Assembly: GCA_030167865.1 (NCBI GenBank) | Contig: JALAGF010006116.1 | Location: forward strand, 1-55,598 | DNA: 55,598 nucleotides | Source: Craspedostauros australis | Taxonomy: Eukaryota | Direction: 5' to 3' | Shown here: one piece after another, positions 1 to 55,598 of the stretch | Numbering within the stretch: position 1 is the first letter of the stretch | Layout: every line of letters starts with the position of its first letter | The notes under the pieces: generated by a model | What the model was told of the DNA's origin: nothing | Database searches by the model: none | What the model saw: only the letters and a program-made list of their open reading frames with translations | Program-made: the position numbers and the translations under genes

Positions 1-462
1 TGATCCATCTCCATGATACAGTGATCAAGAGGTCTCTGTCATCGATATTGGCAACAGAGCCTTGAACAAGCTATGAATCAGCAGAGACAAAGTGCTTGCG
101 CATATGTTACCGGACCTCTGTTAGTAGCAAAGTTGAGACAGAAGAGATGGCAGCGAAACTCTCAGAACACGAAGCTCATAAGAGAAGAAAGAGGGATGTG
201 CGTTGCGTGCAACTCAGAGCACACCCATTAATGATCCTATCAACCTTTGGTATCAACAAGTGATGCGATAACATGCAAGGAGCATTCATATCAGAACAGT
301 CTAAACTAGAGCTCTATTCTACAGAAGAGAAGCCGATTCAGTCATGTTGGTCGTCTCTCTGAGTAGGTCACGAACNAGTCACGAGTACCAATGTGAAATC
401 CGAACGTGAGTGCCACATGTGACATGAACACAGGGGTGTGAATGTGAAATGCGATAGGCCTC
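1..462. mobile_element. Possible end of a DNA transposon (PIF/Harbinger- or Tc1-like) inserted into the copia 5' LTR
   Basis: Identity to the 3' LTR stops abruptly at TAA (463-465). The sequence upstream is unrelated to the LTR, ends in ...GATAGGCCTC and carries short subterminal repeats (ATGTGAAAT x2, ATGTGACAT, GTCACGA x2). The other end and a transposase are not visible, and there is an N at 376. Confidence 0.3.
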
Positions 463-521
463 TAATCACAATAACATCATCACACACACAACACATCCCG
501 TATCGTCTCCCGATCATCACA
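463..521 (+). repeat. 5' LTR remnant (last 59 bp)
   Basis: 59/59 identical to 6434-6492; ends in CA directly before the PBS. Confidence 0.95.
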
Positions 522-530
522 GGTTATGAG
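522..530 (+). promoter_or_regulatory. Primer-binding site GGTTATGAG (tRNAiMet half-molecule type)
   Basis: Abuts the LTR end. Complementary to CUCAUAACC, the anticodon loop/stem of initiator tRNA-Met, as in copia/Ty5-type priming. Confidence 0.8.
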
Positions 531-657
531 GAAATAAGCTTTAAGTGCTAATCCTGCTACTCTGTACCCTCTGCTGTTACTGGAAATACCCATCCGCGCA
601 GCTTCCTTTCTCGTCCCTTTCCTCGCTCTCTACAACAAGTTACAACTTCGCCTCATC

Positions 658-2361
658 ATGCCCGCCAAAAACGACCCACTCGGTTCTGACGAACTCAAAG
701 GTCTCACGACCCTCTTCGCCCGCCTCAACTGGCACTGGGCTGGTCTCTTCGTCACTGGCGCCAACATTCAGGACACCCTTGACCTTTGGGACTTCCTCGA
801 GTTGGACGATGAAGCATTCGACGGGTTTCTTGCCGCTTGGGCAAAGAACTCTCCCACTCGCGAGTTTGGTCTCCGCCAGCTCCGCGTGTACTATCGCGAT
901 AACCCCGATGTTGAGTCGTGGGCTTCGACGCTCGACCGCGACACCCTCCGCACGTACAAGCGCGACAGCAGGCCTTCTGCTACTCACGCGGCTGACAAGG
1001 GGCCTCCGCCTCCAGCTGCCGACGCGGCGCTCAAGCCACCGCCTACTGATGCAAATCCTTCTGCCATCGGTGGTACTGCCCCAACTGTGGCTGGCCACTA
1101 CGGCCCAGCCTTGGCCGGTGATGACACGCCTTCGCCGCGTGCGGGTCCACATGGTGCCACCGAGGACGCTCCGCTGGACATCTCAGGTGCTCCTCCCGTG
1201 GCTGCGCCGCCGGCGTCACACGACTTCGTCACCGGCTCCGGACTGCCCTACTCGGCGGCCAATGGCAATCCTGCCGCCACCGCGCACTTCACCTACAAGG
1301 CTGTCCTGTCTCCTCTGGAGCCCGATCGCGATGCCCTGGGTTATTGGCAACGCTGGACCAACCAGTTGTCTGTTGACGACCCCGCCAGTGTGCTCAAGTG
1401 GTACACCCAGCTTCAAGGGGAAGCGGATCGCATTGGCGTGGTACTCGTGCCTCTTTCGCACTTCAACCCGCGGTGCTCTCTCATCCCCAAGAATGCCCCT
1501 CGGGACATTGTCTTCAGGTCTGGAGTCCATCTCAGTCGCAAGCTCCAGGAGGATGGCGTCCTCGATCTGGACAACCCGTCTGTGAAGATGTACCACACAG
1601 CATGTTTTGGAGTCCTCCCACACCGGCTGTCTGGGTATCTCCTTCTCCATCAGGTGCTGCTGGACGCTTTTCAGCGCATCGAGCGCACCGTGAGCCAGGC
1701 CCCCGTGTACTCGGAGTACAAGGACATCGTGCTCTATGCTGATGCGCTTCTTGCATTTCAGCAAACAGAGACCGTGGTCCACAAGCGGCACTTCACTGAT
1801 GTGGAGCTGTCACGCCGATTCCTCGAGGATCTGCGGGCCAATGGCATGGATGTTGGGCATCTCGTCACCTCGTTGGAGCTTCAGCCCCACGCCAAGCGCG
1901 TTCCTCCACATCTGCACGTGTCAGCCCTGGCTCGGTCCATTCACCCTGATCCCACTACGGCCCATCGCCCGGTTGGACACCGTGTTCAGACCAGGTCGTC
2001 TGCTCGGCAAGGAGGTCAAGGAGGGCCCAGAGGTGAGCGCAAGCGGTCTGCTTTCTATCAACCGGACAAAGACGCTTTCTGTGCAGCCTGCCGTCGAGGT
2101 GGCCACAAAGCGGATTCGTGCCTCAACTGGGCCCGTCATCTTGCTTTCGCCGAGCTCCGCGAATCCAAGCCGGACCTGGCGTCTAAGGTACTGGAGAAAT
2201 TCAAGGACACGTACACGCAGGACAAGTCTCGCGCTTTTGCCCGTGCTCTCCAAGTCACCAGTGCCGATCTTGGCACCGAGGGTGCGATGGACGATGACGA
2301 TGTCGCCGAGCATGTTGCACAAATGCTGCTCCAGGATTTTGTGCTTGCTGGCCAGGAATAA
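658..2361 (+). CDS. gag: Retrotransposon Gag (567 aa)
   Basis: ATG ORF just after the PBS; CX2CX4HX4C knuckle CAACRRGGHKADSC at about 2080-2121. Confidence 0.9.
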   Translation: MPAKNDPLGSDELKGLTTLFARLNWHWAGLFVTGANIQDTLDLWDFLELDDEAFDGFLAAWAKNSPTREFGLRQLRVYYRDNPDVESWASTLDRDTLRTYKRDSRPSATHAADKGPPPPAADAALKPPPTDANPSAIGGTAPTVAGHYGPALAGDDTPSPRAGPHGATEDAPLDISGAPPVAAPPASHDFVTGSGLPYSAANGNPAATAHFTYKAVLSPLEPDRDALGYWQRWTNQLSVDDPASVLKWYTQLQGEADRIGVVLVPLSHFNPRCSLIPKNAPRDIVFRSGVHLSRKLQEDGVLDLDNPSVKMYHTACFGVLPHRLSGYLLLHQVLLDAFQRIERTVSQAPVYSEYKDIVLYADALLAFQQTETVVHKRHFTDVELSRRFLEDLRANGMDVGHLVTSLELQPHAKRVPPHLHVSALARSIHPDPTTAHRPVGHRVQTRSSARQGGQGGPRGERKRSAFYQPDKDAFCAACRRGGHKADSCLNWARHLAFAELRESKPDLASKVLEKFKDTYTQDKSRAFARALQVTSADLGTEGAMDDDDVAEHVAQMLLQDFVLAGQE

Positions 2362-2382
2362 CTTCGCTTCCTGGTGAACAGC
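2334..2382 (+). promoter_or_regulatory. -1 programmed ribosomal frameshift signal (G_GAU_UUU + stem-loop)
   Basis: Heptamer 2334-2340 is correctly phased in the gag frame. After a 6-nt spacer comes a hairpin: GCTG-GCCAGGAA (2347-2358) pairs with TTCCTGGT-gaa-CAGC (2368-2382). The pol frame is open from 2298 with no ATG before the protease. Confidence 0.8.
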
Positions 2383-5300
2383 TACGCGACGTCTCAAGTG
2401 AATGCGAGACACTGGTAGGCGCTCCACATGGAGAGGTGTCTTCGCTTGCTCACGCCTACCCACAAGGGCATCCATCCAAGCTGGTGCCCATCGTGGCTCA
2501 TGCTGCGTTGCAACTCTTTGCAGTACAGTCGCGATCATACGACGGCCGTGCATGGCGGACACAAGGCAGTGGTCAGTGCGATCCTGGGGCCAATGTCTGT
2601 GCCACGCCACACCAACAACTGCTGCAGAGATACCGCACGTTCTCAACACCGGTGCTTTTGGAGGCTGCCAATGCTTCTGCTCAAGCCATGGCGTGCCCAG
2701 GTGCTGGCGTCATGCAGTTGCATGGAGGCGGCGACCGTTGTGTGGATGTGCACATGTTGCACTGTCCCCAACTGGCTGACACGCTGGTTTCCCCGCAAGC
2801 CATTGTCCGGCAGTCCGACAACGACTTTCGCGGCTTCTGCGTTGAATCAGGTCCAGGTGGAGCTCGAGTCGTGTTCACATCGGACGCCGGTCCAGTGGTG
2901 GTACCCTTGGTGGTGAGGAATGGCCTGTACTACTTTGAAGGTCCATCATCACAAGTTTTCTCCGTTCGGAGAGCGTCCAAGGCCCTCATCTCGGAGCTGT
3001 GGCACCTTCGTCTGGGGCATGTTGGCATGAGCCAACTGAGTCGACTGGCGAAGTGCGCCACTGGCATACCAGCTGCTGCTGGTGAGGGAATCCATCCCCT
3101 GAGGCACTGTGACACGTGCAGTCGAGCAGGATACCAGCATGCTGTGCGTGGGCCCAACGATTCTACCACTGCCAATGTGCCAGGCGCGCGTTTCCATGTG
3201 GATTTTGGGTTCATGCGCGCGTCCAGTGCGGCGTATGGCAAAGGACGGCCCACCCGCAGCGCTCCTCGAGTGGTACAGTCCATTGATGGGTACTGCGCTT
3301 ATCTCCTCGTCGTGGATGCCTACACGGCATATGTCTGGGTATTCATGACCAAGGACAAATCACCACCAATCTCGGCTGTCAGGCATGTGCTCACTTCCTT
3401 TGGGCGCAAAGACGGATATCGTGCAGTTCGTGTTGACTTGGGAGGCGAACTTGCGCGGTCCGATCAGTTTCGAGAGATGGTCTTGGAGTGCGGGTACTCT
3501 GTGGAGCCCACCGGAGCCGATTGTGCTTGGATGAACAGCAAAGTCGAAAGACTCAACCGGACATTTGGCACAATGGTGCGAGCTCTGCTGTATTCGTCCG
3601 GCATGCACCCACAATTCTGGTCGAAGGCTCTCGCGCATGCGGTCTACCTCAAGAACAGGTTGTATCACTCAAGCATCGGCATGACGCCATATCAGCGCCA
3701 GCATGGGGTGGTACCGGACCTCTCACACTTGCGAGTCTTCGGGTCTCGTGTCACGGTGAAGAAGCCTGGGAAGGCTGCTGCCAAGCTTGACGTCCATACA
3801 TACGATGGCGTTTTTGTTGGACATACCGCCACGCCGTCGCTGCACGAGTACTACAACTTGCAAACAGGTCGGTTCAAGAGAGCTGGGAATATTGTCTTCG
3901 ATGAGGCGCATTTCATGTCCTCTGACAGGCCGCCTGGCCCACAACTTCTCTTCAATCTGGGCTTCGAACAACCGAGTGCTGATGCACCTCGTGATCAAGT
4001 CGTAGATGCTGCTACGTATCCGCCTGCCAGGGTCAAGTACACGAAGGCGCCTACCCTTGCGTGCAGAATACCACTGCCCCTTGGGGATTTGGTCGACAGG
4101 GCAGCACAACATGCATCCGCTGCTAGTTGCCAGACTACGAACGCGGCACATGCGGTGGACATTGAGATGGCCGACGATCCGTTTGGATTCAGCTTCGACC
4201 AACAGATTGCGATCGCTGGCACGGATGCCACCCTTGGGTTGGAGTTCACTTACGATGCCCAGCGTGACCGTCTCGTGCTGGTGATGTGCCGGTCTGGCCA
4301 GCCCTCAGCTCGCATTCCAAGGTGGCGATCAAGACTTCGACACTCGCACCTGCTTGCAATCAACGCGACTTCCATCCACACGCTCGACCAGCTGAAGGCG
4401 TGCATCGATCACCTTCGTGCCAACAAGGCTACAAGTGCCACATTTGTGTTCGCTTTCGACGATGTGCGCAACGCGATGTCGCAGACTGGTGTACCCCAGA
4501 TGTACTTCGATCAACTCCGGCATGTACGGGACATCATCGAGTCCGCGCATCCCAAGGCACACGCCACCAGCGTCACAAATGCTCCAACGAAGTTGACTCG
4601 ACGCATGCTGCGGCAACAGGATGACTGGCCAGAGTGGAGCGCAGCCGAGGACAAACAGCTCGATCAGTACGATGCACAGCAGATGTTTGGTGAACCAGTG
4701 TTACCGCCTGCTCAGGCTGCTGTGTTCAACTGGGTGTGGGTGTACGTCGTCAAAGCGCACAAGAATAACCGGAAGAAAGCTCGAGCGGTTTGCGATGGGT
4801 CAACGCGTGGAGGACACGCTCGCATTTTTGGGCACACCTACGCAGCTACACCGGATTTGACAGAGTTCCGCATTCTTCTGGCAATTGCGGCGATACAAGG
4901 GCTACGAGTGTACGGATCCGACGTGACCAATGCCTTTGCTGAGGCTCCTGCTGGGGAACAACGGTACTACATGAGAGTCGATGACCAGTATCGCTCTTGG
5001 TGGGAGAAGCGGCGAGGCAAGGTTATGCCAAGAGGAGCTGTCATTCCTGTCCACAAAAATCTTCAGGGACATCCGGAAGCGCCCAGACAGTGGAGCAACC
5101 ACGTAAATGGCCTCTTGCGGCAGATGGGGTTCCATGGTACCACGCATGCTCCATGCCTGTATGTGGGAAGCGTCGATGCGTCCAAAGTCTACGTGCTCCG
5201 ACAGGTGGATGATTTTGCAGTCGCGACCTCCACAGAGGATGTCTTCAACAAGTTCTGTGACTCGCTCGATGCGCATCTATTTCAACCCATGACGCGGCAA

Positions 5301-6326
5301 GGACTGATGGTGCACTACAATGGGTTGGACATCGACCAAACCCAAGACTTTGTCAAGGTACATTGCACGTCCTACGTTGACAAGATGCTGGAGAGGTATC
5401 AGTGGCAGAACTTCAAGACCACTCAGCGACTGCCCATGAGATCCGACAATTCATACGTTAAGAGTTTGGACAAGGCTGTCCTGCCAGGTGACGATGACGA
5501 GCGCCGACGAGTGGCGAGCCAGTTCAAGTTTGGTTATCGGCAGGCCATTGGCGAGTTGATTTGGGCCATGATATCGTGTCGACCGGACATCTCGTTCCCA
5601 GTCGTCAAGCTCTCGCAGTTCTCCACCAACCCTGCTGCTCTACACTTCGAAGGGGTGAAATACCTCATGCGGTATGTTGCTGGCACGCGTGACCATGGCG
5701 TGACATATTGGCGCGTCCGACCGCTCGTGGGTCTGCCCCAAGCGCCACATCCTGTCCGGCTGTCACCTACAGACGATGCCGTTCATGATGTCTCTGGCAT
5801 CCAGCAGCTCAATGCTTCCACTCTGTATGGGTACACTGATGCGGATTGGGGTGTTGATATTCGACATCGACGATCGGTGACAGGCATCATCTACATGCTT
5901 GGAGGCGCTGCCGTTGCATGGAAGACGCGGGTGCAACCCACTGTTTCCCTCAGCAGCACTGAGGCCGAATTCGTTGCTGCCAGCGATGCTGGCCGCATGG
6001 CCTTGTGGCTTCGATCCATCCTCGATGAAGTTGGAGTGAAGCAACAGTATGCGACTATGATCTTCGAGGACAATCGCGGTGCTCGGCTGATGGCCAGCGC
6101 CAGTCAGCCTACCCGGAATTCGCGCCACATAGCGATCCGAGAGTTCGCGGTCCTCGATTGGGTGGAGAGAGATCTCCTGACATACCCAGAAGTCGCATCA
6201 GACTTGAATGCATCCGACATTTGCACGAAACAGACACCTGTGGCTCTGTATTTTCGGCACATCGACCTAGTTATGGGTCGACTTGTGCCCTTTTACGTAC
6301 GCAACCGCCACAGCCCGGATATGTAG
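2334..6326 (+). CDS. pol: Retrotransposon Pol (protease, integrase, PDZ-like insert, RT, RNase H), translated as a Gag-Pol fusion of about 1890 aa
   Basis: CDPGAN protease-like motif; LWHLRLGH...CDTC zinc finger; integrase core (HVDFGF, VDLGGE, VERLNRT); RT motif RQVDD; RNase H YTDADW and LSSTEAEFVA; no in-frame stops. Confidence 0.95.
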   Translation, partial: GFCACWPGITSLPGEQLRDVSSECETLVGAPHGEVSSLAHAYPQGHPSKLVPIVAHAALQLFAVQSRSYDGRAWRTQGSGQCDPGANVCATPHQQLLQRYRTFSTPVLLEAANASAQAMACPGAGVMQLHGGGDRCVDVHMLHCPQLADTLVSPQAIVRQSDNDFRGFCVESGPGGARVVFTSDAGPVVVPLVVRNGLYYFEGPSSQVFSVRRASKALISELWHLRLGHVGMSQLSRLAKCATGIPAAAGEGIHPLRHCDTCSRAGYQHAVRGPNDSTTANVPGARFHVDFGFMRASSAAYGKGRPTRSAPRVVQSIDGYCAYLLVVDAYTAYVWVFMTKDKSPPISAVRHVLTSFGRKDGYRAVRVDLGGELARSDQFREMVLECGYSVEPTGADCAWMNSKVERLNRTFGTMVRALLYSSGMHPQFWSKALAHAVYLKNRLYHSSIGMTPYQRQHGVVPDLSHLRVFGSRVTVKKPGKAAAKLDVHTYDGVFVGHTATPSLHEYYNLQTGRFKRAGNIVFDEAHFMSSDRPPGPQLLFNLGFEQPSADAPRDQVVDAATYPPARVKYTKAPTLACRIPLPLGDLVDRAAQHASAASCQTTNAAHAVDIEMADDPFGFSFDQQIAIAGTDATLGLEFTYDAQRDRLVLVMCRSGQPSARIPRWRSRLRHSHLLAINATSIHTLDQLKACIDHLRANKATSATFVFAFDDVRNAMSQTGVPQMYFDQLRHVRDIIESAHPKAHATSVTNAPTKLTRRMLRQQDDWPEWSAAEDKQLDQYDAQQMFGEPVLPPAQAAVFNWVWVYVVKAHKNNRKKARAVCDGSTRGGHARIFGHTYAATPDLTEFRILLAIAAIQGLRVYGSDVTNAFAEAPAGEQRYYMRVDDQYRSWWEKRRGKVMPRGAVIPVHKNLQGHPEAPRQWSNHVNGLLRQMGFHGTTHAPCLYVGSVDASKVYVLRQVDDFAVATSTEDVFNKFCDSLDAHLFQPMTRQGLMVHYNGLDIDQTQDFVKVHCTSYVDKMLERYQWQNFKTTQRLPMRSDNSYVKSLDKAVLPGDDDERRRVASQFKFGYRQAIGELIWAMISCRPDISFPVVKLSQFSTNPAALHFEGVKYLMRYVAGTRDHGVTYWRVRPLVGLPQAPHPVRLSPTDDAVHDVSGIQQLNASTLYGYTDADWGVDIRHRRSVTGIIYMLGGAAVAWKTRVQPTVSLSSTEAEFVAASDAGRMALWLRSILDEVGVKQQYATMIFEDNRGARLMASASQPTRNSRHIAIREFAVLDWVERDLLTYPEVASDLNASDICTKQTPVALYFRHIDLVMGRLVPFYVRNRHSPDM

Positions 6327-6349
6327 CTTTCCGCTGGCTTCGCCAGCGT

Positions 6350-6361
6350 GGGGGGGGGGGG
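6350..6361 (+). promoter_or_regulatory. Polypurine tract (G12)
   Basis: Run of 12 G immediately before the TG of the 3' LTR. Confidence 0.9.
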
Positions 6362-6492
6362 TGTTGGTATACGGTCCCATGACAGACGGTGCAGCAGCAA
6401 ATCCCATGTTCACAGCCTCTGCACAGTCGGAGATAATCACAATAACATCATCACACACACAACACATCCCGTATCGTCTCCCGATCATCACA
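6362..6492 (+). repeat. 3' LTR (131 bp, TG...CA)
   Basis: Starts TGTTGG after the PPT, ends ATCACA; the last 59 bp match 463-521. Confidence 0.93.
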
Positions 6493-7150
6493 CTTTTTGT
6501 TGCCGTGGTGTTTGTTGTGATGGGTGGTCTTCGTGTTCGTGTTCGCATCGCAATTGTGTCAAAACGTGGATACCAATGTTCGCCCATCGACTCGTTGGAC
6601 TAAGAACCAACAAGATTCAAATTCTTCAGAATTTTGCCCTTGCTCTGCGCACGATTTCTCTCAACATCATCGAACAGTTGCGGGAATCCATCGAAACAGA
6701 TCAACGCGACAAACACTGGCCTGATTTTGCGCCATCCGCATCCAAACAAGCCATCCCTCTTTGCGGGATCAAAGATCCTCACTCGTGCGTCAGGGGGCGA
6801 AGCCTCTGTTGTTCTTGATTCCATGTAGCATAGTACTGGCGCCATATCTCGTACCTACACACCTGTACTGTACTTACAGAAGCGTGCTCATGGTCCATGA
6901 TGCTACTACTCATAGTTGGCTGGAGGGGCAATGGTATGCGCGCCCTTTGAGTCGTGAAGCACATCCCACACAAAGGAAGAAGAGCACATCCAGATCATGT
7001 TGATGCAACAGGACAGCAACCGAACAGTTCTGAACGTCCATCATCTTCCTTGTTCCTCGTCCGCCAACCCCGCTCTCACAATCACATCGCATCGCATCCA
7101 ACATCTCCACGGATTGTGAGATACGTTGTGGCCCATCCAGAGACTTCGAG

Positions 7151-8143
7151 ATGATGCTCGGTCAACTTGATTCCTACCTCCTTGCCCTTGCGATCCTGCT
7201 GGTGTTGGCAGTTGCCTCTGCGCAGGCGACAGGACCTGCCCACCAAGGTGGCGATGACCATACGATGCACACAAGTCATGGCGGACTATCGCCCTGTCGA
7301 AACACCACCAAGCTCTGCTACGAGTTCCAATACATACAGCAGTTGGAGCTTGCGTGTGATGATGTGGACGGATGCGGTGAACAGGACATCGAGGCCATAA
7401 CAGATGTAGAGAACGCTCTTTCAGCTTCAATCTTTTCTGGGGTCGATGCATACGTTGCAGACCACGATATTGGGACCTTCGACTACGAGACAAGGACGTT
7501 CAGCTGCTTCGAAGATGAGCTAGACACAGCCGCTTTCCCCGACGGACAAGCAACGGAGCGCTCCCTCCGTGGCACCACATCAACGAGGAACCGTGTCGGC
7601 GGCGTCGAAGAAGGCATGACGTGCGTGAATGTCGTCGGCACGGTGCAGCTGTATCCCCGCAACGGGCTCTCTCCGTACGTGATTGCTGAAAGCGTATCTG
7701 ATCTGAAGGAGATCGTCGTCCAGTCGATCCCCGAAGTTACGGTGAATTACCCATCGTTGCAAGTGCCATTTTACCTCTTCGGCAACTATATACATGTCGC
7801 ATTCAGACTCATCACCGGCTCTGCTCGCAAGACGGTCAGTGATGGCGAGCCACTGCTTGATGCCCTGAAGTACGCCCTGTCAGACTTCCTTCGTGAACAG
7901 GTCGATTCGGCGCCAAACGGGGTGTCCGTTGCGACCGTGCATGATGAAATTCACTGCTGTCCTGTGCGGCGCCCCAAATGTAAAGGTGCACTGTTCGGTG
8001 ACTTCAAGGCATTCACAGACTCGGCCGATGTGAACCTTATGGATGGATTGTACCAGACCGTCGCGATCTTCGGACATGACAATGGTGTGTCGGTGGATTG
8101 GGACGAACTTCCATATGATCCTGACTACTTGCACTTGCACTGA
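7151..8143 (+). CDS. Secreted hypothetical protein (330 aa) with an RXL-type site
   Basis: Signal peptide (LLALAILLVLAVASA|Q), acidic and Cys-containing sequence, ERSLRG motif, coding-like composition. Confidence 0.75.
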   Translation: MMLGQLDSYLLALAILLVLAVASAQATGPAHQGGDDHTMHTSHGGLSPCRNTTKLCYEFQYIQQLELACDDVDGCGEQDIEAITDVENALSASIFSGVDAYVADHDIGTFDYETRTFSCFEDELDTAAFPDGQATERSLRGTTSTRNRVGGVEEGMTCVNVVGTVQLYPRNGLSPYVIAESVSDLKEIVVQSIPEVTVNYPSLQVPFYLFGNYIHVAFRLITGSARKTVSDGEPLLDALKYALSDFLREQVDSAPNGVSVATVHDEIHCCPVRRPKCKGALFGDFKAFTDSADVNLMDGLYQTVAIFGHDNGVSVDWDELPYDPDYLHLH

Positions 8144-8352
8144 ATGGAACGGAATGCAATGGGACGGAAGAGATGAGGCTTCAACCTCCCAATCTTCTCC
8201 TTACGTTTTAGCACTTAAAGAATAGTTTTCCCAAGCATACTTGCACTCTACTGCTCGTAATACTCTTGGAGTGGTATGGTGTGGTATGGCATGGTACAGT
8301 CAGGTGCTCACTTCCAGAGAGCTTCGCTGGTCGAGTACGAGTAGGAGTCCAA

Positions 8353-11300
8353 TTACAAGGAGGTACCCATTTCAAGCCGACGGAGCGTGCATTGCAAATC
8401 TTGTTCCGACCAAAGCCGATACTCCAAAACGAAGTTTGTGTGGCAGCTGCAAGCCTCTGACTGTGCCGTCCCGCAGTAGCACCCCAAATTGACCTTGTCA
8501 TTTGATCCCGACTTCAAGCACGGCGCCTTGTTGGATGCAGCTCGTTTGTTTTTCTTTGTGAATGGACCTCCCTTCACAGCATCGCTTGGTTCTCCCGCGG
8601 GCAAGCAAGGATCCCAATTCGATGGGGATACGAGATGAGTGTGCTGGCTTGAACGATGATCACCAGCGACATAGCAACCGATGCAGATGTTGAAGCTGTG
8701 CGAGTATCGTTCTTCGCAGTCCTTGCAATGCAGGTGCATGTTGGAAAGGTCGGTGCGGCACACTTGGCAGAAGAAATCGTTGGTCAGAGCGTTGTCGGTT
8801 GTTGCGATACCTCTGTCGTTCCGCCCATTCTGTCCCTTCCTTTGCTGGTAAAGGCGGAGTTGGTCCAGCTGTCTACGCAACACACCGATGAGACGTTGGC
8901 GAATTCGCGAGCATCGTGACATGCCCTTTTTCCAATCTGCCCGAGCGAAAGATTTATCACTACTCGTATTCAAGTCGGAAGACGCTGCGATGTGAGCCAA
9001 TCGAAGCAGACAGAATTCAGAGATGTCGGCCGAGCGGATCCGTTGCCTCTGGTTCAACGCCATTCTTCCTGTTTGCCACAATATTTCTCGTTCGCTGCCC
9101 TGCGAAGTAGCACCGGGAAACACCCAGTGCCAGGAAATCATCCGAAAGGGGCTCGGAAGGTATTCCTCCGCTTGGTGTTCTTGCTCGTGTTCATCAAACC
9201 CCTCACAGCCAAAATGGGACTGCTGGGAGTTCCCTCGGACCGAATACAAACGACCCTTGTTGATGTGTGCAATCTGTCCCGGCTTCAATGTGAACCGGAT
9301 TGGAAGGTATCTGTTGATTTTTTATTTCAATGGTTGGGGACGTATTGGTATTCGTGGGTACAGGAGGACAACACGATCAGCATCGTTGGATCGCATGGTG
9401 AGTGTCATTTGAGGCATGAGAGACGAGTTGTCCGTATGTAGTCAGAGACCACTCGTATCAAGGTGTTCAATTCATCGCAGCGGTGGCACTCAAGAACAAA
9501 TGGATAGAACAGGACAGATGTGCAGGACAAGCAAACGACTTGCACCGAGAATCACTGCAGAGATACAACTTCATACTCACCCTGCCTTCTTCCAGCGTTC
9601 AACGACCTCGATCCTGTCCCACACTCTCCATTGTTGGTTGCTCAGATCTGGATGACGATTATTCTTTCCAGTTTGGCGTTGTGAGTCGGCGGTGGGGAGG
9701 AAGGACATGGCGTCGGACATCTCCGTTTGCGATAGGCGACGCAGAACGACACCATCAACAACGCCGTCGACGCAGCCCAGTCCAGTGTCCAACATGCCCC
9801 CAGCAGCCATCTCCATTGGCGTGGTGAAACCGCTTGGTGCCTGGGTGAAGTATGGGCCGGTGAATGGCCGCGCCGTGGGGCATGCCTGCGAAGCGATAGA
9901 CGTTGGTGGTCGATTTCAAACCATCAGGGAAACAATCAAAGCAAGAGAGAAACGAGAAACGTGGGTTCGCGTTTGTGAGTCAGCTCGCATGCTGGCGGGG
10001 GCATATGCATCAAACGAACATCACTCGAGTGCCATCCATCTATCGATGTTTCGAGTGAAAGGTCATCATACTGCACTTGGGAAGCAAGCGGGGGTCAATC
10101 GATGTGCAGACAGGTGGCGGCTGTGTCCATGGATCCCGATGCCGATCGTCTGACGGTCCGTCGCGCCTGCACCAACCAATCATGCAACGAATTGGCCAGG
10201 AGACCGACTTACCAAGCTTGTCAGGCATCCAGATTTGCCAGGAAGGCAATCCGCAAGCCGATATTTTGATTCGAAATCATCCAACAGGCGGCGAAATTGT
10301 TGCTGTCGCATGTCCTCCTTGTCGATCGCGATCAATGCATCACGAACGTCAATGGTACGCTCCGTTCGGACTAAAGTGTCAAAGTACGTCAGTGATTTGG
10401 CGTTGTCGGTATGGGATTGGACCAAGTACTCCAAGTAATCTTCGTCTTCCATCCGCGTTTGTCCACCAAAGTGTTGGAATTCGGTTCCCCTGCTTTCTCC
10501 ATCACGGTTGCCAGCGTCAGCGTCAGCGCTGACCTCGGTGTCGCATGCTAAGCTTGCATGCTGATGCTTGGTCAATATCGTTTGATTTACGGATGAGATA
10601 GATAGTTGATTCGGATCCCAAATTCCATCGCCAGCGCCGTCGTCGTCATCGTCAAAGGCTAGCGCATCGATCAGGCCGTCCGTAATCACCAAGATGTCAT
10701 CCCTGCCCATCATGGTCAGAAGGTAGCGTTTATCCGTCGGGTGCAAGTTCAGAGAATCACCCGGTTCGAACGTTGCCGTCAGCACCCTCGTTTCCGCATC
10801 CCAATGCCACTCGCAGTTTCCTGTGGAGGGCAAGTTTTTTGGATCATCGCCGCTGTACGAATGAGCAGGCGTTGTGTGGGTATTCGTCGTATTCGCAAGT
10901 CTCTCTTGATGGCATCGAGCTGACCGACTACTTCCGAGAGTTTTAGTGAGCCCTTGGTCGTCGCGGTGGGGATTGTCTGGGTTTTGGCCAATGTACGAGT
11001 CTACATCGAAGTCATCCATGTGTACAAAGGCGTCCAAAGCATGCTTCATGGCAGAATCATGATTCTCGTCTCGAAAGCCACCAATGTGCATAACGTGATC
11101 CATGCTGTGCTGTTGCGAGAAAAAGCCCTGGATGGCAGTCACTGGTGCTGGTACACCGGACGCGTGCACATTCGGCGTGATTTCGAAGCTTTGGGTCATG
11201 AAGCTCTTGATGTCTCGCTTGGGACTCTTTCTTCTGTTGTCGGAGGCGCGATCGTCGGAATTCCCTTCTCCACTGCGCTTCCTGTCTTTCTTTCGACCGC

Positions 11301-13956
11301 TGACTCTGGCCTTGCTGTTCCTCTTTGGTTCGTGCGCTTCAATTGACGCAATCGCTTTGGTCTCTTTTGTACATGCTGCGGGCTTGCTTTGGTCGATGGT
11401 CAAGTCCTGCTGTTTTTGGTTTTGTTCTTGTTTGCGATTGCGATTGCGTTTGCGTTTGCGTTCGTATTCTCTCTTACTCGTAGCCCCTGGCTGGACGGAT
11501 TTCTTTGACTTGGTTGACCGTAGCTTGTCGCTCGATGGAGATGATTGTTGGTCCCTCTGCGTGGCAACGTCGTCGTCACATTTTGGTTGGCCTGACTTGG
11601 CGCGCTTTCTTGAAATCTGTTTTACGCTCTTCGCTTTCTGGGGAGCCTGAAGTGGCGCCTGTTGTCCTCGTTCAGTTTGACTGTTGCATTTTTGCTTCGT
11701 TGACCTGGCGCGCTTGACTGATACTACCCCTGTTCTTCCAGAAGGCTCTTGATCTTTCGTTGCCTTCTTGCTCGTATTCTTCCGAGTGGCAGGTACAGTT
11801 GCGCGAGGTGGTGGAGTGCGAGTGCTTCCGGCGGATGGTCGACACGATGATTCGTCTTCGATTTGCGGTTCGTTGGATACCTGCGAGTTCGTGGAATGGT
11901 TGTCTTCGCAGTGCGCTTGAGAGGTCTTTGGAGTGGAGCGCACTAGAGATCGTCGTCTTCTGAAGTATCTGACTGTTCGCTGAGAGCGATCGCAAGCAAC
12001 GGGTCGTTTGGAAGGGGGGTGGCTATTCGCGGCTTTCTCGACGACAAGACTGTTATTGCCGAAGGGTGACACCAGGCGGATGGTCTTATCAGTACCCTTG
12101 TTCTCTCCGTTGTCTACTTGGGACCGGGTATCATAATTCGAACTTTGCTCCTGCAGCGGGACTGATCGATAGCTCCCTTCGTTCGTTGAATTTCGTATCG
12201 CGGGGCTGTCGTCGGCGGTTCTGTTGTTTTTGTCGAAACTTTGGTCCATGTCGTCGCTGTTGTCGATGCTGTCAATGATGTCATCGGTGCTATCAGTGCT
12301 GCTGCTTAGTTCTGTTTCGTCGGTGTTGCCGTTGTTGATCTCGTTGTTCATGGTGGCACTATTGCTTCCCTTCTCCTTTTTGAGGTGCTCATCGGTCCAA
12401 GTAGCCTTGCCGTTGCCTGCGTCAATGCTGGCATTGGTGTTGGTCCGGATGCCGCTCTCTTCGTTGTCGTTGTCACATGTATCCTCTTTGGTGTCACATC
12501 CTTCTTCGTCATTGTGTTTGTGGATCTTGTCATTGCCAGCGGTGACTGTTGTGACTGAGGTGACTGTGGTTGGTGGTGAATCCAATGGCAGTGCTTCGTG
12601 GTGGAGAGCTTCTTGAGCAGAGCTCTCGATTTGAGCAGAAACTTGGTTCGGTTGCAGGCTGCCGTTGGAGTTCTTGAACGACGGCTCTTGAGAAATTGAT
12701 GTCGGGTGTTGTTCCAAGCATTGAGCTTGCTCCGCAGCACCAGTCCATCCAACGAACGGCATGCTTCGATTTGATTCGCTAGTCTCATCCGTATCTCCAT
12801 CGTCGGTGCTTTCCACAATGCGTCCATCGTGAGGGCTGACCCCTTGCACAGGTGTATCAGAGGTCGACAGACCCACCTGCGTTGCATTTTCTGGTGACTG
12901 GGACCTTTGCACAACGAAGAACGGCTCCTCTTCGTAGCTGGACTCGTGGTTTGGTAACGAATCGCGGGTGGATGGTTGGTCGTCACTGTCGCGAAATGTC
13001 TCTTGCAACGGATCGTAAGATGAACTGGCTGTCGCCTGTGACCCTTGCGTACGGATGATTGCATTGTGATCAGCAGCAACGGCAGCCCCTTCGTTCATGG
13101 GTACCGCAGCTTGGGCATTCGCATACTCATCCGCAGGATTTCCGATCAATGTTGCATCGCACCGGTATCGATAGTCCCGTAGTAATCGGTCAGTGAATGG
13201 TCCCAATACGGAGGAGCAGAAGTAGAATTCAGGATCCTCCAGCAAAGTCACAAAGCTCTCCGGCGCGCCGTCTGCGTAGATTGTCGCATGCGCCCCATGG
13301 GTCACAAGCGGTGGCCGCCAGCTTGGTTGCGTCGGCTGGATCTGTAGCGCGGCGATATTTGCAAATAGGCTCTGTTGAGACAGCCGTTCGCTGCGGGGAC
13401 TTGGCGAAGGATCATCGTATTCGGGGGTTCTGTTGATGATGAGCCCGCCACTATCAGCGGTGAAAGTGTGATCCGCTGCAAAAAGTGGTCTCTCTGGTGA
13501 CGCTCCTGCTACCGGTGGTGGTGCTGCTGCTGCTTCTGCTGCTGATACCGCCGACACTGTCACTACCATTGTCGATGTGACTTCCACCATTGGTACCGTC
13601 CGTGTTGGTAGTGCTGAAGGTAGTCTTGTTGGAAGCAAGGTTGCGGGAAGTAGAGGTCGCGGTAGATGCTGCGGCTGTGCCTGTTCTGTTGATTCTATCC
13701 CCGTCGCCGGAACTGTTGCTGCTGCTGCTGTTGCTGCTGTTTCTGTTGGTAAAATCAGTAGTGGTGGTGGTTGTGGCAGTGGTTGTGGCGTCGCTGGTCT
13801 TGCCGTGTTTGCCATCATTGGGGTTGGTTCGCGATGCTCATCCGCGTATTCCACATCAAACACGAGGGTGTCTCTCGTTGAATTCCCCTCGACTGCACCC
13901 AAGTCTTGTCTATTCGGGTTGCCCACGCTGCGACCAGCTCGAGGATGTCTTTCCAT
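8353..13956 (-). CDS. JmjC-like domain + C-terminal Cys-rich zinc-finger protein, probably catalytically inactive (about 1668 aa, 3 exons)
   Basis: Exons 13956-10213, 9885-9581 and 9310-8353 join in frame through GT-AG introns. Motifs ARPFTGPY...LDTG...VVLRRL, LKPGQIAHINKGRL, ISWHW, CQVCRTDLSNMHLHCKDC...ICIGCY. Long disordered N-terminus with a basic NLS-like stretch. Confidence 0.8.
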
Positions 13957-14824
13957 TGTTCACGCAACAACCGCTTTCGCTGTCACTTCCACGTTCGCCC
14001 AAACCCAACAAGCCAAGCTCAGCGATTGCCACCCCAGACCACAGTGCGCCCTCCAATCAACGGCGGACGAATCCACAGTCTGTCTCTTCGGTCTCGCTCT
14101 CGCCCTCGTGCTCTCGTTGCGTTGCTTTGTTGCTGTGTTGCCGTCCGCTTCCTCGTGTTTCTTGGGACATCCCAGGACGCAGAGGAGGGGTTCTGGATTG
14201 AGATGTTGGTGTCCCAAGGGAGAAGACGAAAGGCAAGGAAGCGATGCCGATTGTTTTGTGCTCCCCCTCGCCCTTGTGGAACGCGTTGAGCGCACACATG
14301 CAGTTTTGCGCCTAGGCGACTTTCATCACGAACACAAATAGTGGAAACGGGACTGAACGATATCATGATTGAATTCTGCGCAGGTGTTGCCGATATAATG
14401 GCGTTAACTTGACGTTATCTCGCGTTGTGAACAAAGCAATTTCAAACGAGATGATCCACGATTAATTCCGCTGTCCACACAAAAGAAATCATGTTGTTGG
14501 GCGTGTACGAGGACTCCTCCTCTCCCACGTTGCGGGACGACACGTTGACCTCATTCCCAATGGAGCCCGAGAGAGATAGAGAGAGTACTCTACCCTCTGC
14601 CATGCGCCAACTGTGGATTCTTAAGTATCGTATAATAGAATAGGTATTTACACTGTTTCTTTTTACTTTGCTAGGCACTTTGTTCAGGAATGAATAATGT
14701 TGCCAGTTCTATCGCGATGATCACACCGTACACGACACGTGACACAACCGCGCAGTCAACCAATCAATCCACTGGTTGCTTCGGTTGGATTAGAACAGAG
14801 CAGGGCAATCTACTCAGTGACATT

Positions 14825-17800
14825 CTACTCCTCGTTGAGCGGAGCTCGGTCGCCCAAGATCCAATCGGCGGTTTCGTTCAGCAACCGTTGCTGTGCATCG
14901 TCTGGAAGGAGATGATCGTCTCGGATGGCGATGACGTTCGCGCTCGTATCCATGTTGGCATCACGTTGCTGTTGATATTGCTGTTGTTTTGGCTGGCGGT
15001 GTGGTTGAGGATGGACATCCTCTTCCGCGTCCTCTTGATTCTCGATGGAGGAGTAGGACGCAAAGGCATTGGCGGGTTCCTTCGAGGCAACAACCATCAG
15101 CGGTGCGTCACCATCATCGTCACCTTCGATGTCCTCCACGACGATGGTGTTGGATGCCGTTGTTCCAGCCTCTGTCGTGGAAGGTCGAGGCTCCATAGTC
15201 TCCCGCTCTTCTGTACGCTCAATGACATCGTCGCGTTCATCCGCGACGTCCGAATGCAGTTTCGTTGCATGGACATCTTCGCGGGTCTGTTGTTGTTGTT
15301 GCTGAGCACGCTCCGCGCCGATCGTTGCCATCGATGAATATCTATCCGCTCGTTCGGTCCGTTGTTGCTGTTGTTTCTGCTGCTGCTGCTGTTGACGGAG
15401 CAGCTTGACTTCGTTGGTTTCTTGCAGCAGGTGCATCGCCTGCATGGTGCGCAGCCGTTGGACATCCTGATGCAGGGATGCGATCTCTTGATCGGCATCC
15501 ACGATGTGATGGTGGTGGCTGAGGTTCTGGTTGTGGCGATGGGTGTTCAGCTGTCTCTCAACGACCTGTTCAACCTGTGTTGGTTCCGCGGATTCCATCA
15601 CTTCTTCATCGATGTTCTCATCATCCAATTTGGTTGTGACATCGACAACTTCTAGCTGCTCAGGATCTTTGGCTTCCTGCTCGTCGTCGTAGTCGTGGTC
15701 GTCTTCTTCCTCCTTCACTTCTTCTAGTTCGGATGGGGTCATCGATGGCACAATGTTCTCATGTTGAACCTCGGTAGTCTGAGGTTCAGTCTCAGTCTCA
15801 GTCTCAATCACGGTTTCAAGCTGAGCTTCAGTTTGAGAGCCGCTGTCGCCTCCGATTTGGACCGCAGCTTCCGATTCGTCCTCGTTGGCTGGAGGTTCAG
15901 CTGCCGTCTCAGGAATGTCGACTGCCGCGCTGTCTTCACCTGCCTCACTCTCGTCGTCAGTGTGTTCCAGCTGAAGGTCGAACTGACTTCCCTCAGTACG
16001 CCCAAGGAAAGCGATTCGTTTGGTCAATTCCAACCTCGTCTTCTCCAACTCGGCTTCCAGAAATTTCATGTCGCTGGTCGCTTCGAAGAGATGTTGATCG
16101 TCGCCAACATCGTCGTCGTTGTCCTCGACATCGTCTACATCACCGCTGTGATTTTCGTTGGTCTCGTTGATGGTGCTACCCTGGGTGCGACCCGGTGTAA
16201 ATCCGACATTTTTGCTGGTATTGCTGTTGCTTTCCCGAAGGCGAGCATTGCTGATGTCTGCGGCGTCATCGTTCGCTGCAGTGGTCATATCTTGTTCCTG
16301 CTTGTGAAGAGTCGTTTCTAAGTCCACGACGCGATCCTGGGCTTCCAGCAGACGTTGTTCGTTCTCAATCTTCTCCATCCTCAGCTCCTCCAACACCCTG
16401 GCTTCAGCCTCTGCCTGCTCCTTGCGCGCCACCTCCTGCCGAGTCATTGATGCCATCAGCTTCTCGATCTCTGCCGACTGCTGCTCCAGCCTCGTGCTCG
16501 TCTCGTTCTGCTTCTTCGCGACATCGTTCAGTTTTTCATCCTTCTCCGCGAGTAGTTTCATCAGACGATTCCTCTCGTCATCCAGATCGTTAACTTTGGA
16601 CTGCTCCGCCTCCAGCGCCCACTTGTTCTCTCGCACCATCCTCTCCATGGAGGCAAGGCGTTTCATTTCCGCCTCGCTGAAGACGGACATATCCTCGCTG
16701 ATCATATCGGTGGCGTTGCTTCGGCCACTGCGCGTGCTCGCGCTTCCGTGCGCACTGCGAGAAAGACGGCCTGATGCTTCCGGGTCGAACTCTGGCTGGA
16801 AGGACTCCGAAAGCAGTTCCATGACCCGGAGCCTCTCCTGGTTCTGCGTGTTGGCGGCATCGCCACCGTTGGTTGAGTTGGCCGATTCGTCGTAGGAGTG
16901 CGCGATGATGCGAAGGGCTTGAGTGCGCACATCATCCGCCAACTGGAGCCTGTGCTCAAGCTCCACGATGCAGGACCCAGTGATCTGCTGATCCATCTCG
17001 AGCTTGTTGACCTTCTTCTGCAACGAGTCCAGCACAGCCTGACGCCTTGCCTGCGTCTTCTGAACGGCCTTGACCTTCTTCTTCTCGAATTCCAGGTTGG
17101 ATCGCTTGCGTTGGTCGGCAACCTCGATCTCCTCCACCCGCTTCTTCTCAGTCTCGAGCAGTGACATCGTGTGAGAACGTGCGTGTTCGAGGACCTTGAT
17201 CATGTTCTCCATCTTGGCCAGCCTCGACAACATCTCGACCTTGGACTGCTCCAAGGTTTCGATGGTGGCATGCTGTTTGTCCAGCTGTCTCCTGTGCTCG
17301 TTCTCGGTGAGCTGAAGTTTCTTCACCAACTCGCGTTCCTTCACGAGGAGCTTCTCCAGGTTCCCGGACTTTTCATCGAGCGCAGCCACCTTGCGTTCTT
17401 CGTCCACGGTTCTGGATGCATCCTGCTCCCGCTTGCAAATCTCCTCCCAAAGCTCGTGACGCAGCCTCATCTCGAGATGCAAAAACTCATGCTCTCTGAT
17501 GCGCAGCTGCTCCTCGATATCCTCGCGGCGCCGCACCTCCTCCTGCACCTGACCGCGCAGCTTGGCCTCGAGGTCTCGGAATCGCATGGCAAGGGCACGG
17601 AATTTCTCCGTTTCCTCCTCGTGCGTTTCCAGCAGAGCCTTGGTGTACATGACGTGCATCTCCTCAGTCTCGTGGAGACGGATCTTCATATCGTCTGCCT
17701 TCGTCTCCTCGTTCTTCAACAGCTCGGTGAAATGGAGTTCCTGATCCATCAGCGCATCAGCAAGCTCCTTCTCGGCATCCTCCAGATCCTGCTCAAGGCT

Positions 17801-20800
17801 TTGGATGATGTCCTGCTGCATCTCCTGGTTCTCCTCCAGCGCCACGATGCGTTCCTCCATGGCCTGGTGCTGATCCACTTGCGCCTGCTGCATCGCCTTG
17901 AACATGCTATGCTCCAAATCCAGGATGGACCGGCGTTGCTCTTCCAGCATCAGTCTGGATCCCGTGAAGCCGTCAGATTCATCGGACTCTTCGCTGTCCA
18001 CCTGCTCGAGTTTCTGCAGGCGTTGCCCGAACGCCATGTCCTGGCTTGCGCTTGCGTAATCGTCAAGGGCCAAGTCCGACGACATCTCATCGAGGAGTTC
18101 CTGCCGGAAGTGAGATTGAACGCCACTACACGGCGTATCCTCGTCGTTGCTGTTGCTGGTGTTGTTGTCGTCGCCGTCGTCACTGTAATCGCTGTAAGTC
18201 TCGAGGGAATCATGACCAGCATCATTGTTGGCGTCGCCATTGAAGACTTGGCCGCGATGGTTGAAGCAACCATCGATGCTGGATACTTGGTCATCTTCTT
18301 CGTAGACTCTCGTGTCGCGCGAAATCGTGGGTCTCGCCGCGCTTGTCTGCTCTTGCCGGTGTTCTCGGATTGGTCTTGTGGGTGATGGTGCGAACCTCAC
18401 GCTGCGCTGACTCCTTCGTGTGGCACTGGCGCTGTTGTCGTCAGTCTTTACCGTACCTGCGTTAGTGTCACCGTCAGCGTCACCGTCAGCGCCGACATCG
18501 GTTTCATCCACATGTGGCGCACCAGCATCCATGTCTGCGTGGGTGGGTTCAGCGATGGGCGTTTTCTGAGGGAACTCGATAAGTCGGAGACCCCAGCGCA
18601 GGCAATCGATCGTCTCCCTTTTGACATCCGGCGAGACGATGTCCATGGCGTAGTCCATAGGGATCTTGCCGTAGATGTCTCGTGCGAGCGTGGCCTCGGG
18701 ATGAGATGTGAGCAGAAGTGCGAGGACGTGCTTGGACGCACCCCACTTGCAGGCCAGGTGCAACGGCATCATCAGGTCATCGCAATCGCGGCTGTTGACT
18801 GCCTCGGGATGTGCCTGCAGGAGGGTCTCGACCACTTCCACCGATCCTGCCGAGGCACAGGCGTAGTGAAGTGGGAGGTAGTCACGTTCTCCCTTGATTG
18901 CGACAGCTCGTCGGTTGGTACGCAACACCGCTTCGACGATGTCTCTGGTGGGTTCGTGCTTGCAGATCTCATGCAGCAGGAGGTTGCCTCCGCCATTCAT
19001 GGAATGCACGGATGCGTCTCCCTTCATGATCTGATTGGCGGAATTGGGCTGTCGCTGGATGCGGATTGCCAAAGCCTTCCACATATGACGTTCCACCAGT
19101 TCGGAAAGCTCCAACTCTTTCGAATGCTTTTCGTCCGTGTCATCGCCATGCTCGTTGCTGTTGAGCGTCTCCATCGCCGTTGTGGCCGTTGACGATGACG
19201 ACGACAAGTGCTTTTGGTAATCGCTGTTCGGTGCATTGCCGCATGGACCAGAGGAACTCTTCTTTGGCAATGGCATCCCAGAGATGAGCTGCTGTCGTGA
19301 TGTCGTGAGGGCATGGTTCTGTGCGATGTCGATGTCCTCTTCCTGTTCGGTATTGTCGGCAGCGTTCGGGCGCTTGTGGGATGCGTTGGTGACGTCGTGC
19401 CGTTGCAGCTGCTGACTCTTCTGCACGAGCTGGCTGTCATCATGCGATGGCTTCTTGGGTCTGTTGTTGCGCTTCGTCTTCTTGGAGTCGAGTTTTCGGT
19501 TTGACGATGTTTCCATCACGATTCCATGTTCGGCAAACTGAGTGGGAATAGCGACGATCGCTGGTTCTTGCTGGGTGGGTTGCGCTGGCTCGTCATTGGC
19601 CTTCGCCGTCGCACCCTGGATCTCCGCCGTCGGTGCTTCGGTCTGTTGTGGCTGTGCGTCGACCGGCGCTGTGAGAGCACGGTCCTTGGCTAGACTCATC
19701 ATGTCTGGATCGGCGATGGCCTTGTGCGAAGACATGCTCTGTTCCTCTTCTGCCGTGCTTGTAGGAGGCTTCGCCGAGGCCGCCGATGCGGATGAGGCAA
19801 TGACGACGGCGGCGGTGGTGGTGGATGAGGCGATGGAATCTTCCGAATCGTAATCGCGAGCCGTTGGCGCTGGGACGTTGTCAATCATTTGGTTGGCACC
19901 ATTGTTGTTGTCGTTGTGGCTGGCCCTTGCAGTGATGGTGCCGGTGTTGTCCCTATCGAGATGTTTGGAGTTGATCGGAGGGTCGTGACCGCCGTGATCA
20001 GCGTCGGCGTCGGTGTATGGGTTTGAGTGGCTGCTGCTGCTGCTGCTGCTCGCGTCCAGTTGCAAGTCTTGTTGCGCAGCGTCCGACTCAGATTGTTCCG
20101 AATCCGATCTCGATTGAGAGGCACTGGAGGATGAGGAAGATGTGTCGCTGGCACCTCTATCAATGGCTTCGTACCGATCCATGGATTCCGCTGGCTTGAA
20201 TTCGGGGGCGTCCATCTTGTGGCTTCTGGATGGCAGCGTAACTGTTGACATGGTTGTTGTCTCCACTTCGTCGGCTCTGGTGGAAACGCAGACCTTCAAT
20301 GCGGTGGTGGATGAAGATGACTCGAGGATGGCATCTGGTTCCATCATGATATTGGCCTGTCTTGTTGGTTCGTCGTCGGAGCTGTCATCGTCATCATCGT
20401 CGTCGTCGCTCTCGTTGACCTCCAGCGTGGGGCGTAAGAATCCTTGCGGGACGTGATTGTCAAGATCTTCGTCCTGCGATTCCAGTAGCGCGTCGATCTG
20501 GGCCTTCACGTTGGACGAGGCCGATGGGGCAGAAGATTGCTTGGACCTAGCTTTGGATTTGGATTTCGACTTGGGCTTGCTGGTATTTTCACTCGCCCGC
20601 CTCAGCTTCCTCATGATGTCCTGTTGCTTGCGTTCTTGCCAATCGGCATCCCTGTTGCTCATGGGGAGAGTGGGTTCATCGTGGCGTCCGCTGTTGGCAC
20701 CAATCATTATGTCTTCATCAGAAGCAGCCTCGTCGCAATCGTCTTCGTCCTTCGCTGCAGTGATGGCGCTGTGGACGGTCTGCTCTTCAGACGAATTCTT

Positions 20801-21607
20801 CGTGAGAACGGAATGGACAGCGCTGCCACGCTGACTGATGCTGCCGAGCGAAGAGCCGGTCGTGTGGCTGTACCCATCCGTGTCGTATTCGTGCGAGAAC
20901 TTGACTCCCACAGGATCCGCTCGGTCTGTGCTCATGGCCTTCATGATGTCCACCACCTTGTCGAGGAAGTAGGTTGCGGAGTCGACGGATTCCACTCCGG
21001 ATGAGTCGCGCGCCGTATCGTCGCCAGCCCTGCTGCTGCTGTTGCTGCTGTTCTCCTCGCCAGTGATGTTGATCTCATTGCCGTAGTTGTTGTCGTTGTC
21101 GTTGTCTTTGCCTTTGCCGTCGTCGTTGATCGCATAGCGATGAAACATGGCGTCCAAGCGCAGATCGTCATCGAAGGTGCCGCTCGATTGACGTTTGGAA
21201 GGGCTGCGCTTCTTCTGTCCTTTGTTTTCCGACATGAGCAGTCCTTGGCCCTTCTTGCTCCGGCGCTTGCGTTCCGCCTTGCCATGGCTCTTGGCCGGTG
21301 GCTTGTCGGATCCCGCCACATCCACTGCCGTCCTTTCCTTGATCATGTCGTCGGCATCGTTCTTTGTCATGATATCCGCGTCCGAGTCGCTGGGGCAGCA
21401 GCCGTCGTCGTTGGCACAACCACCGTTGCATCCGATATTCCTGCCACCACCAGTCTTGGTGGCCCCGTTCGCCACGACTTTGGTCCGCACGCTGTCATCG
21501 CCTCTGGGGCTGCCGTCCGCATTGCCCGCGCTCGCCTTGTTGCCTGCGTCCGCAGTCGATGTGCCCCAGAAGGCATCGAACGAGAAAGGATACGGCATGC
21601 TCGACAT
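14825..21607 (-). CDS. Ankyrin-repeat and coiled-coil protein (2260 aa)
   Basis: Single long ORF with ankyrin motifs LLLHEIC, YLPLHYAC, MPLHLACKWG and GKIPMDYA (about 18640-18985), followed by a long E/K/L/R heptad region; disordered termini. Confidence 0.85.
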   Translation of the reverse strand: MSSMPYPFSFDAFWGTSTADAGNKASAGNADGSPRGDDSVRTKVVANGATKTGGGRNIGCNGGCANDDGCCPSDSDADIMTKNDADDMIKERTAVDVAGSDKPPAKSHGKAERKRRSKKGQGLLMSENKGQKKRSPSKRQSSGTFDDDLRLDAMFHRYAINDDGKGKDNDNDNNYGNEINITGEENSSNSSSRAGDDTARDSSGVESVDSATYFLDKVVDIMKAMSTDRADPVGVKFSHEYDTDGYSHTTGSSLGSISQRGSAVHSVLTKNSSEEQTVHSAITAAKDEDDCDEAASDEDIMIGANSGRHDEPTLPMSNRDADWQERKQQDIMRKLRRASENTSKPKSKSKSKARSKQSSAPSASSNVKAQIDALLESQDEDLDNHVPQGFLRPTLEVNESDDDDDDDDSSDDEPTRQANIMMEPDAILESSSSTTALKVCVSTRADEVETTTMSTVTLPSRSHKMDAPEFKPAESMDRYEAIDRGASDTSSSSSSASQSRSDSEQSESDAAQQDLQLDASSSSSSSHSNPYTDADADHGGHDPPINSKHLDRDNTGTITARASHNDNNNGANQMIDNVPAPTARDYDSEDSIASSTTTAAVVIASSASAASAKPPTSTAEEEQSMSSHKAIADPDMMSLAKDRALTAPVDAQPQQTEAPTAEIQGATAKANDEPAQPTQQEPAIVAIPTQFAEHGIVMETSSNRKLDSKKTKRNNRPKKPSHDDSQLVQKSQQLQRHDVTNASHKRPNAADNTEQEEDIDIAQNHALTTSRQQLISGMPLPKKSSSGPCGNAPNSDYQKHLSSSSSTATTAMETLNSNEHGDDTDEKHSKELELSELVERHMWKALAIRIQRQPNSANQIMKGDASVHSMNGGGNLLLHEICKHEPTRDIVEAVLRTNRRAVAIKGERDYLPLHYACASAGSVEVVETLLQAHPEAVNSRDCDDLMMPLHLACKWGASKHVLALLLTSHPEATLARDIYGKIPMDYAMDIVSPDVKRETIDCLRWGLRLIEFPQKTPIAEPTHADMDAGAPHVDETDVGADGDADGDTNAGTVKTDDNSASATRRSQRSVRFAPSPTRPIREHRQEQTSAARPTISRDTRVYEEDDQVSSIDGCFNHRGQVFNGDANNDAGHDSLETYSDYSDDGDDNNTSNSNDEDTPCSGVQSHFRQELLDEMSSDLALDDYASASQDMAFGQRLQKLEQVDSEESDESDGFTGSRLMLEEQRRSILDLEHSMFKAMQQAQVDQHQAMEERIVALEENQEMQQDIIQSLEQDLEDAEKELADALMDQELHFTELLKNEETKADDMKIRLHETEEMHVMYTKALLETHEEETEKFRALAMRFRDLEAKLRGQVQEEVRRREDIEEQLRIREHEFLHLEMRLRHELWEEICKREQDASRTVDEERKVAALDEKSGNLEKLLVKERELVKKLQLTENEHRRQLDKQHATIETLEQSKVEMLSRLAKMENMIKVLEHARSHTMSLLETEKKRVEEIEVADQRKRSNLEFEKKKVKAVQKTQARRQAVLDSLQKKVNKLEMDQQITGSCIVELEHRLQLADDVRTQALRIIAHSYDESANSTNGGDAANTQNQERLRVMELLSESFQPEFDPEASGRLSRSAHGSASTRSGRSNATDMISEDMSVFSEAEMKRLASMERMVRENKWALEAEQSKVNDLDDERNRLMKLLAEKDEKLNDVAKKQNETSTRLEQQSAEIEKLMASMTRQEVARKEQAEAEARVLEELRMEKIENEQRLLEAQDRVVDLETTLHKQEQDMTTAANDDAADISNARLRESNSNTSKNVGFTPGRTQGSTINETNENHSGDVDDVEDNDDDVGDDQHLFEATSDMKFLEAELEKTRLELTKRIAFLGRTEGSQFDLQLEHTDDESEAGEDSAAVDIPETAAEPPANEDESEAAVQIGGDSGSQTEAQLETVIETETETEPQTTEVQHENIVPSMTPSELEEVKEEEDDHDYDDEQEAKDPEQLEVVDVTTKLDDENIDEEVMESAEPTQVEQVVERQLNTHRHNQNLSHHHHIVDADQEIASLHQDVQRLRTMQAMHLLQETNEVKLLRQQQQQQKQQQQRTERADRYSSMATIGAERAQQQQQQTREDVHATKLHSDVADERDDVIERTEERETMEPRPSTTEAGTTASNTIVVEDIEGDDDGDAPLMVVASKEPANAFASYSSIENQEDAEEDVHPQPHRQPKQQQYQQQRDANMDTSANVIAIRDDHLLPDDAQQRLLNETADWILGDRAPLNEE

Positions 21608-22696
21608 GTCGCGGTCGCCTCCCGTTTCGTCCTCTTCCGATAGCCTCCAGTCGCTTGCTTCTTCTGTTCCGGTTCAATAGCAACCGCTGCAGTCCTCAGA
21701 TCGTTTGTGTGAACTGCGTATAATCGCTTCGATTGCGCTCTGTGCTTGTTGCGTGACAATTGTGGTCTAGCTGCCGTTGTGAGGAAGTGTGGAGGCAGTG
21801 GCGATGGCGAAGTGTGGAGCGCGTTGCGCGCAGTGCAGAGGTGAACGTGACCGCGAATGTGAAGAGATTGGCGCCAAATGCGAATGCCGTTGACGATCCT
21901 GAGTTCTATCTAGCATGCACGTGTTGCTGATGTTACAGGTGCCACCGATGTCCGCGATGCAGAAGGTGCGCCTCGTTCATGTGTTGGTGTTGATTGTGTT
22001 GTGAAGTGAAGTGATGCTGATGTTGGTGGTGGGGCTCCGTGTGTGATGCCAGTTGTGCTGGGACGCTCCCTCCAACAACAAGGATTTGTTGACGGTGGAG
22101 GGAGCTTTTTGGGTTTTGGCGCGCTGGATGGAAGATTCGCCATCATCTCACAACGAAAGCGATGTTTGTTGGCGAATGAGCGTTAAGTTAACGTTACTTA
22201 CGTCTATATAGTATTCATGTCTTATTGATGTATAATTTCGCTGTCTTTGATTCAATCGACCAAAGTGCGAGAATTGCCTCGTATTCGTGACTAACACTTT
22301 CATTCGAGTCCGGACATACGTAGGATTGCCAAGTTCTTCTTCAACACATCAGCCTTCACGACCTCACCACCGTCATCCATCCGTCAACGCACACAAAGAT
22401 GTGATGACAAGACACAAGAGAGAGAGGAATGACCAAGAACACACCCATCACAACCACACCCACCACGTGCCCATCAACAGAATCATTCCACCGATCGCTA
22501 TTTCATCTCAGAAACATCAGCTCACATCGCATCGGGCTGCATGACATCACGTTGACCCATCACAACATTTGCTTCCACCACGCACACATAATCAATCGCA
22601 ACGTAACGCATCGACCCATCACCTCATCGAAGCCAGTCCACAGCTTCGTCCTTGATTTCGTCGTCCCTACGCGTACTCCAGAGAGAAGACACCACC

Positions 22697-24466
22697 ATGA
22701 TGTTCAAGGTCAATTCGATGGTCGTGCTGTCGCTGTTGGCGGGAGCGGCCACATCCCCTTGCGCAGCCTTTGCGCCCATCAGCTCGCAGAGCGCCCGCAG
22801 CGCTGGCACGCAAAAGCTCAGCAGCAGCACCGTCGCCGATCCCTCCTTCACATCGGAGGGTGCGCAGAAGCAGGTCGGCAACGACTCCTTCCTCAACCAG
22901 GACCTCATGGCGCGTGCGCAGAACGGACCTGGCAAGAAGAATGAGGAGTCGCTCAGCATCGGGATCGTCGGTGCTGGATTGGCGGGAATGGTCGCCGCCA
23001 TGGACCTGGCCGATGCCGGTCACAAGGTCGAGATGTTCGAGCTGCGGCCCTTCGTGGGTGGCAAGGTCAGCTCCTGGCTGGACAAGGAGGGCAACCACAT
23101 CGAGCAGGGCCTGCACGTCTTCTTCGGATGCTACTACAACCTCTTCGGCATCATGAAGCGCACGCAGGGCGACGAGCTCTTCAACCAGAACCTGCGCGTC
23201 AAGGAGCACATCCACACCTTCGTCAACGAGGGCGGCAAGCTGGGTGCCCTGGACTTTCAGTTCCCCATCGGCGCGCCCGTCAGCGGTTTGCAGGCATTCG
23301 CGCGCACGGAGCAGCTCGGCGTCGAAGACAAGTTCCACAACGCCGTGCGCCTGGGAACGTCCCCCATCGTGCGCGCCCTCGTCGACTTCGACGGCGGCAT
23401 GGACATGGTGCGCGACCTCGACGACATTACTTTCACGCAGTGGTTCACCCAGCTGGGCGGATCGCGCGGCAGCCTCGATCGCATGTGGGATGCCATCGCC
23501 TACGCCCTCGGCTTCCTCGACTGCGACACCATCAGCGCGCGTTGCATGCTCACCATCTTCATGCTCTTCGCCATCCGCACGGAGGCCAGCGTGCTGCGCA
23601 TGCTCGACGGATCGCCGCAGACCGGACTGCACGATCCCATCATCAGCTACCTCGAGGAGCGCAACGTCAAGATCAACCTCAGCACGGGCTGCCGTGACAT
23701 CGTGCACGAGGTCGATCCGGACACGGGCCTTCCAACCCGCGTCAAGGGTATCGAGGTCGGTCCCAAGAACGAATTCAAGGAGTACGACGTCGTCATCGCC
23801 GCCCTCGACGTGCCAGGAATCAAGAAGGTGCTGCCCGATAGCTTCCGCAAGTTCGACTTCTTCGACAAGATCTACAACCTCGACACCGTCCCCATCGCCA
23901 CGGTCCAGGTACGATTCGACGGATGGGTGACCGAGCTGAACGACGACGCCCGCATGATGGACATCTCCGGTGATCAGAGCGACGGCAAGGGCGCCGGCAT
24001 CGACAACCTCCTTTACAGCGTCGACACCGAATTCTCGTGCTTCGCCGACCTCGCCCTCACCAGCCCCGGCGACTACTACAAGGAGGGAGAGGGATCCCTC
24101 ATCCAGGCCGTCTTCGACGAGCGCGCCACGAGCCGGTCCAACGAGCAGCTCGTCGCGGACTGCATCGAGCAGCTCAACAAGGTCTTCCCCTCGTCGCGCA
24201 AATTGAACTGCACCTGGTCCTCCGTCGTCAAGCTCAACCAGAGCCTGTACCGCGAGAAGGTGGGACAGGACAAGTTCCGACCCAAGCAGGCCACCCCCAT
24301 CCCCAACTTCTTCCTCGCCGGCTCCTACACCTACCAGGACTACTTGGATTCCATGGAGGGCGCCACGCGATCCGGTCTCATGGTCGCCGATGAGGTCATC
24401 GCACGTGCCGATGGTCCAACGGGGTTGAAGAAGATGGCCGAACAGCAGCAGCCCGTCGTCGCATAG
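22697..24466 (+). CDS. ZDS: Zeta-carotene desaturase, plastid-targeted (589 aa)
   Basis: Signal peptide ending CAA|FAP (ASAFAP type), GAGLAGM dinucleotide-binding motif, GGKVSSW..GNHIEQGLHVFFGCYYNLF, CDTISARCMLTIF, YLDSMEGAT; strong GC3 bias. Confidence 0.93.
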   Translation: MMFKVNSMVVLSLLAGAATSPCAAFAPISSQSARSAGTQKLSSSTVADPSFTSEGAQKQVGNDSFLNQDLMARAQNGPGKKNEESLSIGIVGAGLAGMVAAMDLADAGHKVEMFELRPFVGGKVSSWLDKEGNHIEQGLHVFFGCYYNLFGIMKRTQGDELFNQNLRVKEHIHTFVNEGGKLGALDFQFPIGAPVSGLQAFARTEQLGVEDKFHNAVRLGTSPIVRALVDFDGGMDMVRDLDDITFTQWFTQLGGSRGSLDRMWDAIAYALGFLDCDTISARCMLTIFMLFAIRTEASVLRMLDGSPQTGLHDPIISYLEERNVKINLSTGCRDIVHEVDPDTGLPTRVKGIEVGPKNEFKEYDVVIAALDVPGIKKVLPDSFRKFDFFDKIYNLDTVPIATVQVRFDGWVTELNDDARMMDISGDQSDGKGAGIDNLLYSVDTEFSCFADLALTSPGDYYKEGEGSLIQAVFDERATSRSNEQLVADCIEQLNKVFPSSRKLNCTWSSVVKLNQSLYREKVGQDKFRPKQATPIPNFFLAGSYTYQDYLDSMEGATRSGLMVADEVIARADGPTGLKKMAEQQQPVVA

Positions 24467-25086
24467 ACGTGACGTCCTCATACGTACCGAGAGTACTCCC
24501 CAGTACACCGCATCGGTGCGTACTATGCTCCACACGGTGTATGGTAATAAGTCATAGGGTCCTTTGTTGATTCGCACCATGAGTACTTTAATACATCGCA
24601 TGTGCTGAGTCGCACGTCAGGGCACCAGGACGTTGTTCGTGAGAAACAGTTGCGAGTTGGAGACGGATGACGTGCGGAGAACTCGTAGAGTGGAGGAGAA
24701 ATGAAACGATGAATTATATTATTACATGAACATGATTAGTTGCTGCAACCAACATTCATGCAACAGGAGGAGCAGCATTAGCATCACCAAGGTCGCACTC
24801 TGCATAGATTGTATGGTACGACTATGACCATTGTCGTCGCCCTCTTCCTTCCACGGTTTGTCTTAGACTCTTGCTTCCCTGTTGTAGTCGTCACCTCCAT
24901 CGTTTTACGGGCGGGAGAACAAATACGACATCACAGAACAACTGTTCCTTCTTTCTCACTTCGCAGTGATCCTTGCTCACTGGCGTGGTAATAGCCAAAG
25001 AAGATGAACAGTTCGTGAAGGCCAAGCCCAAGCCAAGCACAACATCAAGCACAACATCAAGCACCATACATATTATAGATGCAGCA

Positions 25087-26517
25087 ATGCAAAGCAGCGC
25101 AGAGGATTCGAGGAAGAAGCGATACGTCGGAGAGGTGGACAAAGATGGCATGGAGCAGAGACTCAAGAAGGTGAAGAGCGATGGGAAGTCTGCCGCTGTT
25201 CCTGTTTCTGCCGCAACTGGCGGTGCTGCCACGACCGTCACCGCTGCGGTGGGAGCGAAGTCATCGCCGTTGATCTCGTCGCTGTCGAAACCAGCCTCTC
25301 CACTGCTCTCACCGGCGCCCTCACCGATTGATAGACGAAGACGGCGACGAGATGAGGTCGACCCACGACGGCATGACCAATGTTCATCAGAAACAAATGC
25401 TGCGTCGTCGACAGCTCCCAATCGCAGATCATCACCGCCAACGCAAGTCCCCGTTCCGTCTCAGAGCAAAAGCAGCAGGAACGACCGACTTGGATCCAAG
25501 ATATGTGCACGGCTTGCCAAGAATGCGGGCGCGGACTTGGAGAGCGTATTGCATCATATCTGCAAGTCGCAGCAGGCGACAAAAGAGTACATTTCCAAAC
25601 GGCGCAGGATATCATTCGCTGTCGGCCATTCCGGCGATGTCTCCAAGATTGCGCAGCTTTACCGTGAAGTCAACAGCCGGCGCAACGATAATGAGCTGCT
25701 TGCTGCTTCCAAAGGTCGATCGTCGGGAACTTTGCAGCACTCGGCGTCCATGAAACCACCGTCGTCGAAGGTTTGTGGAACAAAAACAAAGAAGGCAACC
25801 ACGACGGCAACAATCACATCGTCACAATTGGAACGGGATACGGCGGTGGCAAAATCACCAAGCAAGTCAACGCCATCGTCATCATCATCGTTGCGGCCGA
25901 AACCTGCACTGTCATCCACAATCAAATCCACAGATCCATCGGCAACAACCGTGAAGTGCACGAAGGATAGATCATCGTCATCGTTGGATATGTGGCTTGC
26001 TGACGGCATGGGCGACGAGGATCATCCGCCAAGCGTCTTTGCTCTGCTCGTCAAGATCCACGATGAAGATCGAGATGATGATATCGACACTCGGCAAGAA
26101 GCGGATATTGATGTCGATGGCCATGGCAGACGGGCAGACGCAGTTGGCGCCGTTGGCATCAAACAAAATGAAGACAAACACTGTCCGCATACTAAGAAGA
26201 CACAGCAACCGATGGCCAATGCGACGAGGCCTGCATCCACAATCGAACTAAATCCGACGCAGGCCACGGCAAGAACAACAACAGCACCGCAATCATCGCG
26301 TCTGGTGGGCGTGGCACTCATGTCCCACAGCATTGGCAAGACCCATCAGAGAATCCTTCGTGTCGAATGGCTGTACATTGATCCGAAGCTCGATGATGAT
26401 GTCAGCAGCTCCATCATCCAAAAGCGAATGTGGCTACGTTTGGCTTCCGTGGCGCTCATGACATCATGCCAAGACATGGTTGTAGTGAAAGAGCACACAC
26501 CCAGGACGCTCGCTTGA
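25087..26517 (+). CDS. Hypothetical protein with a split, degenerate GNAT (SSAT-like) fold (476 aa from first ATG)
   Basis: Structured blocks ISFAVGHSGDVSKIAQLYRE / WLADGMGDEDHPPSVFALLV / LVGVALM...RILRVEWLYID...RLASVALMTSC, separated by S/T/K-rich insertions. Confidence 0.6.
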   Translation: MQSSAEDSRKKRYVGEVDKDGMEQRLKKVKSDGKSAAVPVSAATGGAATTVTAAVGAKSSPLISSLSKPASPLLSPAPSPIDRRRRRRDEVDPRRHDQCSSETNAASSTAPNRRSSPPTQVPVPSQSKSSRNDRLGSKICARLAKNAGADLESVLHHICKSQQATKEYISKRRRISFAVGHSGDVSKIAQLYREVNSRRNDNELLAASKGRSSGTLQHSASMKPPSSKVCGTKTKKATTTATITSSQLERDTAVAKSPSKSTPSSSSSLRPKPALSSTIKSTDPSATTVKCTKDRSSSSLDMWLADGMGDEDHPPSVFALLVKIHDEDRDDDIDTRQEADIDVDGHGRRADAVGAVGIKQNEDKHCPHTKKTQQPMANATRPASTIELNPTQATARTTTAPQSSRLVGVALMSHSIGKTHQRILRVEWLYIDPKLDDDVSSSIIQKRMWLRLASVALMTSCQDMVVVKEHTPRTLA

Positions 26518-26854
26518 GTAGCCATTGTGATAAGCAACTGTATTTGTCCATCGCAGTGGATGCGAAGTTGTTTGGCTTGGCCATGAGCTTCTTCCAGACC
26601 TACTAGCAGCAAAATATAGCACGTCAGAATCTACCATCAGACCTCGTCCAATTTTTCTGGGTCCAACAGACTGAGACTGTTGTGGTCGTGCACCGCGGCA
26701 GCTCATACGTAAGCATGTGGCAGCAATGCAGTGGAGCTCGTGCGATTAGAGTGCACAAGACGAAAACTAGATTGTTCTTGAACAATACAACCAGAGATTG
26801 AGATTTGGAAGCCATATACTGTAATATCTGCTGCTTTCACACGCCATCTTTTCT

Positions 26855-28569
26855 TCAACTGCTAACACTGCTGGCACTGGTCGTGCTGCTGCCGATAGTG
26901 GACGGCTTGCGTGGAATGAGGAAGACGTCATCCGGAGCCTGTTCGCCAAGACGCTTGGCGGCCCACGCCAAGGGAACCACCCGGATCTCTCGCATGCCCT
27001 TTTGCTTGTCCAACTTCACGACACAGTTGTCCTTTTCGTCGGGATAGATCCCAATCACGATACCTGTGCGTCCCGTGTCAGGACCCCGGACCAGCACCAC
27101 CAAATCTCGAACCTCGGCTGGATTCTTGACGGGATCCGAATGCACCAGCGCGTCCTTGTACTCCTGAAACAGAGGTTCGTTGTCAATGACGCTGTCGTAG
27201 TAGGTGTAGAGACCGCCCACCCGCAGGTACCGATCCAAATGCAGGCTCATGTCGCTGTAGGCAATGTAGGCCTCATCCAGTGCCTTGCGAGACACGGCCC
27301 GTTTCAAACGTTCCAAGGACGCAAAGTACCGACCGACCTCGTATCGCAACGCTACGCGCAGTCCGTAGTCCGATGGCAGGTCCGATGGGAAGGCGGTGTC
27401 GGTGTAGGTGGTGAACACAGGCACGTACGATCGCAATTGAGCTGGATATGCTTGTACCAGATCCCTGCAAAGCAACGTGTTTTGGGCGGGCCAGTTCATA
27501 ATGGTGAGGAAAGCAATCGGAAAGCAACCGGAAAAGCAGTGATGAGAAAATCACGTTGCAATGATGAGGAGAGCTGGCGATTCATGCAGAAGCATTCAAT
27601 GATTAGTGCACCCGCAGGAAGCGCATCTGTCCTGCTGTGCTCTGCTTTGCTGCGATCGGCACATATCCCTCAAACACCCTTGGCCCAAGCAACTCAAGCG
27701 TCCGTCCATCCCATTGCTACATGCGTTTGCAACACATACTAGTACGCTGCATGGTGCTCGTAGCACACACGTATGGACGGAACTTACCATCTTTCCTGCA
27801 TCAAGTCTCGTTGCAGCTCGTCCTGCGAGTGCAGAGGACGCAGCGGGTGGCATGATTGAGGAAGTAAGAATGGAAACAAATTAATCGCGAGATGGTAAAG
27901 AACAGAGCAATCAGACGGAGAATGTGAGAATCCAATCTGGAAGGTATCGTTGGGTCAATGCAGTCGTCACAAAGGATCTTGTCCTTCCATTCACCTATTG
28001 AATCAGAGTCGCCACATCTTGCATCGGATGCGCAGACACCAACCGCACAATCACACAAAGCACACAAAGCACACAAGGCGTACCATGTTCCTCAGTATGC
28101 CACGGATCTTGTTGGCAAGCCCACCAATCTTTTGGTTTCCATTGCCAGATTTCAAAGGCGCGAAGTCTATTGCATGCACGGCCTGTGCACCAGCGGCAAG
28201 GACAGCGCTGGACTTCAGTGCGGTCATCCAGAACGAACGGCGATCATTCTGTGGCGGTTGCTCCTGCTCCTTCTGTTCTTGTTGAAGCAACAGAGTCGAT
28301 CGCCTTGGGACTTGCGGATCGTCATTTTGGTTCTCTTGTTCGGTCATACGCAGCTGCCTCCCTGCCTTGTGCAGTCTTCCATGCTGTCTTTCATTGCCCC
28401 TTTCAGTATGCCTATGATGTTGGCACTTGTGCTGCTGTTGTGGATGCCGCACGGACACCCCAAGTGTTCTTGGCATGACGAAGCCATCGTTGGTCGTCAT
28501 CTGCAGCATGAAGAAGACTGTCAGCAGCAGCCTTCGCAGGCACCCCTTTGAGTTGGCGGGCGATGTCAT
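26855..28569 (-). CDS. Plastid/thylakoid-lumen protein with PsbQ-like helical bundle and C-terminal KOW-like motif (376 aa, 3 exons)
   Basis: Exons 28569-28084, 27822-27788 (35 nt) and 27464-26855 splice in frame (RNM|DELQRDLMQERW|DLVQAYP). Signal peptide, twin-Arg RRSF...AVHA lumen signal, and DLVVLVRGPDTGRTGIVI. The gene model is more secure than the family call. Confidence 0.7.
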
Positions 28570-29761
28570 CGTTGGCCTTGCTGTCGTTTGCTAGAGTGCT
28601 TCGCAGTCGTACGTAGTGCTTCTCCTCGTCTCTTGATGTGAATCTTGTTGCTGTCGCGGAATTCGGATTGCTCTCGATGCTCTCCGTTTGGTTCGTCCGA
28701 TGTCGTAATGCGTTCGTACGATTTGTCACCAATTACTTTAATTCAACATCCACCCATCAATCAAGCAGATCACTATCACGGAATGAGGGAATCGAGCTTG
28801 TTGGTCCGTCGAACCATCCATCCAATCAGCCAACCAAGAGAGGAAAGGAGAGTGAAGAGAGTTTGTGATCGATGGCAGAACAGAGTTGGCGAACTTGTGA
28901 TTGCGGAGTCTCTGCCCCCTTGGATTTCGTCCAGTTTTGTGGGGTTGTCGTTTGTTGTGTCTCTCTCCACGTTGTTCGCCATCTGGGAGACTTCAGATGG
29001 CGAAAGCAATGTTGAAGTTGACATCATGCGGGACCGTATCGGATTCCAGTCACACAAACGAAATCGACCCATTTGACCTCTTTTTCATTCCAAATTGAAG
29101 GTGAAACAGTTTTTCTAGAAATCCTGTTGGGTGTACTTGGAGAACATAGATGGAGAAAATACATAACCCCTAGCAGATTGTCCGACTAAAGTGTGCAAGA
29201 ATCCGGCCGATGTCAACGTCATTCCCAAACAACCTGGTGGCGTTGCCAGCACAGAGAGAAGCGTTCCACATCATTCCAAAAGGCACAAACGCGGAACTTC
29301 GGAGCCAGTCCGGTTTCCACGGTCTTGGGTTGCTCGTGCTCACAAAATAAAACTTCGCAAGACCAACGACACAAAACACGACAGCAAAACAGCATCGACA
29401 CCACGACCCATCACCGACAGCTTCAACCAAAAGCCGTGTCATCCACAACACCACATCATTCTCATCTTCAACCGCACTTCGGAGCCTTCAACAACGAGCA
29501 ACAATCTTGTCAAAAACATCAACGATCACGGACTTTTCCAAAGCTACTATCCCATTGCGTTTGAAGAGAACATACTAGCAGCAGAACCAGTGGGCATCCA
29601 ACATCCAACATCCAACATCCAGCGGCTCGGGAGACCTTCGTCTCACAATTCGAACACAAGCCCAAGCACAAGCACAAACACAGTCGTCAGCACCACCACG
29701 ATCACGACATCCGCCAACACCAAACGCATCAACAACAACAACAACAATAGTAACAAAAATA

Positions 29762-30667
29762 ATGGATTTCAGAAGCCAGTCGCAGTTGCCATCCGGATCA
29801 CCATACCTCCCGTCAGCAATGATGATGACACCCACATCCACATCCACATCCACATCCACCTCTGCGTCCACCACTCCTCCGCTAAGCACCGCAGCGGAAG
29901 ATTCGCCGATGGTCCGGTTCTTGCGCGCAAAGCTGCAAGACAAGGACTGCCAATCGCAACACTCCACGCAAAGTGCGCCGAGCCACCATCTGCTTTCTCA
30001 TCGCGCCACGGCGGCGGCAATGATGATGATGCCGACGGAAGCTGGGTTTCAACCATCCACGCCGGAATTCATTCCTGCGCAGCATTCGACAGCGAACGAG
30101 CACCTCCACCATTCCATGTCCAATTTGATCACCTCCAATCGATCCTTCTGGAACGAGGATGACGAGCGACATGCATTCGGTGGTTCCAACTGCACCGTCA
30201 ACGGCATGAATCACACCTACCATGGCATGCCCACTGACGGTCGCCTCGTCCAATCCAGATACATTCACAGCGGTGCCGACAACAACGATGATGACGATGA
30301 CGACGTGATGCCCGTCGCATCTTTCGATCTCGACTGCATCGACATGGCTCCAACCGAAATGCCAATCCATCCGGTCGTAACCAATGATGATGGCGAATGT
30401 TCCATCGACCCGTACGATCCATTGGATTGGAAAATGCCCGCTTGCCAAACCATGGAACAAACCAACATGATCTCGCAAAGTACTGCATTCACATCCCACA
30501 TCGTCAACGAAGCGCTGTCTGTGCACTATTGCAATAACTCCGACGACAGCGTCACGTTGGATGACGAATCCAATTCCTCTCTCACCATCGCATCGGAACG
30601 CCTCACCAACTGCATGGGCAAGACGGCGCAGACCCGGCAGATGCTTTGTCAGTTCCATGCCATGTGA
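29762..30667 (+). CDS. Hypothetical protein (301 aa), low complexity with a C-terminal RLxxxMxKTxxTR helix
   Basis: ATG ORF after a CA-rich leader; acidic/Met-rich. The C-terminal ERLTNCMGKTAQTRQML resembles a recurrent diatom LxxSMxRSxxSR motif. Confidence 0.6.
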   Translation: MDFRSQSQLPSGSPYLPSAMMMTPTSTSTSTSTSASTTPPLSTAAEDSPMVRFLRAKLQDKDCQSQHSTQSAPSHHLLSHRATAAAMMMMPTEAGFQPSTPEFIPAQHSTANEHLHHSMSNLITSNRSFWNEDDERHAFGGSNCTVNGMNHTYHGMPTDGRLVQSRYIHSGADNNDDDDDDVMPVASFDLDCIDMAPTEMPIHPVVTNDDGECSIDPYDPLDWKMPACQTMEQTNMISQSTAFTSHIVNEALSVHYCNNSDDSVTLDDESNSSLTIASERLTNCMGKTAQTRQMLCQFHAM

Positions 30668-31297
30668 ACCATCAAGTGCGAACACTCCGGGGGCATACTT
30701 GTACGCCACCCTGGCTGAAAGCAGCTAGGCGGAAGATACATAGAGGAGAGAATGGCATTTGAAATGGCCGAAATCCACCATTCGTCAGTAGAGCAATAGA
30801 GACAGTCAGACAGAGAGTAAACATAGAATAAACCATGGTCTGGAAAAGGAAACGGCAATCATTGAACTGGACCTTCGTACTTGTATGTTGCCTCTCAATC
30901 ACGGATCATTTGGCTTGATTGCGCAGGTTGGACGTACGGTGGTCGTCGAGGGATGAAGCATGCAGGATCGCGAAAGCATACTACCACGCCAGCTTCAACA
31001 TCAAACTGTGATTGCGACTGTGACTGTGACTGCGTGCTGTGTCTCGAAGAAGGAATTGAAATGGTCCCTTAAGCCAACTAAGCAGTCGTTCATTGGTCGA
31101 TCGATCGACCGATTGATCCCAGAACACCGCCGCCGTGATTGCCGCGCGAGGTATGCAAATGTGTGATTCATGATGTTCGCTCGAGGAGCATCGAGACGCT
31201 TCGCTTCAACCGGTTAACCCTGGCCGTATTGTCTTGCGATTTTCTCATGCTGTATCTCGTATTGGTGCTCCGCTCTGTAGATCTATATCGTGTTGGT

Positions 31298-32776
31298 CTA
31301 CAACGAGTTCTCATCCATCCCCAGCACTCGTGCAAAGCGTTTCAGCTCTTCGTCTGTCTCGAAGAACACGGCGCCATTCTGCATCCTCTCCATGACGGCA
31401 ACATCCTCCGCCATGTGACGCAACGAGGTGGTTCCAGACAACGGCGTGGCGTATCCCAAAGACATGAGGAAAGCATACATGTACGTCTGCGGCGTCAGGC
31501 CTTTGGCCTCGGCCCATTGTTTGACTTCGTTAGTCGCGAGGGCATCTTTGTTGATGGTGAGGGTCCAGAAGGTTTGGTACTTGATCCCATGCTCCTTGCA
31601 GAATGCGCGCAGCTCGGGGTCGAAGTTGGTTTGCGAGTAGAAGCGATTCTGCAGGACCTTTGGCTTGTGCTTCGCGACTTTGTACAGCCACTTGAAGTGC
31701 TCGGCATCGTAACAGTTGGAGATTCCGAGCTGCTTCACCATGCCATCGTCCACGGCCTCTTCCATCGCGCGCCAAGCCTTGAGGGTGTCATCGCCGTCTT
31801 CGTAGGGACTGTGCAGCACCCAGGAATCGAGATAGTCGGTGTGGAGGTTCTTCAACGACGTCTTCAATGAAATGGAGACTTGGGTCGGGATGGGATCATG
31901 GAGATCGTACGGCATGTTGTTGTGATCCTGACCGTTGGGAGGCGTGAACTTCGTCTGCAAGAAAAAGTCCTCTCGATTCAGTCCCAGGTCCTGCGCGGCC
32001 GAAGTCCAGCCGTCGCCCACCCCCGGCTCATTGTAATGCCTCGGCTGGCACGCTGTGTCAATGAAGCGGAAGCCCGAATGCACTGCCTGGCTAACAAATT
32101 TGGCAGTTTGCTCCTTCTTCCACGCCGTGCCGTACAGTAAATACGGTTTGTTGCTATGCGCCACCGAAAATGCTGATGTGGGAGATGCGGCGTCTACCAT
32201 GTGGATGGAAGCATATGCCTTTTCCTGGGAGAGTTGTTCGCATCCAACGAGTATCGGTTTGGTATGGTATTATATGTTATGGTATGATATGCATATTGAA
32301 CGCAGAGAGAGAAAGTGGAATGGAAAGACTAACGTGAGTGCTTGTGTTTTGATGAGTGCGGATCCATGTACCTTCGAGTACTTGCAATAGGACGTATGCG
32401 CGCTCCCCTTGTCACAAAAATGAACGCATACTCGAGCTTATGCTTGACCACATATAGTGCTTGAAGGCAGGCATGAACTTGAACCGATGCATCAACGCAG
32501 AGGCACGAATCATCGCATGGATCACCCCGCGAATCTTCGGCAAGCAACTCTGACACAGATATAATACCATCGAAAGGGCAACAATATCAAACCACGAAGC
32601 ATCTGTCGCAAACACACCTCCCAGGAACGGACCATGAGGTATAAGCCGAAGCAAAGGAAGATGAGCGTCACCTGCAGCACGACCAAATAGTGCCGGTTGA
32701 ACGTCATGTGACGAAGAAAGATCTTTGCTCCGCTGTCGGAGGGATGGGCCCGCGGTGCTCTCTTCACTCGAACCAT
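31298..32776 (-). CDS. Aldo-keto reductase family protein, probably with an N-terminal membrane-anchor exon (about 361 aa)
   Basis: Core LLYGTAWK, IDTACQPRHY, LQTKF, LDSWVLHSP, LGISN (32224-31298). Proposed exon 1 (32776-32618, hydrophobic LVVLQVTLIFLCFGLYLMV) joins in phase 0 via GT..CAG; exon 1 is less certain. Confidence 0.85.
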
Positions 32777-33377
32777 TGCTTATGTCTCTGAGCGTGTCGT
32801 TCCTGTTGCAGTTGCTTCTGTTATTCCCTCGTCGTCCTCGTGTGGTTGGTCCTTCTCCCTTGCGTAGACCTGCGCTTTTTCCTTCGTGTTGGTGCGATGT
32901 GATGTGATGTGATGTGGGATGGGATCACCCTCCCTCTTGCTTGCGGTCTCTCTCTTTCTGTTGGTGTTGGTGACTCCTTCGTTGTGGTGTTCTTGTTCTT
33001 GTTGTTGTTGTTTTTGTGTTCTTGTCTTGTTTTGACGACAGATATCTTGTGTGGTCCAAGTGGTCAAGTAGTATTACGGGACTAGATTTATATTTCGTTC
33101 ACGGACATCATCGATGCTCTCAATCGTGTCAATCCACATTCCCACAAATCCAAAACAAGTTCCCAATCCATCCCAAACCCTCGGTCTGGGAACATGATCA
33201 TCATGTTCCGTTGCAACTCCCCTCCCTTTCCTCTTGTCAACATCATGCCCATTCTCTCCTGAAACGCCAGAGAAACAGAACAGCAAGTGGTTGTGCTCAT
33301 ACTATTATAATACATCATATTGTGAAAGACTTGATCCAACTATTCTATTCTATTTCCAGAATCACACCTCCATCATC

Positions 33378-33779
33378 ATGCAACGTCAAATCGTCTCCAG
33401 CGGAACGAGCTTCGAAAAGAAGTTCGGATATTCCCGTGTTGTCAAGACCGGCAACCAGATCTTCGTCTCCGGAACTGTCGCTGCCGGGCCAGATGGTCTT
33501 GTCGGTGCGGGTGACGCCGCTGCTCAGGCTCGATTCGCACTCAAGAAGATTGGGACTGCGCTGGAGCAGCTGGGCAGCGGCCTCGGCGACGTGGTGCGCA
33601 CCAGGTCTTACGTCTCGGATCGTGCGAATGCCGTGGCGGTTGCCGAGGTTCATGGCGAAGTGTTCGGCAACATCCGTCCTTGCAACACGCTCGTCATTGC
33701 GCAGCTCATCGAAGAGCAGTACCTCGTGGAGATCGAGGTCGATGCTGTTCTCGGATCGGCATCCCCGATCGAATCCTAG
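33378..33779 (+). CDS. Rid/YjgF/YER057c/UK114 family protein, GYSR-type (133 aa)
   Basis: SSGTSFEKKFGYSRVVKTGNQIFVSGT, DVVRTR, FGNIRPCNT, LVEIEVDA; intronless. Confidence 0.9.
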   Translation: MQRQIVSSGTSFEKKFGYSRVVKTGNQIFVSGTVAAGPDGLVGAGDAAAQARFALKKIGTALEQLGSGLGDVVRTRSYVSDRANAVAVAEVHGEVFGNIRPCNTLVIAQLIEEQYLVEIEVDAVLGSASPIES

Positions 33780-34341
33780 AGAGAGAGAGGGGGAGTGGTT
33801 CGAGTGCCTACTGGTACAGTCATGTCAACCAACCGCGCTGGCCGCATTCTCGATGAAGTTGTTGAGATGAGACATGTAATATGATATAATGGTTCAGGAC
33901 ATGCCAATGACAGGTTCAATAGGAGTCCATGCCTTGGAGCCATAGAACGGATAGGGTGTGATCGGTTGCCAAGCACTATGCAATTCAATCAATCACATTA
34001 GACTCTGCGACATATGTACGACCTACTCGTACGTCCAGATGGAAACAACGTCCGAGTATTCCGGAGGGAGCAGCACGAGTATGTCGCAGAGAAGGTCCCA
34101 GTTGTCCTTCTTATAACCGCAGTGTAAACAGCCACAGACAAACCACACACACATCATGCACACACCATATTCATACCCAAAAGCGCACACGGGCACAACC
34201 AATGTAAGAGTAGATCCACATTCTGATCTACCATACTCGCAGAGCTCGTAATGCTCACATAGAACTCCGCTGTGATCCCCCCAATTGACAAGCACCGGCA
34301 AGCTACGAATCGGTCATGTTTGGAACCTTCCCCCGTTGCCA

Positions 34342-37300
34342 TTAGTCAATCACCGTAATCTCCGGCGGTTTGTCATCCTTCTTGACACGGGCCCCGCTGT
34401 TTGCGTTCGCGGCTCGAGCCTTGTACCGCAGTTTGTTGGGTGGCAACAGGACGTACGTTTTGTCGCCACGGAATTCCACGCGGTTGCGCGATGACGATGC
34501 GTCAGCCTTGAACTTCTCCACCGCGGATTTCGTTAGCGCACAGACTTCCAGGTCCTGGTAATTCAGAAATTCCTCGCACGAAGCGCATCTCCACCGTCCA
34601 CCGCAGACGATCGCATTGGACGACATGAAGTTGAACAGGTCAAAGCACTGCGGATTGTTGCGTTGCGGTCGAGAATGGAAACAAAGGATGTCAGATCAAC
34701 ATTCAAACATACTAGAGTAACGAGCACATCACATGGTGAGCCGCATTCACAGCCATAATCACAGGCACATTCACAACGGCATGACTATTCGGCGACAGGA
34801 AAATCAACGAAGCGTACCTGAAAGTGCTTGCATTGCCGTCCACGCACAGGAGTTTCCATGATGGTTTTGGAAATGGGACAGGTGAGCGTGAAGACAAATT
34901 TGCCACTGTCTTGCCCGGCGGAGTCACCTTCATCGTCGCTGTCCAAGATGCAGATGTTTTGCGTCTGAACCAGCTTCATCGCGACGGCCGTACTCTCTTC
35001 GAGCGTGCGTTGATGGATGGGCTGCATCTGGAACAGAGTCTTCGGGATGGTGGAACCTGGCAGGGCACCAAGATTCTGCATGGCACGGCTCACCGTCTGC
35101 GGTGAACGGTATTCACACAGAGAGATGCTGATGAGGAAGAGATTGGTATCGTAGCAGCACATCTTCATTGGAAGTTGGATCGACCCGTCGGTACCGACCT
35201 TGTCCTTCGAGGCATTGACGACGTAGCTAGTGATGTCGAGGGGCTTTGAAAGTAGCTTCCAAAGTCTTGGGTCGTGGGCCTGCTGCTTGCGCTGGGAGAG
35301 ATGCACAGGCGTATTGTCAATCGTGAGGAATGTACCGATCGGCCACAAGTGGCCGTCGCCCCGCTTCTTCTTTTTCAGTGCTTGCTCGGCGTCTTCCTGC
35401 AAGGGCAACATGCGAAGCAAGACACGCTTGTCCCCATCTCGCAATGTGCTACCGCTGGTGTCGTACGATACTTGCAGCACCTTCTGCACTTGTGAGTTAA
35501 ATTTCGCCACCACGAACGCTGCGGTTCGCGGCACATATGTCGCAATAGGTAGCATTTTGACTGTATAGAGCGATTGATTTGTCGAGAATCGGGGTGGATC
35601 AATTTGCTTCGTGAATGCTGCTTGGACTGGTGCAGTACATGCGATCACGTGAGGTTGCAAGACCATCCAGTTGGGGTCCCAAATGTGCAACCGTCTACCC
35701 AAGCTTCTCGAGAGGTCTGGGTTGAGAGAATGTCGTATGAATGTCAGCATGCATGGTAGGCGGCCTTCCAATGCACCGGAGTATATCTTGTTGTTGCTCT
35801 CCCCCGCCAGAACTATTGTCTTTACATCAGCCGTCCTTTGCGGTCTGGAAATGGGGACGTTCACCTTGGCCGGTTGCGGTTGATGTGTTTGCTTCTGCTG
35901 CTGATCTGGCTGCTCCTGCTGTGAGATGCGGGGGGTGCCATTGATTGATGCTGGGTTCTGTGCCAGCGGATGATCCCCAGCTCTTCGGCGTTTGTTGATG
36001 TCGATGTCGTTGTCGTTACCACTGCGTCCCACGCCACTGCGAACTTGGTGGTCACGCGTTGCGTTTGCATTGTTTGATTCGGCGGTGGCACGATTTCGTT
36101 TGGAACCAGCGCGCGGGCTTTCTGACAGGCGACTGCGCGCCTGAACCAGGAATCGGCGGAGCCAGGGGATGACTGTGGCATTAGAAGCAAATACTTTTCG
36201 TTTTGGGAGGAAGAACTGTCTGTTGTTGTCTTCATTGATCATCCAGTCTGCGATGTCGTTGGTGTTTCTGTTCGGAATCTTGCTACAATCATAGAGGAAA
36301 TTGCGGAATTCGATGGAACCCTGATTCATATCCTTGCGTTCGAGGAAGTCGTCATACATGATGATGACGTTTGGGCCAAGCGCAGGAACACCGGCCCTCT
36401 GCGGTTCTTGTATGCGAGGTGGCTGGAAGGCCTGCTGTGCCACAACTCCATTCGATTGGCGTGCCTGATGGTGTGCTTGTACTGGCAGCGGCTGTCGACC
36501 ACGAGGTTGCACGTTTGCGCTCATCGTCACCGGGCTTGGAGGAAAAGGTCGAGGTTGTAGCGACTGCTGCGCTTGTTGGCGCTGCTGAAATTGTTGTTGT
36601 TGTTGCTGCTGCTGAAATTGTTGCTGTTGCTGTTGAAATTGGTGTTGGTGTGGTTGTTGCTGGTGAAAATGTCGCACCTGGTCTTCGGGGTACTCCACCC
36701 GCTGCACCTCTTGTTGCTGTGCCTGTTGCTGTGCCTGTTGCTGTGCCTGTTGCTGTGCCTGTTGCTGCGCCTGTTGCTGTGCCTGCTGCTGTGCCTGTAC
36801 CTGTACCTGTTGCTGTGCATGTTGTCGAATGAGCTGTTGAAGTTGCAGATTTTTCTGATCGAGCGCCTGCTTGTACTTGTGCGCCTTGTCCACCAACTGA
36901 TTGTACCGTTGTTGTTCTGCTCGTCGTTGTGCATGATGGTGTTCCTTTTGCTGGGTTAGCTGCTGAAGATGTTGCTCTTTCTGCTGGATTGTTTGCTGGT
37001 GTTGCCGCAGCTGCTCTTCGAGTTGCTCCAGCCGTCGCTGCTGCTTTGCGCCAGCAGACTCCGGGTCAAGCACCCGGAGCGCTTGCTCGGAGCGTCCTGC
37101 CAGACCGTTGACCTGCTTCCGCTTTTCATTTTCGAGTCGCAAGATCCAATCGTAGATCTTCTTCTCTTTCTTGCGCTGGGTCTTGAGGAACCACTTGACT
37201 GTGATGCGGATGTCGTTCTTGATTCGGTTGAGGCTTTCTACCATCCCGCACGGCTTCCACTTGACAGAGTTGGGGTCGGTGGTGTGAGCATCGAATGGCT

Positions 37301-38225
37301 CGGTGGCAATGAGAGTGTGGATGCCACTCTGCATCATCTGATCCATGATCTGCTGGGCGCATGCTTCCGAGTCCGATTGCAGCGTTGGCTTGTCCATGGT
37401 GTCCACCAAAGCTTTGGCGTATGCGCGGTTGGAGATGGAGGTTCTGGTGTCGTCTGAGAAGTGTATGTGGCTTTGATCAGAGCGGAAGTTGAATGGGGCG
37501 CCGGCGGTTGCGCTTTGATCATCCTGCAGCAGCAGCGTGTCTGGTGTTAGCTGCAGCGAAGCATGTTGTTGGAGGTGGTACGACATGTACTCCTGCACCA
37601 GCGAATCCTCGTCCTGGGCATTCTCACCATCCGCAGGAGTTGCAACAGCCCGCGCTGGGGCATCATCCACCTTGTCGGTTTGGCACGCCGCATTGACCTT
37701 GTCAACAGCTGACGACGATGGTGACGACGACGATGTCGCAGCTGCAGCTGCAGGTGCAGTGGTCTTTGGACGCAACGTCATGACTGCCGAATTGGTGCGG
37801 TTGAGCAGTTGACGTACAAGATCCAAGGACGCACGACGGCTCGCCGCCGAAGCGGATGCATTCTGGGCGCGGTGCAGATGCGTGGCCAGGAGACACCGAA
37901 TGCGCGCTACCGGATCTTCGATGGTGTCCACATCTTGCGGCATCTGGTCATCCATGGCAGCGACGGCCAGGAAGGAATGCAGGATATCTTCCCGCGGCGA
38001 TGTGCCGTCCGTGTCGCGCTGCGCAATCTCAGACTTGATTTGTTGCTTCATGCCTTGCCACGAGTGCACGGTCATGAGGCGGATGAGCTGCGAGTCGAGC
38101 GAGGAGAACTGCTTGCATCTCTCATCCACTACCTTCCACAGTCTTTGGTTCTTCTGCGTGGCCTTCATCTTCTGGTCTCCATGATTGGCAGCAGTGGATG
38201 GGGTTCGAGTGTTGGAGGCAGCCAT
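34342..38225 (-). CDS. SP-RING (zf-MIZ) protein, Siz/PIAS-like SUMO E3 ligase (about 1237 aa, 2 exons)
   Basis: LTCPISKTIMETPVRGRQCKHFQ|CFDL...WRCASC assembled across intron 34817-34648. Q-rich middle; SIM-like ICILDSDDE and C-terminal ITVID. Start codon uncertain (38225, 38246 or 38339). Confidence 0.85.
36712..36795 (-). repeat. 12-bp coding tandem repeat encoding (AQQQ)x7
   Basis: TGTTGCTGTGCC-like unit repeated about 7 times inside the SP-RING gene. Confidence 0.9.
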
Positions 38226-38582
38226 CCCGTCTGCTGTCTGCTGCATGCACTCGTGCACTGTATTGTGCAGTGTGTTGTATTGTATTGTGTTGTATCGTAT
38301 TCGCGCAATGGTGATGTTATGTGCTTGTGCTTGTGCCAACTCCGGACTTCCGCACCTGCCCTGTGTGTGGCAAGCACGACCGTTGGCTGGTTCCTCTCCG
38401 CGGATACTCGTCTGTCCTCGTCTGTGCTTGTATCGAGTGATCGTATCTATTGTATTGTATTCTATGATCGTTCCGAATGGTTGGAAGATGACAGCACTCC
38501 AACTAACGATGCCGCCCTTCGCTTCTCTTCACTTTGGTCTTGCTTTGCTGTTGCACAATGGCTCTGCTGCGCTGCGCTGCGG

Positions 38583-38614
38583 GTGATGTGATGTGATGTG
38601 ATGTGATGTGATGT
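38583..38614. repeat. (GTGAT)6 microsatellite
   Basis: Direct reading; shorter arrays of the same unit lie near 32896 and 41152. Confidence 0.9.
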
Positions 38615-40385
38615 TGCTCAGCTATCTCTCCCTCTGTACCCCGTCTTGCTTGTGGATGCGCGCCAAGAAGTCTTGATGGGCTGCTTGGCGTGAGTCTCGG
38701 CACAGGCAGGCCACTCGCGTAGGCATCAATCATGTGGCTCCTCCGACCGCGAGTCCTGTCTTCGGTGTTGCTTTCTTGGTGTGTGTGGGAGAATGATCAT
38801 TCTTGACTTATTTTTTTGGCGGTTGTGTGTTTGTTGCCTTCTTCAGACTTTGAATATGGGACTTGTCAAGTACATGAAAGGCGACTTGAGCGACCAGAAC
38901 TGTACTTCCGATTTCGTGATTGACTTGACGTGTCACGTTCCGATGGTGACGTGGGATGTGGATGACACGCTGTTGCTGGTTAGGGAGTCGTTGAGTCCCT
39001 AGTGAGATCGTTGCATCTGTGAACAAGATTCCCTGATAGTCTATTCCCATGTTGCACCGATTAGTTCCACGTGAGTCAAGGGAATCAGGGAATGGACGAT
39101 ACGTGATGATAACACTGGGTTCACAAATTGGCGTGCTGGTTGCAAAACAGGAGACCTGGCAGATGGCGATCTCATTGGCTTGTCATCATGTCGCGTTGGT
39201 CCTCGTCACACCACTGTTCGCGCTGACTGGTGAATCGATTGGGCGTGTTGTTGAACAGATGGCGATGCCGTGGTCGTCGTGTTTGTTGTGGCCGTTGTTG
39301 TTGGCGGGTGAGTTGTGCCGTGGTGGAGTGAACGGAGGATGAAAGGAACGAAAACGCATCGCGTCATGTTGTCGTCGTTCCATCTCTCTCTCTCTCTCTT
39401 GTGTGGCGTTGACCTCGGGAGCCGATCTGGTTTGATTTGATTTGATCTGATTCGGTGTTCCAGTTGAACCGAGCCGACCCTGACCCGACCTGAGTTGAGA
39501 GTTGGACAGTTTGTTGACCACGAAAAGCGCGGGACGCTTGGGCAAGAGCCGGAAGAAGAAGAAAGTCAGGAATAGACTAGACTATTGGCAACTCGTAGAC
39601 GAACCAGTCAGCCAGAGAGCGAGTCCTACGGGTTATCGGAACAGCCAACCACCAGATACAGAAACACAACAAAGTGGAAAACGCAAAATCGAAGCATCGG
39701 CACCCAAACAGAGTAGTTGAAGAGTACCATCGTTGGCACTATCGTTGGCACCGCCGATTGCATTCTCAGTGTTTGCAGCGTGCAGTAAAGTATCGTCTAC
39801 AGCACTCTCTCTGGAGCATACGAGTGCAATTACAACTAGCATACGTCCATCCTTGCAGAGCCAACGAAGGTTCAAGGACAGTCATCGCACGCATCGACGT
39901 TGCCGCGATCAGAGGAGACCAGCACAGAACACGCAACACAGAACGCACAACACGCAACACACAACCACTGAAGATTGCCTCATTTCTTTGTCGCACAGCA
40001 CTGTTCTTCGTCGCACCTTCGCAGTCAAGCACAGTCTGCACAACAACTACGATAGCACAGGAGGAGTGATTCGAGAGCGATCAACATCAGATCGCACAGA
40101 GCACCCAGCCTTTGCATCAGCGGCCTTTGGAATTGCTTCTATTTCGCCCCACGCACAAGCACATTTGGAACTGCGTGTAATTTCTTCGCGGCTAGGTCAT
40201 CCGACGCTCCATCCAAAAGACGTTTCCGACGTCATCCGACCTGAGCGCTTCGCCTCATAAAATCAAAAACCTCTCCGACGGTTGAGTTCACCATCAGAAC
40301 AGACACAGACAGACACAGATACAAACGCAGATACAAACACAAACCCAATCATAAACACAACCACAACCAGCAATCATAAAACAAC

Positions 40386-41834
40386 ATGAACACAAAAACG
40401 GCCACAAAGATGAACGGTGTTACCGTCGCCGCCAACGGCAAACCCAAGCACATGCCAAAGCCACCATCGCTATTGGCACGATACTCCTGCGCCACCGTCA
40501 TGGTCGGCGTCATGGGTCTCTGGACCAAATACGCCTTCCTCCCCGAAGACGAGACGCCATCGATAGCCATGCCGATGCATTCCTACAAAATCCCGCTGGC
40601 ATTCTCTCTCTCCTACTGCATCGCGTTGCCCGTCCTGCGATACCTCGCGCAGAACTACTTCCTCCATTGGACGGACATGAAACTGCTCCTGCGGGAGACC
40701 ATGATTCTCTACAATCTCGCCCAGGTCCTGCTCAACGCATACACCGTCTACCTCATCATCGTGGCCGTCACGCAGAACAACCATCCCTTCGTGGGAGAGA
40801 CGAACCTCGTCACGTCCGGCGCCACCTACGCCGTCTGGCTTCATTACGCCGACAAGTACCTCGAGTTCATGGACACGGCCTTCATGGAGCTCAAGGGAAG
40901 AGTCCAGCAGGTAAGAACCATCATTCCAACTGCAATTTGCGGCTGCAACCGCAAGAATTGTCATTCCATCGCATTTCACGGAACTCCGCATTGCATTGCG
41001 TGTTGCGCATTGTCGACATCTCTTGTTTCGCCTGTGTGCCCAATCACTCAGGATTTGGCGCCAAATTGCGCCTGGTCACGTTCCTCCCGGCAAAAGGATG
41101 GCGGCCTCATCAGAGAGAGGTACAGGAGCAATGCACGATGAGCACCGACGTGTGATGTGATGATGTATTTGCATGCGCTCTCTCAAGCAGTTTGGATGTT
41201 CCACTCACCTCCCTTCGCATAATCATTCATTCATTGTTTCATCCATCCATCTATCCAATGCTCCGCAATCCCGTTTTGTTATTTCGCAACGCACGCCGTC
41301 AATTTCATTCCATTCCATCGGAACACGTGCGCACAGGTCTCATTTCTGCACGTATACCATCACGTCTCCATACCGTGGGCCTGGTGGATCGCCCTCACCT
41401 TCTGGCCGGGTGGTGACTGCTACTTCGGAGCGCTGCTCAATTCCCTCATCCACGTCATCATGTACACGCATTACTTCGTCACCGCGGCGTTCCAGGTCGA
41501 TGCGCCATGGAAGTCATACATTACGAAAGCGCAGATGCTGCAGTTCGTTCTCGTCATCGCTTACTCCGTCCTCTCCCTGGGCACCCTGTATAGCCGCAAC
41601 GAGCTCGAATTCGTGCACGTGCAGTGCCTCTTCACGCAGGTCTTCGAGATGACATCCCTCCTCGGCCTCTTCTACGCCTTCCACCAAAAGTCCTACAAAA
41701 AGAAAAAGACGGTCAGAGCCAAAGCGGTCAGCGCGCCAAGGAAAGAGGCGGCCCTACGCAGCAACAGCCTGGAGACGGTCTCGGACGATTCCGACAGCAG
41801 CAGCGGCGGTGGCACGGACAAGAAGGATCAATAA
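40386..41834 (+). CDS. ELO/GNS1/SUR4 fatty acid elongase, resembling diatom delta-5 (C20) PUFA elongases (340 aa, 2 exons)
   Basis: Exons 40386-40910 and 41337-41834. Motifs KYLEFMDT, VSFLHVYHH, GALLNSLIHVIMYTHY, ITKAQMLQF; C-terminal di-lysine DKKDQ. Confidence 0.92.
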
Positions 41835-42802
41835 AGAATGGGATCGCCGGCATATCCGGATGCTTGCGGACGTACACATGTACGTACGTATGTGCATTCC
41901 TCAATGTATGATATTCCTGCACTCATCCTGGCTATTACTATTAAAAGATGAACAATGACAATGGAACAGAGGGGCGTGCATCTCATGCAATGCTGCTTCC
42001 AGCGAGGCGTGAGTATAGTATGGAGACGTATTCCAGTATTCTCCTGTGTGTTTCGGAAGAGAATGAATGCACACAAGCACCGATGAATCTACGCAGGACA
42101 TGGAAACAGTGTTGATGACATGCCAACATCTCCGTCGCAGAAACAATAGCAGCGTGCAAGTAAGAATGCATGCGTGCATCCCTGTGTGAACTTCAGCTTC
42201 GCTCCGACCCTGCACTTTCGAAAGGTAAACAAAACAAAGAATAGCACCGTACGAGTACATACTATTATATCATGCAAACGTTTTCGTCATGCGCGCGAAT
42301 GTGCGTCTGGTTGGTTCAAATTGGAATTGAATGGGACGGTGAGTGCTAGTCCTCCGGAGAGCGCTCCATCAACTTCCTCCCCAGCATCTATCACGATGGT
42401 TGCCAGCCTCATGGATGCGGAGGTATGACGGGTGGTTGCTCGTTGAAAAGTTACACTCGCACTTTGACATACACGTATGTACATAGGGACTCAATACTCG
42501 ATGCATATTTGTGAGATGGGTACCTCCTCCATGTGCTCATCAAGGGAGAGAGAGAGCAGTTATCGTCGTTTCCCACCGTTCTCCACATCCAGTCCAACTC
42601 TTTACGATTGGAGAGACTGCAATTCAATTGCTGTTTGTGATTTTGGGTTTAGAATCTATTATATGATGCTTACTTATCTATTATAGAGCGTCTTCCCCTC
42701 TCGTTCTTCATGCTTGTGCATCTACCACATACCATACACAGAGTATGTATATTTCCATAAAGTACCCTTCCAATTCAATGGACAGTCGTTCAACCATTCC
42801 CT

Positions 42803-45800
42803 CTATATCGCACCGAGGATTACCATCTCAGGATGGAAGCGCACGCTCTTCCCCGATGCATTCGATTGGCTGCGTTTGTCATGTTTCGCGAAAGAGCTCG
42901 CCTTTTTCAGTGTCTTGATTGGTGGCGGTCTGGGCCTTCCTTTCATCCGTGCCACCGGCTTGTCAGCACCATTGGCTTCGCCTTGCTCCTGCCCATCCTT
43001 CAGCACCGGTGGAGGCGCTGTTGGCTGCACCAGGAAGGAAAGCCATCCCGTGATCATGATCCAGTGGAACATGTTGAGGTTCATGGATGCATCGATGCCG
43101 GCATGCATGACAAACGCCAGCAGCAAGCCCATTGCTCTCGTGCGCTTCATCCACAGCATCGTGGGGACCACGAGTTGGATGGCGATGGTGAAGTAGGTCA
43201 GGAATGCGAGTGGCCGATGGTACTGATACAGCCAGTCGGGATTGAAGTACCCGCCGTACATATCATCCAGCTGGACCACGACTTGCATGGCGGTCCCGTT
43301 TCGCCAAGCTGGACCAGACAGCTTGCAGACAGTGGATGATATGAAGATGAGACACATCTCCAATTGAACTAGGCGGAATGGCCACTGTGATTGCGATGTT
43401 ACAAAAAAGAAGAGGTCAAGTTGTGGATTGGATTGGGTGGATGCAAGCGAAGCATCATGAAACAAAGCAGGTGCATGCGTATGCGTGTGGGTGTTAGCAA
43501 AGACCTCTCAGTTGCAAAAAATACATTTGAGTTGAATGGATGTCATGGACACCATGAGGAATCACAACAGAACAGGACTTACCATCGGCCATGTCTTGTC
43601 TTGCTCCTCCTCCAACTCTTCTTCCAGTCCCATGCTTCCGAAGCTACCGAGACTGCCCATGCTGATACTCTCCATGCTGCTCTTCTTCTTGTAGTTCATC
43701 TTTTTGCTGTGGCTGGTGTTAGTCTTTGGGCTCTTCGCGCCGTTGCGGATCTCGGCCTCCTTCTCTTCGAGCCAATCAAACACGCTCCCCGTGTTGTTTG
43801 GGAAGAAGATCATCAAGAAGGAAATGATACGGAAGACCGTATCTTCGCCATTCCACAGGATGTCGGTGTAGTTCTGCACGTTGATGTGCCAGAAGAAGAT
43901 GGAGATTGCCTGGAATCGCGGCGCGATGCCCATTGCCAGCAACACGGTCTGGAGCAGGAAGATGTTGATGCTGATGCCGAACAAGATCGCGGCAATGTCG
44001 TCGTTGGAGATGTAGGAGAAGATGGTGAACGCATGCAGTGGAGTGGTCTGCACTCCCTTCGATATCGGCATGGCCGCCAGGTAGAAATTGAGGCTCAGCG
44101 AAAGGATGAAGATGTTGATGAAGACCGTCACGGCGAAGCACGTGCGCACGATGACTGCCGAACGTAGATCATCCGTGCGGCTATGGAAGAAGTTGTTCCA
44201 CCGTTCTGCAACTTGATGGAACGGACCCTTAGCATCATTTCCGGCAGATTTGGACTGCACTGTCGATATCTCGGTGATTGGCATTGCCTCCCTTGCTTTG
44301 TTGTCGCCGGATGTCTCTGTCTGCGTGTTTGGTGCCGTGACTGCGTCGGCGTTCGCATCTGCGACTGCTGCTGTAGCCGATTCCTGCGCCGTGGGATCGG
44401 CCGCTGATGGCGCTGATCTGGGCTTGGTCTGCACCGCGTCGTCTTGCTTGACGGTAACTTTTGTCGTCTCCTTATCGTACAGCAGAGTAGCCTCGTCGTC
44501 TGGCTGGATCAAGAAGCTTGACCATGCCAGTAGCATCATGTAATGGAAGGCGTTGAGGTTCATGGAGGTGTCGATACCGAGATGAAACATCGCCAAGATC
44601 GCAAGCGTGGGCTTGCGCGTGGCCTTGAACCATACCGTGAACGGTGCGACCACTTCCAACACCAGCGTCATGTAGGTCAGCGCCGTCAATGATCGGTCGT
44701 ACCCGAACAGAAAGTCCGGGTTGAAGACCCCGCCGAACACATCGTCGAGCTGGACGATGAGGTGCATTGCAGAGCCGTCCACCCATCGCTGTCCTGCGAG
44801 CTTGTGGATGGCGGAGCACAGGAACATCAGCGAGACGTGCATCTGCATCAGGCGGAATGGCCACTGCGTTGTTGCGAGTGTGAGCAGTGCAGTCCAGTGC
44901 AGTTTGCAGATCATTGCATATGTGGCCGTTTTTATGAAGATATCAATACAGCGAGGATCGCAGCACCGGCGCGAAATGAGAGGTGGGAGGGTTCGTACAG
45001 ACGAGCAGAGGGATGTTGTGTGAGATGGAAATTCCAAGAACGAATGATGCACCCGACGAAGACGTGGAGACAACCAAATGCCCAATTGAAACCGCAAACA
45101 GGCCAAAGTCCCAAGACGCGCAGCCAACAAGGCATCAAGACACCCTGGCGTGGCCTCGCTGTACCTCACAGCAGCAGCAGCAGCAACAAACACAACGACA
45201 ACAAACAACATTTGCGGCACCGTGCAGTGACAGACTTACCATTGGCCAACTCCGCGAGACAGCTGACAACGATGACGATCGCGATGCATCCTTCGAACTG
45301 CGCTTTGAGCTGCGACTCTTGCGTCCTGGCCGTTGTGATTCCTGACTTTGATTCTTGCTGAACACGTCGAACATGTTGACGGTTGTGGGGAAGAAGATGA
45401 CGAAGAAGGAAATCATCCTCGACATCGTGTCTTCTCCAAACCAGATGACGTCGTTCCAACACGCCAGGCTGTACAGCCACGCGAAGGTGGAGACGGCGTT
45501 GAAGCGAGGGAAGACGCCCAAGCCCGACAGGGAGAGCTGCGACATCATGATCCAGAGCATGAACCTCCTGTATGGGATGACATTGTCGGACTCATCCGAA
45601 ATCATTGCAAACAGAGTCCATGTGTTGGGATAGCGCTCGCGACTCACGTGTGTCGGCAGAACCTTTGTGTAGAAGTCAAAGTCAAGAATCACCGTCAGTA
45701 GACCGGCCAAGGCCACGATGGAGTGCAGGAAGCGGAGAACCGCTGCACCCCGCAGGTTGGTGGTCCTGGCATGAAAGAATACCTCCCATTGCGACTTGTT

Positions 45801-46724
45801 CGCGTATGCCTTGTGTGCGATGATGGCGGCGTCCATACGCCCTGTCCGGCTGCGGCTCCTGTGCCGTCTGCTTCTGCTGCTGCTTCGCTTACCGTGGCGC
45901 CTCCCCTTCCTGCGGCTGCCCTTTGTCATGCTGTCGTCCTCGCTGCTGCTGATGCTTCCCGTCCCTCCGCTGCCTTCGCTGTCTGTCGTCTTGCCTGTGG
46001 AGGAATCTAATGGGACGACGTCTGAGCTGCTGGCGCTGTCCACGAGTAGAACTTTTCCGAGAATTCCCTGGAGAGAGTTGACTCGAGGCGCTTCCCGAGA
46101 AGCCAGTGATACTTTTCCTGGGGAGGAACGGGAGGAATCGTTTTGTCCTTGTGGCTTTCCTTCATCACCTCGTTTGGCGCGAAGATCTTTCGCCATCGTC
46201 GGTGGAGATGAACTGTATGTGGATACAGCGTCTTTCGAACCGAGCGTCGAGACTCTGTCTGAGTCGAGGGATCCGACGCTTCGGTGACCACCTCGACGTC
46301 GACGACCAGGGCTTCTGTGCTTGCCAAATACTCGGCGAAAGGCTGCCAGAGGACGCGATTTTTGTTTAGTCTCATTTGATCGAAGTAATCCATCATCCTT
46401 GCCAGCCTCTTCTTTTCCGTCCAGTGCATTTCGCTCCACCGAGGGCTCTCGTACTCCTTTTCGAACTCTTGACCTGTTTCGTCGTCTCTGTAGAGGAGCT
46501 GCCCTGTGACTCGAATCCGACGGCTTACCGGGTTCGGAGAGAATAGAGACCACTGACCCTGCCACAGACCCACCCGATCGAGGATTTCGTACACGTTTTG
46601 TTGGATGGGATCCAGCGCCTTCAGCGGTCCTACCATAGGACACGTGTCGATCAGAAACAATGCTATGATCGCCATCAGGAAGAGATCCGTTGCGAGACGC
46701 TGCATCTTTGCGGAGCTTGGCCAT
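42803..46724 (-). CDS. Tandem double-HTTM membrane protein (SdpB/LinG/vitamin-K-dependent carboxylase-like; 1115 aa, 3 exons)
   Basis: Exons 46724-45240, 44863-43583 and 43384-42803, all phase 0, GTAAGT..CAG. Two repeats of LR.A.(V/I).R...G..PRF...IW/LW.GEDT..R.ISF..IFFP...WPMWPFRL.Q...KL.G..W..G.AM...QLDD..GG.FNPD...H.GID.SMNLN.FH. Confidence 0.88.
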
Positions 46725-46732
46725 GATTTCAT
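46007..46732 (-). CDS. SdpA/DUF5819/LinL-like HTTM partner protein (241 aa), overlapping the HTTM gene in another frame
   Basis: First ATG after an AUG-free CA-rich leader. N-terminal hydrophobic anchor (LFLMAIIALFLID), GLWQGQWSLFSPNP motif, SPRWSEMHW..KKRLARMMDYFD...LWQPFAEYLA; globular amino-acid composition. Confidence 0.8.
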   Translation of the reverse strand: MKSWPSSAKMQRLATDLFLMAIIALFLIDTCPMVGPLKALDPIQQNVYEILDRVGLWQGQWSLFSPNPVSRRIRVTGQLLYRDDETGQEFEKEYESPRWSEMHWTEKKRLARMMDYFDQMRLNKNRVLWQPFAEYLASTEALVVDVEVVTEASDPSTQTESRRSVRKTLYPHTVHLHRRWRKIFAPNEVMKESHKDKTIPPVPPQEKYHWLLGKRLESTLSREFSEKFYSWTAPAAQTSSH

Positions 46733-46849
46733 TTTTTGTTCTCTGGTTGTGGCTGTGGTTGTGATTGCGGCTGTGGTTGCGGCTGTGTTCCTTTTCTTTT
46801 TATGACTGAGTTCTGTCTACCGTTTGAATTTGTTCGTTGTGTTGTGTGT

Positions 46850-46894
46850 GTTGTATGGTGTGCGTTGTATGGTGTGCGTTGTATGGTGTGCGTT
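46850..46894. repeat. 14-bp tandem repeat (GTTGTATGGTGTGC)x3 upstream of the dual-coding locus
   Basis: Three perfect copies plus GTT, read directly. Confidence 0.9.
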
Positions 46895-48110
46895 TGCGTG
46901 AAGTGTCAGCGACGCGAATGTTGAAATGCCCTGGATTCTCGCAGGAGAGACGGCGATGATTGTGTGCTATCCTTACCTGTCGTCGTTGCGGGTGTAGTAT
47001 GATTGGGAATTACCGTGGAGGCTGTTGCAGAAGTATGTACGACCACGAGTATTGGCGTTGTCGAGAGTGCCGCAATGGCTGAGCTGCTGCTGCGAGGTCA
47101 GATTTTGTGTTTCGAGAGAGTTCCCCAGCGATACTTTGGGTTGCGAAACAAGGTGTTCGGTTGTTGTGATGCTGCGTGATGTTCTGTTCGATGTTGCATG
47201 CAGTGTGCGCCTGTCTCGATCTCGTCTTCTTGGTCCCCCTTGATCGTTGTTCACTGATTTATGGCGTTGGACTGAATTCGTTGCTGCTCTTTGTACCCGT
47301 GTCGCTGTTTCCGTCGTCGCCAAAGAAGTTAACACGTTCCGGCTCTCCTCTTCCTTGCGCGTTCTTTCCCGAGTCGAGCGTCCGTTGCCAAAAATGAAGG
47401 CACGCGCTTCTTTCTTCTTCGCTCTGGTGCCACAACGACCTTTTGTACCGGACTATGTCATCTCCTCTGACTAAGTTATCGCTGACGTGAGCGCTATTAT
47501 GACATTTTCTATGTTTCCACCGACTTCTTCACGAGTACATAGTGCAGAAACGGTTCTCCTGTACACGGACTGCTATAAGTACTAACGACGAACCAGGTGG
47601 ATGAGAAGGCATAAACTTGCCAAAATGACAGCCAATCATATCCTTCGCGGATGACTCCTGCGTGGCATGATTTAATGAAAGCAGCTGGCTCACTCGCTTG
47701 TTGGCCATACATACAGCTCCGTTTGTCCGTCGAAGACATATTTTGGTCCGTGGATCACATTCCCACGAATCCGCCTGTCTGTTCGTCCATCCGTACAGAT
47801 GCATTCCCGGTCACCCATGAGAAAAACATGAAACGCCACGAACACGAGCCAACCGCTAACAAGTCACAAGGACGGTCGTATTCAATCTCGCTAATCCTGG
47901 TCAGGCGACTGGATCGCAACCCACCGAATTGTGTCACAACATCGCCCTTGCTGAGCAGCGCGCCACTCTCTCTCTGGACATCCATGGGATTTCACGCGAG
48001 CAGATGTTTCTCAACGTGGATGCTTTGGACCTGAGACTGCGAAACGATGAACACGGGGGCAGGCGTGCCAGTCGCCATCTCATGACCGAGAGCACAATGG
48101 ATCCAAGAAG

Positions 48111-50133
<2,023 letters not shown>

Positions 50134-50784
50134 ATCATCCCAACGATATGAGTTTGCATTTGTAGAGTGGAGTCGAGGAGAGTGCATGGGAGCAAGTGCA
50201 GCTCTGAGCTGACGAACAGAAAGAAAGGATGCTCAAATCGTACTACTCTACAGCGCATTGTGGAGAGCCGCAGCGCGGATTGTCCTATGATGGTGCAACT
50301 GGATCTGTCAGTGACTTCCCCAGGAGAATGTGTGCTATCTCCATTGCTTGACGTTGGCTTGCACACGCTTGGGCATGAACTACGAGTCCTGTTATGCATG
50401 CTAACTGCACAAGTCGTCCTCTGTCTGGAGAGAGAGAAGCAGAGCATGCTCGCGGCAGCCTGTGGTTTATGATTGCTGATTTGTTCATGCGCTTGTGCTG
50501 TACGCTATGTGAGTTGAGTCCGAATGTGTTTGCATGCTTGGCCCTTTCACACGAGCATCTGAAGGATCGCCCAAGGGATTGATTGGGCTGATGTACAGTA
50601 GCTGTTTGTGTTGCTGTTTGCTATTGCAGTTGTTGCTTTTGCTTCCTTGGCATTGGATGAGATGCTGGCGATGCACATCGAATGCCGCCGTCTTCACATG
50701 TCCGCAGAATCATGAAGCTAAGGTAGCGGAGCAGACCAGGGCAGAGTGGCTCTGCTTACCGCTTTGCCACGACGCATGCCGGAC

Positions 50785-53551
50785 TTACGGATCCGCCTTC
50801 GATTTCAGCTCCTCCTTCTGAATGTCCAAAAACGACGTCTTTCCTGAAGCCTCTGCTGGTTTGCTGGCTGCCCAGGTGAACTTGGGGGCGGAGGTGGCCT
50901 GGGCAGTCATTTGCTGCGTCATGAGCACTGGTGGCACATCGGCCATGGCGCTCCCTCCGTACATGGGTGGCTTTTGTTGCTTTGGTGGTGGCGAGAGGGA
51001 GAGCATGCCATCTTCGACAATGGAGTTGAGACGCTCACCGTTTGGAATCTCCAATGCGGTTATGCAAGCGGGAATGCCCTGGAAGTAGGATGGGGCGATG
51101 GGTGAAAGCTCCTCGGCAGCTCGTGCGAGGTTGTATGCCTCCACACGCGCAATGAGAGTGTCGAACATGGTACTTGCATCTGATGTGGAACGCTCGATGG
51201 CTTCCTTGTCATCGCTGATACGGTGCTCCAGCTTCTCAATCCTCTGCTCCATCTGCCCAATGGTCGTTGTCATCCCCAGCCCTTCAAGGGCAGCAATTTC
51301 CAGTTTCTGTTGCATCGCACATCAGGGCATACAGTAGAGGATGGCTCAAGTGCACGCGACGAATGCCAACCAGACGACATTGTTGGTTCCAAGATGGCGT
51401 GCGTGATAGACGTACGGGTAGAACACAGAGTAATCCATAGTGGCAGTGTGAGTGGATGAACGTGAGAGTATGATGAGTAAACAAAAAAGGCAACGTTGCA
51501 TCGAGGGCGTGCGGCATCGCACAGCACAGCACAACGCATCACGCAGCAACACATGAGTATCAAGCATATTGTTGTGCTGTGCTGTGTTGTGTTGAAACGT
51601 GACGTACCATTTGCCCAATCTCTGTCTCGGTTGTTTCGATGCGTGTCTTCAACCCAGCCACAAATTCAGACTCCGCAACCAAGTAATCCCGTGCATGATG
51701 CACGAACATGGCCATTCTGTTGGACACGATCGTGGGAAGAGCTTCGTTGGCCGTGTCAAGGACTGGCTTGCTGGGAGATGTGGCGGCCTGAACGGCTCCA
51801 TCCAAGGTATCGTCGTACGACTTGAGCATGTCGACCAGGCTGGTGAGGGAGTTGCCGAACTTGGCTGCCTTCTGCTTCTCCTCCATGGTGGAGGACAAGG
51901 ATTCCATCTCCACATTGTGGCTTGCCGTCGCGGTATCGATCTCCGATTGCAAGTCAAACACCTTGGCTGTGAGTTCGGCATCATAAATCTCTAGCTTCTC
52001 GATGCTGAGCTTGAGCTCGGTGATGCGGCTGGCGATGGCCTGGCGTTCCTTCGTGAATTCGTCGAGCTCCTCGCGCTTTTGCTTGATGTCATCCGTATCT
52101 GTGGCCTGGACCTTGTCCTTGAGGGCGTTGTACTCCGAACGAGCTTGCTCGATCTGCTTCTTCCCGTCGCTACCCACGAGAGCCACGAGGATGTCAGGCT
52201 TTGTCAATTCAACTTCGCGATGGGTATCGGCAGCGGCCGTAGAGAATCCATTTTCAGCCGCGGCGGCAGATGACAAGGTGGAGAATGCCATGCGTGCCAC
52301 CATGGACGCCTTCTTGGCAGCCGATTGGTTCATGTCACGGGTCGAGGTGAGGGCGGCCACAGATGGAGCAGTGCTGCTTCCGTTGCTGGACGCGGCGAGC
52401 GATTTGACAATCTTCTCGATGTCATCCTGCAGACGTTGGATGTTGCCGCTGCCGCCGGCAAGAGCGAGCTTGGCCTCATCCACGGCGACTGCGATCCGGG
52501 AGACAAGGAACTTTGCCAACCGAGGGCCGAAGTCGTCGCTTGTGGTTGTGGTGGTGAACAGTTTGCGTGCGAATCTGAGGCAGGACTCCATGGAGACCTT
52601 GGTGGATGCAAGACCCTCTGGCGTGAGCCCTGCCTTTTGCAGGATGCTGAAAACGAGGCGTGACATCGCCGGGACGATGAATGACTCGAACTTCTCGCTG
52701 TCATGGTCATCCGTGATGGCTCTTGCGAACACGGTCGACAATGCCTTCGTCTTTGTTCCAGCGCAAAACTCATCAAGCTGGAATGTGATGGTGGAGTGGT
52801 GATTGCGGACATTGTGGCAACGATGGCGTGATGTGGCATTGCAGAATTAGAAATGAGGATCGAAATGGTGAGTGGAATACAAACGTCAGTACAAACACCA
52901 GTACAAACACCATCCCAACATACAACCGCACATGATCGCATACAATCGCACGTAATCGGAGATGCGATGACCTACCTCGTGAGTTTTGGCAGCCTTCTCC
53001 ACCCATTGCGTCAAAGCAAAGGCTGCGTCGGCAAGGTTTTCGAATCCTGCCACAAGATCCAACCTCGCGGCCATGCTGATCGGTGCGGCCGCCGGCGCTG
53101 GAGCGGCAGCAGTCGGCTCGGCCGTCTCCTCAACCTCGTTCTCTTCCGGCGCGGCATCAGCTGCAGCAGGTGTGGCGGCTTCGTCATCCTCGGTGGCATC
53201 GGCAGCCTTGGCCTCCGTGGCAGCTGGCTTGCCGCTGGCCTTCAAAAACGCCAGCACGGCATCGTACTGATCGTAGGCCATGTCCAGATCCCACATGTCA
53301 TTCATGGCCTTGTCGATCTGGTCGCCTTCGAAGCCCTCGGCCATGAGCTTGTCGCGCATGAGGTTGTGCGCATTGAGGCCGTTGGATTGGGCCGCCGCAG
53401 CAGGCTGCTGGTTCTGCTGCTTCTTCTGATCGGAGTCATCCTGCTGTTGCTTGGCAGCGTTGGCCTTCTTCTTCTTTTTGCGGTTGCGCTTTTTCTTGTT
53501 GGCTGCCGATGCGGCAGTGTTGTTGTTCTGCGCCTTCTCGTCTGCTGGCAT
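50785..53551 (-). CDS. Hypothetical protein with N-terminal UBA-like helix bundle, coiled coil and C-terminal SFLDIQKEE motif (about 755 aa, 3 exons)
   Basis: Exons 53551-52976, 52777-51608 and 51306-50785 join in phase 0. KKKRNRKKKKK basic stretch; DKLMAEGFEGDQIDKAM is UBA-like. Confidence 0.7.
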
Positions 53552-54489
53552 ATTGGATGTTCGTTGTGTTGTTGTTGTGTTGTGCTGTGTTGTGTTGTTG
53601 TGTTGTTACGTTGTTGTGACTGTTGTCTCGGATTTGTCACGTTGTTGTCACGTTGTTGTCTCGGATTTGTCAGGAGGCAGTTGGAGGATCGGATCTCTTG
53701 ATTCAGGAGATGCTCGCTTGCTTGCTTGGTGCTGTTGCTGATGCTATTGCTGATGCTGATGCTAATGTTGTGGTTGTACTAGTACATGTACTGGGTTGGG
53801 CCTATCATAAGTGACAAGAGTATGATCAGAGAGGCACGGTTGCTGCGATGGGTCCGCAATGAAGATCGGTGGGTGGGTGAGTGGGCTGTGTGTGTTTGTG
53901 CGTCTCCTTGCTGCGGACAACGATCTACTCCTTGCCCTTGCTGTCGCAGCCGCACGGATAGGTCCTACTCGCTGTACTCTCGGATCCGTGAGGATTCTTG
54001 GGGAAGTTTGCCGATACGAACACTTACCTGCCAGATCATTGGCGAAAATCACTCCGAGAGCACGCGCGTGATGCGTTGCGCGACCGAAGAGAAAGGAATC
54101 AAACGGAATGTGGCCCTTCGTGTGGCGTAGCACCAGTATCGATGACCGACAATGACTTCGCTTTGATTGGTCGGTTGTCACGATGTCTTTCATTCGTGGA
54201 TGTGATCGACATGCGGGACAAAATTTCAAAATTGAATCATGAGCCACACTACATTCACGATTGAGTGGTTTCACGTGACTGACGCACATCACAAGAAAAG
54301 AACAACACGCGACGGAACCAATCCTCTCCATCGTCACCACAACCGCACTCACACGAGTTACGCTTACTCCAACCAACACCAACGTCCATCTCACAATTCA
54401 CACCTCCGTCCAGACGTTGGCACAGACACCCATACTCGTACCATACATGCTCTTGAGAAACGAAACAGCTGCAGAGTAATACGATTTGA

Positions 54490-55598
54490 ATGATTGCGAC
54501 ACAACATGCCGTCTTGCGACGAGCAGCAGCACAGGTTTCGGTCACTCAGCTTCCTCCGATTGCGACCAGACGGGCAATCATTGGTGTGAGCGGAGCAAGA
54601 GCTTCCAAGAACCTTCGTTTCCGCTCGGCATCGTCTCTCCAAGCGTTCACACCCATCACAGCCTCGTTCAACGCGTCCAACTTTTCTTCTCATGCAAACA
54701 GAACTGCAGCCGTGACACAGTCCACCACTTCAGCACCAGCATCTACACCAACACCAGTAACGGACGGAACATGCAACTCGCCACCCAATCAATTTCAGCC
54801 ATACTCCGTTGTTGGCAAGAAGCAGATCAGCCCCGATTCCTGCGTGCTGGAATTCGCGCTGCCGAATGGCAGAGAGTACTTGGGATACGATGCCGAATTA
54901 CCCACCTGCATGGGTGTCGAATACAACAATCCAGCTGAACCAGACGAAAGGATCTTGAGGAAGTCCTATTCTCCCGTTTCGCATCCTTCCCAAGCCAACA
55001 CCTTCGATCTGCTGGTCAAGGCGTACACGCCACGTCCTGGAGGCGGAGTGGGTGACTACCTGTGCAACCTCGAGGTGGGACATTCCATCATGGCCATTGT
55101 CAAGAAGCCAAGGCAGGTGCATGGTTCGCCAGTGGTGGAAGGACGTTGGAAGCACGTGGGGTTGGTCGGCGGCGGTACGGGCATTGCGCCGTTGTATCAG
55201 CTGTTGGTGATCCTGCTCGAGGAGGAGACCAAGGAGGGACAGTCGCCCACCAAGATCTCCGTGCTCAGCATCAACCGTCATGCGGAGGACATCCTCATGA
55301 AACCAGAGCTGGATGAATTGGCACGCAAGTATCCGGATCGTGTCAGCGTCACGTACTCGCTCACTGGCGAAAAGCCCGACGATATGGCGGCTCTCGATGA
55401 TAATAGCAGCCAGTCTGATTCGCCAATCCAAATGGCGAAGGGCCGCGGCGATGTGGAGATGGCGAAGATGGCACTGCCAAAACCAGGGAACGGTGACGGT
55501 ACGACGATGGTGTTTGTCTGTGGCAAGGATGGATTCGTCTCCACGTGGGGCGGTCCGGTCATGCGAGCCGATCCACCACCCGGTGCAAAGAAGGGTCC
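54490..55598 (+). CDS. NADH-cytochrome b5 reductase-like FAD/NAD oxidoreductase, probably mitochondrial, 3'-truncated by the window
   Basis: Not in the ORF track because it has no stop. Frame open from ATG 54490 (MIATQHAVLRRAAAQ..., R/S/A-rich presequence); motifs RKSYSP, FDLLVKAY, VGGGTGIAPLYQ, VFVCGKDGF. Confidence 0.88.
   Translation, partial: MIATQHAVLRRAAAQVSVTQLPPIATRRAIIGVSGARASKNLRFRSASSLQAFTPITASFNASNFSSHANRTAAVTQSTTSAPASTPTPVTDGTCNSPPNQFQPYSVVGKKQISPDSCVLEFALPNGREYLGYDAELPTCMGVEYNNPAEPDERILRKSYSPVSHPSQANTFDLLVKAYTPRPGGGVGDYLCNLEVGHSIMAIVKKPRQVHGSPVVEGRWKHVGLVGGGTGIAPLYQLLVILLEEETKEGQSPTKISVLSINRHAEDILMKPELDELARKYPDRVSVTYSLTGEKPDDMAALDDNSSQSDSPIQMAKGRGDVEMAKMALPKPGNGDGTTMVFVCGKDGFVSTWGGPVMRADPPPGAKKG

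What the first reader, a model, noticed from the sequence alone, without database searches (positions are those of the whole stretch)
42803..46732. Candidate eukaryotic SdpAB/linaridin-like peptide-modifying system with unknown substrate
Inference from the domain pair: a membrane-embedded two-component enzyme facing the secretory lumen, capable of carbanion-type chemistry (epimerisation, dehydration or carboxylation by analogy to CypH/CypL, SdpAB and GGCX). I see no precursor-peptide gene nearby, so substrates are probably unlinked secreted or cell-wall proteins. I know of no such system described in diatoms.
Basis: inference. Interest (0 to 1): 0.7.

Follow-up and report, generated by a model that had tools for sequence, protein, structure and literature searches.

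The report
Two enzyme subunits, one overlapping gene
A microbial eukaryote appears to have kept a two-gene bacterial enzyme module by writing one gene inside the other in a shifted reading frame, with the two start codons eight bases apart, so that one messenger RNA can probably make both parts of a membrane enzyme whose chemistry is not yet known.

Summary
The protein pair is real, but the gene structure is the surprise. ORF A (46732-46007, 241 aa, DUF5819-related, one N-terminal membrane helix) lies wholly inside the reading frame of gene B, shifted by one base. B starts at an AUG 8 nt after A's AUG (46724), has two introns (one seen spliced in RNA-type contigs) and encodes 1115 aa with two HTTM domains. 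A transcriptome orthologue (A 47% identical) has the same +8 AUG and the same nested overlap on one transcript. Both species avoid stops in B's frame (0/41 and 0/45 at-risk codons), although synonymous sites are saturated. Two further HTTM lineages overlap an A-like ORF in the same frame. In bacteria, A and HTTM are adjacent in 95 of 102 assessable loci, mostly in this frame, with no conserved precursor. Best reading: a bacterial operon kept as a dual-coding bicistronic mRNA, read by competing start codons, that makes a split GGCX-like ER enzyme. It keeps GGCX K218, W223 and F299 but not the glutamate pocket (N159/H160 to G/E). It is not an SdpAB or linaridin member. Translation, binding and chemistry are inferred.

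The parts
46007..46732 (-). ORF A, 241 aa, DUF5819-related subunit; first AUG of the locus; nested in the -1 frame of gene B
   Evidence: orthologues end at the same FYxW motif, so the stop is native; model pLDDT 91.6
46649..46705 (-). Predicted membrane helix of A (residues 10-28), signal-anchor type
   Evidence: hydropathy; helix 6-30 in the model
46535..46570 (-). Conserved GLWQGxWxLFxP motif of A (residues 55-66)
   Evidence: G55, W57, Q58, W61, F64, P66 conserved in at least 90% of 92 rows
46722..46724 (-). Proposed start AUG of gene B, 8 nt after A's AUG, out of frame; same offset in the orthologue
45789..46724 (-). B N-terminal extension (residues 1-312), hydrophilic, no membrane helix; residues 1-239 are the shadow frame of A
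45240..45788 (-). B exon 1, N-half of HTTM repeat 1 (WFGED motif at the GGCX W157-S161 position)
44864..45239 (-). Intron 1, 376 nt, GT-AG, predicted
   Evidence: the orthologue protein runs through this site unbroken; not covered by X1
43583..44863 (-). B exon 2: C-half of HTTM 1 (Lys equivalent to GGCX K218 at 44801-44803), linker, N-half of HTTM 2
43385..43582 (-). Intron 2, 198 nt, GT-AG, seen spliced
   Evidence: table 5: joint 43384-43583 in 1 contig, shorter side 29 nt
42803..43384 (-). B exon 3: C-half of HTTM 2 (Lys at 43322-43324), tail and stop; B is 1115 aa from 46724
42638..42802 (-). Probable 3' UTR, to the end of an X1 contig
   Evidence: table 8 (contig ends do not show true RNA ends)
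46733..47196 (-). AUG-free stretch upstream of A (next minus-strand ATG at 47199): leader/promoter

Best explanation
One spliced mRNA encodes both subunits of a membrane enzyme of bacterial origin. Scanning ribosomes choose between two AUGs 8 nt apart (competition or leaky scanning). The first gives A, a single-pass protein with a lumenal domain. The second, in the -1 frame, runs through A's sequence as a disordered cytosolic leader of about 310 aa and continues into two HTTM domains. A completes each HTTM core as the last helix and lumenal clamp of GGCX do, probably 2 A per B, in the ER membrane. The long overlap arose from the bacterial ATGA-type overlap, which is in the same frame, by moving the HTTM start to the 5' end where a eukaryotic ribosome can reach it. 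SHOWN: both ORFs, one splice, the nested overlap and +8 AUG in two species, stop avoidance, pairing in bacteria, conserved Lys/Trp/His/Phe. INFERRED: translation from both AUGs, binding, ER topology, stoichiometry. Chemistry, committed guess: base-catalysed C-H abstraction on a secretory protein or peptide that is not glutamate gamma-carboxylation. My split is epimerisation/dehydration about 40%, quinol-dependent carboxylation of another residue about 25%, redox or chaperone role like LMF1 about 20%, other 15%.
For: P0151 (A orthologue) and P0159 (B orthologue) carry the same transcript name with consecutive gene ids, and the cluster representatives both list a 3211-nt longest contig. They are mutually frame-consistent for 291 codons from A codon 3 to A's stop; the best run against any protein outside that cluster was 10. 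The orthologue has no Met between A's stop (B position 292) and the first HTTM motif (321), so an intact B must start inside A. Stop avoidance in the window: T at codon position 3 in 0/41 at-risk sites against 37/136 others (Fisher 1.8e-5); context-matched expectation 5.1 stops, P(0)=0.0037; A's other frame has 12 stops; B's own exon parts have 3, 8 and 4 stops in the same shifted frame. In the orthologue: 0/45 against 22/156 (p=0.004, 13 ambiguous sites left out). Third bases of four-fold codons match at 8/26, that is saturated. The 5' parts before any later B-frame Met also lack stops: P(0) 0.019 in the window, 0.13 before M96 and 0.0043 before M219 in the orthologue. N-extensions of P0157, P0158 and P0160 encode A's core motif in the same frame (36.0, 11.8, 16.5 bits; shuffle maxima 0.7, -3.2, 4.4 over 12 shuffles each). 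Bacterial pairs: 95 of 102 adjacent, 27 of 94 at -4, 64 of 95 in this frame, median open overlap 55 nt. Competition between AUGs under about 17 nt apart is shown in yeast (PMC9743702 abstract). K218, W223, H287 and F299 equivalents are invariant in 43 of 43 bacterial and 7 of 7 eukaryote-type repeats.
Against: No RNA of the window's own organism covers A or the A-B junction: X1 has depth in 10 of 30 bins, at the 3' end plus one short spurious piece. The orthologue's DNA was not seen; the single transcript is inferred from names, contig length and frame consistency, and an assembler can merge overlapping transcripts. An open shifted frame is uncommon but not impossible: 3 of 121 background tiles of 239 codons in this genome and 6 of 95 bacterial pairs with at least 450 nt open. 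In the window B could also start at 45929 or 45836, after A's stop. In P0157/P0158 the called start is about 90 codons inside A, not at +8. P0161 scored negative (it has a 16-aa deletion). A's stop lies about 770 nt upstream of an exon junction, which could invite nonsense-mediated decay (inference). The window's A lacks the KTEL end of its orthologue. Orthologue repeat 1 has G in place of the conserved E. Orthologue probabilities use this genome's codon rates as a proxy.
Confidence: 0.68

Rival explanations
1. Two tightly packed monocistronic genes: B has its own promoter inside A and starts at a later Met. The long open frame and the +8 AUG are inherited leftovers.
For: The window has in-frame Mets at B positions 177, 266 and 297, the orthologue at 96, 102, 219 and 242. 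Background tiles are open in 3 of 121 cases. There is no RNA across the junction in this organism. Called starts of P0157/P0158 lie inside A.
Against: Stops are also avoided 5' of those Mets in both species, synonymous sites are saturated (8/26), the +8 AUG is kept in a poorly conserved part of A, and both orthologue ORFs were called from one transcript. Even in this model B overlaps A in the orthologue.
Confidence: 0.2
2. Programmed -1 frameshift or a cryptic intron fuses A to B, giving an A-HTTM-HTTM protein besides free A.
For: B is in the -1 frame of A, and natural fusions of these domains exist (P0076, P0119, P0130, P0131).
Against: A shift needs the frame open only downstream of the shift site, yet it is open from a conserved AUG. 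The orthologue transcript is uninterrupted across A (291 codons). The natural fusions seen are mostly HTTM-then-A (4; one opposite-order record, P0033, looks frameshifted or partial). A lumenal A C-terminus would not fit a cytosolic HTTM N-terminus (inference from GGCX topology).
Confidence: 0.07
3. On function: a true RiPP-type (SdpAB/linaridin) system with a dedicated precursor elsewhere in the genome.
For: Linaridin clusters contain an HTTM protein (LinG/CrdG) and LinL. There is a weak SdpB match. An acidic E-D pair replaces the GGCX glutamate pocket.
Against: SdpB cut-off is missed by about 150 bits and there is no SdpA hit. No hydrolase, transporter or precursor family recurs beside the bacterial pairs: the largest neighbour cluster is in 10 of 117 loci at varying positions, and 72 short co-oriented ORFs from 59 loci form no cluster above 2.
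Confidence: 0.15
4. On function: a split vitamin-K-dependent carboxylase acting on glutamate as GGCX does.
For: A bacterial relative aligns to GGCX at E 8.6e-8. The quinone-side residues K218, W223 and F299 are kept. The preprint's AF3 model of another DUF5819/HTTM pair resembles GGCX and MloH.
Against: N159 is G (35 of 43 bacterial rows) and H160 is E (39 of 43); both bind the Glu carboxylate in GGCX. The preprint itself found half the clamp missing and the substrate channel blocked. A's model gave no match to GGCX in two fold searches, which is weak evidence.
Confidence: 0.12

Closest known systems
Bacterial DUF5819 + HTTM pair (bioRxiv 10.64898/2026.08.19.745780; passages and part 2 of Results read)
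   Same: Adjacent single-pass DUF5819-type gene and HTTM gene; proposed split GGCX/MloH-like complex.
   Different: Here eukaryotic, intron-containing, tandem HTTM, no DCC1-like domain, only a distant DUF5819 relative, and A is nested inside B's frame.
GGCX (bioRxiv 10.1101/2025.02.09.637231; passages and section 8 read)
   Same: HTTM core, catalytic Lys218, W223, F299; ER membrane, lumen-facing site (location inferred here).
   Different: Two chains; N159/H160 replaced by G/E; K217 not kept; no propeptide-binding domain detected.
Linaridin LinG/LinL(/LinE) and SdpAB (passages of PMC9927463 and 10.1101/2020.07.09.196543 read; epimerase/dehydratase activity of CypH/CypL and the role of SdpAB recalled, not seen)
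   Same: HTTM protein plus a small membrane partner.
   Different: No alpha/beta-hydrolase, precursor or transporter; family cut-offs not met.
Green-algal bicistronic genes read by leaky scanning (PMC11291117; passages read)
   Same: Two ORFs on one nuclear mRNA of an alga, cap-dependent choice of start codon.
   Different: There ORF2 follows ORF1 after a spacer (medians 40 and 183 nt) or a stop-start overlap; here ORF1 is wholly nested and ORF2's AUG is moved to +8.
Dual-coding mammalian loci: GNAS XLalphas/ALEX (start of abstract in a listing; PMC1868773 abstract); MOCS2A/B bicistron (recalled)
   Same: Overlapping frames of one transcript that give interacting proteins; MOCS2 gives two subunits of one enzyme with bacterial counterparts.
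   Different: ALEX is a lineage-specific alternative-frame protein, and the MOCS2 overlap is short (recalled). Here the nested ORF is the old folded domain and the host frame over it is an unconserved spacer (26% identity).
Viral dicistronic mRNAs with closely spaced AUGs (PEMV2 sgRNA; start of abstract in a listing)
   Same: Two out-of-frame AUGs a few bases apart that drive long overlapping ORFs.
   Different: Here a spliced nuclear gene.

Membership tests
HTTM domain (PF05090) | Profile score above 27.7 bits | tested here: met
   exon 2 32.2 bits; exon 3 25.0 bits (half domain); bacterial relatives 67-69 bits
DUF5819 (PF19136) | Profile score above 27.1 bits | tested here: inconclusive
   A 15.7 bits; 27 of 92 relatives at E<=0.01, best 3.7e-7: a distant relative
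SdpAB | SdpB subfamily score (TIGR04033, cut-off 178.4) | tested here: not met
   28.9 and 23.6 bits, scored exon by exon
SdpAB | SdpA-family partner | tested here: not met
   no SdpA model among Pfam or NCBIfam hits for 92 A-family rows at E<=0.01
Linaridin cluster | LinE alpha/beta-hydrolase (separate or fused as LinH) | tested here: not met
   none in B, none among 22 long window ORFs scanned, no recurring one beside bacterial pairs
Linaridin cluster | Linked precursor peptide | tested here: not met
   no conserved short ORF family in 59 bacterial loci; only unremarkable short ORFs flank the window locus; spliced or unlinked precursors cannot be excluded
Linaridin cluster | LinL homologue by the custom linaridin profile | not testable with these tools
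   the custom pHMMs of 10.1101/2020.07.09.196543 are not in the libraries held
GGCX | Catalytic Lys218 and quinone-pocket W223/F299 | tested here: met
   invariant in 50 of 50 rows, mapped through the alignment
GGCX | Glu-pocket N159/H160 | tested here: not met
   G/E in both window repeats; G 35 of 43 and E 39 of 43 bacterial rows
GGCX | A has the fold of the lumenal clamp/propeptide-binding part | tested here: inconclusive
   no Foldseek match at E<=0.001; VIA-align best Z 5.1 over 49 residues, rmsd 3.6, helix pair only
Dual-coding bicistronic gene | Both ORFs on one transcript | tested here: met
   met for the orthologue, by transcript name and 291-codon frame consistency; not covered for the window's own organism
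Dual-coding bicistronic gene | Selection keeps both frames open | tested here: met
Dual-coding bicistronic gene | Both frames translated from the same mRNA | not testable with these tools
   needs ribosome profiling, proteomics or reporters

The most novel reading that the evidence does not exclude
A horizontally acquired two-gene bacterial operon survives in a eukaryotic nucleus as a single spliced, dual-coding mRNA. The downstream gene's start has moved to 8 nt behind the upstream gene's start, so the whole 240-290-codon upstream ORF is read a second time as a spacer. The AUG pair sets the subunit ratio of an ER protein-modifying enzyme with non-GGCX chemistry, while sister lineages solved the same problem by gene fusion.
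Probability: 0.45. Interest if true: 0.88.

Novelty: new variant of a known kind. Interest (0 to 1): 0.78.

Why it matters
Long conserved dual-coding regions are rare in eukaryotic nuclear genes. This one has a visible origin, the ATGA-type overlap of a bacterial operon, and shows a route other than fusion or separate promoters by which an operon stays functional after transfer to a eukaryote. Annotation pipelines would keep only one of the two proteins or truncate B (one source calls it 646 aa, another 989 aa), so similar cases may be hidden in protist genomes. It gives a natural compact two-protein expression cassette. It also gives a precursor-free, probably ER-resident member of the HTTM enzyme group, in which GGCX-type against linaridin-type chemistry can be tested directly.

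Tried and rejected
Word-index homologue searches found nothing for A at near lengths or for B exon 2 among 759-2165-aa proteins; both proved insensitive, since searches found relatives. No run on record as RNA holds the stretch; the one holder laid covers only the 3' part, and its pieces at 43675-43710 and 46744-46787 are short foreign matches. Premature stop or assembly frameshift in A was rejected: orthologues end at the same motif and the orthologue has the same two-frame layout. No A partner for P0157/P0158/P0160-63 was among the stored proteins (best consistent run 10). Fold searches of A gave no informative match. Sequence searches of solved structures with the A profile and with a fusion protein gave nothing useful. 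No model of the A-HTTM complex was obtained, so binding rests on gene pairing, natural fusions and the cited preprint. ESM Atlas gave only unnamed bacterial clusters. Donor lineage: a quick tree of 72 rows (65 bacterial from genome contigs with HTTM ORFs of at least 280 aa; metagenome loci left out; no outgroup; careful search unfinished) puts the 7 eukaryote-type repeats on one side of a branch (SH-aLRT 99) with no resolved sister. No second copy was found in the own genome (exon-wise, best candidates only). Earlier scan notes held nothing. PMC10676384 (abstract) and PMC12749797 (passages) were irrelevant. Ten literature searches listed no title or abstract on an algal HTTM/DUF5819 locus or this overlap; the library lacks most subscription papers. 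No supplements were read.
Full report
Anatomy. On the minus strand, ORF A runs from 46732 to 46007 (241 aa). It has one hydrophobic helix at residues 10-28 and folds with mean pLDDT 91.6 from a 92-row alignment. A second frame is open from 46799 to 45135, across the whole of A, and its first ATG is at 46724, 8 nt after A's. Two GT-AG introns (376 and 198 nt) join this frame to two more exons. The spliced frame is open and has two HTTM repeats, 37% identical, each interrupted at the same point, so the duplication carried the intron with it. Intron 2 is skipped exactly in one contig of run X1; that run covers only the 3' 1.4 kb and its RNA status is a guess. B is 1115 aa from 46724. The genome search found no other copy. 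Recognised neighbours are ordinary eukaryotic genes. The taxon was not tested.

What A is. A full-library phmmer search gave 182 relatives at E<=0.001, 150 listed. The best are stand-alone proteins that end near the same FYxW motif, so A's stop is native. A is a distant DUF5819 relative with no SdpA hit. Four hits are HTTM-then-A fusions; two carry a ShK domain and three end in xDEL. The closest orthologue ends in KTEL. That ShK domains and xDEL ends mark ER-lumen proteins is recalled knowledge.

Bacterial context. Of 117 loci fetched, 15 end too close to the match to judge, 7 have no HTTM gene, and 95 have one directly downstream on the same strand; 27 of 94 spacings are -4. In 64 of 95 pairs the HTTM gene is in the same relative frame as B is to A. 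The median open overlap is 55 nt, and 6 of 95 reach 450 nt. No neighbour family or short ORF recurs beyond local synteny, so lack of a precursor is the ancestral state of this branch. A quick tree puts the 7 eukaryote-type repeats together (SH-aLRT 99), dates the tandem duplication before the split of the two species, and does not resolve a donor. The 'eukaryote' label of P0157, P0160 and P0076 is my inference from likeness.

The overlap is conserved. A targeted search found a tandem-HTTM orthologue (58% over the searched 126 aa). Its MMETSP cluster member P0159 (989 aa) bears the same transcript name as the A orthologue P0151, with the adjacent gene id. P0159 begins at P0151 codon 3 and the two are frame-consistent for 291 codons through A's stop; proteins outside that cluster reach at most 10. 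This is the same +8 offset as in the window. The orthologue has no Met between A's stop and the first conserved HTTM motif. In the window, 0 of 41 codons where a third-position T would put a stop in B's frame carry T, against 37 of 136 elsewhere. With context-matched rates from 59 long ORFs of this genome (252 kb), 5.1 stops are expected, P(0)=0.0037. Against that, 3 of 121 background tiles were also open. In the orthologue the count is 0 of 45 against 22 of 156, P(0)=0.00085 with borrowed rates. Four-fold sites match at 8 of 26, so the two species keep the frame open largely independently. The B-frame sequence over A is only 63 of 239 identical and has no membrane helix, as expected of a spacer. 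The N-extensions of three of five further single-HTTM proteins tested encode A's core in the same frame (P0157; P0158 and P0160, which are one cluster). P0161 has a deletion there and P0163 lacks the region. In these proteins the called start lies inside A.

How it probably works. No ATG lies within 466 nt upstream of A's start. Both AUGs have A at -3; the first has A at +4, the second G. In yeast an out-of-frame AUG within about 17 nt competes with the first (PMC9743702, abstract and outline), and leaky scanning drives algal bicistrons (PMC11291117, passages). I infer that ribosomes split between A and B. Moving B's start to the 5' end spares a scanning ribosome the many AUGs inside A, at the price of keeping the frame open, which is the selection seen. 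Two HTTM cores per B would suit a surplus of A from the first AUG (speculation). Translation itself is not shown, and an internal promoter remains the main rival (0.2).

Chemistry. Through a bacterial relative's alignment to GGCX (E 8.6e-8), the equivalents of K218, W223, H287 and F299 are invariant in 50 of 50 rows, while N159 and H160 become G and E and are followed by an invariant D. In GGCX, K218 is the base for the quinol, W223 and F299 line the quinone pocket, and N159/H160 hold the glutamate (bioRxiv 10.1101/2025.02.09.637231, section 8). A 2026 preprint models another DUF5819/HTTM pair as a split GGCX with half the clamp, and with Leu59/Phe60 at the quinone pocket. A's conserved L-F in its GLWQGxWxLFxP motif may be the equivalent (inference). 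So the pair probably works like GGCX/MloH or LinG/LinL in architecture but is not a member of GGCX, SdpAB or linaridin systems by the features tested. I favour C-H abstraction on a secretory protein with an outcome other than Gla. The reaction and substrate are guesses, and no complex model was obtained.

Verdict. The RiPP label is not supported, and the bacterial pair has a recent precedent. The notable finding is the conserved nested dual-coding arrangement, which none of ten searches of the held library listed. Novelty: a new variant of known kinds (dual-coding or bicistronic eukaryotic genes; HTTM two-component enzymes). Interest 0.78.

Noticed in passing
P0076/P0164, P0119, P0130, P0131: A second, probably eukaryotic architecture: HTTM fused to the A domain, in two cases followed by a ShK domain, in three ending in xDEL. 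Not found in this genome.
   Followed up: partly
window 43356-43526: Run X1 also has a contig reading unspliced into intron 2 with a 3-nt deletion at 43494: intron retention, an allele or DNA.
   Followed up: no
P0161/P0162 against P0160: A 16-aa in-frame deletion in the N-extension removes the overlapped core motif of A: possible small intron, allele or broken A.
   Followed up: no
   Followed up: no
L023, L038, L047, L081, L084, L085, L096: Seven loci with an A-like gene and no HTTM gene detected in the stretch fetched, also with a second-round profile.
   Followed up: partly
L100:3082-4839, L102:3707-6007: Myxococcota A-like domains at the C-end of 585- and 766-aa ORFs with no other Pfam hit; may be long ORFs or mis-called starts.
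   Followed up: partly
window 2298-6326 (+): Ty1/copia-type retrotransposon pol ORF (RVT_2, GAG-pre-integrase, SH3), preceded by an unassigned ORF at 538-2361.
   Followed up: no
window 40380-41834 (+): Spliced fatty-acid elongase (ELO family) converging on gene B, stops about 1 kb apart.
   Followed up: no
window 14825-21673 (-), 22607-24466 (+), 31298-32269 (-), 34785-38528 (-), 48051-48941 (+): Large ankyrin protein, flavin amine oxidase (with a 649-codon open antisense frame), aldo-keto reductase, MIZ zinc-finger protein and RETICULATA-like gene.
   Followed up: no

Follow-up and report, generated by a model that had tools for sequence, protein, structure and literature searches.

A complete, ancient gene lies wholly within the 5′ part of the open reading frame (ORF) of its presumed functional partner, with the two start codons 8 nt apart, on the minus strand of the window (the whole stretch of 55,598 nt of DNA that was analysed). 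The embedded gene encodes a DUF5819-like protein (hereafter, the partner) and the enclosing ORF a tandem double HTTM protein. We consider, with a probability of about 0.7, that the locus represents true dual coding, in which one operon-derived transcription unit carries two ORFs whose AUGs are selected by competition or leaky scanning. As a distant relative keeps the same layout, this seems to be a genuine instance of long conserved dual coding, which is very rare in cellular eukaryotes and has its textbook cases in mammals. It is a new form of known dual coding, as represented by XLαs/ALEX and by close AUGs of the TYMV type. The features of the locus are as follows:

46733..47198, minus strand: candidate leader, ATG-free and A/C-rich, upstream of AUG1
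46730..46732, minus strand: AUG1, start of the partner (DUF5819-like) ORF, with A at -3 and A at +4
46722..46724, minus strand: AUG2, start of the +2-frame ORF that leads to the double HTTM, with A at -3 and G at +4
46007..46732, minus strand: partner ORF (241 aa plus stop), with an N-terminal membrane helix, a G-WQG-W-LF-P-P motif and a beta-rich domain
46007..46724, minus strand: dual-coding overlap of 718 nt (frame 0, partner; frame +2, N-terminal extension of the HTTM protein)
45240..46724, minus strand: HTTM exon 1 (495 codons), with the overlap, an S/R/G-rich linker and, from about codon 313, the N-half of HTTM domain 1
44864..45239, minus strand: intron 1 (376 nt), GTAAGT..CAG, phase 0, after W-P-M
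43583..44863, minus strand: HTTM exon 2 (427 codons), with the C-half of HTTM domain 1, the inter-domain linker and the N-half of domain 2
43385..43582, minus strand: intron 2 (198 nt), GTAAGT..CAG, phase 0, at the W-P-M / W-P-F position of the second repeat, as intron 1
42803..43384, minus strand: HTTM exon 3 (193 codons plus stop), with the C-half of HTTM domain 2 and the tail

Start codons and reading frames

The list of ORFs places ATG 46732 at the head of the 241-aa ORF (46007..46732) and ATG 46724 at that of the +2 frame (ORF 45135..46724, 529 aa before splicing), the minus strand reading ...AACAAAAA ATG AAATC ATG GCC across both. The next ATG upstream of AUG1 on the same strand is at 47199 (an ATG-free stretch of 467 nt), the final 400 nt of the leader comprise 144 A, 134 C, 65 G and 57 T, and the RNA around AUG1 and AUG2 is unstructured (z +1.76). 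What the preliminary description had read from the letters, namely the two AUGs with their contexts, the ATG-free leader and a +2 frame that stays open before entering the double HTTM, was confirmed: the 718-nt overlap holds no stop in the +2 frame (against 12 in the third frame), and the spliced product reaches 1115 aa. The arrangement shares the traits of TYMV-type close AUGs, i.e. out-of-frame AUGs less than about 10 nt apart (the 8-nt spacing was checked in both species), two long ORFs and no AUG upstream (the 467-nt leader, in the window).

Under dual coding, a single capped mRNA on which both AUGs are used would yield both proteins at a fixed ratio. Frame 0 from AUG1 would give the complete, membrane-anchored accessory protein of 241 aa, and frame +2 from AUG2 a disordered basic extension of ~310 residues followed by the tandem double HTTM (1115 aa in all). 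The most likely mechanism would be that scanning 40S subunits pick between the close AUGs, by leaky scanning or by competition. In favour of a start at AUG2, 11 ATGs separate it from 45929, the first frame-2 ATG of the window outside the overlap. A point against is that ribosomes ending at the partner stop would do so ~770 nt upstream of the first exon junction, and junction-dependent mRNA surveillance, where present, would mark such an mRNA for decay.

The partner and the HTTM protein

Judged from homology and from its modelled fold, the product of the 241-aa ORF is a genuine protein: 182 homologues were found at E ≤ 1e-3, most of them free-standing proteins of 160-220 aa, and all eight near-invariant family residues (P32, G55, Q58, W61, F64, P66, W94 and R112; found in at least 90% of 138 family sequences) are present in the window partner, whose residues 55-68 read GLWQGQWSLFSPNP. 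The AlphaFold2 model (pLDDT 89.1) consists of a helix at residues 7-30 followed by a beta-rich domain at ~90. Both the membrane anchor (as predicted here) and the conserved motif had already been recognised in the preliminary description, and together they reproduce the DUF5819-type architecture, in which an N-terminal membrane helix precedes a Q-W-(L/M)F-P-P motif and a globular domain. The assignment of the partner to DUF5819 itself stands in part. This is the sole Pfam family to which the partner is related, being matched by 21 of 138 family members at E ≤ 1e-3 (best 3.7e-7), but the window partner falls short of the gathering score (PF19136; 15.7 bits against 27.1, E = 0.024, over residues 60-89 only). 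By sequence, it is a member of a sister group of DUF5819, outside the Pfam family as defined.

No solved structure, GGCX included, matches the partner by sequence profile or by fold: Foldseek retrieved no PDB entry at E ≤ 1e-3 for the model, VIA-align against 48161 chains reached a best Z of only 5.1 (over 56 residues), and the profile found nothing below E = 1.6 among the sequences of solved structures. In a quick tree of the partner family the window partner pairs with P0001 (support 98) within a set of seven eukaryote-like rows (support 89); since the remaining rows are without taxon labels, the tree says nothing firm on a bacterial donor. P0001 and P0163 probably lie on one contig of 3211 nt, to judge from the equal lengths given for their longest contigs. 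The accessible part of a preprint (bioRxiv 10.64898/2026.08.19.745780) proposes a likeness between the DUF5819 module and the luminal 'clamp' of GGCX.

The +2 frame leads into what is, on sequence grounds, a real HTTM, that is, a vitamin-K-dependent-carboxylase-like enzyme. The spliced +2-frame CDS (3348 nt) has no internal stop and contains two GT..AG introns, the first of them at a site where the proteins of the relative run unbroken (WPMWPFRLMQ). As the introns split both HTTM domains, each ORF carries only half a domain; the exon-2 ORF passes the Pfam HTTM (PF05090) cut-off of 27.7 bits (30.5 bits, E = 3.5e-7), and the exon-3 ORF alone stays under it (22.4 bits, E = 1e-4). A profile of 15 HTTM sequences matches eight distinct solved GGCX sequences (best E = 1.5e-16), and the conserved Lys of the HTTM 'KL' motif aligns with residue 218 of the 758-residue GGCX chain, K218 being the residue that we take to be the catalytic base. 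Homologue searches among proteins of 290-926 aa returned none for the 529-aa frame-2 ORF within the top 8000 candidates by shared words (a set in which low-complexity words probably prevailed) and none for frame-2 residues 296-496 within 1214 candidates; the HTTM protein of the relative (P0167, 989 aa), whose length lies above that range, was found through cluster membership and not by direct search.

The N-terminal extension of the HTTM protein (~310 residues) is predicted to be basic and disordered. By composition, disorder-promoting residues make up 76-78%, and in the fold of the relative's 989-aa protein residues 16-315 stand at pLDDT 24-36 and are devoid of secondary structure, a weak indication of disorder, since this stretch is without alignment depth.

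The 3′ end of the partner ORF bears on a further explanation, according to which partner and HTTM form one chain by way of a -1 ribosomal frameshift, an unrecognised intron or an assembly indel. Fused proteins with both module orders exist (partner then HTTM in P0033; HTTM then partner in P0076, P0130, P0131 and P0166), and frame +2 corresponds to a -1 shift relative to the partner. We nevertheless hold this explanation to be very unlikely: the window partner is conserved up to its C-terminal FYxW block, ends (as do its homologues) a few residues after it and is closed by a stop codon of its own in both species; since the relative retains a separate in-frame stop and both frames, an indel artefact would need to have arisen independently in each; and a frameshift at the 3′ end requires neither a +2 frame open from codon 1 nor a conserved AUG2. 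An intron that fuses the two was discarded, given the conservation of frame 0 through its final block and the presence of both frames in the relative. When the 3′ end was read by eye, no donor/acceptor pair that restores the frame was seen near the partner stop; the only pair noticed there (GT..AG, 25 nt) does not restore it upon removal.

Conservation of the overlap and of AUG2

In the relative, a partner of 293 aa (P0151, g.50348) and a double HTTM protein of 989 aa (P0167, g.50347) derive from one assembled MMETSP transcript (Transcript_17771), a de novo assembly in which overlapping mRNAs may have been merged. The DNA of their overlap, as inferred from the two protein sequences, makes them exactly co-encodable at an offset of 8 over all 293 codons (13 of 879 nt ambiguous; partner stop T-N-G). 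There, too, AUG2 lies 8 nt past AUG1 (ORF start MKGWPTSARMQR, as compared with MKSWPSSAKMQR in the window) and the 291 overlapping codons are stop-free, so that the overlap of 871 nt has the same +2 frame and start position as that of 718 nt in the window. The partners of window and relative are 47% identical, and with a nucleotide identity of 0.41 at their third codon positions the two DNAs are close to independent draws. AUG2 is conserved: among the frame-2 methionines of the relative (residues 1, 96, 102, 219, 242 and 344), Met1 is the sole one that shares its position with a methionine of the window.

A third lineage contributes a shorter stretch. The annotated HTTM protein of Epithemia clementina (P0165) begins with ~35 residues that are compatible with the C-terminal block of the partner at the same frame offset; its segment HWLLGDKVQSTL fits at 12 of 12 positions (z 9.6 against P0152; positive control z 35.9). 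In window and relative, the two orthologues tested in full, the alternative frame is open over at least 500 nt at the same place (Epithemia was covered over ~35 codons only), a situation that the accessible text of PMC1868773 describes as improbable by chance. The interpretation given in the preliminary description is supported by these observations: it had named three findings that would speak against it, and what we found in their place was an ORF with homologues and a confident fold, a frame 2 that is uninterrupted in the one relative tested in full, and two frames that neither splicing nor an indel joins.

The same description had judged ~240 stop-free codons to be unlikely in the absence of selection. 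Synonymous-codon shuffles of the 241-aa ORF predict 9.3 stops in the +2 frame and were stop-free in 0 of 20000 cases, but the chance estimates for the window alone vary with the null chosen: the background of its ordinary ORFs gives P = 4e-4 for zero stops in 239 codons, and an amino-acid- and context-specific background (5.0 stops expected) gives P = 0.004, the most conservative figure. Stop-creating junctions are absent in both species: in the window partner, none of the 61 AA-, AG- or GA-starting codons is preceded by a T-ending one, as against 36 of the 179 others (Fisher p = 9.4e-6), and in the relative none of 71 stop-context junctions has T, whereas 22 of the 208 others do (p = 0.0012). 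For the relative, shuffles predict 6.2 stops (P(0) = 4e-4).

Composition could produce part of this pattern, in which case codon usage and junction bias would have left the +2 frame open and the second ATG would be incidental. Ordinary ORFs of the genome also under-use T before AA, AG and GA codons (observed/expected about 0.57-0.69, with 0.032 +2-frame stops per codon in the long ORFs of the window), and a P of 0.004 is not small given the number of genes surveyed. Several further nested alternative-frame open runs of at least 220 codons occur in the same 55 kb, and openness in one genome is hence suggestive, not decisive. What composition does not account for is that full openness, frame and +8 ATG are all found again in a relative in which silent sites approach saturation (at the background rate of the window, the joint probability for both species is ~4e-4 x 7e-5) and that the open frame is exactly that of the functionally linked gene downstream. 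Of all explanations considered, chance is the one to which we give the least credence.

An unlikely, though more plausible, alternative is that the two genes are separate expression units, the HTTM protein being made from a shorter mRNA that starts within or just past the partner gene and uses a downstream frame-2 AUG (candidates being Met266 or Met297 in the window, Met219 or Met242 in the relative), with no functional product from the upstream part of frame +2. The window offers room for such a start: the frame-2 ATGs 45929 (Met266) and 45836 (Met297) lie past the partner stop and ahead of the HTTM domain, so a shorter mRNA could begin translation at either. Further in its favour, the Epithemia annotation begins the HTTM protein only ~35 codons inside the partner, transcript assemblies may merge overlapping mRNAs, the frame-2 peptide is barely conserved, and the A at -3 of AUG1 makes for a good context under the vertebrate rule, which might keep leakage past it low. 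In the relative, however, the partner stop follows frame-2 residue 290, the HTTM domain begins at 319 and no AUG lies between them, hence the complete HTTM cannot start by AUG outside the partner ORF, and at least 49 overlapping codons (from Met242 to the partner stop) are still needed. Separate units would moreover account neither for the absence of stops from frame +2 over 239 codons in one species and 291 in the other, with third positions no more than 41% identical, nor for the fact that, of all frame-2 ATGs, it is just the one 8 nt past AUG1 whose position is conserved.

Dual coding, which we prefer, would place most of the selection on the openness of the frame. The frame-2 peptides of window and relative are 26.3% identical, against a null of 22.3 ± 2.1 (z 1.9), and their non-overlapping linkers 23%; from these comparisons, clear conservation beyond the constraint imposed by frame 0 appears to be absent, only the openness and the AUG being kept. 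Selection would hold frame +2 stop-free and AUG2 in place, with the residues of the extension otherwise nearly free to drift.

Bacterial gene pairs and comparable systems

As the preliminary description had stated for bacteria, partner and HTTM genes are neighbours: of 37 loci on bacterial-type contigs, 21 carry an HTTM ORF directly downstream of the partner and on its strand (representing 17 distinct layouts, with four near-duplicate pairs). These loci stem from a metagenome scan and are all distant (24-37% identity), the contig of the close relative not being among them; nine have less than 320 nt of sequence downstream of the partner, and seven (L008, L018, L021, L023, L025, L026 and L037) have room downstream and no HTTM match. 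In 15 of the 21 pairs the HTTM is in the +2 frame relative to the partner. The bacterial partners share the N-terminal membrane helix and the WQG-W-LF-P-P motif with ours, and the modules, their order and their strand are the same; SdpA/SdpB and linaridin LinL/LinG are presumably the names given to such pairs. The differences are that bacterial overlaps are short (at most 4 nt in 16 of 21 pairs, the HTTM start overlapping the partner stop by 4 nt in 12) whereas ours spans 718 nt, that the window partner lies under the Pfam DUF5819 threshold, and that in the diatom protein two HTTM domains stand in tandem behind a long N-terminal extension predicted to be disordered.

In bacteria, the accessory protein is thought to complete the HTTM enzyme encoded directly downstream, and by analogy the two proteins described here may physically associate. 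The layout likely descends from a bacterial operon. Its ancestor would have been a translationally coupled pair of the bacterial type, with the partner stop overlapping an HTTM start in the +2 frame; once a scanning ribosome had to express the pair, the HTTM frame could have been extended 5′-wards to the region of the first AUG, the overprinted segment providing the enzyme with a novel cytosolic tail, basic and disordered. We lean, by a little over even odds, towards the fuller scenario in which diatoms inherited the coupled pair, overprinted the accessory gene up to the +8 AUG, set the subunit ratio through start competition and kept this arrangement across genera. The pairing of DUF5819 and HTTM has been modelled as a split carboxylase-like complex, according to the accessible part of the preprint cited above (bioRxiv 10.64898/2026.08.19.745780).

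GGCX resembles the HTTM protein in the profile match to its solved chains and in the aligned motif Lys; it differs in that the two modules are here separate predicted polypeptides in two frames, of which the HTTM one is carboxylase-like by sequence. Two subunits of one enzyme are also encoded by overlapping ORFs on one eukaryotic mRNA in human MOCS2 (MOCS2A/MOCS2B), and these subunits are homologues of adjacent bacterial operon genes. The MOCS2 overlap differs in measuring tens of nucleotides, the second ORF starting near the end of the first and not 8 nt past its start. With XLαs/ALEX (mammalian GNAS) the locus has in common one well-folded frame and one fast-evolving alternative frame. ALEX, however, is a lineage-specific overprinted protein of mammals, whereas in the present diatom-like protist both modules belong to old families, conserved independently of each other and encoded in bacteria by distinct adjacent genes, overprinting is confined to the N-terminal extension of the second, and the second ORF encloses the entire first gene.

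A likeness in start-codon arrangement is found among viruses. In TYMV the spacing between the close AUGs is reportedly 7 nt. The overlapping ORFs of TYMV and p26/p27 of PEMV2 have out-of-frame AUGs a few nucleotides apart and long overlapping ORFs, and their AUGs compete for the same scanning ribosomes (PMC9743702; PMC6294492, abstract); the same may hold for the present locus. These are compact RNA virus genomes, whereas the locus here is a nuclear, intron-containing cellular gene. The available portion of PMC9743702 states (citing the TYMV work of Matsuda and Dreher) that closely spaced AUGs compete for initiation, and that eukaryotic genes have otherwise been cleared of out-of-frame ATGs shortly downstream of the start. 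No diatom case of dual coding appeared among the literature matches listed, and 'HTTM domain' was absent from the diatom matches listed, in a ranking dominated by 'diatom' and 'Phaeodactylum' that is hence no proof of absence.

If confirmed, the locus would be a clean natural example of an operon-type pair surviving under scanning ribosomes, the cellular equivalent of the 'close AUG' trick known from viruses and a test bed for subunit ratios set by start-codon competition. It would also carry a warning for annotation, as annotation of such pairs in diatoms would usually go wrong, either by truncating the HTTM or by overlooking the partner. The expectation that gene finders would call only one of the two genes proved too strict, for TransDecoder and the metagenome caller called both; it holds in that the latter truncated the HTTM and that the annotated Epithemia start lies inside the overlap. 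The C-terminus is K/xTEL in relatives of the partner and DEL/EEL in the diatom-type fused proteins P0076, P0130 and P0166, in which the HTTM precedes the partner module in one chain; these termini point to an ER-type, carboxylase-like enzyme system in diatoms that is so far uncharacterised.

Locus organization and the two products

The minus-strand reading (...AACAAAAA ATG AAATC ATG GCC) bore out the preliminary description, which had noticed two AUGs 8 nt apart after an AUG-free leader, the first opening the partner (the DUF5819-like protein of frame 0) and the second the +2 frame of the HTTM protein. Its further claim, that this frame stays stop-free over the 718-nt overlap (46007..46724) and then runs into a double HTTM, also stood: the overlap holds 0 stops in the +2 frame (12 in the third frame), the frame from AUG2 corresponds to a listed ORF of 529 aa reaching 45135, and the spliced HTTM CDS (3348 nt) encodes 1115 aa with 0 internal stops. 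Both splice junctions were confirmed by the proteins of relatives, which read WPMWPFRLMQ unbroken.

Features of the overlapping locus (coordinates, strand, description)
46732..46007, minus: AUG1 (46732) and partner ORF, 241 aa; A at -3, A at +4
46724, minus: AUG2, opening the +2 frame; A at -3, G at +4
next upstream ATG at 47199 (467 nt away), minus: ATG-free, A/C-rich leader
45239..44864, minus: intron 1, 376 nt; GTAAGT donor right after W-P-M, coding resumes W-P-F-R-L
43582..43385, minus: intron 2, 198 nt; in the second repeat, at the W-P-M / W-P-F point that matches intron 1

The HTTM product is a tandem double HTTM (Pfam HTTM match), and a 15-sequence profile of the domain matched solved vitamin-K-dependent gamma-carboxylases (E=1.5e-16), with the motif lysine aligned with residue 218 of a 758-residue chain. 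The enzyme (42803-45800, minus) is a tandem duplication, its two repeats interrupted by phase-0 introns at an identical W-P-M / W-P-F point; the domain is double in an MMETSP relative (P0163/P0167) and single in the homologues P0165 (Epithemia) and P0164. A single partner gene would thus serve two HTTM domains. Convergent with the HTTM gene, toward its 3' end, lies an ELO-family fatty-acid elongase gene (40386-41834, plus), which probably contains introns, as its frame shifts between listed ORFs.

Frame 0 is a real protein. A search with the 241-aa ORF, membrane-anchored as proposed beforehand, recovered 182 relatives at E<=1e-3 (39 of them at <=1e-10) among 1.84 billion representatives, mostly free-standing proteins of 160-220 aa; in its AlphaFold2 model (pLDDT 89.1) the membrane helix spans residues 7-30, alongside another helix and a beta-rich domain. 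All residues found near-invariant in a 138-sequence alignment (P32, G55, Q58, W61, F64, P66, W94, R112) are present in it, and the closer eukaryote-like relatives match it full-length up to the C-terminal HWLLGxKxxSTL...FYxW block, so that frame 0 codes up to its end. The suggested kinship with DUF5819 held in part: this family, the sole Pfam relation among the 138 relatives, was matched by 21 of them at E<=1e-3, while the window partner itself fell below threshold (E=0.024). Solved structures gave no match to the partner by fold or by sequence.

Openness of the +2 frame

Synonymous-codon shuffles of the 241-aa ORF produced a mean of ~9 stops in the +2 frame and were stop-free in 0/20000 cases; in the reverse test, with frame +2 fixed, frame 0 had one stop or none in 92/20000 shuffles. 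Codons ending in T never precede codons starting with AA, AG or GA (0/61, vs 36/179 before others; Fisher 9.4e-6). Such T-junctions are generally avoided in this genome, not only at the partner ORF, and the background taken from eight long ORFs of the window is a +2-frame stop rate of 0.032 per codon (observed/expected ~0.57-0.69). The verdict on chance varies with the null model chosen: under this background the probability of 0 stops in 239 codons is 4e-4, and with amino-acid-specific and context-specific frequencies 5.0 stops are expected (P = 0.004). Several other nested open frames of at least 220 codons occur within the same 55 kb, and, considering the number of genes per genome scan, openness in the window on its own is suggestive only.

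Nested alternative-frame open runs (248-346 codons, mostly in the +1 frame) inside longer ORFs, each a caution for the statistics
538-2358 / 545-1582, plus: nested open run
10183-13959 / 12351-13094, minus: nested open run
40355-41152 / 40380-41138, plus: nested open run

An amine-oxidase gene (22607-24616; Pfam Amino_oxidase, E=1e-56; GC3 0.87) has all three forward frames open for at least 250 codons in part and an antisense frame open for 649 codons, probably a composition effect. The 1342-codon ORF at 2298-6323 (plus) has gag-pre-integrase, SH3-like and RVT_2 domains, which identify it as a retrotransposon polyprotein of the copia type.

The layout in other lineages

The decisive comparison is with a relative known from an MMETSP transcript assembly, in which, as deduced from its proteins, the layout is the same as in the window. 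The cluster of the closest partner homologue includes its partner P0151 (293 aa, Transcript_17771/g.50348), and a search with the HTTM C-terminal half led to P0163, a 646-aa double HTTM (58% identical), whose cluster-mate P0167 (989 aa, Transcript_17771/g.50347) stems from the same assembled transcript. The N-termini read MANKRKNAKNRN... (P0167) and MKGWPTSARMQR... (P0151). By a constraint-propagation script, one DNA, inferred from the two protein sequences, can encode both over all 293 codons with the second ORF at +8 nt; 13/879 positions are ambiguous and the partner closes with a T-N-G stop. As co-encoding would be impossible for two unrelated proteins, the relative shares the double AUG and the frame with the window and has 291 stop-free codons, so that the overlap sought in another species was indeed kept. 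Partner identity is 47%, with nucleotides matching at 0.58/0.69/0.41 of codon positions 1/2/3, which places the two species far apart. In the relative, T precedes stop-context codons in 0/71 cases, vs 22/208 elsewhere (p=0.0012), and its shuffles predict 6.2 stops (P(0)=4e-4).

The extension upstream of the HTTM domains is S/R/G-rich in the window (78% disorder-promoting, 16% hydrophobic, net charge +34, no membrane segment), similar in composition in the relative, and modelled there as structureless (pLDDT 24-36, the model being devoid of alignment depth in that part). Its identity between the two is 26.3% over 236 aligned codons, where the constraint of frame 0 by itself would give 22.3 +/- 2.1 (z 1.9); the figures are 23% for the non-overlapping linker and 50-52% for the HTTM domains. 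Given the low identity, selection appears to act on frame openness and the start codon rather than on the extension sequence.

A later HTTM start was weighed. The relative's frame-2 Mets lie at 1, 96, 102, 219, 242 and then 344, the last within the first membrane helix; the partner stop follows residue 290 and the conserved HTTM N-terminal motif begins at 319, and, with no Met in between, a complete HTTM must start at an AUG within the partner ORF. The window has later options (Met266 and Met297, both ahead of the motif at 313), and Met1 is the sole frame-2 Met at a common position. Since 11 ATGs intervene between AUG2 and the ATG at 45929, long-range leaky scanning to the latter is implausible.

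In Epithemia clementina, the annotated P0165 (472 aa, single HTTM) has a disordered N-terminus of 165 aa. Its compatibility with the partner was scored from the amino acids encodable in the shifted frame by each adjacent residue pair: the N-terminal ~35 residues agree with the partner C-terminal block at the same offset (HWLLGDKVQSTL fits 12/12 positions), with a score of 56 against the partner homologue P0152 (shuffles 21.8 +/- 3.6, z 9.6) and z 6.4 against P0002 (positive control, z 35.9). The other frame gave no compatibility signal. Epithemia too therefore keeps the synteny, the frame offset and an overlap that is at least short.

The proposal that bacterial relatives are encoded next to HTTM genes was confirmed in distant bacterial-type metagenome loci, as 21/37 (17 distinct layouts) carry an HTTM ORF directly downstream of the partner on the same strand; 9 end too early to judge and 7 have room without an HTTM. 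The second round of the neighbour scan covered 36/64 listed candidate ORFs, some of the other 28 having been covered in the first; those left out include shorter alternative frames and upstream neighbours (e.g., L021, L028, L029). With the start codon closest to the partner stop taken, heuristically, as the HTTM start, 12 pairs show a 4-nt overlap of start and stop and 2 a 1-nt overlap, start and stop abut in 2, and the HTTM lies in the partner's +2 frame in 15/21, the offset of the window. The NTGA overlap of HTTM start codon and partner TGA stop (12/21, L004-L034) is a classic sign of translational coupling. In L031 (GC 0.67) the HTTM frame is open through the entire partner gene, probably because of the high GC content. 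From gene order and frame offset (the partner tree carries no taxon labels), we infer a bacterial origin of the pair.

Fusions of the two modules occurred among the search matches in both orders, and a preprint (bioRxiv 10.64898/2026.08.19.745780) describes MloH as a DUF5819 and HTTM fusion and presents, for one bacterial pair of these proteins, a modelled complex similar to the animal carboxylase, which is a single chain. HTTM-then-partner single polypeptides were seen in diatom-type organisms (Pseudo-nitzschia P0166/P0168, MMETSP; P0076, P0130), so that split-overlapping and fused solutions coexist within the group.

Initiation, topology and precedents

Both frames are probably (roughly 0.7) functional, coding, and expressed from the paired AUGs. 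Since no AUG lies upstream and the two are 8 nt apart, scanning subunits would, in the simplest model, partition between AUG1 and AUG2. The AUG1 context is not weak, and the RNA around the AUGs is no more, and perhaps less, structured than shuffles (z +1.76; 192/200 fold equally well or better). Experiments in yeast and human cells, as described in PMC9743702, show that closely spaced AUGs compete for initiation; the same source mentions that proximal out-of-frame ATGs are normally purged and that turnip yellow mosaic virus, with its overlapping ORFs, shows the same close-AUG behaviour. As the partner stop lies well ahead of two exon junctions, an mRNA of this kind could be exposed to surveillance.

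Close-AUG dicistronic initiation is already known in viruses, and the mammalian XLαs/ALEX mRNA is described as dual-coding with interacting products (PMC1186735, PMC1868773). New here are that the two products are old modules of a bacterial-type pair, each conserved in its own right, that the whole first gene is nested inside the second ORF, and that the dual-coding case comes from diatom-type algae and is conserved across distant relatives. No description of such a locus came up in the literature matches: the 15 listed for dual coding in diatoms included no diatom case, and the ten listed for diatom and HTTM, a ranking dominated by 'diatom' and 'Phaeodactylum', did not contain 'HTTM domain'.

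Partner relatives (among P0001, P0016, P0076, P0130, P0131, P0166) carry KTEL/ETEL C-terminal tails, and the HTTM-then-partner fusions end in the ER-retention-like GDEL, VDEL, NGEL or GEEL. The topology is consistent with the model: such tails suggest an ER-luminal C-terminal domain, and by general membrane-protein rules the basic extension would be cytosolic. The window partner is ~50 residues shorter at its C-terminus (46007-46040), ending ...QTSSH without such a tail.

The 13 ATGs at 45790-46732 (minus) fall 9 in frame 0, 4 in +2 and 0 in +1, and those of the relative's partner ORF 10, 5 and 0; the ATG-free third frame of both species could mean that unproductive starts are avoided, or be a matter of composition.
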